In this document: positions 1-18,959 of the stretch, piece by piece | Numbering within the stretch: the first letter of the stretch is position 1 | How the letters are laid out: each line of letters starts with the position of its first letter | Source of the DNA: Minisyncoccota bacterium | GTDB lineage: Bacteria; Patescibacteriota; Minisyncoccia; Phycocordibacterales; DATDSR01 | Reading direction: 5' to 3' | DNA length: 18,959 nucleotides | Assembly (NCBI GenBank): GCA_036517855.1 | Contig: DATDSR010000026.1 | Location: 1-18,959 of the forward strand | Program-made: the position numbers and the translations under genes | Notes under the pieces: model-generated | Seen by the model: the letters and a program-made list of their open reading frames with translations, nothing else | Told to the model about the DNA's origin: nothing | Databases searched by the model: none

Positions 1-139
1 ATACAGCAAAGGCCTTGGGGATGGCGGGCGGGGTGGGCGGTACTCCGCACACAGGCGGAGACGCACCGATTTAGTAGCAGGGTTTAATCACAGCGGTGTC
101 GTCTCGAAGTAAGTTCGAGCCGACTCGTAGATACTCCAC
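1..139 (+). repeat. Copy A of a GC-rich repeat family of about 180 bp (cut by the window start)
   Basis: By manual alignment, 1-139 matches 16761-16900 at 137 of 140 positions (2 substitutions, one 1-nt indel) in the same orientation. It contains the hairpin GTCG-T-CTCGAA-gtaag-TTCGAG-C-CGAC at 98-124. Confidence 0.9.
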
Positions 140-185
140 AAAAGACACGACAACCTGCCCTGCGGCAGGTTTTGTGCTTTTGTGG
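136..185 (+). terminator. Compound hairpin with T-tract (candidate intrinsic terminator, plus strand favoured)
   Basis: The inner stem AACCTGCC-ctgc-GGCAGGTT (152-171) is followed by TTTGTGCTTTTGT. The outer stem CCACAAAAG(A)CAC (136-148) pairs with GTGCTTTTGTGG (174-185). Because the T-tract also takes part in the outer stem, the function is uncertain. Confidence 0.4.
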
Positions 186-351
186 AAGGCACAGTGATGC
201 TCCGCAAGCTTGCGGAGCCACGAGTCAGGGTCGTGAAAATTTTGATTCGACGGAATCAAAATTATTCCTGACCACAATAAATATGAATCGCTACAACACA
301 ACCAATTTCCCAAGGACCATCCCTGCCAATCAGTCCGGCTGTAGAACTTGG

Positions 352-377
352 AGAGGGCTCGCCCACGCGAGCCCTCT
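352..377. terminator. Perfect 11-bp hairpin downstream of the 399..830 gene (terminator-like, no clear U-tract)
   Basis: AGAGGGCTCGC-ccac-GCGAGCCCTCT lies 22 nt past the minus-strand stop codon at 399-401. Neither strand has a good T-run after it. Confidence 0.3.
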
Positions 378-398
378 TGTTGGAGAACGAAATGTGAC

Positions 399-830
399 CT
401 AGTTCCGCTTGGGTGGCGGGAGACCCCTTGCCTTGAACATGCGGGGCGTGTAGCTCTTGTCGTGACGCCAGACAAACCAGCCAGGCCAGACTATGGCGCC
501 AAATTTGCGCTTACCGTGGTTGTAGTCGTAGTTAAACTTGGCCACGAGATTGATGTTGGCGTCGAAGAGATCGCAGAGCCCCCGCGCAAGCACGTCAATC
601 TTCTGGTGCGACCGGCGGGCGAGCCTGATCTCGTAAGAGGCGGCGGAGAAACCGAGCACGGCCGCTGCGATCGAAACCACAACGTGGAGATAGCCCCTGT
701 GCTCGAACCAGCCGAACCAAGTTATTGCAACGAAGCCGAGACTCCCGGAAGCACCCACCACGACAAGCGCAAGCCTGTACCTCCTTAGCCGTTTCGACTC
801 CTCTTCGAGTTTATTGAGAATCTCGTCCAC
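399..830 (-). CDS. Hypothetical membrane protein (two predicted hydrophobic helices)
   Basis: This is a 143-aa ORF with hydrophobic stretches LALVVVGASGSLGFVAITWFGWF and YLHVVVSIAAAVLGFSAA. I recognise no family. The overlapping plus-strand ORF 348..788 looks like an antisense artefact. Confidence 0.6.
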   Translation of the reverse strand: MDEILNKLEEESKRLRRYRLALVVVGASGSLGFVAITWFGWFEHRGYLHVVVSIAAAVLGFSAASYEIRLARRSHQKIDVLARGLCDLFDANINLVAKFNYDYNHGKRKFGAIVWPGWFVWRHDKSYTPRMFKARGLPPPKRN

Positions 831-870
831 GATCCCCCCTTCCCGTTTCTAACTGAAAGACTACATAATC

Positions 871-1305
871 CTACCCAACAATACAAGTGGTGGTCGCTTG
901 ACTTGAGCTTGCAATGGAGCTTGAAAACGAAGTCGCTACCCCCGAGGTAAATGCCGCCGCCGATTGGTAGGCATTGCTAAGTGAGTTGCCTACACTGGCT
1001 CCCAGGACAAGGGCGGAGGTGCTAAGTGGGGTGGCGGTTGAGGGAGTGTTTAACTTTTCGGCTAGCGCAAGATTGGCCTCAACTTGGGCGATTAGCAAGC
1101 CCGCTTCGGGGTTGTTGGTGGTTTTTATTTCGGCTTTGAGTTTATCTAGGTCCGCGCGGATGTCTTCGAAAACGGCCACTTGCTTATCAAGACCGGTCGC
1201 TTTGTAATAAAGCGTCTGACGCAATGAAGGCGATTTGTAAAGCACGTAAGTGCCCACACCAGCGATTATCACAATTGCAATAAGTCCCTTCAGGATAGTA
1301 AACAT
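871..1305 (-). CDS. Hypothetical N-terminally anchored protein with a Ser/Ala/Thr-rich tail
   Basis: This 144-aa ORF starts 5 nt after the atpC stop. It has an N-terminal TM helix (LIAIVIIAGVGTYVLY), a coiled-coil-like middle and a low-complexity S/A/T C-terminus. Confidence 0.65.
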   Translation of the reverse strand: MFTILKGLIAIVIIAGVGTYVLYKSPSLRQTLYYKATGLDKQVAVFEDIRADLDKLKAEIKTTNNPEAGLLIAQVEANLALAEKLNTPSTATPLSTSALVLGASVGNSLSNAYQSAAAFTSGVATSFSSSIASSSQATTTCIVG

Positions 1306-1310
1306 ATTAC

Positions 1311-1574
1311 TTAATCAACCAAAACGGCCAACTCGTTGTTGCCGTTTAAGTGGAGGAAGCCGCCTTTGGCCTCGAAGTCTTGGCGCTTGCCACTTGGATC
1401 CTCGAGCCACACGCGACTGTCTTTTTGCAAAACAGACACTATCGGTTGGTGATGGTCGAGCAAAGTGATCTCCCCTGACATTGTTTTAACGTTCACCTTC
1501 TTCGCTTCCCCTTCAAACAGGATTCCTTTCAGGTTTATTATTTTCGTCTTCATATCACATTTGCCATTTAACAT
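1311..1574 (-). CDS. atpC: F1 ATP synthase epsilon subunit (N-terminal beta-sandwich only)
   Basis: It holds the last position of the atp operon and carries the motif GEITLLDHHQPIVSVL, typical of the epsilon N-domain. At 87 aa (or 80 aa from the ATG at 1553) it lacks the C-terminal helical hairpin. Confidence 0.85.
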   Translation of the reverse strand: MLNGKCDMKTKIINLKGILFEGEAKKVNVKTMSGEITLLDHHQPIVSVLQKDSRVWLEDPSGKRQDFEAKGGFLHLNGNNELAVLVD

Positions 1575-1581
1575 TCACCAT

Positions 1582-3952
<2,371 letters not shown>

Positions 3953-3953
<1 letters not shown>

Positions 3954-4531
3954 TATTTTGTTAGTTTAAAGGTTGAAATTATTCCATCATAAAGCGAATT
4001 CATTTCTTTAGGTTCCAAATCGTACACCCAATAAAAAATGACATTCTTACGTGAAAACACTGTGGCCACCTGCTTATAATCGCCACCAACCACAAACTTG
4101 TACCCAATATTCCCGTTTATTGTAATTTCCTTAGAACCAAATCCGCTTACTAAATCCTTAAGCGCAACTTCACTAGAGAGTTCCGAGACAATCATACAAA
4201 GCAAGGGCCGGCTCGATTTATACTCCAAACACAGAGTCCTAGCTAAATTATTTTTCGAGGTGGTCGCTAAACTTTGAAAGTATCCCCAGCCTTCCTCTGG
4301 AGGAACTTTGAATTCGAACCCGTCCTCCTCATTCTTAAAGACCTCGTTAGAGCCGAGGCTTGTTAAATCTGGATCCGTTTCAGATGCCAGTCCTGATTTA
4401 TCTAGATAATCTGCTCTCCTAGGCTCACTGGGTCCAGCTGCCACGTAATATAAAGTTGGAACGACAGCAATCCCAACGCCGATGGCCGCTAACACAACTA
4501 AGGCGATAATCATTCTCGGTGCTTTGCTCAT
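3953..4531 (-). CDS. Hypothetical membrane-anchored extracytoplasmic protein inserted in the atp operon
   Basis: 192 aa from ATG 4531 (an alternative GTG lies at 4534). The start overlaps the atpA stop (TGATG) and the stop overlaps the atpG start (TAATG). It has an N-terminal TM helix (IIALVVLAAIGVGIAVV) and is visibly more AT-rich than the neighbouring atp genes. The FEFKVPPEEGW-type motif is reminiscent of PsbP/DcrB-like folds, which is weak evidence. Confidence 0.75.
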
Positions 4532-6069
4532 CACAATTTCTTAAATGTGGCCAGGGCATTTTTAAGAGCAGTTTCGGTTCCTTCTTCGAGTTGGCCACTA
4601 GTTTTGATGGGGTCTAACACGTCGGCTTGGTGGCGATCTTTGAGATACTCGATGAAGTTTTCTTGCCAGGTTGCTATTCCCGCAAGGTTGTGTCCGTCTA
4701 GGTAGCCGTTTAGGGCGGCATAGAGTAACGGGACTTGGTGGTAGAACGGGAGAGGGGCGCCATCTCTTTGCTTGAGAAGTTCGACGAGCAGTTCTCCTTT
4801 TTTAATCTTGGCTCTAGTGGCGTCGTCGAGATCGCTCGCGAATTGCACGAAGGCGGCAAGCTCGCGGAATTGGGCGAGCTCAAGGCGCAGTTTGCCGGCC
4901 ACTTTCTTCATGGCCTTGGTTTGCGCGGCCGAACCTACGCGTGAGACCGAGAGGCCCACGTTCACAGCCGGACGCACACCTTGGTTGAAGAGACTTGACT
5001 CGAGGTAAATCTGCCCGTCGGTGATGGAGATAACGTTGGTGGGGATGTAGGCCGACACGTCACTTAACTTTGTTTCGATAATCGGCAAGGCTGTGAGTGA
5101 ACCGCCGCCGTGAGCCGCGTCAAGTTTGGCCGCGCGCTCAAGCAAACGCGAATGGAGGTAGAAGATGTCTCCCGGATAAGCCTCGCGACCAGGTGAGCGG
5201 CGCAAGAGCAGTGACACTTCGCGATAAGCATCGGCGTGCTTAGAGAGGTCATCATAAATCACCAGCGCGTCTTGGCCCTTGTCCATAAAGTACTCGCCGA
5301 TGGCCGCTCCAGCGAAAGGCGCCAAGTAAAGTAGCGGCGCAGGAGCACCTGCTGGTGCACTAATCACCACAGTGTAATCCATCGCGCCGGCCTCTGTGAG
5401 CTTGCGTACAATCTGGGCCACCTTGGATTGCTTCTGTCCGATTGATACATATATACACACCACTGGCTTTGCCTCGTTCTTCTGGTTCAAGATTGTGTCG
5501 AGGGCAACTGCTGTTTTGCCCGTCTGGCGGTCGCCAATGATAAGCTCACGTTGACCGCGGCCTATGGGGATCATCGCGTCCACCGATTTGATGCCGGTGT
5601 GGAGTGGTTGCTTCACCGACTCGCGCGAGACTACATCTGGAGCACTACGCTCAAGTGGATAATATTCAATCCGGGAGGTTGAACCTCCGCTTGGAGGTTC
5701 AACCTCCAAAACTCCTTTGCCATCTATTGGCTCTCCGAGGGGGGAAAGTACTCTCCCTAATACACCATTGTAAACTGGGACCGAGAGCACACGACCAGTA
5801 CCGGTGACCCTGTCGCCCACACTCACCCTGTTGGCCTCACCCAAAATGACCGCGCCGATAAACTCCTCTTCGAGGTTGAAGGCGATGGCCGAAGTGCCAC
5901 CACTCTTTGTTTCAATAGTTAAAAGCTCTTGCGAGAGTGCGCCCGCAAGACCCGACACGCGCGCAATGCCGTCGCCTACCTCCACCACCTTGCCGATAGC
6001 GCGCAGTTTAGGATCGTCTTTAAACCCTGCGATCTCCTTCTTTAGTTTTTCTACAATTTCATAACTCAT
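4531..6069 (-). CDS. atpA: F1 ATP synthase alpha subunit
   Basis: 512 aa with Walker A GDRQTGKT, and the motifs IYDDLSKHA and [21 protein letters not shown]. Confidence 0.98.
5674..5707. repeat. Perfect 15-bp inverted repeat (4-nt spacer) inside the atpA coding sequence
   Basis: GGAGGTTGAACCTCC-gctt-GGAGGTTCAACCTCC. Each arm is itself nearly palindromic. On the minus strand it encodes [11 protein letters not shown]. Confidence 0.9.
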
Positions 6070-6437
6070 AAAATGTTTTTGAGTTTACCAGCTAAGCTCA
6101 CATCTAATTCGCTCTCTCCATCAAACTCCATCCTCACTCCCGCTATCAAACTTGGGTTTACCGACGTGGTGACCCTATCTTTGGCGTCAAACTCATTAAG
6201 CAGTTTGGCCCGCTCGCTCACACCCAGGGCCCGGGCGAACTCAACCTTCACCATCCTGCCACCGCGTTCTTTCGTAATGAGTCTCTCCACTTCACTCGCC
6301 ACACTCGTGGCCTTGTGCAAGTCTCCCCGCTTGCGCAGTGTCGCCAGGAGCTTGCTTGGTTCGGCCTCCTTGCCTGCCTGCGCAGTCAGGCCCGCCTCTA
6401 CGTAGGCTCGGGCGTACGTTTGAGCGGAGATACTCAT
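6066..6437 (-). CDS. atpH: F1 ATP synthase delta (OSCP) subunit, short form
   Basis: 123 aa, located between b and alpha with ATGA overlaps on both sides. It has the C-terminal OSCP-like segment [27 protein letters not shown]. Confidence 0.85.
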
Positions 6438-6940
6438 ACACCAGGGTTACGCACTAATTTCACTGCTTGATCAATCAGCTTTTCATCTATCTCTTTGGGA
6501 TTCATCCCCACAACTTTGTGCAAAACCGAAGTGACGAAAGCTCGCGCCTCGTGCTCAACCGAGCGCATCGCCTCCTCACCTTCACGCGCGGCGATAGTCT
6601 TGGCCTCTTTGATAATGCCTTCACCTCGTAGTTCGCCTTTGGCCACAATGTCTCGCGCGTGGACTTCGGCATCTTTGCCCGCTTTGCGAATGAGCACCAG
6701 AGCATCCTCCTCGGCCTCGCTCATACGTTTGTCGCGCATCACATCAATCTGATGCAAACGTTCGGCCGCTTCGTCAGCTCCCTTCAAGCCTTCGGCAATC
6801 TTGGCCGCCCGCTCGCTCATCATCTTGCTTAGTGGCCGATAAACGAAAATGGTAAGCACCACCAGCACCACCGCGAAGTTAAGTGCCTGCCATATAAGCG
6901 CCGGCAAGTTGACGCCGAGTTGTGTGAACAGCTCGCTCAT
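6434..6940 (-). CDS. atpF: Fo ATP synthase b subunit
   Basis: 168 aa with one N-terminal TM helix (ALIWQALNFAVVLVVLTIFVY) followed by a long charged helix. It sits between c and delta. Confidence 0.9.
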   Translation of the reverse strand: MSELFTQLGVNLPALIWQALNFAVVLVVLTIFVYRPLSKMMSERAAKIAEGLKGADEAAERLHQIDVMRDKRMSEAEEDALVLIRKAGKDAEVHARDIVAKGELRGEGIIKEAKTIAAREGEEAMRSVEHEARAFVTSVLHKVVGMNPKEIDEKLIDQAVKLVRNPGV

Positions 6941-6943
6941 ACT

Positions 6944-7174
6944 TTAGGCAACGAACTTGAGAATGAGGGCGACAACGAGGGCGTAAATGGCGATAGCTTC
7001 AGCGAAGGCGAGCGAGAGAATCATAGCCGTCTGAATCTTCGAGGCAGCCTCTGGGTTTCGAGCAATGCCGTCGGCCGCGGAGGCACCGATCCTACCAATT
7101 GAGAGGGCTGGAGCGATTGTGCCTATGGCGATAACCGCCGCCACTGCTAACATCTTTATCACTTCTGGGTCCAT
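6944..7174 (-). CDS. atpE: Fo ATP synthase c subunit
   Basis: 76 aa forming a two-helix hairpin, with the loop GIARNPE and the carboxylate in [10 protein letters not shown]. Confidence 0.95.
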
Positions 7175-7179
7175 ATTAT

Positions 7180-7905
7180 TTAATGATTAACTTCTAATTT
7201 TGTAGACATTCCTAAGAAGACGAGCGTGAGCATCGAGAAGATAAGCGCCTGAATCAACCCCACGAACACTTCTAAGAACAAAAATGGCAGGGGTACTGCG
7301 TACGGGACTAGGAAGGCCACTATCGTAAGCAACACCTCGCCGGCGAACACATTGCCGAACAACCTAAATGAGAACGAGATAATCTTAACAAACTCACTGA
7401 TTAATTCAAGTATGCCTACAAAGGCCATTATCGGATCTTTGAAAGGGTTGTGGAAGAATTTGCCCGCGTGCTTGCCAAGGCCAATGGCCGCCGCGCCTAA
7501 GATGTTGACGGCGAGCACCGAGATGATTGCGAGTGCAATGGTGAAGTTGAGGTCAGCTGTAGCGGCGCGAAAGAGCGGCGCGTGGCCTACGAGTATGTGT
7601 GACAGAGGCAAGAGCCCAAGCCAGTTCGAAGCGAGGATGAACAAAAAGATGCTCCCTACAATAGGCAAGTATCGCAAAGAAGCGGTACGCGAGCCCAGGA
7701 TTGTGTCCATTAGTTCGAGAGCCTGCTCGATGAAAAGTTCGAAAATACTTTGCAATTTACCCGGTACTGGCTTCAACCCTGCGTGGATAATGAGAGCCAC
7801 CACCACAATAAGTAGAGCGGCAATAAAACCCATAAACATCGAATTAGTGACAGCCAAACTGCCAATATGAAAAATCGTCTCCGCTTTTATCGAAATCTCC
7901 GGCAT
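7180..7905 (-). CDS. atpB: Fo ATP synthase a subunit
   Basis: 241 aa and polytopic. The conserved Arg context is [16 protein letters not shown]. It is the first gene of the operon. Confidence 0.95.
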
Positions 7906-7937
7906 CGCGATGATAGCTTAACACCCTCCCACACAAC

Positions 7938-7965
7938 TTGACAAATAACCTTGGTCTTGTATGAT
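7938..7965 (+). promoter_or_regulatory. Sigma70-like promoter for the HicB-like ORF
   Basis: -35 TTGACA (7938-7943), 16-nt spacer, -10 TATGAT (7960-7965). The SD AGGAG (7973-7977) lies 6 nt before the ATG at 7984. Confidence 0.55.
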
Positions 7966-7983
7966 ACTTGGCAGGAGTCGAGC

Positions 7984-8157
7984 ATGAATAAAATCAAAAT
8001 TGCAGTCAACGTATCCCTCGACGGTAAACATTGGATAGCAACTATCCCTGATGAACGCGAGCCTGTCTTCGGAGGTGGAAGAACAGTAGCTGAAGCTGTC
8101 GGCGAGATTGTGATAGCATACAAACGGAGACTACAACTGGAAATCGAAATCAAATAG
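7984..8157 (+). CDS. Small HicB-like / UPF0150-type protein (possible orphan antitoxin-like protein)
   Basis: 57 aa from the ATG at 7984 (the ORF-track start at 7951 is a TTG upstream of the SD). The pattern DGKHWIATIPD...GGGRTVAEAVGEIV resembles the HicB N-terminal fold signature (xxPDxPG..G.T..EA). No HicA partner is nearby. Confidence 0.5.
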   Translation: MNKIKIAVNVSLDGKHWIATIPDEREPVFGGGRTVAEAVGEIVIAYKRRLQLEIEIK

Positions 8158-8199
8158 CCCCGAGGAGGAGACCCGCAACGCGGGGGCTCCACTCGGGGC
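8157..8199. terminator. Hairpin between convergent genes (candidate bidirectional terminator)
   Basis: GCCCCGAG (8157-8164) pairs with CTCGGGGC (8192-8199), with further imperfect internal pairing (GGAGACCCGC/GCGGGGGCTCC). It lies between the HicB-like stop and the uppS-fusion stop. Confidence 0.45.
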
Positions 8200-8214
8200 C
8201 TTCGCATTTATATA

Positions 8215-9270
8215 CTAGCTTCCTCCAAACGTGCGATTTCTATTGCCGTATTCGGCTAGGGCGAGTTGCATTTGGTCGGGGGTGAAGTCGGGGAAGTGGA
8301 GCGGGGTGAAGTAGAGTTCGGCGTAGACTCCCTGCCAGGGCATCATACCCGAGAGGCGCTGTTCGCCGCTTGTGCGGATGATGAGGTCCGGGTCGGGCAG
8401 TCCGGCAGTATCAAGCGCTTCGTTGATGCTCTCCTCGCTCACTCCCCCATTCTTACTTGCCTTTTGCGCCGCCCTAATAATTTCATCGCGTCCACCATAA
8501 TCTAATGCCATCGAAAATGTTTTACCGGCAAATTGAGCTGTTTGCTTTTCTAAATCTGCAAGACCACTGGCGAGCTTTGGATCTAATCTATCTTTGCGAC
8601 CCAAATGACGGAACGAAATTTTATCTTTTACAAGCTCCTTGCCCAAGTCTTTAACGGCTTGGGTGAAGGCCTTCATAAGCCAAGCGACCTCGTCAGCCGA
8701 GCGAGTCCAGTTCTCCGTAGAGAACCCCCAAAAGGTGATGTGCTCAACTTCAGTATCTTTAATAAATTTCAAAAGCTCTTTGGTGCGCTCAATCCCCTCT
8801 TTGTGACCTTGCCAAACCATGAGCCCGCGCTCTTTAGCCCAGCGGCGATTGCCATCTGGGATAATCACAACGTGCTTAGGTATTTTCAAAATCGTCTTCT
8901 CCACCTTCCTATCAACTCTGTTTAAAACACGCCGACCGAGATTAGTGAGTGCGTGCACTTGATCCACCACCATCGAGCCGTCATCGCGTGATACTTGGAA
9001 TTTATCAAACTCCCCCGTCGCCTCGCTCCAATTAAATGACAGGCCATCCACGTGGGCAAGCAAAGAACCGCGATAGCACCAGTCGAGCAACTTGCGTAGT
9101 GCCGCCTCGCCCCCATCACCCGTGGCCTCGGCCACAATCTCCACTTTGCCATTTGGCAAGTTACGGGCAAAACCAACAAGCCCGCAAGAGTCGGCCACCC
9201 GTTTAGCAGAAGCACGGTAAAAGACGCCTTGCACCCGCCCACTGACGAAAATCTCCAAACGTTTGTCCAT
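8215..9270 (-). CDS. uppS: Acylphosphatase domain fused to undecaprenyl-diphosphate synthase (cis-prenyltransferase)
   Basis: 351 aa. The first ~95 residues carry acylphosphatase signatures (VSGRVQGVFYR, GFARNLPNGKVEIVAE). The last ~220 residues carry UppS motifs (HVVIIPDGNRRWAKERG, FWGFSTENWTRSADEV, IRTSGEQRLSGMMPWQGVYAELYF). Confidence 0.9.
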   Translation of the reverse strand: MDKRLEIFVSGRVQGVFYRASAKRVADSCGLVGFARNLPNGKVEIVAEATGDGGEAALRKLLDWCYRGSLLAHVDGLSFNWSEATGEFDKFQVSRDDGSMVVDQVHALTNLGRRVLNRVDRKVEKTILKIPKHVVIIPDGNRRWAKERGLMVWQGHKEGIERTKELLKFIKDTEVEHITFWGFSTENWTRSADEVAWLMKAFTQAVKDLGKELVKDKISFRHLGRKDRLDPKLASGLADLEKQTAQFAGKTFSMALDYGGRDEIIRAAQKASKNGGVSEESINEALDTAGLPDPDLIIRTSGEQRLSGMMPWQGVYAELYFTPLHFPDFTPDQMQLALAEYGNRNRTFGGS

Positions 9271-9285
9271 CTAAATCAATTTATG

Positions 9286-9358
9286 TGCACTCTGCAGGGA
9301 TCGAACCTGCGACCTTGCGAATGTGAATCGCACGCTCTACCAACTGAGCTAAGAGTGC
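9286..9358 (-). tRNA. tRNA-Val (anticodon CAC)
   Basis: Manual cloverleaf: acceptor GCACTCT/AGAGTGC, D arm GCTC-AGTTGGTA-GAGC, anticodon arm TGCGA-TTCACAT-TCGCA, T arm GCAGG-TTCGATC-CCTGC, discriminator A. CCA is not encoded. Confidence 0.9.
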
Positions 9359-9367
9359 GCATTCGCA

Positions 9368-9396
9368 ATAGTATCTATAACTAGCCATTTTAGCAA
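9368..9396 (-). promoter_or_regulatory. Sigma70-like promoter for tRNA-Val (and probably the downstream uppS fusion)
   Basis: On the minus strand: -35 TTGCTA (9391-9396), 17-nt spacer, -10 TACTAT (9368-9373), 9 nt before the tRNA 5' end. Confidence 0.5.
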
Positions 9397-9404
9397 TTGG
9401 TGTC

Positions 9405-9449
9405 ATATAAAAAACCGAGCCCGCCACGTCCCCTAACGGGACGGGCGGG
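9405..9449 (-). terminator. Rho-independent terminator after the 43-aa ORF
   Basis: On the minus strand, a GC-rich stem of about 12 bp with two bulges (9420-9433 / 9438-9449, loop GTTA in the minus-strand reading, TAAC on the plus strand) is followed by CTCGGTTTTTTAT. Confidence 0.6.
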
Positions 9450-9457
9450 TGACGTGG

Positions 9458-9589
9458 TCAAAGGTGGAAGACAAGGGCGATAGCGTTCCAGGCTCCCCAC
9501 CACATGACTCCACACGCAAAGATTGCAACCGCATAGTCGGCCCAGGAGTTGTGACTGATGTGAACCGGAGTCAAATTTTCGTTGGTCAT
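9458..9589 (-). CDS. Small hydrophobic peptide (43 aa), hypothetical
   Basis: MTNENLTPVHISHNSWADYAVAIFACGVMWWGAWNAIALVFHL. A strong SD GGGAGGAGG lies about 10 nt upstream of the ATG at 9589. It has its own promoter (9615-9642) and terminator (9405-9449), and one predicted TM helix. Confidence 0.5.
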   Translation of the reverse strand: MTNENLTPVHISHNSWADYAVAIFACGVMWWGAWNAIALVFHL

Positions 9590-9614
9590 GTTCGATTGTC
9601 CTCCTCCCAGAGTA

Positions 9615-9642
9615 AAGATAGCAAGTATTTGACAAAAGTCAA
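9615..9642 (-). promoter_or_regulatory. Promoter of the 43-aa ORF, with the -35 embedded in a TTGAC-N4-GTCAA palindrome
   Basis: On the minus strand: -35 TTGACT (9637-9642), 16-nt spacer, -10 TATCTT (9615-9620). The palindrome TTGACaaaaGTCAA spans 9629-9642. Confidence 0.5.
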
Positions 9643-9683
9643 GGGGCATTATTTCGGATTGCCTGTCAACCAAATATAATCCG

Positions 9684-9692
9684 TGGTATAAA
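9684..9692 (+). promoter_or_regulatory. Possible extended -10 promoter for tRNA-Pro/tRNA-Ala
   Basis: TGgTATAAA at 9684-9692 lies about 14 nt before the tRNA-Pro 5' end. The -35 is poor. Confidence 0.3.
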
Positions 9693-9705
9693 TACTTCCG
9701 TAATA

Positions 9706-9776
9706 CGGAATGTAGTATAGTGGTAATATACGCCCTTCGGGAGGGCGAGCCCCGAGTTCGATTCTCGGCATTCCGA
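9706..9776 (+). tRNA. tRNA-Pro (anticodon CGG)
   Basis: Manual cloverleaf: acceptor CGGAATG/CATTCCG (C1-G72, typical of bacterial tRNA-Pro), anticodon arm CGCCC-TTCGGGA-GGGCG, T arm CCGAG-TTCGATT-CTCGG, discriminator A. Confidence 0.85.
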
Positions 9777-9777
9777 C

Positions 9778-9850
9778 GGGCCCGTAGCTCATCTGGTAGA
9801 GCGCGTCATTCGCATTGACGAGGTAAGGAGTTCGACTCTCCTCGGGTCCA
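9778..9850 (+). tRNA. tRNA-Ala (anticodon CGC)
   Basis: Acceptor GGGCCCG/CGGGTCC containing the G3:U70 alanine identity pair, D arm GCTC-ATCTGGTA-GAGC, anticodon arm CGTCA-TTCGCAT-TGACG, T arm AGGAG-TTCGACT-CTCCT. It starts 1 nt after tRNA-Pro and CCA is not encoded. Confidence 0.9.
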
Positions 9851-9887
9851 CTGCTTCGTTAAGACTACGCAGTGCAATCACAAACTT

Positions 9888-11705
9888 ATGGAAGGTGAAA
9901 AGAAAAATAATGTAACACGATCGGCGATTACTGAAATGCTGCGTAACGGGCGGCGCGTGCTTGGTATGGCCTACAGGGCCAAGCCTGGTCTGATGATAGG
10001 AATATTAATAGTGTTCGCCATCGCCGCGGCGGCGGGTTTCGGATCTTCAGGTACCCGAGCTTTGCTCATTAACGAGCTCGTGGCTCTGCCTGGTAACGGT
10101 TGGAGCAATTCAATCATCTTACTGCTACTCGCTACCCTGCTTATGAATATCTTACCAGATGTCATCGGCCAACTTCAGGAATATTGGCGATGGAAGTTGT
10201 GGTTCGTGATGGAGGAAGAGTTGAACGTATTACTTCTCAAGCAACGTGGGCTCCTCGATATCGCCACGCACGAGGATCCTAAGACACAAGATCTATTCAC
10301 CCGAGTGAATGAAGCGGGTGTGTGGCGAATGAGCAACTTCGTGCAGAGGATGCTCTTCGTTTTGCAAAACTTAATTGAGATCGTTTTAGCTGGATTGATT
10401 ATCCTCGCCTTCAAGTGGTGGGTTTTCCTCATCGTTTTCTTGGGAGTCATCCCCACCCTCATAGTCGAAGCCAAATACAGTCGAGGCGTCTACGGCATAG
10501 ACACAGCCGGAGCCGAGGTGAAGCGTCGTTATTGGGACTTGGGTCATCGCTTCAAGAATCTCTCGGACTTAGTTGAGATCAAACTCACCGGCTTGACCAA
10601 AAATTTTACCGAGCGCATAGTTGCGCTCTTTCGTCAGTTCAGAGGTCCGGAGGAGGCCAAAGAGAGAGCTAAGTTTGTACGCGGAGCAAGCGCTACCCTA
10701 CTCTCCAATGTCACCATCGCCGTGGCCCTCGGCTGGACAATCGATCAAGTGCTCGGAGGAACGATGCAAGTGGGTACTCTCACGTTCATTTTCACCTCAA
10801 TTTATACTCTACGCCAATCACTCTCGGGCCTACTCCAAAACTTGGCCAACCAGTACAAAGATAGCCTCTACCTCACAGATACATTCGCCTTCCTAGATCT
10901 AGCGCCCAGACTTGACACCACCAAATCACATCAACAAATCACGACAGGCAAAACTCCCTCAATAGTCTTCGAGAATGTAAGCTTCGGCTACAAAACTGGC
11001 ACGAGCCCAATCCTAAAGGGTGTCAACCTGCGTATAGACTCGGGCGAGAAGTTGGCCATAGTGGGCGTCAATGGTGCGGGCAAGACAACTCTCATAAAAC
11101 TCCTTTGCCGCTTCTACGACCCTACTGGGGGCAGGATCCTGGTAGATGGCATAGACCTGCGCGAGATTGATCTTGCTAGCTGGTACGACACCTTGGGCGC
11201 TATTTTTCAAGACTACTCGAGATACCACTTTACGGTCAAAGAATCGATTGCCGTGGGCACGCCGGGTATTGGGCCCGTTATGGAGAATGTAGTCACCGCC
11301 GCCCACAACGCCGAGGCCAACATTTTTATCGAGGAGTTTGAAAAGGGCTATGACCAACAACTTGGGCAAGAGTTTGAAGGTGGCGTACAGCCATCCACCG
11401 GTCAGTGGCAAAAGCTCGCTCTTGCCCGCACCTTCTATCGTGACCCGCGCATATTCATCCTAGATGAGCCCACTTCTTCCATTGACGCCGAGGCCGAGGC
11501 CAAGATTTTCGACAAGCTCGAGGCCTTGCCCGACGATCGCACCGTCATCCTAATCTCTCATCGCTTCTCCACCGTACGTCATGCCAATAAGATTGTAGTT
11601 ATAGAAAGTGGCACAATCAGCGAAGGGGGTTCACACGAAGAGTTGCTAAAGCTTGACGGCACCTACGCCCGCCTCTTCAAGTTGCAAGCAAAAGGTTACG
11701 AATAA
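9888..11705 (+). CDS. ABC transporter, fused permease/ATP-binding exporter (MsbA / multidrug type)
   Basis: 605 aa. The N-terminal half has multiple TM helices. The C-terminal NBD has Walker A GVNGAGKTT, a signature-like STGQWQKLALAR, Walker B IFILDEPTSSID and H-loop ISHR. Confidence 0.93.
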   Translation: MEGEKKNNVTRSAITEMLRNGRRVLGMAYRAKPGLMIGILIVFAIAAAAGFGSSGTRALLINELVALPGNGWSNSIILLLLATLLMNILPDVIGQLQEYWRWKLWFVMEEELNVLLLKQRGLLDIATHEDPKTQDLFTRVNEAGVWRMSNFVQRMLFVLQNLIEIVLAGLIILAFKWWVFLIVFLGVIPTLIVEAKYSRGVYGIDTAGAEVKRRYWDLGHRFKNLSDLVEIKLTGLTKNFTERIVALFRQFRGPEEAKERAKFVRGASATLLSNVTIAVALGWTIDQVLGGTMQVGTLTFIFTSIYTLRQSLSGLLQNLANQYKDSLYLTDTFAFLDLAPRLDTTKSHQQITTGKTPSIVFENVSFGYKTGTSPILKGVNLRIDSGEKLAIVGVNGAGKTTLIKLLCRFYDPTGGRILVDGIDLREIDLASWYDTLGAIFQDYSRYHFTVKESIAVGTPGIGPVMENVVTAAHNAEANIFIEEFEKGYDQQLGQEFEGGVQPSTGQWQKLALARTFYRDPRIFILDEPTSSIDAEAEAKIFDKLEALPDDRTVILISHRFSTVRHANKIVVIESGTISEGGSHEELLKLDGTYARLFKLQAKGYE

Positions 11706-11709
11706 TTTT

Positions 11710-11889
11710 GTGGTGTTATCTTAACATTTGCGCGAACCCATTTCGAGAGCCAAAGTTGATGAGTGGCTAAATTAAAATGGTGCGTCCCCGCCTGTGGTCG
11801 GTGAGTACACCGCCCACCCCGCACGCCATCCCCAAGGGCCTCTACATTTTTGTATTTTTCGCGCGCGACTTCGGGGTTCGCAATATGGA
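11710..11889 (-). repeat. Copy B of the repeat family, inverted relative to copies A and C
   Basis: The reverse complement aligns with 16721-16900. The inner part (11771-11889 vs 16721-16836) is roughly 85% identical by manual alignment. The outer ~65 nt are diverged but of similar length, with an equivalent hairpin (TTTG-CGCGAA-cccat-TTCGAG-agc-CAAA, 11727-11754). It begins 5 nt after the ABC exporter stop. Confidence 0.85.
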
Positions 11890-11900
11890 AGCATCCTTAG

Positions 11901-11969
11901 TGGGTGGGAGAGCAGTCCCGCAAAATCCTCCAGCCCCAACTAACAGCTTTGCGGGACTGCTGGGTGGGA
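11901..11969. repeat. Miniature inverted-repeat unit flanked by a 9-bp direct repeat
   Basis: The direct repeat TGGGTGGGA occurs at 11901-11909 and 11961-11969. A perfect 13-bp inverted repeat, GCAGTCCCGCAAA (11912-11924) / TTTGCGGGACTGC (11948-11960), encloses a 23-nt loop. Confidence 0.8.
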
Positions 11970-11995
11970 TAAATAGATATTTCCATACTTCTCAC

Positions 11996-12023
11996 TTGAT
12001 TATATTCCTATTTGGAATATAAC
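11996..12023 (+). promoter_or_regulatory. Promoter with a C-box-like palindromic operator upstream of the controller gene
   Basis: -35 TTGATT (11996-12001), 16-nt spacer, -10 TATAAC (12018-12023). The palindrome ATATTCC-tattt-GGAATAT (12002-12020) fills the spacer. A further GGAATA half-site is at 12029-12034. Confidence 0.45.
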
Positions 12024-12051
12024 ACAATGGAATACTATACTAAAATTGTTA

Positions 12052-12273
12052 ATGACTAAAGCTATATTCTCAAAGGATCATAGGCACATTGTGGAACGGC
12101 TCAAGAAAGCCCGCATTGAGGCTGGTCTAGATCAAATTGCAGTGGCTAAGCGGCTCAAGAAGACCCAGTCGCATGTTTCCAAGATTGAAGCCGGGCAAAG
12201 AAATATAGATGTCGTCGAGCTAAAACAACTTGCTAGGATTTACAATAAATCAATGGACTATTTTCTGGAATAA
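12052..12273 (+). CDS. XRE-family helix-turn-helix protein, probable RM controller (C) protein
   Basis: 73 aa from the ATG at 12052. The HTH region is LDQIAVAKRLKKTQSHVSKIEAGQRNIDVVELKQLARIY. It lies 3 nt upstream of, and on the same strand as, the putative endonuclease gene. Confidence 0.8.
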   Translation: MTKAIFSKDHRHIVERLKKARIEAGLDQIAVAKRLKKTQSHVSKIEAGQRNIDVVELKQLARIYNKSMDYFLE

Positions 12274-12276
12274 ATT

Positions 12277-13305
12277 ATGTACGCAGATACGGCATTAAAA
12301 AAATATCACAAATACTTCGCACCATTCTTGACCCCGTCTCAAACTAAGAGATTGTTCACAAGGCTGGAGAGAGTTTCTTGCAACATAGCTCCAATAAATC
12401 CCGCCACAGGAAATACGCAAACGAGCGTAAGATGGAAGCTTGATAAGGCGAACCCAAACTACGCAAGTGAAAAAGAATGTCGAGAAATATTTACCGCTCT
12501 CGTTGAGGATCTGTTGGGTTTCTTGGGTGTAAAGAAATTTAAAGCTCGTGGTTATTTACAGACCTACTCGGATAAAAATATCGCGAAAGAGGACGTATCT
12601 AGTTTCTTAAATACTAGCTCTAGAATAGGTTCTCTCGAACTACCTATAGACTACAAAAGGCCACTTAGGGAAGATGGCAAGCACACAAAAGATAATATTT
12701 ACTGGTTTTCGCCTTTTACCAAGATAGTTAATTTAAGAAATTGGGTCGGAAATGAAAATATTGTTACCAAGATACAAGTAAAATCATATCTGACCGACAG
12801 AAGGCAAACAGGCGACTACCAGACAAATCGAGAGATTCGCTGGGAAACACATCCAAAGTCTCCTCAGTACGCTTCGAGAGGAGACTGCATGCTCATTGAA
12901 GCTAAACTATTAGCTCAAATATCCATTTTTGTTGGGGCACCTGACCTACCCGTGGATTTAATCGAAGTTGTAGAGGAAGTATTGGGCAGTAAATTTGTAA
13001 AAGATAGTTTCAAATGTCCCATATCCGGGAAACCAATTTTCTTTAACGAATTTTATGAAAAGGTAGCGAGCCCGGTGCATGGAAGATCAGGTTTCCAAGT
13101 CGGACATTTAAATCCGCTCGCATCTACAGGTCGTCATATTGCATCAAATACATCATGGATAACTGACCTAGGGAATCGTGTTCAAGGAGAATCTTCTCTA
13201 GAGCAAATCACAAATGATATTTTCTTCATGGCCAACTTCCACAAAGAGCGTCAGTCTCTAGATTGGAGTGAAGTTGAATCTATTGCAAAGAAAACACAGA
13301 GTTAA
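12277..13305 (+). CDS. Putative restriction endonuclease (C-terminal HNH / beta-beta-alpha-Me-like motif)
   Basis: 342 aa and low GC. It sits directly downstream of the C gene and is convergent with the methyltransferase. The C-terminal motif is FQVGHLNPLASTGRHIASNTSWITDLGNRVQG (spacing of the H...N...N type). I recognise no closer family. Confidence 0.55.
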   Translation: MYADTALKKYHKYFAPFLTPSQTKRLFTRLERVSCNIAPINPATGNTQTSVRWKLDKANPNYASEKECREIFTALVEDLLGFLGVKKFKARGYLQTYSDKNIAKEDVSSFLNTSSRIGSLELPIDYKRPLREDGKHTKDNIYWFSPFTKIVNLRNWVGNENIVTKIQVKSYLTDRRQTGDYQTNREIRWETHPKSPQYASRGDCMLIEAKLLAQISIFVGAPDLPVDLIEVVEEVLGSKFVKDSFKCPISGKPIFFNEFYEKVASPVHGRSGFQVGHLNPLASTGRHIASNTSWITDLGNRVQGESSLEQITNDIFFMANFHKERQSLDWSEVESIAKKTQS

Positions 13306-15409
13306 GTTTATTGACCATTGCAAAAGTGTGTTCTTTTGTCTTTTCCTTTAGAGTAATGATATCTTTTACTTCTTGGTCAATGTCACTAAGGGTTTGAAGA
13401 TTTCGTGGAGTCGGAATTAAGAGGTCATAAATCCTTTTGCCAAGCGAATCTATGATGTCCTGCGTCAGTTGTTTAGACTTAATTTGTCTCTGTACCCATC
13501 GAGATGAAAGAAGTCCTAGTAGGTTATAGGCCGTTAGACCTATTTCGTTAGAAAGCACTCTAATTTTATAAATATGACTCTGATAAATAATCTCAGTATC
13601 AAATTTGGTAATCATTGCAAGCGTTCCAATCAAGTATGTGCCGTCCTTAACCATAAGAATATCACCGGCTTGAATATCCTGTTTGTTTTTTAGCTTCTCG
13701 TAGATCGACCGCTCAACTCTATGCTTTGCATCATTCTTAACCTCCCAATTCGTTAAGTCAGAAGTTCTTATATAAGGTATATCTCCTGTACCATATGCCA
13801 GTTTTCCAATCTCGTCTCCCGTAGAAATCTCCAAAATATTCCTTTCGACAAGCTCCCGAATAGTAACCAAGTGTGAATCAACCGAAAGACTATTTTTATC
13901 ATTTTCTAAATCTGCGTCATAATACTTTGGAGCCAAAATATTATCATCAACACGATCTGCTAGTAGCATGTAGCCTAAATTGCTGCTCTCGGTGTAGGTT
14001 TTATTCCTGAATTTCAGATAATTACTCAAAATTCCAGGAAGGTCATCGTGGGGAATTATGTTTCCCCTAGAATCATGTCCGCACCACTTGGCCTCCGCAA
14101 AAAATATCGACCTTTCAACTGTATCACTACCATCCCTTCTTCTAACAATCATGAGATCCGTCTTTGTATGCGTGCCGCCCTTCCCTGAAATTTTAAAAAG
14201 TGACTCAGGCATGCCAATCACACACTCAACATCGGAATTATTAAGAATATATTGGACTGTACCTTTGTAATTCTTATTCGATAAAAGACTTTCTGGCACA
14301 ACAGTTGCAAGTAGACCTCCATTTTTAAGTGCTCGGATATTTCTTTCCATAAAAATTGCCTGTGGGGGCGTGTTGACGTTTAGGGTATCGGTCTTCTTAT
14401 ATGAACCATTATTACCAGACCATTTGTAGCTTACGGTGTATTGCTTGGCAGTTTCTTCGTCGATTGATTTTATCTTTGATCCAAATGGGGGGTTGGTTAT
14501 TACGAGATCGAAATATCCATCTTTTATTTTTGGCAAGTCTGGGTTACCTACCAAAAGTGAATCGCCATCATAAATATGCGCTACTTCACCGGTAAGCAAC
14601 GTTAAATGGATCTTCGCAAGTCTGGCTAGTTTTTTATCTTTTTCAATGCCAAACATATTATTCTTTACGAAGGATTGGACGTCCTTCTCTGGGTAGCGCT
14701 CCTTAAGGTACAGGTAGGTAGCCGTTAGGAAACTACAGGCACCACACGCAGTGTCTATAATTTTCCATGTGGGTTTTGGATCAACTGCTCTAACCAAAAA
14801 ATCTACTGCAACCTTCGGTGTGAAAAATTGGCCTTCTTGGCCTCTTATGTGATTACCAATGAACACTTGGTATAAAGACGCTACTACGTCTATGTTGTGT
14901 TTTTGGAATTCTCGTAGTTGACGGAGTCCTTGGGCTACGTAGTCTATCGAATGAGGATCTAGAAGTAGCTCCTCATCAGGACCATAAAAATCAGGAAACT
15001 TTGATCTGATTTTTGTAAATTCAGCTCTAAATACCTTAGAATTTTCAAATATGTCTTCAGAAATGCGTTTTTCGACAGTATCACTCAAGCAAAAGAAAAC
15101 TTTAAGAACCTCTTCGAGCAAGGCCTCATCTCGACTCATCCCCACCGCTCTTCCCGCAAGATAATTACGAATATTCCTAATGATAGCGGAAGGTTCGAGG
15201 GATAATTGTAAGTTTGCTTTTTGGTCTTTCATTTCCTGTTGAGCGGGAATCATCCCACAGTTTATGTAATTATAGTACATTTTGCTGAGTGAGGAACAGC
15301 GATTATCCACAGGGTTGACGTAATATCTAGCTAAACTACGTAAAAATATGATCGGCCTTTTAATGTCAGTATTTAAAAACAGAAAAGCCCCCACAGATGT
15401 AGAGTCCAT
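13280..15409 (-). CDS. N6-adenine DNA methyltransferase (gamma class, HsdM-like) fused to a C-terminal HsdS-type target-recognition domain
   Basis: Up to 709 aa. It has FFTPKVAVDFLV, motif I IIDTACGACSFL and motif IV DLVITNPPFG. The C-terminal ~200 aa resemble a type I S-subunit TRD (GDIPYIRTSDL...GDILMVKDGTYLIG...SHIYKIRV). The start is uncertain: ATGs at 15409, 15280, 15253 and 15232 are all possible, and the 15409 ATG sits inside a hairpin. The 3' end overlaps the R gene by 26 bp. Confidence 0.9.
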   Translation of the reverse strand: MDSTSVGAFLFLNTDIKRPIIFLRSLARYYVNPVDNRCSSLSKMYYNYINCGMIPAQQEMKDQKANLQLSLEPSAIIRNIRNYLAGRAVGMSRDEALLEEVLKVFFCLSDTVEKRISEDIFENSKVFRAEFTKIRSKFPDFYGPDEELLLDPHSIDYVAQGLRQLREFQKHNIDVVASLYQVFIGNHIRGQEGQFFTPKVAVDFLVRAVDPKPTWKIIDTACGACSFLTATYLYLKERYPEKDVQSFVKNNMFGIEKDKKLARLAKIHLTLLTGEVAHIYDGDSLLVGNPDLPKIKDGYFDLVITNPPFGSKIKSIDEETAKQYTVSYKWSGNNGSYKKTDTLNVNTPPQAIFMERNIRALKNGGLLATVVPESLLSNKNYKGTVQYILNNSDVECVIGMPESLFKISGKGGTHTKTDLMIVRRRDGSDTVERSIFFAEAKWCGHDSRGNIIPHDDLPGILSNYLKFRNKTYTESSNLGYMLLADRVDDNILAPKYYDADLENDKNSLSVDSHLVTIRELVERNILEISTGDEIGKLAYGTGDIPYIRTSDLTNWEVKNDAKHRVERSIYEKLKNKQDIQAGDILMVKDGTYLIGTLAMITKFDTEIIYQSHIYKIRVLSNEIGLTAYNLLGLLSSRWVQRQIKSKQLTQDIIDSLGKRIYDLLIPTPRNLQTLSDIDQEVKDIITLKEKTKEHTFAMVNKLNSVFSLQ

Positions 15410-15423
15410 ACGGACTTTTCTGT
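15379..15423 (-). terminator. Possible terminator of the high-GC gene
   Basis: On the minus strand: ACAGAAAAG, a 27-nt loop (with the inner hairpin AGTCC-gtat-GGACT), then CTTTTCTGT followed by TTTTAAAT. It lies 36 nt after the stop at 15459. Confidence 0.3.
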
Positions 15424-15458
15424 GAGGGCCGAAGAACTTATCGGACCTCTGGCTAAAG

Positions 15459-16232
15459 CTAGTTGACCTTCCTGACCGCCCGCCAGTCCACGAGGACGCC
15501 GAACGGGAAGCCGGCCTTGATGCTCATGCTTGGGAAGTTGGGCCCAGTATCGCCCTCGTCCTTCAAGCGCTGGACCGAGACCAGATGGAACTTGTGGCAA
15601 CTCATACCGACGACGAGCTTCCACCTACCCGGCTCCAGAATGTTCGCACCTTCGGGGTAGCAGTCGGTGACGGTCTCGGTGACCTCCACGATGCTGCCGT
15701 TGGGTGGAGCGAAGACATCGCACTCAGTGTTCCCGCAGGTTTGGACGGAGCCGAACTCTCGCTCGATGTGTTGCCTGGCCTCGTCCTTGTCCGCGGTGGC
15801 GTAGATCGGAAGACACGTCTCGGGGCCAGCTGCGCTTGGCAGACTACCACGACCCCCGGAAGTGGAGATAGCGGGCCGGCCGTCGAGGTGGAATTCGAAG
15901 TCGAAGTGGCGGAAGTATTCCTTCTCTCCACTCTGGTAGCCCCTGACCTCGAGGCTCAAACCCGGTCCACCGCGAAGCGTGATGCAGGCTTCGACACGGT
16001 TAGCGTCGCGGAAGAGCTCTCTGACCGACACGCTCTCCTCGTGACAACCGCAGGTGTACTTGCCGAAATCGCTGTAGCAATCGCTGGAAACCCTGCCGCC
16101 CATGCGGTCGGTTCCGAACATCACGAGTTCTCCGAAGAGTCTGAGAGCGGCACGATGCGCCACTGAGTACGTCCTGTTCTCGGCCAGTCGGGATCGAAGA
16201 GTCTTGTCGAGGAACAAACTGATCTTCTTCAT
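15459..16232 (-). CDS. Orphan Cys-rich cytoplasmic protein, high-GC (probable horizontal acquisition)
   Basis: 257 aa from the ATG at 16232, preceded by the SD AAAAGGAG (16241-16248). Third codon positions are strongly G/C-biased, and the local GC is about 60% against about 37% for the adjacent RM genes. It has 10 Cys (CGCH, CGNTEC and others) and no signal peptide or TM helix. I recognise no family. Confidence 0.7.
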   Translation of the reverse strand: MKKISLFLDKTLRSRLAENRTYSVAHRAALRLFGELVMFGTDRMGGRVSSDCYSDFGKYTCGCHEESVSVRELFRDANRVEACITLRGGPGLSLEVRGYQSGEKEYFRHFDFEFHLDGRPAISTSGGRGSLPSAAGPETCLPIYATADKDEARQHIEREFGSVQTCGNTECDVFAPPNGSIVEVTETVTDCYPEGANILEPGRWKLVVGMSCHKFHLVSVQRLKDEGDTGPNFPSMSIKAGFPFGVLVDWRAVRKVN

Positions 16233-16329
16233 CGCGTTTTCTCCTTTTTGAGTGGGCACGCTAGAGCCCAAGCAGAGAGGACAAACTCCGACGAAACGTC
16301 GGTCTATCTGTGACCCCTCATCTTTCGGA

Positions 16330-16358
16330 AGCATATCAAATCCCTTGACGAAAGTCAA
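16330..16358 (-). promoter_or_regulatory. Sigma70-like promoter of the high-GC gene, with the -35 inside a TTGAC-N4-GTCAA palindrome
   Basis: On the minus strand: -35 TTGACT (16353-16358), 17-nt spacer, -10 TATGCT (16330-16335). The palindrome CCTTGACgaaaGTCAAGG spans 16343-16360. The predicted leader is about 95 nt and contains the hairpin CCGACG-ttt-CGTCGG. Confidence 0.5.
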
Positions 16359-16392
16359 GGTGCAGTGTCCAGTACAAATGGGGAATGAGTTC

Positions 16393-16825
16393 GGGGAGCC
16401 GTGCCCGCCAAGGGCGGGCACCCCCTGTGCGCGCACGGGAGGGCGGGGCAAGCACAGTTAGATAGAGCCAGCCCTTCCCACCAAGGAGGGGTTTGGGGAG
16501 GAATTGGGGGGAAGGGCTGATCCATACTTCTCCCGTTCCCCCAGTCACGCCATTCATTGGCGTGACTGAATAATAGCGCGTCTCCGCCTCACTCTCCGAA
16601 TGCGCCAGAGCAGCAAACCGGTCGGGCATACAAATAACCACAACATTTTGATATAGTAAGAGGACGGCTTGCTGTGAGGGCGCATTCGGGGAGTCTCGCA
16701 TCGCCATCACTCAAGGCCTATCCATATTGCGAACCCCGAAGTCGCGCGCGCAAAAAACAAATACAGCAAAGGCCTTGGGGGATGGCGTGCGGGGTGGGCG
16801 GTACTCCGCACACAGGCGGAGACGC
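16393..16825. other. Hairpin-dense non-coding region with nested long-range helices (candidate structured RNA or nested palindromic elements)
   Basis: Local hairpins are at 16401-16421 (9 bp), 16424-16439, 16469-16519 (11+4 bp) and 16542-16568 (11 bp). The nested helices are: H1 16578-16589/16814-16825 (12 bp); H2 16591-16606/16679-16694 (16 bp, one T.G); H2b 16611-16623/16663-16674; H3 16698-16708/16781-16790; H4 16710-16718/16771-16779. Confidence 0.4.
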
Positions 16826-16900
16826 ACCGATTTAATAGCAGGGTTTAATCACAGCGGTGTCGTCTCGAAGTAAGTTCGAGCCGACTCGTAGATACTCCAC
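16721..16900 (+). repeat. Copy C of the repeat family, directly abutting the murA start
   Basis: 16761-16900 is about 98% identical to 1-139. 16721-16900 is the inverted partner of 11710-11889. It ends 12 nt before the murA ATG. The terminal TCCAC (16896-16900) can pair with GTGGA (16909-16913), which includes the A of the start codon. Confidence 0.9.
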
Positions 16901-16912
16901 TAACAAAAGTGG

Positions 16913-18244
16913 ATGTCAACATTTATCGTTAACGGCGGGGAAAAATTAGGTGGTGTTTATGAAGTTTCTGGGGCTAAGAATGCTGGTCCCAAACTTATCA
17001 TTGCCGCCATGCTTAGCGACAAGGAGTGTTTACTGCGCAATATTCCCAGAATTTCTGACACAGAGAAAATTATGTCGGCCATCCGACAGATGGGCGGAGA
17101 GTGCTCGTGGAGCGGTGACCATGAGGTTAAAGTTAACTGCGCTAATCTCAAGGACCCGCACGTGCCCGATGTTGTGTTAACGGCGAGGCACGCAGTGCTC
17201 TTCATCGGTGCAACGCTGGCGCGATTAGGCAAACTGCGGATAGAGAAGATTGGTGGCGACAAAATCGGCAAGCGGCCAATCGATCGTCTGCTCGGAGGTC
17301 TTGAGAGTCTTGGAGCCCAGGTCATTGAGAAGAATGGCGTCCTAGAAATGAGCATGCCAGAGCGGCTAGCCTCGCGCGATTACACCTTCGCCAAGAACAC
17401 TCACACAGGCACGGAGTCGCTTATACTCGGGTCAATTTTTAATTCAGGAATAGTGACAATCAGGAATGCCGCAGAAGAACCCGAAGTAGATAACCTCATA
17501 GAGTTCACAAATGCCATGGGTGCGAAAGTTCGACGCATCGACCCAAGAGTGATTGAAATTACGGGAGTGCCAAAATTACTGGGCGCAGCAACTGGCAAAT
17601 CTATGTATGATAGACTCGAGGCCGCCACAGCGCTTGCCCTAAATGTGATGAATGGTGGGGGAATCGAGGTACGGAATGTAGATCCCAAAATGGTGAAATT
17701 TTTCACCGACGCACTCGAGCAAATAGGCGCATCAGAACCCAGTACCAAGTACCTGGTACCTGTTACCTTGAAGACTGCTGTTCATCCAGGTTTCATCACG
17801 GACCTTCAACCGATCATGAGTTTGCTCTTGGCGTACAAGGGGGGTGGCAGATCGGAAATACACGAGATGATCTACGAGCAACGTTGGAGTGCTCTACAGG
17901 AGCTCGCCAAGATGGGGGTGAAGTATGAACTCTTCCAGCCCGCGGGCTACACAGCCAACGACTTCAACTTCAACGAGCGTGAGTTCCACAAGAACGACCC
18001 ATACGGAGCATACGTTTGGGGGCCAACTGAACTAAGGGCGGCAGAAGTGGAGTCGCGAGACGTGAGAGCGGGTATCACAGTCCTAATTGCGGCACTCTTT
18101 GCCCAGGGCGAGAGCAAAATCAACGACCCAGACAATCACATAGACAGAGGCTACGAAGATATAGTCGGCAAGCTCCAGCGCCTAGGCGCTGACATCAGGA
18201 GAATTGATTCCCCACTTCGCCAAGGCTACGCGGGGCAGGCATGA
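16913..18244 (+). CDS. murA: UDP-N-acetylglucosamine 1-carboxyvinyltransferase (MurA), Asp variant at the fosfomycin-target position
   Basis: 443 aa. The N-terminus FIVNGGEKLGGVYEVSGAKNA matches the MurA start. The active-site loop is KIGGDKIGKRPID (E. coli: PGGCTIGARPVD). HIDRGYEDIVGKLQRLGADI lies at the C-terminus. Confidence 0.93.
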   Translation: MSTFIVNGGEKLGGVYEVSGAKNAGPKLIIAAMLSDKECLLRNIPRISDTEKIMSAIRQMGGECSWSGDHEVKVNCANLKDPHVPDVVLTARHAVLFIGATLARLGKLRIEKIGGDKIGKRPIDRLLGGLESLGAQVIEKNGVLEMSMPERLASRDYTFAKNTHTGTESLILGSIFNSGIVTIRNAAEEPEVDNLIEFTNAMGAKVRRIDPRVIEITGVPKLLGAATGKSMYDRLEAATALALNVMNGGGIEVRNVDPKMVKFFTDALEQIGASEPSTKYLVPVTLKTAVHPGFITDLQPIMSLLLAYKGGGRSEIHEMIYEQRWSALQELAKMGVKYELFQPAGYTANDFNFNEREFHKNDPYGAYVWGPTELRAAEVESRDVRAGITVLIAALFAQGESKINDPDNHIDRGYEDIVGKLQRLGADIRRIDSPLRQGYAGQA

Positions 18245-18279
18245 TTTGTTAAATCAGCAATTGGTGATATTATGATGTT

Positions 18280-18618
18280 ATGAAGAAGAACGTTGGTACT
18301 AAAAGGACAATAAATCTCGACGAGTTCAAGCGTCACACTGGCGTACTTATAGACCATATGGATGATAGGTTTAAAGCCGTTGACGAGCAGTTTAAGATGG
18401 TCGGCGAGCAGTTTAAGATGGTTGATAAGCAATTTAAGACAGTTGATGAGCAATTTAAGACAGTCGGCGCACAGTTCGACGCTCAAAACGAAGTGATCGC
18501 CCAAATGATGGTTGATCCCCAGGAAATAAAATCCGGACTAAAGAAAAAAGTGGATTACGACGACTTTGCAAAACTCGAGAAAAGAGTCGTCAGGATTGAG
18601 GCGCGATTGCATGCCTAA
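18280..18618 (+). CDS. Small coiled-coil protein with tandem heptad repeats (xQFKxVx)
   Basis: 112 aa. The central block DRFKAVDEQFKMVGEQFKMVDKQFKTVDEQFKTVGAQFDAQ is encoded by six 21-bp repeats. The minus-strand ORF 18226..18504 is its mirror artefact. Confidence 0.75.
   Translation: MKKNVGTKRTINLDEFKRHTGVLIDHMDDRFKAVDEQFKMVGEQFKMVDKQFKTVDEQFKTVGAQFDAQNEVIAQMMVDPQEIKSGLKKKVDYDDFAKLEKRVVRIEARLHA
18367..18492 (+). repeat. Six in-frame tandem 21-bp repeats (consensus CAGTTTAAGATGGTNGRNGAG)
   Basis: The units are 18367-18387, 18388-18408, 18409-18429, 18430-18450, 18451-18471 and 18472-18492. The first and last are degenerate. Confidence 0.9.
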
Positions 18619-18737
18619 ACTAAATGTATACACGCGCACTGGCCGCGTGTGAGGGCGAGGTTCAGCAGGCGCTGGAATTCCTCGTTTGGCATCACCTCCT
18701 TCACGGTTCATTCCGTAAGAACTATAGCATTTTAATT

Positions 18738-18801
18738 AGAAAGGAGAAAGCACTCATAGAATGCATTCTCCTTTCTGGGGGAGGCCAACTTCGCCTCCCC
18801 C
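18738..18801. other. Two adjacent perfect hairpins in a non-coding GC-rich tail
   Basis: AGAAAGGAGAA (18738-18748) pairs with TTCTCCTTTCT (18766-18776). It is immediately followed by GGGGGAGGC (18777-18785) pairing with GCCTCCCCC (18793-18801). A further hairpin, ACACGCG-cactggc-CGCGTGT, is at 18630-18650. Confidence 0.5.
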
Positions 18802-18959
18802 TTGTCATGTCCCCTGGACTCGCGTACCGCATTCGGTACATGATGTGGCCCCATAGAGGCTTTTGCCGCAACCTGAACACCGGTCTGTGTCCCCGTAATG
18901 GCGCTTTCCCTCATCTCCCTTTCGGCTACCGCACTTGGAACACGATTGTTGGTTCTTTC

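Follow-up and report, generated by a model that had tools for sequence, protein, structure and literature searches.

Judged from its sequence surroundings, the GC-rich repeat found several times in the window (the whole stretch of DNA analysed here, 18,959 nucleotides) is very likely the outer part of an arm of a mobile cassette that carries mostly defence genes, would be moved by a large serine recombinase (LSR) and would be placed at the end of a tRNA-Ala gene. We observed homologous junctions, a 5-bp shift of a motif between element and target, an architecture that recurs, and turnover of cargo between conserved arms. In the following, X stands for the GC-rich repeat arm and Y for the inverted repeats that box the recombinase gene; a slash marks a junction. 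The full element would read flank / inverted X, cargo, X / Y, recombinase gene, inverted Y / inverted tRNA gene. In this arrangement the 3´ end of X (…GTTCGAG-N15-TCCAC) would be the P-type half-site of the attachment site of the recombinase, X/Y an attP-like junction, tRNA-Ala(GGC)/Y the attL and X/chromosomal flank the attR, and the recombinase would presumably cut inside TCCAC(AA).

Copies of the repeat and junctions at the recombinase locus

The window belongs to a CPR genome (G000) of 834,968 bases (0.83 Mb) in 60 contigs, the shortest of them 2,512 nt long, which is 95.7% complete. The first-pass annotation had described a family of three copies. All three (A, B and C, Table 1) were found again, and the search of the whole genome added a fourth one at G000:C8:1-141. 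The near-identity of A and C was confirmed, the differences being two substitutions and one 1-nt indel, and copy B is indeed inverted, with approximately 83-85% identity. Copies B and C reach further inward than first described: both start at TCCATATTGCG (11889 and 16721, respectively), and their inner extensions then differ. In copy B, homology to A and C covers the outer 180 nt (11710-11889), and the inner part of about 100 nt is specific for the short type (S); this inner part is present with 82-94% identity in the sister genome G001 and in nine metagenome contigs. The ending GATAC(T/A)CCAC followed by AAAA, which had been attributed to all copies, applies to A only, since B ends with GATAACACCAC/AAAA and C with GATACTCCAC/TAACAAAAG.

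Table 1. Positions of the repeat copies, their parts and the enclosed cargo in the window
Feature	Position	Strand	Description
Copy A	1-139 (+ shared AA 140-141)	+	outer 139 nt of the putative P-type attachment arm, truncated by the contig start
Copy A, parts	hairpin 98-124; GTTCGAG 113-119; core TCCAC 135-139	+	97% identity to C, 100% to C8:1-141
Copy A, flank (B´-type side)	140-185	+	shared AA, then terminator-like hairpin 152-171 and T-tract
Copy B, short-type (S) arm	11710 to ~12005	-	outer end toward the ABC exporter stop codon
Copy C, long-type (L) arm	16388-16900	+	inner hairpin-rich part 16388-16720; conserved core 16721-16850; end module 16851-16900
Copy C, end module	hairpin 16859-16885; GTTCGAG 16874-16880; core TCCAC 16896-16900	+	
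Cassette cargo	12277-16232	mixed	from Pfam, PADLOC and composition profile
Cargo gene 1	within 12277-16232	+	342-aa putative endonuclease
Cargo gene 2	within 12277-16232	-	709-aa N6-adenine methyltransferase, type II/IIG kind
Cargo gene 3	within 12277-16232	-	257-aa orphan Cys-rich protein
attR-type junction	16901-16915	+	12-nt spacer TAACAAAAGTGG, then murA ATG; homologous to the G003 spacer after tRNA-Ala(GGC)

The copy on contig C8 has a sharp 3´ end (…CTCCAC/AA) against the gene for a large serine recombinase. The outer end of copy B lies 4-5 nt past the stop codon of the ABC exporter gene, in agreement with the 5 nt given before. Copy C had been reported to run straight into the murA start codon; it does adjoin murA, but its outer end is located 12 nt ahead of the ATG. 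Copy A and the copy on C8 are identical over exactly 141 nt and divergent from there on, which is the picture of a de Bruijn graph branch at k=141. The start of the window inside the repeat is therefore an assembly effect, as had been suspected. The hairpin with T-tract reported after copy A was recovered by the terminator scan, bracketed by CCACAAAAG and CTTTTGTGG, though it is part of the flank and lies outside the repeat.

Directly downstream of the fourth copy, C8:324-1829 encodes an LSR with Resolvase, Recombinase and Zn_ribbon_recom domains. An LSR gene adjoins X also in G001 and in the loci L130 and L141; the window itself contains no LSR gene. On C8 two Y repeats of 129 nt, complementary to 100%, box the recombinase gene. 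The left Y meets X at its outer end (…GATACTCCACAA/TTTCGCAG…, the X side ending with …ACTCCACAA), and the right Y, likewise at its outer end, adjoins the 3´ end of the inverted gene for tRNA-Ala(GGC) (…GGGTCCACAA/TTTCGCAG…); beyond this tRNA gene a second murA gene and ychF are located. The counterpart of the window junction was found in G003, a genome of the same genus, in which tRNA-Ala(GGC)/TAAATAAAATGG-murA ATG is uninterrupted and aligns with C/TAACAAAAGTGG-ATG of the window from TCCAC onward. Since copy C occupies the exact place of the tRNA 3´ end in G003, the boundary between copy C and murA is an attR-type junction (element arm / target flank). On this alignment, the end of copy C appears to be the site where a tRNA-Ala(GGC) gene once preceded murA. 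The missing SD in front of murA, which had been noted at copy C, is thus native, because the same 12-nt spacer follows tRNA-Ala(GGC) in G003.

Taken side by side, the junctions have a short core in common: X…TCCACAA/Y, tRNA-Ala…TCCACAA/Y, X…TCCAC/murA spacer and, in G003, tRNA-Ala…TCCAC/same spacer. The flanks of this core swap as B/P´, P/B´ and P/P´, the pattern expected of att sites. G001 has the same plan with a tRNA-Ser gene, namely long X (inverted), cargo, short X, Y, recombinase, inverted Y and inverted tRNA-Ser. There, X ends with …TTCACCG and the tRNA with …CTCTCCG, and CAAAATG… is common to both afterwards.

A further feature of the attachment sites of serine integrases is that the motif bound by the zinc-ribbon domain is located 5 bp nearer the centre in attB than in attP (PMC3783163). 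For 18 loci we determined how far the nearest GTTC or GTCC lies from the shared core, in X and in the T-loop of the tRNA. The spacing was 23 nt for X and 18 nt for the tRNA at 16 loci, 22 and 17 nt in this genome and 21 and 15 nt in G001. In 17 of the 18 loci the motif is therefore 5 bp further from the core in X than in the tRNA, which is the spacing described for att sites (PMC3783163). This shift matches the attP/attB rule, and thus the X end behaves as a P-type and the tRNA end as a B-type half-site. In the repeat, GTTCGAG sits on the 3´ strand of the central hairpin pointed out in the first-pass annotation, and we infer that the GTTC motif is the one bound by the recombinase protein.

With these assignments the four copies would fall into two elements. 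The C8 copy would be the X/Y junction beside the recombinase and copy A is probably the attR of the same element (X / terminator), so that A and the C8 copy would be the near-identical two arms of one active-looking element whose cargo contig was presumably not binned. The simplest local order of the contigs would be atp operon, terminator / inverted X(A), unbinned cargo, X(C8) / Y, recombinase, inverted Y / inverted tRNA-Ala(GGC), murA2; under this order the terminator that flanks copy A would be the original tRNA terminator. A second, older cassette, with restriction-modification genes and devoid of a recombinase, would have copies B and C as its short and long arms, which have diverged.

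The two murA genes of G000 (window 16913-18244 and G000:C8:2382-3707) have 75% amino acid identity and are located one on each side of the island region, and sister genomes contain one murA gene or none; the duplication counts against the cassette model. A mixed bin of two strains as source of the two genes was rejected, since murA is the only duplicated gene among the eight window genes tested and the other seven are single-copy. A palindromic stretch of 57 nt (…AAAATTTTGATTCGACGGAATCAAAATT…) is found in the window at 221-277 and with 95% identity at G001:C13:1305-1361, in surrounding DNA that does not match. On the metagenome contig L129 (489-519), an arm is followed by the first 31 nt of Y only and then by unrelated genes, so that the Y part is roughly as long as a single half-site should be.

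Between the junction and the ATG of the recombinase gene there are about 250 nt that are rich in hairpins, at 135-330 of locus L027 (G000:C8) and in the same region of about 60 loci (for instance L072:5767-6000). The stem sequences vary by lineage and the pairing is kept, as in CCTCGGGGCTTCGCCCCTCGG versus CGCGCCCGCGCCAAAGGCGCGGGC, followed by a conserved GAGCCGATG…AAATTGTCGGTGTAA. This stretch may serve as a structured leader or as a series of sites bound by proteins.

Recurrence of the architecture and its cargo

As far as the sequenced loci allow to say, the cassette architecture is common in CPR bacteria. Relatives of the recombinase number at least 494 in genome assemblies, nearly all of them from Patescibacteria, with 45-84% identity across classes. 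In 63 of the 80 loci fetched, the recombinase gene is boxed by Y-type inverted repeats, mostly 85-147 nt long and mostly 95-100% identical, and loci with long enough flanks have an inverted tRNA gene after the recombinase segment, in nearly all cases that of tRNA-Ala. A profile of the X ends matched just left of Y or upstream of the recombinase in most loci, and in 13 loci a second, inverted match was located 1.5-5.5 kb further left. All three junctions are clean in a complete Moraniibacteriota chromosome: X…CACCACC/AAATTTG (Y), tRNA-Ala…GGTCCACC/AAATTTG (Y) and inverted X…CACCAC/AAAATATAG (flank). At four loci, a real tRNA or tmRNA gene in opposite orientation forms the left side of the junction; the recombinase segment therefore exists in both orientations. 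Many of the loci fetched extend no more than 100-500 nt upstream of the recombinase gene.

Queried by blastn against 57 further families of the order, the repeat had no matches outside the genus; against the 80 recombinase loci it gave nothing significant. A regular-expression search for the conserved GGGAGGGCGGGGCAAG motif yielded too few matches to be of use, and the nhmmer profile of the CPR-wide X ends had no significant match to the copies in G000, which counts against the cassette model. The link to the wider family thus rests on position, the spacing rule and intermediates from metagenomes. Such intermediates came from a metagenome scan for the invariant X core, which gave 12 true homologs (the other seven matches were chance GC-rich sequence). 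In these homologs the X core is joined to six kinds of end module, one of which (…AAAGTCGGGATTTAATTCGAAATACATTCGAACTTTGTCCAACAAACACCGC) closely resembles the CPR-wide end.

Every contig that covers an entire cassette pairs an S arm with an L arm; the arm that faces the recombinase may be of either type. Between contigs, same-type arms show 82-100% identity; the S and L arms of a single cassette show about 83%. The pair is therefore of old date, and homogenisation is not taking place in this genus. The cargo between the conserved arms differs. Across the complete cassettes it comprises type I, II and III restriction-modification, Shedu, Mrr and DUF3800. The G001 cassette carries HXXEE, Shedu SduA, an MvaI-type endonuclease, a methyltransferase and Mrr, and the metagenome cassettes contain type III restriction-modification together with a PADLOC candidate, type I, a large methyltransferase with DUF3800, and proteins without family match. 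One metagenome contig with a single arm has non-defence genes alongside.

In the window, B and C point outward and enclose a segment of lower G+C content in the composition profile. The ortholog of the ABC exporter gene in G001 has no cassette alongside. The B-C cassette is without a recombinase and its left junction is located at the stop codon of a protein gene, not at a tRNA gene. This position is not accounted for by the model of an LSR targeting tRNA genes and counts against it.

Folding of the arms and other explanations

Several results bear on whether the repeat acts through its structure. Its description as a family without a known RNA assignment was borne out, as no Rfam model matches. 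The Rfam 15 scan of the window at gathering thresholds returned three tRNAs only and nothing at the repeat, a scan of the repeat up to an E-value of 10 gave as best match an irrelevant miRNA model (20.7 bits against a threshold of 71.8), and an E-value scan of the equivalent region of the complete genome gave nothing relevant. Conservation of the 130-nt core is 81%, with long G-rich blocks that are invariant, and none of the 17 pairs predicted for the core is compensatory, a pattern that suggests sequence-specific recognition rather than folding. A 17-codon open reading frame in the core was rejected as a short peptide, since its frame is broken by a 4-nt and a 2-nt indel between the copies.

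The central hairpin ascribed to all three copies is predicted in C and A but is weak in B, where the minimum-energy fold lacks it. In this hairpin of the end module TCGAA…TTCGA is kept and the outer stems differ between the end types. Another hairpin exists in two forms, GCGG-UACU-CCGC and CGGUG-UACU-CACCG, the difference being a 2-bp stem insertion matched on both sides. The strongest folding was found for the long arm (-230 kcal/mol compared to -168 +/- 6 for shuffles, z ~ -10), equally on both strands; in an alignment of six homologs 97.7% of the cells are paired, with six compensatory pairs out of 99 as opposed to 0-2 in slid controls, and one homolog has lost a 48-nt hairpin loop and kept the stem. 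The earlier proposal of compensatory change and selection on structure is thus sustained by the compensated stem insertion, the differing outer stems and the six long-arm pairs, and does not extend to the 130-nt core, which is without covariation. Some selection on the arm hairpins is indicated, and on these data it may act on RNA or on DNA.

Two further details of the arms were noted. The hairpin loop at 16470-16535 of the window and in the arms of L047, L049, L054, L055 and L083 contains runs of G (GGGGAGGAATTGGGGGGAAGGG here), and in other lineages it contains the C-rich complement, so that the loop occurs in either orientation inside a conserved stem. The motif GCGCGCACGGGAGGGCGGGGCAAGC at 16425-16455 of the window recurs near the inner arm ends of distant CPR lineages (L058, L070, L072, L075, L085).

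A normal LSR half-site comprises about 25 bp. The arms exceed this by 130-450 nt that are conserved and fold strongly, a length which the LSR model does not explain. Possibilities for the extra sequence are binding of accessory proteins, insulation of transcription, or homology arms for the exchange of cargo. It is conceivable, if unlikely, that the long hairpin-rich arms are a functional folded module of RNA or single-stranded DNA and not passengers, and that the recombinase could swap or flip defence cassettes between conserved frames, which would amount to an integron-like cassette exchange built on an LSR in CPR bacteria. That the arms, and especially the 510-nt long arm, are a structured non-coding RNA or a folded single-stranded DNA for cassette exchange or control of the recombinase, besides being an attachment half-site, we consider improbable. 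The excess of folding over shuffles, the paired cells and compensatory pairs in the homologs, the lost loop with retained stem and the compensated 2-bp insertion speak for it; however, both strands fold equally well, as expected of DNA palindromes, the arms contain no promoter and match no Rfam family, the most conserved 130 nt show zero covariation, and the comparison comprised only six related sequences. A family of small-RNA genes, one of the identities offered in the first-pass annotation, fits poorly, since the unit has no sigma-70-type promoter (a scan of the sense strand of all copies found none) and its core no covariation.

Two more of the identities offered there concern the 180-nt unit as a whole and fare worse. 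Its several copies in a tiny genome, in varied contexts and with a sharp 3´ boundary would suit a MITE-like, non-autonomous transposon that spreads by itself, but the unit has neither terminal inverted repeats nor a target-site duplication, its copies occur as inverted pairs round cargo with distinct inner parts (S and L), its boundary coincides with the recombinase and the tRNA core, and no TnpB-type gene was found in the genome; this makes such an origin very improbable. The lack of a TnpB domain in the genome also led us to reject an IS200/IS605 or TnpB guide-RNA end. A cis-regulatory leader or terminator module for the host neighbours (murA, the ABC exporter gene, the ATP synthase operon) is hardly credible either. 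Copy C does end 12 nt ahead of murA, copy B does start just past a stop codon and a terminator does follow copy A, yet each copy, and each genome, has different neighbours, the 12-nt murA spacer is present without the repeat in G003, and the terminator belongs to the flank of A: the scan for intrinsic terminators found none inside A, B or C, its only terminator-like site being 152-171, and the hairpin of the repeat itself is not followed by a T-tract in this genus. There is little to suggest a retron or DGR repeat, since the reverse transcriptase gene of the genome (G000:C53:19688-20293, RVT_1, 64 bits) is unlinked and the differences between the copies are not adenine-specific.

Comparison with known mobile elements

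If the repeat is the arm of an LSR-moved cassette, a puzzling structured repeat would mark the cut site of a recombinase and would provide candidate attP/attB pairs for a large and diverse set of CPR serine recombinases, which could serve genome engineering. The conserved arms with cargo that differs between close relatives would represent one route of anti-phage gene turnover in ultra-small bacteria with genomes of about 0.8 Mb. Such an element would also explain why many CPR assemblies break at the recombinase locus. The literature searched describes the mechanics of serine integrases and the tycheposons, and we found no description in it of a design with three sites, in which an internal inverted attP accompanies the two junctions.

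A close resemblance exists to elements moved by LSRs, such as the integrases of the phages phiC31, Bxb1 and A118/LI, the Ccr recombinases of SCCmec and TnpX of Tn4451. They have the same set of recombinase domains, attP/attL/attR-like junctions round a short shared core, no target duplication, and, in the element arm, a zinc-ribbon-domain motif that lies 5 bp further outward than its counterpart in the target (PMC3783163). In contrast to them, the CPR element keeps a second, inverted copy of the attP region, so that the recombinase gene and the cargo each lie between long inverted repeats (~130 nt and 65-510 nt, respectively). In addition, its arms are far longer than a 40-50-bp att site, and its target is the extreme 3´ end of a tRNA gene.

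Two further systems resemble parts of the design. Invertible segments beside serine invertases (Hin, Gin, PinQ) and integron cassettes (attC) share with it, between them, a gene segment bracketed by inverted recombination sites beside a serine recombinase gene, exchangeable cargo and end modules able to fold. The CPR element, known here from its sequence only, differs from both, since the invertases belong to the small serine recombinases and use 26-bp sites together with an enhancer, and integrons use a tyrosine integrase on folded single strands.

Tycheposons of Prochlorococcus are cargo elements that target tRNA genes, mostly with tyrosine recombinases and in a minority with an LSR (bioRxiv 10.1101/2020.12.28.424599). 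They are flanked by direct partial-tRNA repeats, and the paper (bioRxiv 10.1101/2020.12.28.424599) describes no inverted attP duplicate or hairpin-rich arms. Nevertheless, both they and the CPR element are small carriers of cargo in streamlined genomes that insert at tRNA genes, leave behind repeats resembling tRNA and occur stacked in islands.

What the first reader, a model, noticed from the sequence alone, without database searches (positions are those of the whole stretch)
11706..16912. Inverted-repeat-bracketed, three-way compositional mosaic between the ABC exporter and murA
Two inverted copies of a repeat of about 180 bp (11710-11889 and 16721-16900) bracket 4.8 kb made of at least two foreign-looking blocks.
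- One block is an AT-rich RM module (12.0-15.4 kb).
- The other is an orphan gene of about 60% GC plus about 0.5 kb of GC-rich hairpin-dense spacer (15.4-16.7 kb).
- The flanking genes are housekeeping genes of about 50% GC.
- No transposase or integrase is present, so this is not a classical IS or integrative island.

The architecture fits three ideas:
1. A cassette mobilised or captured through the repeats.
2. A segment invertible by recombination between the ~119-bp arms, which are about 85% identical.
3. A recombination hotspot that accumulates defence cargo.

The unknown high-GC gene sits beside an RM system inside this unit. That makes it the best candidate in the window for an undescribed defence-associated or selfish-element function.
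Basis: partly seen in the sequence, partly recalled or inferred. Interest (0 to 1): 0.75.

Follow-up and report, generated by a model that had tools for sequence, protein, structure and literature searches.

The report
Defence gene cassette with inverted ends
The inverted repeats are real and mark the two ends of a swappable gene cassette that recurs in several ultra-small (CPR) bacteria with different, mostly anti-phage, cargo; complete copies sit beside a serine recombinase and a tRNA-Ser gene, whereas the copy here has no recombinase and its junction with murA may be an assembly artefact.

Summary
The inverted repeat and the three-way composition mosaic are real, but the anatomy needs revising.

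- **The repeat:** it is a ~183-nt core with a third copy at window 1-142.
- **The arms:** the two ends of the bracketed unit differ.
  - The left arm is the core plus a long hairpin (11707-11992).
  - The right arm is a 330-nt GC-rich structured region plus the core (16392-16903). Most of the "GC-rich spacer" is therefore conserved framework, not foreign cargo.
- **Other cargo in the same arms:** four other cassettes use them.
  - Shedu, MvaI/BcnI RM and Mrr.
  - Another RM with a ThsB-like TIR protein.
  - An EcoRI-like methylase with SIR2-HerA.
  - A non-defence thioredoxin/DsbD set.
- **Link to a recombinase:** in two other genomes the left core abuts a large serine recombinase gene with its own 130-nt inverted repeats and a tRNA-Ser gene. 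One such element is bounded by a 19-nt direct repeat of the tRNA-Ser 3' end.

The window copy is best read as a recombinase-less member of this integrative cassette family.

No contig shows the cargo segment inverted. The copy-C-to-murA junction occurs only in the window. At least four other assemblies continue from that copy into a NUDIX block.

The orphan fuses two small-protein families of unknown function. Nothing links it to defence beyond its location.

The parts
1..142 (+). Core copy A, lacking its first ~40 nt because the window starts inside it. In longer contigs it is the left (hairpin and HTH side) end of a second cassette with different cargo.
   Evidence: 97% identical to copy C. 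L012 and L013 extend it into a hairpin, an HTH gene, a 400-aa ORF, an 848-aa m5C+N6 methylase, a LexA-like protein, DUF2188, a 133-aa ORF and a ThsB-like TIR protein, then the start of a right arm.
9888..11705 (+). ABC exporter, the left host flank. Its stop codon lies 4 nt from the outer end of core B.
   Evidence: Pfam ABC_tran. The junction is identical in all cassette-1 contigs.
11707..11889 (-). Core copy B, the left terminal module. Its 3' part is the 'type 2' variant, also seen in the copies that adjoin the recombinase.
   Evidence: Its type-2 3' part aligns only with the L006 left core (4908-5190), which abuts the recombinase there.
11890..11992 (.). Long hairpin of the left arm (stem about 11908-11962), followed by the motif TTCCATACTT (11981-11990). 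Homology with the other cassettes ends just after the motif and the cargo begins.
   Evidence: Alignment and motif scan; fold energy -36 kcal/mol. The same hairpin and motif occur in L006, L012, L032 and L050.
12000..12273 (+). Palindrome TTATATTCCTATTTGGAATATAA (12000-12022), read as a controller-protein operator, and the controller HTH gene (12052-12273).
   Evidence: HTH_3 E=4.5e-15. PADLOC Control_protein models also match (E about 5e-5), though other HTH families score better. The palindrome is read from the sequence.
12277..13305 (+). Putative restriction endonuclease, 342 aa.
   Evidence: Assigned from its position after the controller gene and its convergent overlap with the methylase. 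The only match is a sub-threshold DraIII hit (E=9.5e-4). No PADLOC, NCBIfam or PDB sequence match.
13280..15409 (-). N6-adenine DNA methyltransferase, 709 aa.
   Evidence: N6_Mtase 1.2e-31 and Eco57I 5.6e-12. PADLOC MTase_II and MTase_I. NCBIfam MAD2-like, below its cut-off.
15459..16232 (-). Orphan gene, 257 aa, 60.5% GC. It fuses two small-protein families: an N-terminal half with a CGCHxES motif and a C-terminal half with a DWRG motif. It is extra cargo found only in this cassette.
   Evidence: AF2 model of the N-terminal half has pLDDT 92 with no PDB fold match. The identical protein was found on one 1-kb Logan contig, and the gene is present in all cassette-1 contigs.
16233..16391 (-). 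Upstream region of the orphan, with a promoter-like site. It is not shared with other cassettes.
   Evidence: TTGACT-17-TATGCT preceded by TG, at 16358-16330 on the minus strand. Homology to L006, L032 and L050 begins only at 16392.
16392..16720 (+). Conserved GC-rich structured part of the right arm. It holds hairpins H1-H3, a TCCATACTT motif at 16521, and the 30-bp-stem hairpin H4 (16591-16694), whose loop carries TTTTGATATAGT (an extended -10-like sequence).
   Evidence: 84-93% identical in L006, L032, L033 and L050. Length differences rule out coding. Hairpin H1 is replaced by a different hairpin in L032, and H2 has compensatory changes. Fold energies are; the inverted repeat is I8.
16721..16903 (+). 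Core copy C, the right terminal module. The window version is a mosaic: spacer-1 flank, a centre like copies A and B, and a murA flank like copy D.
   Evidence: It is only 90% identical to the copy at the same place in L022, L024, L025 and L035.
16913..18244 (+). murA, the right flank in the window only.
   Evidence: EPSP_synthase domain. L001-L003 carry the same MurA behind a different core and spacer variant.

Best explanation
Window 11707-16903 is one copy of a family of cargo cassettes in CPR bacteria (Paceibacterota-type). It lacks its own recombinase.

**Shared framework.** Each cassette is delimited by a conserved non-coding framework.
- Left arm: a ~183-nt core pointing outward, a long hairpin and a TTCCATAYT motif. 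In most members a controller-type HTH gene follows.
- Right arm: a ~330-nt GC-rich multi-hairpin region followed by the same core, inverted relative to the left one.
- The DNA between the arms is replaceable. It is usually a controller-led type II RM system plus other anti-phage genes. Here it is HTH, a restriction-enzyme-like ORF, an N6 methylase and a GC-rich orphan.

**Complete members.** In these the left core abuts a large serine recombinase gene. That gene has its own ~130-nt terminal inverted repeats and adjoins a tRNA-Ser gene.

**Shown:**
- the shared framework;
- the different cargos;
- the recombinase and tRNA-Ser adjacency in two genomes;
- direct repeats of the tRNA-Ser 3' end around one element.

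**Inferred:**
- the serine recombinase integrates the element at tRNA-Ser;
- the cores, whose outer ends resemble the tRNA 3' end (GGTTCG...CACCG), are sites on which it or homologous recombination acts;
- cargo is swapped between arms by recombination;
- the two cassettes of the window organism are derivatives, mobilised in trans or now immobile, that landed in intergenic sites. One of these sites is probably the ancestral atpC-murA junction.
For: **Same arms and polarity, different cargo**
- L006 (soil MAG): HXXEE protein, Shedu SduA, MvaI/BcnI restriction enzyme, N4/N6 methylase, Mrr and HTH.
- L012/L013 (same organism as the window): HTH, a 400-aa ORF, an m5C+N6 methylase, a LexA-like protein, DUF2188 and a ThsB-like TIR protein.
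- L032: HTH, an EcoRI-like methylase, GmrSD/HNH and SIR2-HerA.
- L050/L051 (Hainich groundwater): thioredoxin, DsbD, an oxidoreductase and DM13. Its cores are 175 nt and 100% complementary.

**Sharp common boundaries**
- Homology between cassettes stops at the HTH stop codon on the left and at GGGGAGCCG on the right.
- Every core copy found is a cassette end.
- Relatives with 71-77% identical MurA have no copy.

**Recombinase link**
- The recombinases of L006 and L050 are 94.5% identical and lie in the same geometry next to the left core.
- Each is flanked by 127-134-nt inverted repeats. One repeat ends at a tRNA-Ser 3' end and the other at the core end, with the same junction ...CACCG|CAAAATGAAAC.
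- In L050 the 19 3'-terminal nucleotides of tRNA-Ser(gct) recur in direct orientation 160 nt beyond the right core, bounding an 8.3-kb element.

**Structure is conserved, not only sequence.** Hairpins carry compensated insertions or wholesale replacement by a different hairpin.

**Synteny.** Relatives keep atpC directly followed by murA.
Against: - No recombinase or tRNA-Ser gene lies in the window or in about 70 kb of contigs from the same organism.
- I found no target-site duplication at the cassette ends.
- I found no precise empty site, no excised circle and no cargo-less framework.
- Only five cassettes from about four organisms support the family.
- The recombinase unit with its own inverted repeats could be a separate small element that merely inserts beside cores.
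- One cargo is not defence-related, so 'defence cassette' describes a tendency, not a rule.
- High nucleotide identity of the arms between MAGs could reflect close relatedness of those organisms. I could not measure that.
Confidence: 0.6

Rival explanations
1. This is a recombination hotspot and not a mobile element. On this reading the arms are a fixed landing pad, and cargo is exchanged only by homologous recombination through the 260-560-nt conserved arms, for example after natural transformation. The neighbouring serine recombinase unit would be an unrelated small element that happens to target the core end.
For: - The arms are long enough for homologous recombination.
- Boundaries coincide with the ends of shared sequence.
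- No target-site duplication was found.
- The recombinase has its own terminal inverted repeats, as a self-contained unit would.
- Core variants are mosaic between copies, as gene conversion would produce.
Against: - Cassettes occupy at least four unrelated intergenic contexts in one organism, and other contexts in other genomes.
- Relatives lack the arms entirely. The framework itself must therefore have moved.
- The L050 element, including the cassette, is bounded by a direct repeat of the tRNA-Ser end.
Confidence: 0.2
2. This is an invertible segment: recombination between the inverted cores flips the cargo, as in the phage Mu G segment, where the invertase gene lies just outside the repeat.
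For: - The repeats are inverted.
- In L006 and L050 a serine recombinase gene lies immediately outside one repeat.
- The L050 arms are 100% identical.
Against: - All fetched contigs crossing cassette 1 (L022-L029) have one orientation, and none has a chimeric B/C core.
- L050 and L051 agree in orientation.
- The arms in this copy are only 85% alike and no recombinase is nearby.
- I see no outside promoter or alternative gene arrangement that inversion would switch.
Confidence: 0.06
3. The core, with or without the right arm, is a structured non-coding RNA gene or leader that happens to be duplicated, for example a leader for murA.
For: - Hairpins are conserved through compensated changes.
- An extended -10-like TTTTGATATAGT sits in the loop of H4 and faces the core.
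- Terminator-like hairpins follow copy A and the L005 copy.
Against: - No Rfam family matches at the gathering threshold, and permissive matches are weak.
- Fold z-scores are -2.25 and -0.25.
- Copies occur only as inverted pairs at cassette ends.
- Downstream neighbours are unrelated: an ABC gene 3' end, murA, a gene terminator and the recombinase repeat.
- A cis-acting DNA role explains the same hairpins.
Confidence: 0.08
4. The ABC-exporter/murA context reported by the first reader arose in one of two ways: (a) a contig chimera made while assembling through the repeat, or (b) a real ~27-kb inversion between core copies C and D in a subpopulation.
For: - The copy-C-to-murA junction is seen only in the window.
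- L022, L024, L025 and L035 (four assemblies) join the same spacer to a different core variant and then to the 143-aa gene, NUDIX and tRNA-Ala.
- L001-L003 put a different core and spacer variant in front of murA.
- Window copy C is a mosaic of the other copies.
- The window starts inside copy A.
- Relatives have atpC directly followed by murA, which fits cassette 2, not cassette 1, lying before murA.
Against: - No reads are available, so (a) and (b) cannot be told apart.
- No single contig links the cassette 2 cargo to murA. L013 ends, and L001 starts, inside the right arm.
Confidence: 0.6

Closest known systems
SCC elements of staphylococci (SCCmec and ccr-less pseudo-SCC cassettes)
   Same: - A large serine recombinase, distantly matching the CcrB, CcrA and XisF models.
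- Site-specific integration at the 3' end of a conserved gene, with a short direct repeat.
- Terminal inverted repeats.
- Highly variable cargo that includes RM and other defence genes.
- Recombinase-less derivatives.
- Several cassettes in one genome.
   Different: - The target is a tRNA-Ser gene, not rlmH.
- The arms are long (260-560 nt), structured and asymmetric.
- The cassette proper is bounded by ~183-nt inverted cores.
- The recombinase gene has its own 130-nt inverted repeats and lies outside the core pair.
- The host is a CPR bacterium.
- Similarity to Ccr is far below the family cut-offs, so this is an analogy, not membership.
Transposon-like RM units flanked by long inverted repeats (Furuta, Abe and Kobayashi 2010, PMC2853133)
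   Same: A complete type II RM system with atypical GC content is flanked by long imperfect inverted repeats, with no transposase inside, and is associated with rearrangement of the neighbourhood.
   Different: - The published cases have 26-65-bp repeats unique to one unit and 8-bp target duplications.
- Here the repeats are 183 nt or longer and shared by several cassettes with different cargo.
- No target duplication was found here.
- Relatives of this unit are linked to a serine recombinase.
tRNA-targeting integrative cargo elements such as tycheposons (bioRxiv 10.1101/2020.12.28.424599)
   Same: - Integration at tRNA genes, including tRNA-Ser, leaving partial tRNA repeats.
- Modular cargo.
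- Degenerate copies lacking an integrase.
- A minority use large serine recombinases.
   Different: - Tycheposons are bounded by direct partial-tRNA repeats and usually carry tyrosine recombinases and replication genes.
- They have no conserved inverted non-coding arms.
Invertible segments with an adjacent serine invertase (Mu G/gin, P1 C/cin)
   Same: An inverted repeat pair encloses a few kb, and a serine recombinase gene lies just outside one repeat, as in L006 and L050.
   Different: - Those invertases are small serine recombinases acting on ~30-bp sites with an enhancer.
- Both orientations are observed in those systems. Here only one orientation is seen and the recombinase is of the large type.

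Membership tests
Type II restriction-modification system with a controller (C) protein | DNA methyltransferase gene | tested here: met
   N6_Mtase E=1.2e-31. PADLOC MTase_II E=2.6e-40.
Type II restriction-modification system with a controller (C) protein | Recognisable restriction endonuclease gene next to the methylase | tested here: inconclusive
   The 342-aa ORF is in the expected position. Its only match is a sub-threshold DraIII hit (19.5 bits against a cut-off of 27). No PADLOC, NCBIfam or PDB sequence match.
Type II restriction-modification system with a controller (C) protein | Small HTH gene upstream, with a palindromic operator | tested here: met
   HTH_3 E=4.5e-15. PADLOC Control_protein models match at E about 5e-5, weaker than its best HTH hits. 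A 23-nt palindrome lies at 12000-12022.
Integrative element mobilised by a large serine recombinase (SCC-like) | Large serine recombinase gene within or adjoining the element | tested here: not met
   None is present in the window or in the contigs of the same organism. The feature is met in the relatives L006 and L050: Resolvase, Recombinase and Zn_ribbon_recom domains.
Integrative element mobilised by a large serine recombinase (SCC-like) | Integration at a defined site, with direct repeats of that site at both ends | tested here: not met
   The window has no tRNA-Ser fragment or direct repeat at the cassette ends. The feature is met in L050: a 19-nt repeat of the tRNA-Ser(gct) 3' end at 7929-7947 and 16243-16261.
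Integrative element mobilised by a large serine recombinase (SCC-like) | Excision or integration catalysed by the recombinase | not testable with these tools
   This needs reads that show circular junctions, or an in vivo or in vitro recombination assay.
Transposon-like RM unit with terminal inverted repeats (Furuta et al. 2010) | RM genes flanked by inverted repeats | tested here: met
   The bracket is reproduced in at least four other assemblies.
Transposon-like RM unit with terminal inverted repeats (Furuta et al. 2010) | Short target-site duplication outside the repeats | tested here: not met
   The flanks of copies A, B, C', D, L005, L006b and L032 share no duplicated sequence. At most, three of them share a loose AAAA.
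Transposon-like RM unit with terminal inverted repeats (Furuta et al. 2010) | Empty site in a related genome | tested here: inconclusive
   Relatives have atpC followed by murA with no cassette and no core. They also lack the two genes next to copy A, so no exact empty site can be aligned.
Invertible DNA segment | Both orientations present in a population | tested here: not met
   All fetched contigs crossing the cassette are colinear with the window. Assembled contigs are a weak test; reads are needed.
Composite transposon bracketed by MITEs or dispersed repeats | Solo copies of the repeat elsewhere, and terminal inverted repeats within each copy | tested here: not met
   All copies found are cassette ends. 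By eye, the two ends of the core do not match as inverted repeats. Only limited sequence of each genome was available.
Integron gene cassette | attC site and an IntI tyrosine integrase, with cassettes in direct orientation | tested here: not met
   No tyrosine recombinase is present. The arms are inverted and far longer than attC sites.
Known structured RNA family (Rfam 15) | Match at the family's gathering score | tested here: not met
   Only tRNAs reach the threshold. In permissive mode the best match is 22 bits against a 55-bit threshold.

The most novel reading that the evidence does not exclude
The ~183-nt cores and the ~330-nt multi-hairpin right arm may form a previously undescribed cis-acting recombination module. 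Its outer ends mimic the tRNA-Ser 3' end. A large serine recombinase could use it to move or exchange whole cargo blocks between docking sites, a natural counterpart of recombinase-mediated cassette exchange. Alternatively, the right arm may encode an element-specific structured RNA. Either reading would make this a distinct class of cassette platform in CPR bacteria, which are thought to be poor in mobile elements.
Probability: 0.2. Interest if true: 0.8.

Novelty: new variant of a known kind. Interest (0 to 1): 0.6.

Why it matters
CPR (Patescibacteria) bacteria have tiny genomes and few recognised mobile elements, and how they acquire and exchange phage-defence genes is largely unknown.

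A compact platform with conserved non-coding arms would give a concrete route for that exchange. It carries RM, Shedu, SIR2-HerA, Mrr and TIR-type cargo in different copies, and it is tied to a large serine recombinase and tRNA-Ser.

It would also provide:
- a sequence handle (the arms) for finding new cargo genes in metagenomes;
- a new recombinase with candidate attachment sites that can be tested directly.

For genome scanning there is a practical lesson. Such repeats break or mis-join metagenome contigs, so apparent gene neighbourhoods across them need checking against other assemblies.

Tried and rejected
**Searches that found nothing**
- Rfam at gathering and permissive thresholds: nothing on the arms.
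- Viral contig scans for the core (two patterns), the right arm and the recombinase: no hits, so no sign of a phage origin.
- Protein search with a spurious ORF across the left arm: nothing. The same trick on the right arm worked.
- PDB sequence searches for the restriction-enzyme-like ORF and the orphan: nothing.
- Literature searches: no description of this element in CPR bacteria.

**Leads that did not extend the family**
- More distant homologues of the HTH gene (62-66% identity) are not in this framework.
- The 136-aa ORF after the HTH gene in L054 and L055 looked like an empty cassette, but it is a real cargo gene.

**The orphan**
- Folding it from a single sequence failed (pLDDT 39).
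- The alignment-based model of the N-terminal half is confident but has no PDB Foldseek match.

**Ideas considered and rejected**
- Inversion between copies A and B as the cause of the flipped atp operon. The hairpin-plus-type-2 combination of copy B also occurs in L006, so B is not a recombinant.
- Target-site duplications. None were found.
- Terminal inverted repeats inside the core. None were found.
- The two 143-aa genes next to copies A and C' as part of the repeat. They are unrelated proteins.

Full report
**Observation**

The window has three compositional regimes.
- The housekeeping genes (atp operon, uppS, ABC exporter, murA) are 51-52% GC.
- Positions 11993-15409 are 39.2% GC. Their tetranucleotide usage is almost uncorrelated with the housekeeping genes (r = 0.14).
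- The 257-aa orphan at 15459-16232 is 60.5% GC (r = 0.30), and 16392-16903 is 58.4% GC.

The inverted repeat is real. Copies at 11707-11889 (minus) and 16721-16903 (plus) are 85% identical over their first ~120 nt. Every other inverted match in the window is 32 nt or shorter.

The AT-rich block encodes three genes.
- A controller-type HTH protein (12052-12273) lies behind a 23-nt palindrome.
- A 342-aa ORF sits in the position of the restriction enzyme. Its only match is a sub-threshold DraIII hit.
- A 709-aa N6-adenine methylase follows on the opposite strand.

No recombinase or transposase is present in the window.

A third copy of the repeat lies at 1-142. It is on the plus strand, 97% identical to copy C, and is cut by the window start.

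Other assemblies carrying the identical MurA all end inside or just upstream of the repeat. That is how a multicopy sequence behaves in assembly.

Aligning all copies shows a ~183-nt core running from TCCATATTGCG to CTCCAC or CACCRC.
- The first ~120 nt are conserved.
- The 3' part is a hairpin whose sequence varies between copies.

The two ends of the bracketed unit are not equivalent.
- On the left, the core is followed inward by an ~80-nt hairpin and the motif TTCCATAYT. The cargo starts directly after the motif.
- On the right, the core is preceded by about 330 nt of GC-rich sequence (16392-16720). This holds three hairpins, the same motif, and a 30-bp-stem hairpin.

**The GC-rich spacer is conserved framework**

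The stretch 16392-16720 is 84-93% identical in a soil MAG (L006), a Hainich groundwater contig (L050, with the NCBI MAG contig L051) and other Rifle contigs (L032-L034).
- It contains insertions and deletions that are not multiples of three, so it does not encode protein.
- Its hairpins are preserved through compensating changes. In L032, hairpin H1 is replaced by a different hairpin at the same place.
- In the core, a 4-bp hairpin becomes a 5-bp hairpin through matched two-base insertions on both sides.

Only the orphan and its 160-nt upstream region (15459-16391) are specific to this cassette.

**The same arms hold different cargo**

Five cassettes share the arms in the same polarity.

| Cassette | Source | Cargo |
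|---|---|---|
| 1 | window | HTH, restriction-enzyme-like ORF, N6 methylase, orphan |
| 2 | same organism, beyond copy A (L012, L013) | HTH, 400-aa ORF, 848-aa m5C+N6 methylase, LexA-like protein, DUF2188, small membrane protein, ThsB-like TIR protein, then the start of a right arm |
| 3 | Rifle contig L032 | HTH, EcoRI-like methylase, GmrSD/HNH, SIR2-HerA |
| 4 | soil MAG L006 | HTH, Mrr, N4/N6 methylase, MvaI/BcnI enzyme, Shedu SduA, HXXEE protein |
| 5 | Hainich L050/L051 | thioredoxin, DsbD/AhpC, FAD oxidoreductase, DM13 (not defence); cores 175 nt, 100% complementary |

- In cassettes 2, 3 and 5 the HTH gene and its promoter belong to the conserved left arm (89-94% nucleotide identity).
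- Homology stops exactly at the HTH stop codon on the left. It resumes exactly at GGGGAGCCG on the right.
- Every core copy I found is a cassette end.
- Contigs of relatives with 71-77% identical MurA contain none.

It comes out positive.

**Link to a serine recombinase and tRNA-Ser**

In L006 and L050 a large serine recombinase gene lies directly outside the left core, in the same orientation. The two proteins are 94.5% identical.

Each recombinase gene is flanked by its own 127-134-nt inverted repeats, which I call R. One R copy encodes the last ~44 residues of the protein.
- The outer side of that copy is the 3' end of a tRNA-Ser gene. This holds in three cases, with anticodons gga, gct and act.
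- The outer side of the other copy is the end of the core.
- The junctions match: tRNA ...TCACCG|CAAAATGAAAC and core ...TTCACCG|CAAAATGAAAC.
- The terminal hairpin of the core (GGTTCGCGC...CACCG) resembles a tRNA T-arm and acceptor end. This resemblance is my reading of the sequence.

In L050 the 19 3'-terminal nucleotides of tRNA-Ser(gct) recur in direct orientation 160 nt beyond the right core. They bound an 8.3-kb unit made of the recombinase and the cassette. That is the classical signature of site-specific integration into a tRNA gene.

The recombinase matches the CcrB, CcrA and XisF models only distantly.

**Interpretation**

The window segment is best read as a recombinase-less member of this family.

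*Shown:* the framework, the cargo diversity, the recombinase and tRNA-Ser adjacency, and the direct repeat.

*Inferred:*
- the recombinase moves the element;
- the cores are sites of action;
- cargo is exchanged by recombination within the arms;
- the window organism's cassettes were mobilised in trans or are now immobile.

*Against a simple transposon model:* I found no target duplication, no exact empty site and no cargo-less framework.

*Main rival:* cargo exchange purely by homologous recombination through the long arms. The unrelated insertion contexts and the absence of arms from relatives argue that the framework itself has moved.

**Inversion**

Every fetched contig that crosses cassette 1 (L022-L029) is colinear with the window, and none has a hybrid B/C core. 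There is no evidence for flipping of 11890-16720. Assembled contigs are a weak test of this, however.

**Context problem**

The junction of copy C with murA is seen only in the window.
- L022, L024, L025 and L035 come from four assemblies. They match window 3280-16900 at 99.9% identity but carry a different core variant, only 90% identical to window copy C. They continue into a 143-aa gene, NUDIX, tRNA-Ala(tgc) and an AAA_25 protein.
- L001-L003 place yet another core and spacer variant in front of murA.
- Window copy C is a mosaic: spacer-1 flank, a centre like copies A and B, and a murA flank like copy D.

Relatives have uppS, the atp operon and atpC followed directly by murA on one strand. 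In the window the atp operon is inverted relative to murA.

The simplest genome model places cassette 1 between the NUDIX block and the ABC exporter. It places cassette 2 at the old atpC-murA junction. The window's copy-C-to-murA join is then either an assembly chimera through the repeat or a real ~27-kb inversion between copies C and D. Only reads can decide.

**The orphan**

The start at 16232 has a good ribosome-binding site. The protein has no Pfam, PADLOC, NCBIfam or PDB sequence match.

An exhaustive search of 1.8 billion representative proteins found 31 relatives.
- Residues 1-125 match a family of ~130-aa proteins with a CGCHxES motif.
- Residues 145-256 match a few ~120-190-aa proteins ending in DWRG.

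The gene is therefore a fusion of two small families that also occur as free-standing genes. One C-family member lies between RNase J and a tRNA synthetase, with its own promoter and terminator.

An alignment-based AlphaFold model of the N-terminal half is confident (pLDDT 92, pTM 0.86; helices packed on a curved four-stranded sheet). It has no significant PDB match.

Nothing beyond location ties the gene to defence, and it is absent from the other four cassettes.

**Comparison with known systems and novelty**

- **Functional analogy.** The family behaves most like SCC-type elements: a large serine recombinase, integration at the 3' end of a conserved gene, variable cargo rich in defence genes, and recombinase-less derivatives. 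It also resembles tRNA-targeting cargo islands such as tycheposons.
[quoted passage not shown] 2010.
- **Membership.** It is a member of none of these. Key defining features were tested in the window and not met: a recombinase in the unit, a direct repeat of the target, and a target duplication.
- **Prior description.** I found no description of this framework in the literature searched.
- **Rating.** I rate it a new variant of a known kind. It is of moderate to good interest for mobile-element and phage-defence biology in CPR bacteria.
- **Caveat.** Only five cassettes from about four organisms support it, and no mechanism has been demonstrated.

Noticed in passing
window 1311-9270 versus L008-L010: The atp operon and uppS lie on the minus strand, inverted relative to murA. 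Relatives with 74-77% identical MurA have the atp operon ending in atpC, then murA, on one strand (L010 also carries the uppS 3' end upstream). In L011, uppS directly precedes murA.
   Followed up: partly
window 3953-4534 (minus): A 193-aa ORF with no Pfam match sits between atpA and atpG inside the ATP synthase operon. It is called as a gene in every contig of this organism but is absent from the relative L010, where atpA and atpG are adjacent.
   Followed up: partly
window 399-830 and 871-1305 (minus): Two lineage-specific genes of 143 and 144 aa, with no family match, lie between atpC and core copy A. Both are called in the contigs from other samples shown. Relatives have no homologue at this position.
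   Followed up: partly
window 2912-2944 and 18208-18240: A 33-nt motif (TTCCCCAC..CGCCAAGGCT..GCGGGGCA.GC, 85% identical) occurs at both sites. In one it encodes the unique 12-residue C-terminal tail of MurA (SPLRQGYAGQA). In the other, read in antisense, it encodes the unique N-terminal extension of AtpD ([13 protein letters not shown]). Relatives' proteins lack both extensions.
   Followed up: partly
window 195-225; L032 (minus strand) about 20-60; L050 16165-16200: A palindromic motif, GATG(Y)TCCGCAAGCTTGCGGA(R)CC(R)CGAG, recurs in the sequence just outside cores. In L050 and L032 it is part of a ~160-nt 'tail' between the right core and the tRNA-Ser repeat. In the window only a 32-nt piece follows copy A.
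   Followed up: partly
window 8215-9270 (minus): The undecaprenyl diphosphate synthase (uppS) carries an N-terminal acylphosphatase domain. This is an unusual fusion.
   Followed up: no
L050 4100-9700: Two recombinase units lie back to back in mirror orientation, each against its own tRNA-Ser gene (anticodons act and gct). The left one adjoins a much more divergent core-like GC-rich region and an HTH gene of the same family that reads away from it. This suggests a second, older cassette.
   Followed up: partly
L042 9640-10010 and L045 9680-10010: A different HTH gene (P0060, 62% identical to the cassette HTH) keeps about 330 nt of identical upstream sequence in two unrelated contexts: after fmt and a tRNA, and after a SWIM-domain gene. 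This may be another kind of HTH-led movable unit.
   Followed up: no
L036 8791-8821 (also L037-L041): A 31-nt stretch of the right arm (TGTGCGCGCACGGGAGGGCGGGG...) recurs at 94% identity in an intergenic region of an unrelated Hainich Patescibacteria contig, with none of the rest of the framework.
   Followed up: no
L022 5191-5264: A low-scoring tRNA-Ala(tgc) (36.7 bits) lies just before NUDIX and after an AAA_25 primase/helicase-like gene. The block next to cassette 1 may itself be an integrated element.
   Followed up: no

Follow-up and report, generated by a model that had tools for sequence, protein, structure and literature searches.

The window, the 18,959-nucleotide stretch of patescibacterial DNA analysed here, carries an accessory gene whose translation is probably gated by a small pseudoknot at its start codon. 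We put a probability of about 0.7 on the following reading, taken as a whole: the gene is genuine and monocistronic, it encodes a fusion protein, a pseudoknot gates its translation, it has been exchanged within Patescibacteria, and its adjacency to a restriction-modification (RM) module is incidental. Much of bacterial diversity belongs to Patescibacteria, and most of their lineage-specific genes are uncharacterised. The locus offers a tractable handle, as it pairs a rare, fast-evolving, folded protein family with a tiny, covariation-supported start-codon pseudoknot outside Rfam.

The initial annotation of this DNA described a real but atypical accessory gene, located in a variable region and belonging to no curated family, and this much of it stands. 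Its portrayal of the gene as an orphan, as a gift of a high-GC donor and as defence cargo is not supported. Both the fusion and the conserved leader were absent from it.

The accessory gene and its two-domain product

The accessory open reading frame (ORF) occupies positions 15459-16232 of the minus strand and encodes 257 amino acids from an ATG at 16232. An alternative, TTG-initiated frame for the same ORF would give 330 amino acids; because all homologues start with MKK(V/I)(T/S)LF, the ATG is the real start, and the 257-residue ORF first annotated here is confirmed. Its Shine-Dalgarno (SD) sequence is AAAGGAGAA, and a sigma-70-type promoter, TTGACT-17-TATGCT with a TG extension, lies at 16330-16358 (minus strand); a strong SD and this near-consensus promoter had both been proposed, and both are present. 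The -35 hexamer falls within a palindrome, CCTTGACTTTCGTCAAGG (16343-16360), and the core TTGAC-N4-GTCAA is found twice in the window against an expectation of 0.03. A hairpin in the 5' untranslated region, CCGACGTTTCGTCGG (16288-16302, minus strand), lies 5' of the pseudoknot, and alignment places a hairpin of differing sequence at the equivalent leader position in other family loci, with conservation of structure judged by eye only. An intrinsic terminator (15374-15423, minus strand), consisting of an 18-bp hairpin followed by UUUUU, begins 35 nucleotides past the stop codon. The 98-nucleotide stretch that holds the hairpin has a predicted folding energy of -35.7 kcal/mol (z = -4.2), which none of 200 shuffled sequences equalled.

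The ORF is a genuine gene, as its homologues, their shared MKK start and the confident N-terminal model described below indicate. Its promoter, SD, leader and terminator mark it as a monocistronic unit. It lies 50 bp from the longest frame of the RM methyltransferase gene (M), on the minus strand and transcriptionally upstream of it, not downstream as had been annotated, with the terminator between the two. The ATG of that longest frame (15409) falls inside the terminator hairpin, and M must therefore start further on.

The accessory protein has nine cysteines, where ten had been counted, and includes the previously noted motifs CGCH (residues 61-64) and CGNTEC (residues 166-171). Its maximum KD19 value of 0.8 leaves no hydrophobic or transmembrane segment, in keeping with the annotated lack of a transmembrane helix. 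No family in Pfam-A, PADLOC or NCBIfam matched at E <= 1 and no PHROGs model at E <= 0.1, so that at the cut-offs used the protein is assignable to no curated family, as had been thought; a sequence search of the PDB returned nothing at a meaningful E-value (best 0.2). Word-index homology searches with the full protein or the N-terminal (N) domain returned the query only. The protein is nonetheless no orphan: an exhaustive HMMER search of 1.84 billion representatives, the only search to find relatives, recovered 31 clusters besides the query. Twenty-eight of these (N-type, 102-160 amino acids) align to residues 1-125 at 29-46% identity, with E-values down to 7e-24, and three (C-type, 122-194 amino acids) align to residues 145-257. 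The two sets of matches cover non-overlapping halves that are unrelated by hhalign, a result that also rules out internal duplication as their origin. We conclude that the accessory protein is a cytoplasmic two-domain protein, fused from two small-protein families that otherwise occur separately.

The N domain (residues 1-125; 15858-16232, minus strand) represents a family of stand-alone proteins of about 130 amino acids with the motif MKKxTLFxDKxLR..AYRxAL..KFxCGCHxES..AHRVEAC..YRxGEK. R79 is the sole invariant residue of this family; K2, A29, E66, F74 and E81 are nearly invariant, and the cysteines of CGCH and EAC are frequent, with several members lacking them. A Gly/Ser/Pro/Ala-rich linker (residues 126-144; 15801-15857, minus strand), predicted to be disordered (pLDDT below 50), leads to the C-terminal (C) domain (residues 145-257; 15462-15800, minus strand). 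The C family is very rare and comprises three clusters and one metagenome locus. Across its four sequences C166, C171, C191, H213 and a DWR motif (query numbering) are invariant, and this C-x4-C...C...H arrangement suggests a putative metal site in the C domain. The CCCH pattern, together with E66, R79, E81 and the Cys/His cluster of the N domain, provides starting points for work on function.

From a nine-sequence alignment, AlphaFold2 (AF2) predicted the N domain at pLDDT 91.2 and pTM 0.86. The model has a strand at residues 3-8, helices at 10-18 and 21-41, the Cys/His loop, a helix at 65-76 and, in its C-terminal part, four strands over residues 79-127 that form a four-stranded sheet. The initial annotation had proposed structure prediction and a Foldseek search as a route to relatives. 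The predicted fold is confident, and the search led to none: the best PDB match of the N domain had E = 0.12, and the full-length model had no match below E = 0.01 in PDB or BFVD. The N domain is thus, as modelled, a confidently folded alpha+beta domain without a solved structural relative. The C domain was modelled at pLDDT below 50, in a run that gave it no alignment depth because MAFFT placed its sole usable homologue (L027) on the N domain.

Two known folds were considered for the N domain and rejected. Like the NTF2-like designs 5tpj, 5u35 and 5trv, it packs helices on a curved antiparallel sheet in about 125 residues, but TM-scores against these designs are 0.33-0.43 with E-values of 0.12 or worse, no sequence-profile match accompanies them, and the N domain has an extra N-terminal strand and the Cys/His loop. 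The best matches overall (TM 0.41-0.43, E 0.12-0.29) were all designed proteins, and the similarity falls short of membership. A ribbon-helix-helix identity (CopG/MetJ/Arc) is not supported either: despite the beta(3-8)-alpha-alpha order, no such Pfam model matched at E <= 1, and the segment is predicted at pLDDT of about 90 within a single 125-residue domain.

A predicted pseudoknot at the start codon

When the DNA upstream of the family genes was aligned, the 40 nucleotides 5' of the ATG proved far better conserved than the encoded proteins. In the window this leader of about 40 nucleotides (16232-16269, minus strand) is predicted to form an H-type pseudoknot. Its helix P1 has four base pairs (16269-16266 with 16257-16254), and its helix P2 pairs 16263-16258 with 16237-16232. 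The SD core GGAG (16244-16241) sits in loop 3, and the final P2 pair takes in the A of the AUG (16232). The consensus reads N-GGC-C(C/A)-UAGCGA-GCC-N', then 8-14 nucleotides including AAGGAG, then A-UCGCG-AUG. The P1 loop, UAGCGU here and UAGCGA in most relatives, has as its partner the six nucleotides that end at the A of the AUG.

The pseudoknot can be drawn in 14 of the 15 leaders examined and stands before 12 of 13 N-family genes; the N-family gene at locus L026 has no leader motif. At two loci, L024 and L025, a second copy of the motif precedes an unrelated ORF of 73 or 77 amino acids that directly follows the family gene. Across the 14 leaders, drawn from 12 genomes, the outer P1 pair is CG in four, UA in four, GC in three and AU in two, with one mismatch. 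P2 shows two compensatory double changes, GCGU/ACGC (in this genome and the same-genus genome G401) and GUGA/UCAC (at L015). Over the nine pairs, 99.2% of alignment cells are paired and three pairs have changed on both sides. None of 500 shuffles reached the observed covariation score, and controls in which one strand was slid gave pairing of 17-49%. Crossing helices, covariation and a P2 3' strand that lies on the start codon are the structural marks of an H-type pseudoknot operator, and all three are found here. We have thus shown, at the level of sequence, that the leader has the conservation and covariation of an H-type pseudoknot.

The element is specific to carriers of the gene. An exact-pattern search of 400 genomes of the phylum matched three genomes, all of which carry the gene, each time just before its start codon; the reversed control gave no matches. 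A covariance model found a single copy in every one of six genomes, among them G401, which was absent from its training set. Five viral matches of the pattern were put down to chance, because the phage DNA around them is GC-rich and offers neither an SD nor an ORF. Rfam at gathering thresholds found only tRNAs in the window, and at E <= 5 nothing over the leader (positions 16150-16950 searched). The pseudoknot leader is new, with no counterpart in Rfam.

In overall design the leader resembles the preQ1-I, SAM-II/SAM-V and NAD+-II riboswitches. These are likewise about 40 nucleotides long and placed immediately 5' of the start codon, with a short P1, an A-rich connecting loop and a P1 loop that pairs with sequence at the ribosome-binding site; their core, too, is highly conserved and their outer pairs covary. 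The leader differs from them in its consensus, in matching no Rfam family even at E <= 5, and in its geometry, with the SD placed in loop 3 and P2 spanning positions -5 to +1 rather than the SD. It is also tied to one protein family rather than to a metabolic regulon, and no ligand is known. A further parallel is the rpsO (S15) leader of Escherichia coli, in which a pseudoknot also spans the SD and AUG of a small-protein mRNA. By analogy with rpsO, a leader that is more strongly conserved than the coding sequence suggests that the encoded protein feeds back on its own mRNA. Unlike S15, however, the protein encoded here is non-ribosomal and its RNA binding is hypothetical, and in two genomes the element stands before unrelated small ORFs as well.

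We propose that the pseudoknot gates translation of the accessory gene, such that a factor stabilising it would block access of the 30S subunit to the start codon. This factor could be the N-domain protein itself, in an autoregulatory loop like that of S15, or a small ligand, as for preQ1-I and SAM-II. Should the leader prove to be a riboswitch or an autoregulatory operator, it would rank among the very few regulatory RNAs specific to Patescibacteria, and its partner, whether protein or ligand, would show the role of the N family.

Composition, distribution and genomic setting

The genome (835 kb in 60 contigs, 96% complete) has a GC content of 49.6%. At 60.5% GC, the accessory gene lies at the 99.4th percentile of genome windows of its size, and its GC by codon position is 57%, 47% and 77.5%; the earlier description of a gene of about 60% GC with G/C-biased third positions was accurate. 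Its amino acids and the codon usage of the genome predict a third-position GC (GC3) of 0.55. The excess of +0.22 is 2.8 SD over the mean and ranks eighth among 796 ORFs, so the high GC is a matter of codon choice, not of amino-acid content. Both domains share the excess (GC3 of 0.74 in the N domain and 0.85 in the C domain), and the linker has a second-position GC of 0.74 and a GC3 of 0.53. Some 15-20 further genes of the genome belong to the same GC-rich class. Expression-linked codon bias is ruled out as the cause, because the genes for EF-Tu, EF-G and ribosomal proteins have GC3 values of only 0.49-0.63 and high GC3 is therefore no signature of expression in this genome.

The sharp compositional contrast with neighbouring genes that had been reported stems largely from the RM genes, which are themselves abnormally AT-rich (39-41% GC, GC3 excess -0.17). 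The flanking housekeeping genes UppS, ABC exporter and murA are average in composition. Across loci, N-family genes have GC3 values of 0.51-0.77 and the genes beside them 0.30-0.68. The GC3 excess is positive in 10 of 11 other N-family loci (mean +0.12), and total GC of the family gene exceeds that of its own locus in 11 of 12. Comparison of codon usage with the rest of the genome, which the initial annotation had recommended, thus finds the gene atypical, yet the excess recurs across the family and is therefore a family trait, not the mark of a single high-GC transfer.

The relatives of the window's proteins are named Patescibacteria, Parcubacteria, Paceibacterota or Minisyncoccia. Across the 1.84 billion representatives and 185,579 species genomes surveyed for the N family, all identifiable sources are patescibacterial except one contig binned as Methylobacter. 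Loci were sought with a profile built from an eight-sequence subset of the 29-sequence N-family alignment. Of 400 genomes sampled across the phylum, 4 carry the family, which is patchy within genera (two of four genomes in the genus of the window, one of three in genus g89). The same-genus homologue occupies a different locus and is 39% identical, against 59-91% for six other proteins compared between the same two genomes. Neighbours are not conserved either and include SHMT, a CMAS-type methyltransferase, NUDIX, UPF0102, xth and PG-binding proteins. The family is thus accessory, fast-evolving and GC3-rich across hosts.

Mobile-element genes adjoin the family at two loci. At L024, the family gene and its follower ORF lie between inverted repeats of 99 nucleotides that are 98% complementary, and this unit abuts a large serine recombinase (in 159-nucleotide repeats) and then murA. 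At L023, the family gene abuts a repeat-bracketed tyrosine recombinase. Seven other family loci have no long repeats, and neither protein family was found in the viral contigs scanned. Since most family loci lack mobile-element genes, mobility is read only from patchiness, composition and divergence.

As the initial annotation recognised, the gene lies inside a unit bracketed by inverted repeats. The left arm (11771-11889) is about 85% complementary to 16721-16836, and the right arm with its extension (16721-16903) is one copy of a dispersed repeat. Positions 16761-16903 are 97% identical to the starts of the window's own contig (C26:1-142) and of another (C8:1-139), which makes the arms copies of that repeat rather than the private termini of an element. 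The bracketed block of 5 kb holds the accessory gene and an HTH (C)-R-M module. Each of the three same-genus genomes examined has a rearranged UppS-tRNA-ABC-murA region, so that no clean empty site is available, and the UppS-murA interval is a variable region.

Competing explanations

The main reading takes the accessory gene to be a horizontally exchanged element within Patescibacteria that would have come to adjoin the RM module because both landed in the variable, repeat-flanked interval that the ABC exporter and murA enclose; we infer that the two are functionally uncoupled. The annotated alternative, anti-restriction or defence cargo functionally tied to the C-R-M module, draws on the 50-bp spacing and the shared 5-kb block, and on a family that is fast-evolving and patchy, as conflict genes often are. 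The setting also recalls C-protein-controlled type II RM modules, in that the gene adjoins an HTH (C)-R-M block. Unlike an accessory gene of such a module, however, it belongs to a family with no recurrent RM association and has a separate transcript, insulated from M by a strong terminator and a separate promoter, and in composition it departs from the genome the other way from the RM genes (GC3 excess +0.22, theirs -0.17). A survey of gene neighbourhoods, with profile searches covering part of the neighbouring ORFs, recognised no RM or defence gene at 13 other N-family loci or at one C-family locus, and PADLOC, PHROGs and viral contigs yielded no relatives. We consider defence cargo quite unlikely. 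Recent transfer from a high-GC organism outside Patescibacteria, such as the host of an epibiont, would account for a GC3 excess that neither amino acids nor expression-linked bias explains. That a family-wide excess persists beside neighbouring genes of GC3 0.30-0.68, that N-family relatives are patescibacterial but for the one Methylobacter-binned contig from a metagenome-assembled genome, and that the leader variant GCGU/ACGC is common to G401 make such a donor very unlikely. The appealing idea of a gene acquired from a high-GC host is thereby corrected: GC-rich codon usage accompanies the family in hosts that differ widely in GC, which is a puzzle in itself. Least probable of all, and in our view barely credible, is that the fusion is an assembly or frameshift artefact joining two adjacent genes. 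The fusion is found on this contig only (its cluster has two member sequences on the one contig), and at L024 and L025 a separate small ORF lies behind the N-family gene. The frame is nevertheless open across the junction, where a 19-residue Gly/Ser/Pro linker joins the halves and neither a stop codon, an SD nor a leader has left a remnant, and GC3 is extreme in both halves. No C-family gene lies beside an N-family gene at 12 loci or in G401, and the follower ORFs at L024 and L025 were ruled out as relatives of the C domain.

The leader, too, admits other readings. It may be a site acting at the DNA level, for regulation (an operator) or recombination, or a plain strong ribosome-binding module, rather than a regulatory pseudoknot. 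Most positions of the element are invariant, including the inner P1 pairs and three P2 pairs in all leaders, and a site acting at the protein or DNA level could explain such conservation just as well. The stretch GGCyC-TAGC-GrGCC forms an imperfect palindrome, and recurrence before a second, unrelated small ORF is reminiscent of a portable initiation cassette. Against this, the outer P1 pair occurs in all four Watson-Crick forms, two independent double changes in P2 keep its strand-specific pairing with positions -5 to +1, and the element stands at a fixed distance from the AUG, always 3' of the promoter. We regard a DNA-level or simple ribosome-binding role as unlikely. A possible, if doubtful, elaboration is that the leader represents a new class of ligand-sensing riboswitch found almost only in Patescibacteria, with the N family handling the ligand and the C domain and the follower ORFs at L024 and L025 co-regulated. 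Under that riboswitch reading, the N family would consist of enzymes or binding proteins with the conserved E66, R79 and E81 and the Cys/His loop.

Two minor observations concern regulatory genes near the families and are weak leads. TrmB-type regulators lie at most two genes away from the family gene at three loci, and an Lrp-type regulator adjoins the sole C-family locus.

Promoter core and methyltransferase start

The promoter of the 257-aa gene contains a palindromic -35 core, TTGAC-N4-GTCAA (window 16345-16358), and a second copy lies close to the tRNA cluster (window 9629-9642); two copies in the window compare with 0.03 expected by chance. The two copies may represent a common operator. 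The terminator hairpin of the 257-aa gene (window 15379-15423) includes the ATG at 15409 that opens the longest frame of the downstream methyltransferase (M) gene (window 13280-15409). Given this overlap, the methyltransferase probably starts at a Met further downstream, under a separate promoter. Candidate -35/-10 sites for the M gene are present at window 15329-15302 and 15232-15205.

Regulators, leaders and a bracketed unit at related loci

TrmB-family regulators are encoded no more than two genes from an N-family gene, i.e. a relative of the N domain, at three loci (L016:5131-5871; L023:3445-4218; L026:4026-4823). At the sole locus recovered for the C family, which matches the C domain, a double Lrp/AsnC regulator lies in divergent orientation (L027:119-1090).

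In L024 and L025, the pseudoknot leader of N-family genes occurs a second time, 5' of an unrelated small ORF that encodes cysteines and directly follows the N-family gene (73 aa, L024:818-1083; 77 aa, L025:2250-2527). At L024:96-2855, which comes from a Parcubacteria MAG, inverted repeats of 99 nt that are 98% complementary flank the 73-aa ORF together with its N-family neighbour. This bracketed unit is adjoined by a large serine recombinase with its own 159-nt inverted repeats, and then by murA. The arrangement resembles a cassette that is invertible or mobile.

Genome composition, repeats and gene order

Besides the 257-aa gene, approximately 15-20 ORFs in G000, the genome containing the window, are GC3-rich (GC3 0.75-0.90), including C25:35432-36118, C49:14289-14924, C57:345-1064, C13:11-793 and C55:11152-11580. 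Among their products are TrpRS, an IS110-like transposase and an SPFH-like protein, along with hypothetical proteins and Cys-rich ones; these ORFs form a second compositional population within the 835-kb genome.

A repeat of approximately 140 nt is found 5' of murA and as the first nucleotides of contigs C26 (the window) and C8 (copies at window 1-142, window 16761-16903 and C8:1-139). C8 also carries a second murA-like frame (2382-3707; 76% identical, one in-frame TAG), which may represent a paralogue or a pseudogene, or may reflect a bin of mixed strains.

The arrangement of UppS, the tRNA-Val/Pro/Ala cluster, an ABC exporter and murA differs from that of the window in each of three same-genus genomes (window 8215-11705 compared with loci L045 and L047), and tRNA genes occupy the breakpoints of this gene order.

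Follow-up and report, generated by a model that had tools for sequence, protein, structure and literature searches.

In the 18,959-nt stretch of DNA analysed here (the window), positions 16393–16903 form a structured non-coding element, and the 3′ third of this element is the inverted boundary repeat of a genomic island. With moderate confidence, we assign it, as cargo-distal junction block, to a small cassette island whose family is linked to a single clade of large serine recombinases (LSRs) and spread through CPR/Patescibacteria. This interpretation builds on the anatomy and boundaries of the element, its distribution and covariation, the inverted arms, the type of cargo and the recombinase found at arm and tRNA ends. 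The argument draws on the following features of the window:

1–142, plus strand: 3′ end of a further copy of the element at the contig start, 97% identical to the corresponding part of 16721–16903.
11707–11889, minus strand: left boundary arm, an inverted partial copy of 16721–16903 (75% identity).
12046–12273, plus strand: cargo gene for an XRE-type regulator.
12277–13305, plus strand: cargo gene for a putative restriction endonuclease (weak DraIII match).
13280–15409, minus strand: cargo gene for an N6 DNA methyltransferase.
15459–16232, minus strand: cargo gene for a 257-aa protein without assigned function.
16393–16903, plus strand: full structured non-coding element (putative junction block plus boundary arm), 511 nt.
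16394–16455, plus strand: 5′ module, consisting of GGGAGC (16394–16399), hairpin P1 (16401–16409 with 16413–16421) and an invariant G-rich box (16427–16455).
16469–16568, plus strand: variable 5′ domain of the computed minimum free energy (MFE) fold, with a G-tract-rich 15-bp hairpin (16469–16519) and an 11-bp hairpin (16542–16568).
16578–16825, plus strand: multibranch domain of the MFE fold, with a 12-bp closing helix (16578–16589 with 16814–16825) and three arms.
16591–16694, plus strand: arm I of the MFE fold, with an AT-rich loop.
16649–16657, plus strand: TGATATAGT, read from the sequence as an extended −10-like motif in the arm I loop, directed towards murA and a putative promoter.
16698–16790, plus strand: arm II of the MFE fold.
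16721–16903, plus strand: right boundary arm (repeat C), comprising the 3′ half of arm II, arm III, the closing helix's 3′ strand and a tail whose last bases are ...CTCCAC.
About 16791–16812, plus strand: arm III of the MFE fold.
16913–18244, plus strand: murA (EPSP_synthase fold family), a neighbour outside the element, whose ATG lies 9 nt past the element end.

The element is held in a gap of 680 nt between the start of a minus-strand gene (16232) on one side and the start of murA (16913) on the other. At its left boundary (16392/16393), both copies in the same-genus genome G001 begin to match exactly, while the right boundary (16903) is common to the copies at window positions 1–142 and at positions 1–139 of C8, another contig of the window's own genome (G000), which starts with the 3′ part of the element (98% identity to the corresponding part of 16721–16903). 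Since the copies share these edges, the unit is 16393–16903. The initial annotation had delimited an interval of 16393–16825, which corresponds to the first 433 nt of this unit; its left edge is a true boundary and its right edge falls short of the true end at 16903. Positions 1–141 of the window and of C8 are 100% identical, that is, two contigs of one genome have an identical 141-nt end. The whole stretch occurs twice in genome G001, at 89% and 86% identity and in each case at a contig end, and a third copy there, a paralogue on contig C4, has 53% identity. The flanking housekeeping DNA of G000 and G001 is about 70% identical, versus 89% for the better conserved G001 copy, which sits at a different chromosomal place with different cargo. 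These differences argue that the element moves.

The repeat that ends the element recurs, inverted, on the other side of the cargo. Inverted copies of the element's 3′ part were found 1.2–7 kb upstream in about 38 of 134 loci, with 85–100% and often 99–100% identity, and several contigs start and end inside such arms. In the window, the bracket spans 11707–16903, with the outer end of its left arm 1 nt past the stop codon of an ABC transporter gene, and the two arms flank a restriction-modification set (12046–16232). Cargo in family loci included ImmA/IrrE with DUF4411 or PIN, HEPN proteins (AbiU2, Swt1), DUF3800, DNA methylases and AAA_13, and that of G001 comprised Shedu, an MvaI-type restriction-modification pair and Mrr; such defence or toxin cargo differs even between genomes of the same genus. 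The window copy is probably an old, immobilised island, since its arms are just 75% identical, neither an LSR gene nor a tRNA lies at its ends and its last cargo gene faces away.

The link to a recombinase was seen elsewhere in the family. One cluster of homologous LSRs (Resolvase, Recombinase and zinc ribbon) is encoded upstream on the opposite strand at about 22 loci. The only LSR gene of the window's genome lies on C8 (282–1985) and starts 140 nt after the 3′ end of the element, in the arrangement arm (1–139), LSR gene (282–1985) and tRNA-Ala (1832–1905). It is flanked by 31-bp perfect inverted repeats (140–170 and 1801–1831), tRNA-Ala(GGC) borders it with its 3′ end on the far side, and both junctions fall directly after ...TCCAC in mirror orientation. 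For this recombinase, the best NCBIfam matches were XisF and CcrB, far under the cut-offs. The joint between arm end and recombinase unit was also present at two further loci, L048 and L085, and in L085 the unit has perfect repeats of 107 bp and its far end adjoins a tRNA; the perfect inverted repeats around recombinase genes thereby measure 31–107 bp. Adjacency of LSR gene and tRNA is absent at the window's own bracket and present at C8, L048 and L085.

Several other origins were considered for the element and its tail. A MITE or IS-derived repeat was rejected, as the ends GGGAGC... and ...CTCCAC are not mutual inverted repeats and each genome holds 1–3 copies. No target-site duplication was detected at the flanks of the complete bracket in L048. 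A tail derived from a tRNA 3′ end was also rejected: GTTCGA and the terminal TCCAC occur both in the window tail and in tRNA-Ala, but the local alignment score was 7, compared with 6.0 ± 1.2 for shuffles.

We then turn to the fold. According to ViennaRNA, the plus strand of 16393–16825 has an MFE of −226.4 kcal/mol, against −165.3 ± 6.3 kcal/mol for dinucleotide shuffles (z = −9.64; 0 of 100 shuffles matched the native energy), and its reverse complement one of −223.1 kcal/mol (z = −9.31). The initial annotation had drawn ordered, nested helices and judged them unusual for random intergenic DNA, and this control on both strands places the folding beyond chance. Hairpins 16401–16421, 16469–16519 and 16542–16568 are among the local hairpins of the computed fold, and the annotated closing helix, arm I and arm II are all part of it. 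Likewise, the repeat that had been described as structurally integrated with its flank was confirmed at 16721–16903: it starts in the apex of arm II, so that it includes all of arm III together with the 3′ sides of both arm II and the closing helix, whose 5′ partners lie outside. The interval was also correctly described as having no credible ORF. Overlapping ORFs of 124, 69, 56 and 53 aa gave no Pfam match even at E ≤ 1, and we reject decayed coding sequence on the same grounds. Among related copies, the 53%-identical paralogue keeps the hairpin at 16542–16568 but builds it from another sequence, the variable 5′ domain (16469–16568) is missing or different in other subfamilies, and a multibranch architecture like that of the window recurs with other sequences in other CPR families. 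Most family members have such a domain after the 5′ module, its shape being retained as the sequence varies.

Since both strands are equally foldable, the energy indicates dyad symmetry in the DNA rather than an RNA or a particular strand. The nested dyads might be purely a matter of DNA, an explanation that we consider unlikely. They would represent recombination scars or accessory sites, namely partial inverted copies of att arms accumulated over successive rounds of integration or inversion. Such sites might extrude as cruciforms or be bound by the recombinase, and the RNA fold would be a by-product. The equal folding strength of the strands is what such scars would give, and the same holds for the weak strand asymmetry described below, for arms that are long inverted repeats of often near-complete identity, for the contig breaks at arms with the identical end on two contigs of one genome, and for the perfect inverted repeats that bracket recombinase genes. 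Furthermore, the apex of arm II carries either a C-rich version or its reverse complement, depending on the member, and a loop found in both orientations points to a DNA-level flip of the hairpin loop. However, arm I and the local hairpins lie outside the repeated arm and yet covary in the alignable sequences, the closing helix comprises just 8–13 bp, the flanks are not extended inverted copies, and the frequent co-orientation with upstream genes (see below) would not be expected for symmetric scars.

The most conserved part of the family is its 5′ module. The box of about 30 nt, GTGCGCGCAC(N)GGGNGGGNGGGGCAAGCAC (16427–16455 in the window), is invariant in 39 aligned members and nearly unchanged in other families of the order; variable 1-nt spacers separate its invariant G-runs, and it looks single-stranded. 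GGGAG occurs at most 110 nt 5′ of the box in 126 of the 134 loci, and in 105 of these 126 the segment from GGGAG to the box (P1) forms a hairpin of at least 6 bp, built from at least 59 different stems. A search for the pattern of the 5′ module across 401 genomes of the order, from 223 genera, was positive in 39 genomes and 35 genera, at 1–3 copies each, whereas the reversed control gave 0 matches. Among public species-representative genomes, the pattern is present in at least 119 stretches or contigs, nearly all of them CPR-labelled (Paceibacteria, Kaiser-, Nomura-, Yanofsky-, Uhr-, Levy- and Berkelbacteria, WWE3, Peregrinibacteria and Saccharibacteria-labelled MAGs). Few matches carried non-CPR labels, and most of those checked were short contigs or had CPR-like G+C. 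One match lies in a high-G+C contig labelled Rhodobacter.

A homologue search and an Rfam search had been proposed as checks on a structured RNA. Homologues exist across CPR/Patescibacteria, and Rfam returned no family for the element at curated or permissive thresholds: at the gathering thresholds of Rfam 15, the window contains three tRNAs, none in the element, and at E ≤ 10 the best match within 16150–16990 reached 22 bits, compared with cut-offs of 50–72. Related loci also had no match in the element. Known RNA classes were discarded one after another. The element is no housekeeping RNA, as the RNase P RNA and tmRNA of the genome are encoded elsewhere (contig C11, 1095–1534, and contig C53, 11762–12150) and the element occurs in 1–3 copies in only about 10% of the order's genomes; the small-SRP model had no match anywhere in the genome and is therefore uninformative either way. 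A group II intron was considered because the box begins with GTGCG after a hairpin, but there was no Intron_gpII or group-II-D1D4 match at E ≤ 10, and no reverse transcriptase was present among the neighbour genes examined. Phage origin was rejected with 0 pattern matches in the viral contig collection. Full-text literature searches gave no published description of the element or the islands.

Of 76 full-length copies, 43 constitute one alignable group, and 39 of these were aligned. The alignment runs from the invariant box through an optional inserted domain to the closing helix, arms I–III and the tail. The closing helix of the group has 8 bp (GCGCCTCG with CGAGGCGC), arm I retains TGnTAnAAT in its loop, arm II is long, arm III is short and covarying, and the tail has a sharp 3′ end at ...CAATACACACCGC. 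In the window element, the parts follow one another in this order too, but their sequences differ considerably. Pairing and covariation measures were computed by script on the long alignment. Across the 97 pairs of the consensus, 93.1% of cells hold standard pairs, versus 88.2% in shuffles and 39–51% when partners were slid by 1–3 columns. Double changes were observed at 29 pairs (19.5 ± 2.4 in shuffles, 17–24 with partners slid), and the covariation score was 0.191, compared with 0.117 ± 0.004 in shuffles, 0 of 300 of which reach it, and 0.05–0.09 with partners slid. The pair tables of RNAalifold were compatible with the consensus structure. Because the aligned sequences are related, these figures overstate independence, and common descent, or gene conversion from one palindrome arm to the other, can inflate covariation. 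Despite this relatedness, the structure is clearly maintained in the group, and a covariation analysis of the kind that the initial annotation had suggested yielded compensatory changes above the shuffled level.

A conserved secondary structure with compensatory changes, found here among related sequences, is what a structured non-coding RNA should display. Tentatively, the element could be a true large structured RNA of about 350–600 nt, encoded on the plus strand and with its own function in the island, for instance as a cofactor or as a regulator acting on the recombinase or the defence cargo, and not just as a cis terminator or leader. Nested folds with compensatory changes in the alignable members and in the 53%-identical paralogue speak for it, as do the invariant, single-stranded-looking box with its variable 1-nt spacers and a size and ornateness reminiscent of OLE, GOLLD and ROOL. 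The strand was judged from non-canonical pairs and from neighbouring genes. In the consensus fold, the plus strand has 266 G.U and 65 A.C cells and the minus strand 175 and 109, wobble counts that favour the plus strand but come from a biased method; an unbiased count, obtained by folding with G.U forbidden and scoring 1x1 mismatches, gave just 50 G.T versus 31 A.C. The strand asymmetry of the element is weak. Its orientation relative to upstream genes is fixed: at 91 of 108 loci, the gene before the element runs in the same direction and ends at the element's 5′ end, with its stop codon mostly 21–86 nt before the box, at GGGAGC or within P1. The earlier guess of a plus-strand transcript therefore agrees with the orientation of the family and draws little from the mismatches.

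Against an RNA with its own gene stand the flanks. The sequence left of GGGAGC is unrelated between loci, which leaves no conserved promoter upstream, a two-hexamer scan called no plus-strand promoter at 16200–16392, and no own terminator was seen at the element end. The parts of the element argue in the same direction, since the island's inverted DNA repeat makes up a third of the fold, folding is as strong on one strand as on the other and the arm II loop is found in either orientation. Moreover, the minimal member, L020, joins the 5′ module straight to the tail and has no multibranch domain, and in a subtype with the recombinase inside the bracket the recombinase gene's 3′ end, copied in inverted orientation, takes the place of all sequence after the box. 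Of the large structured RNA proposed initially, the non-coding character and the nested fold stand, and this fold is kept in distant relatives through compensatory changes; a free-standing gene is less likely than a junction block.

The position next to murA suggested a cis-regulatory leader or riboswitch of this gene. Only 9 nt separate the element from the murA start codon, and the second murA-like gene of the genome is also located downstream of an element copy. However, a recombinase gene and a tRNA intervene between the element and that second gene, the upstream regions of murA in genomes G002 and G003 have no match to the element, the G001 copies lie at other places, and no Rfam leader was matched. 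The link to murA drawn in the initial annotation does not hold in the family: other members adjoin many unrelated genes and a same-genus copy is found at a different chromosomal place. The distribution of the element already contradicts the leader reading, which we deem highly improbable. What may reach murA is transcription from the arm I loop. TGnTAnAAT occurs at the same position of this loop in most of the 39 aligned members, and the looser TGnTAnnnT has 67 plus-strand matches compared with 28.7 expected from shuffles; the minus strand, with 43, is also somewhat enriched. The two-hexamer promoter scan did not call the motif of arm I. We infer a promoter from the plus-strand enrichment and from the 9-nt distance, which leaves murA no room for a promoter of its own.

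Taken as the cargo-distal junction block of an LSR-linked island, the element would work as follows. The inverted arms would be substrates of the recombinase and permit inversion or exchange of the bracketed cassette. The block itself would be a cis-acting module at the 3′ end of the cargo operon, transcribed with the cargo, whose stacked GC-rich helices may terminate transcription of the cargo or insulate it and protect the transcript's 3′ end, and the −10-like motif in the arm I loop might restart transcription outward, here for murA. Several observations count against this model. The window bracket adjoins neither recombinase nor tRNA, and its arms have diverged to 75% identity. Neither inversion nor exchange of a cassette was seen directly. 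Co-transcription with the cargo cannot hold for the window copy, as its upstream gene lies on the opposite strand, and P1 of the window has no U-tract and is thus not a classical terminator. The promoter is a consensus match only, and a terminator or insulator role gives no reason for the invariance of the box across CPR classes. Alternatively, the 5′ module, with or without the multibranch domain, might be a functional single strand (an RNA or a G-quadruplex strand) that directs or licenses recombinase-mediated exchange of defence cassettes. We regard this as rather improbable; if true, it would provide a nucleic-acid cofactor for a large serine recombinase system, whereas such recombinases are not known to need one.

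The element most resembles junctions of recombinase-built cassette systems, namely SCC, serine-integrase islands and, by analogy, attC sites, and it stands apart from them in its long inverted arms, its size and multibranch fold, and its invariant box. SCC/SCCmec (CcrAB/CcrC) and the serine-integrase islands that target tRNA genes or ssrA are among the closest known systems. They share with the family an LSR, a small island format with swappable restriction-modification or defence cargo, boundary repeats and a location at the 3′ end of a conserved gene or tRNA. In contrast, the boundary repeats described here are long (150–245 bp) and inverted instead of short and direct, cargo and arm are separated by a structured block of 350–600 nt that carries an invariant box, perfect inverted repeats enclose the recombinase gene, and the hosts are CPR. 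Integron attC sites are single hairpins of 57–141 nt that are recombined as folded single strands by the tyrosine recombinase IntI. Like the element, they are recombination-associated, imperfectly palindromic structures that start at the stop codon of a co-oriented cargo gene and keep structure over sequence, with a recombinase gene divergent from the cargo. The block is several-fold larger, multibranched and equipped with an invariant box and an inverted repeat partner, and the neighbouring recombinases are of the serine type with no IntI, so that attC was rejected as an identity.

Hin/Gin/Cin invertases and invertons also have inverted repeats that bracket a segment, a serine recombinase gene just outside or inside, contig breaks at the repeats and, as in phase-variable restriction-modification loci, defence cargo. 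Here, the recombinase is of the large, zinc-ribbon type, repeat length is tenfold greater and inversion was not observed; the different cargo of close relatives points to exchange rather than on/off switching. With BIMEs/REP, Correia, BOX and ERIC elements the family shares a mosaic of hairpin modules with optional inserts, few dispersed copies, promoter- and terminator-like pieces and folding of both strands, but its copy number is very low (1–3 per genome), it has no terminal inverted repeats of its own, it is strictly placed at cassette ends and with one recombinase clade, and it spans a superphylum. OLE, GOLLD, ROOL and HEARO/omega RNAs are similar in their length of several hundred nt, their many conserved helices and a link to mobile elements. 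They differ from the element, for which we found no Rfam match at E ≤ 10 and no sign of its own promoter or terminator, and which combines weak strand asymmetry with a DNA inverted repeat over one third of its length.

CPR/Patescibacteria are ultra-small bacteria with tiny genomes that make up a large, mostly uncultured share of bacterial diversity, and few mobile elements or regulatory RNAs have been recognised in them. Serine recombinases, in turn, are widely used in genome engineering. What had been described as a structured RNA upstream of murA is a member of a superphylum-wide non-coding element at the ends of swappable defence cassettes. Its short diagnostic motif makes it possible to spot such islands in metagenomes, and the box of about 30 nt and the covarying fold are directly testable as terminator or insulator, promoter, RNA, G-quadruplex or protein-binding site. 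The defined boundaries, finally, allow natural cassette exchange by a serine recombinase to be tested.

In the alignment of 39 family members, the apex of arm II (window 16698-16790, one arm of the multibranch domain of the structured non-coding element at 16393-16903) occurs either in a C-rich form or as its G-rich reverse complement, depending on the member, as exemplified by loci L028 and L048. The apex variants thus represent a flip of the hairpin loop that the two stem arms enclose.

G-quadruplex-type tracts were also observed on the plus strand of the element, at window positions 16438-16449 and 16491-16519. The former, GGGAGGGCGGGG, belongs to the invariant box, the family-wide G-rich segment; its G-runs are constant across the family, while the 1-nt spacers vary. 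The latter comprises the four plus-strand G-runs of the hairpin at 16469-16519.

Among the family loci in other CPR genomes, L140 contains a group I intron (L140:4253-4540; Rfam RF00028, 82 bits) about 3 kb from a recombinase island. The box pattern was also matched in a few MAGs with non-CPR labels. The majority of those checked lie on short contigs or have a CPR-like G+C content and are therefore probably mis-binned. One non-CPR-labelled match sits close to the beginning of a long contig with high G+C:

L049, on a contig labelled as a Rhodobacter MAG, 61-64% G+C

Elsewhere in the window, we found a 33-nt repeat in two copies that are 85% identical:

2912-2944, copy 1, antisense in the 5' end of an ATP synthase beta-type gene
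18208-18240, copy 2, in the 3' end of murA

The repeat terminus reads GCGGGGCAAGC in one copy and GCGGGGCAGGC in the other, the latter resembling the 3' portion of the box described above, and similar 15-mers are present on two further contigs of the bin (C13 and C33). A palindrome was likewise detected together with a near copy:

16343-16360, CCTTGACGAAAGTCAAGG, immediately left of the element
9629-9648, near copy, preceding a pair of plus-strand tRNAs (9706-9850)

The former overlaps the promoter predicted for the 257-aa gene on the minus strand, and both may represent a common promoter or operator motif.

The first 141 nt of the window are 100% identical to positions 1-141 of contig C8 from the same bin (G000), and both are contig starts. 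Such a shared start is consistent with the assembly having broken at k = 141 within the repeated arm; the genome's island with the recombinase is therefore incompletely assembled or binned. The bin encodes two MurA-like proteins (75% identity), each downstream of an element 3' end:

window 16913-18244, MurA-like gene 1
C8:2382-3707 (locus L170), MurA-like gene 2

On C8, a serine recombinase gene, a tRNA-Ala and a 128-aa ORF separate the element 3' end from the MurA-like gene. The pair could be true paralogues, or could stem from two related populations mixed in the bin.
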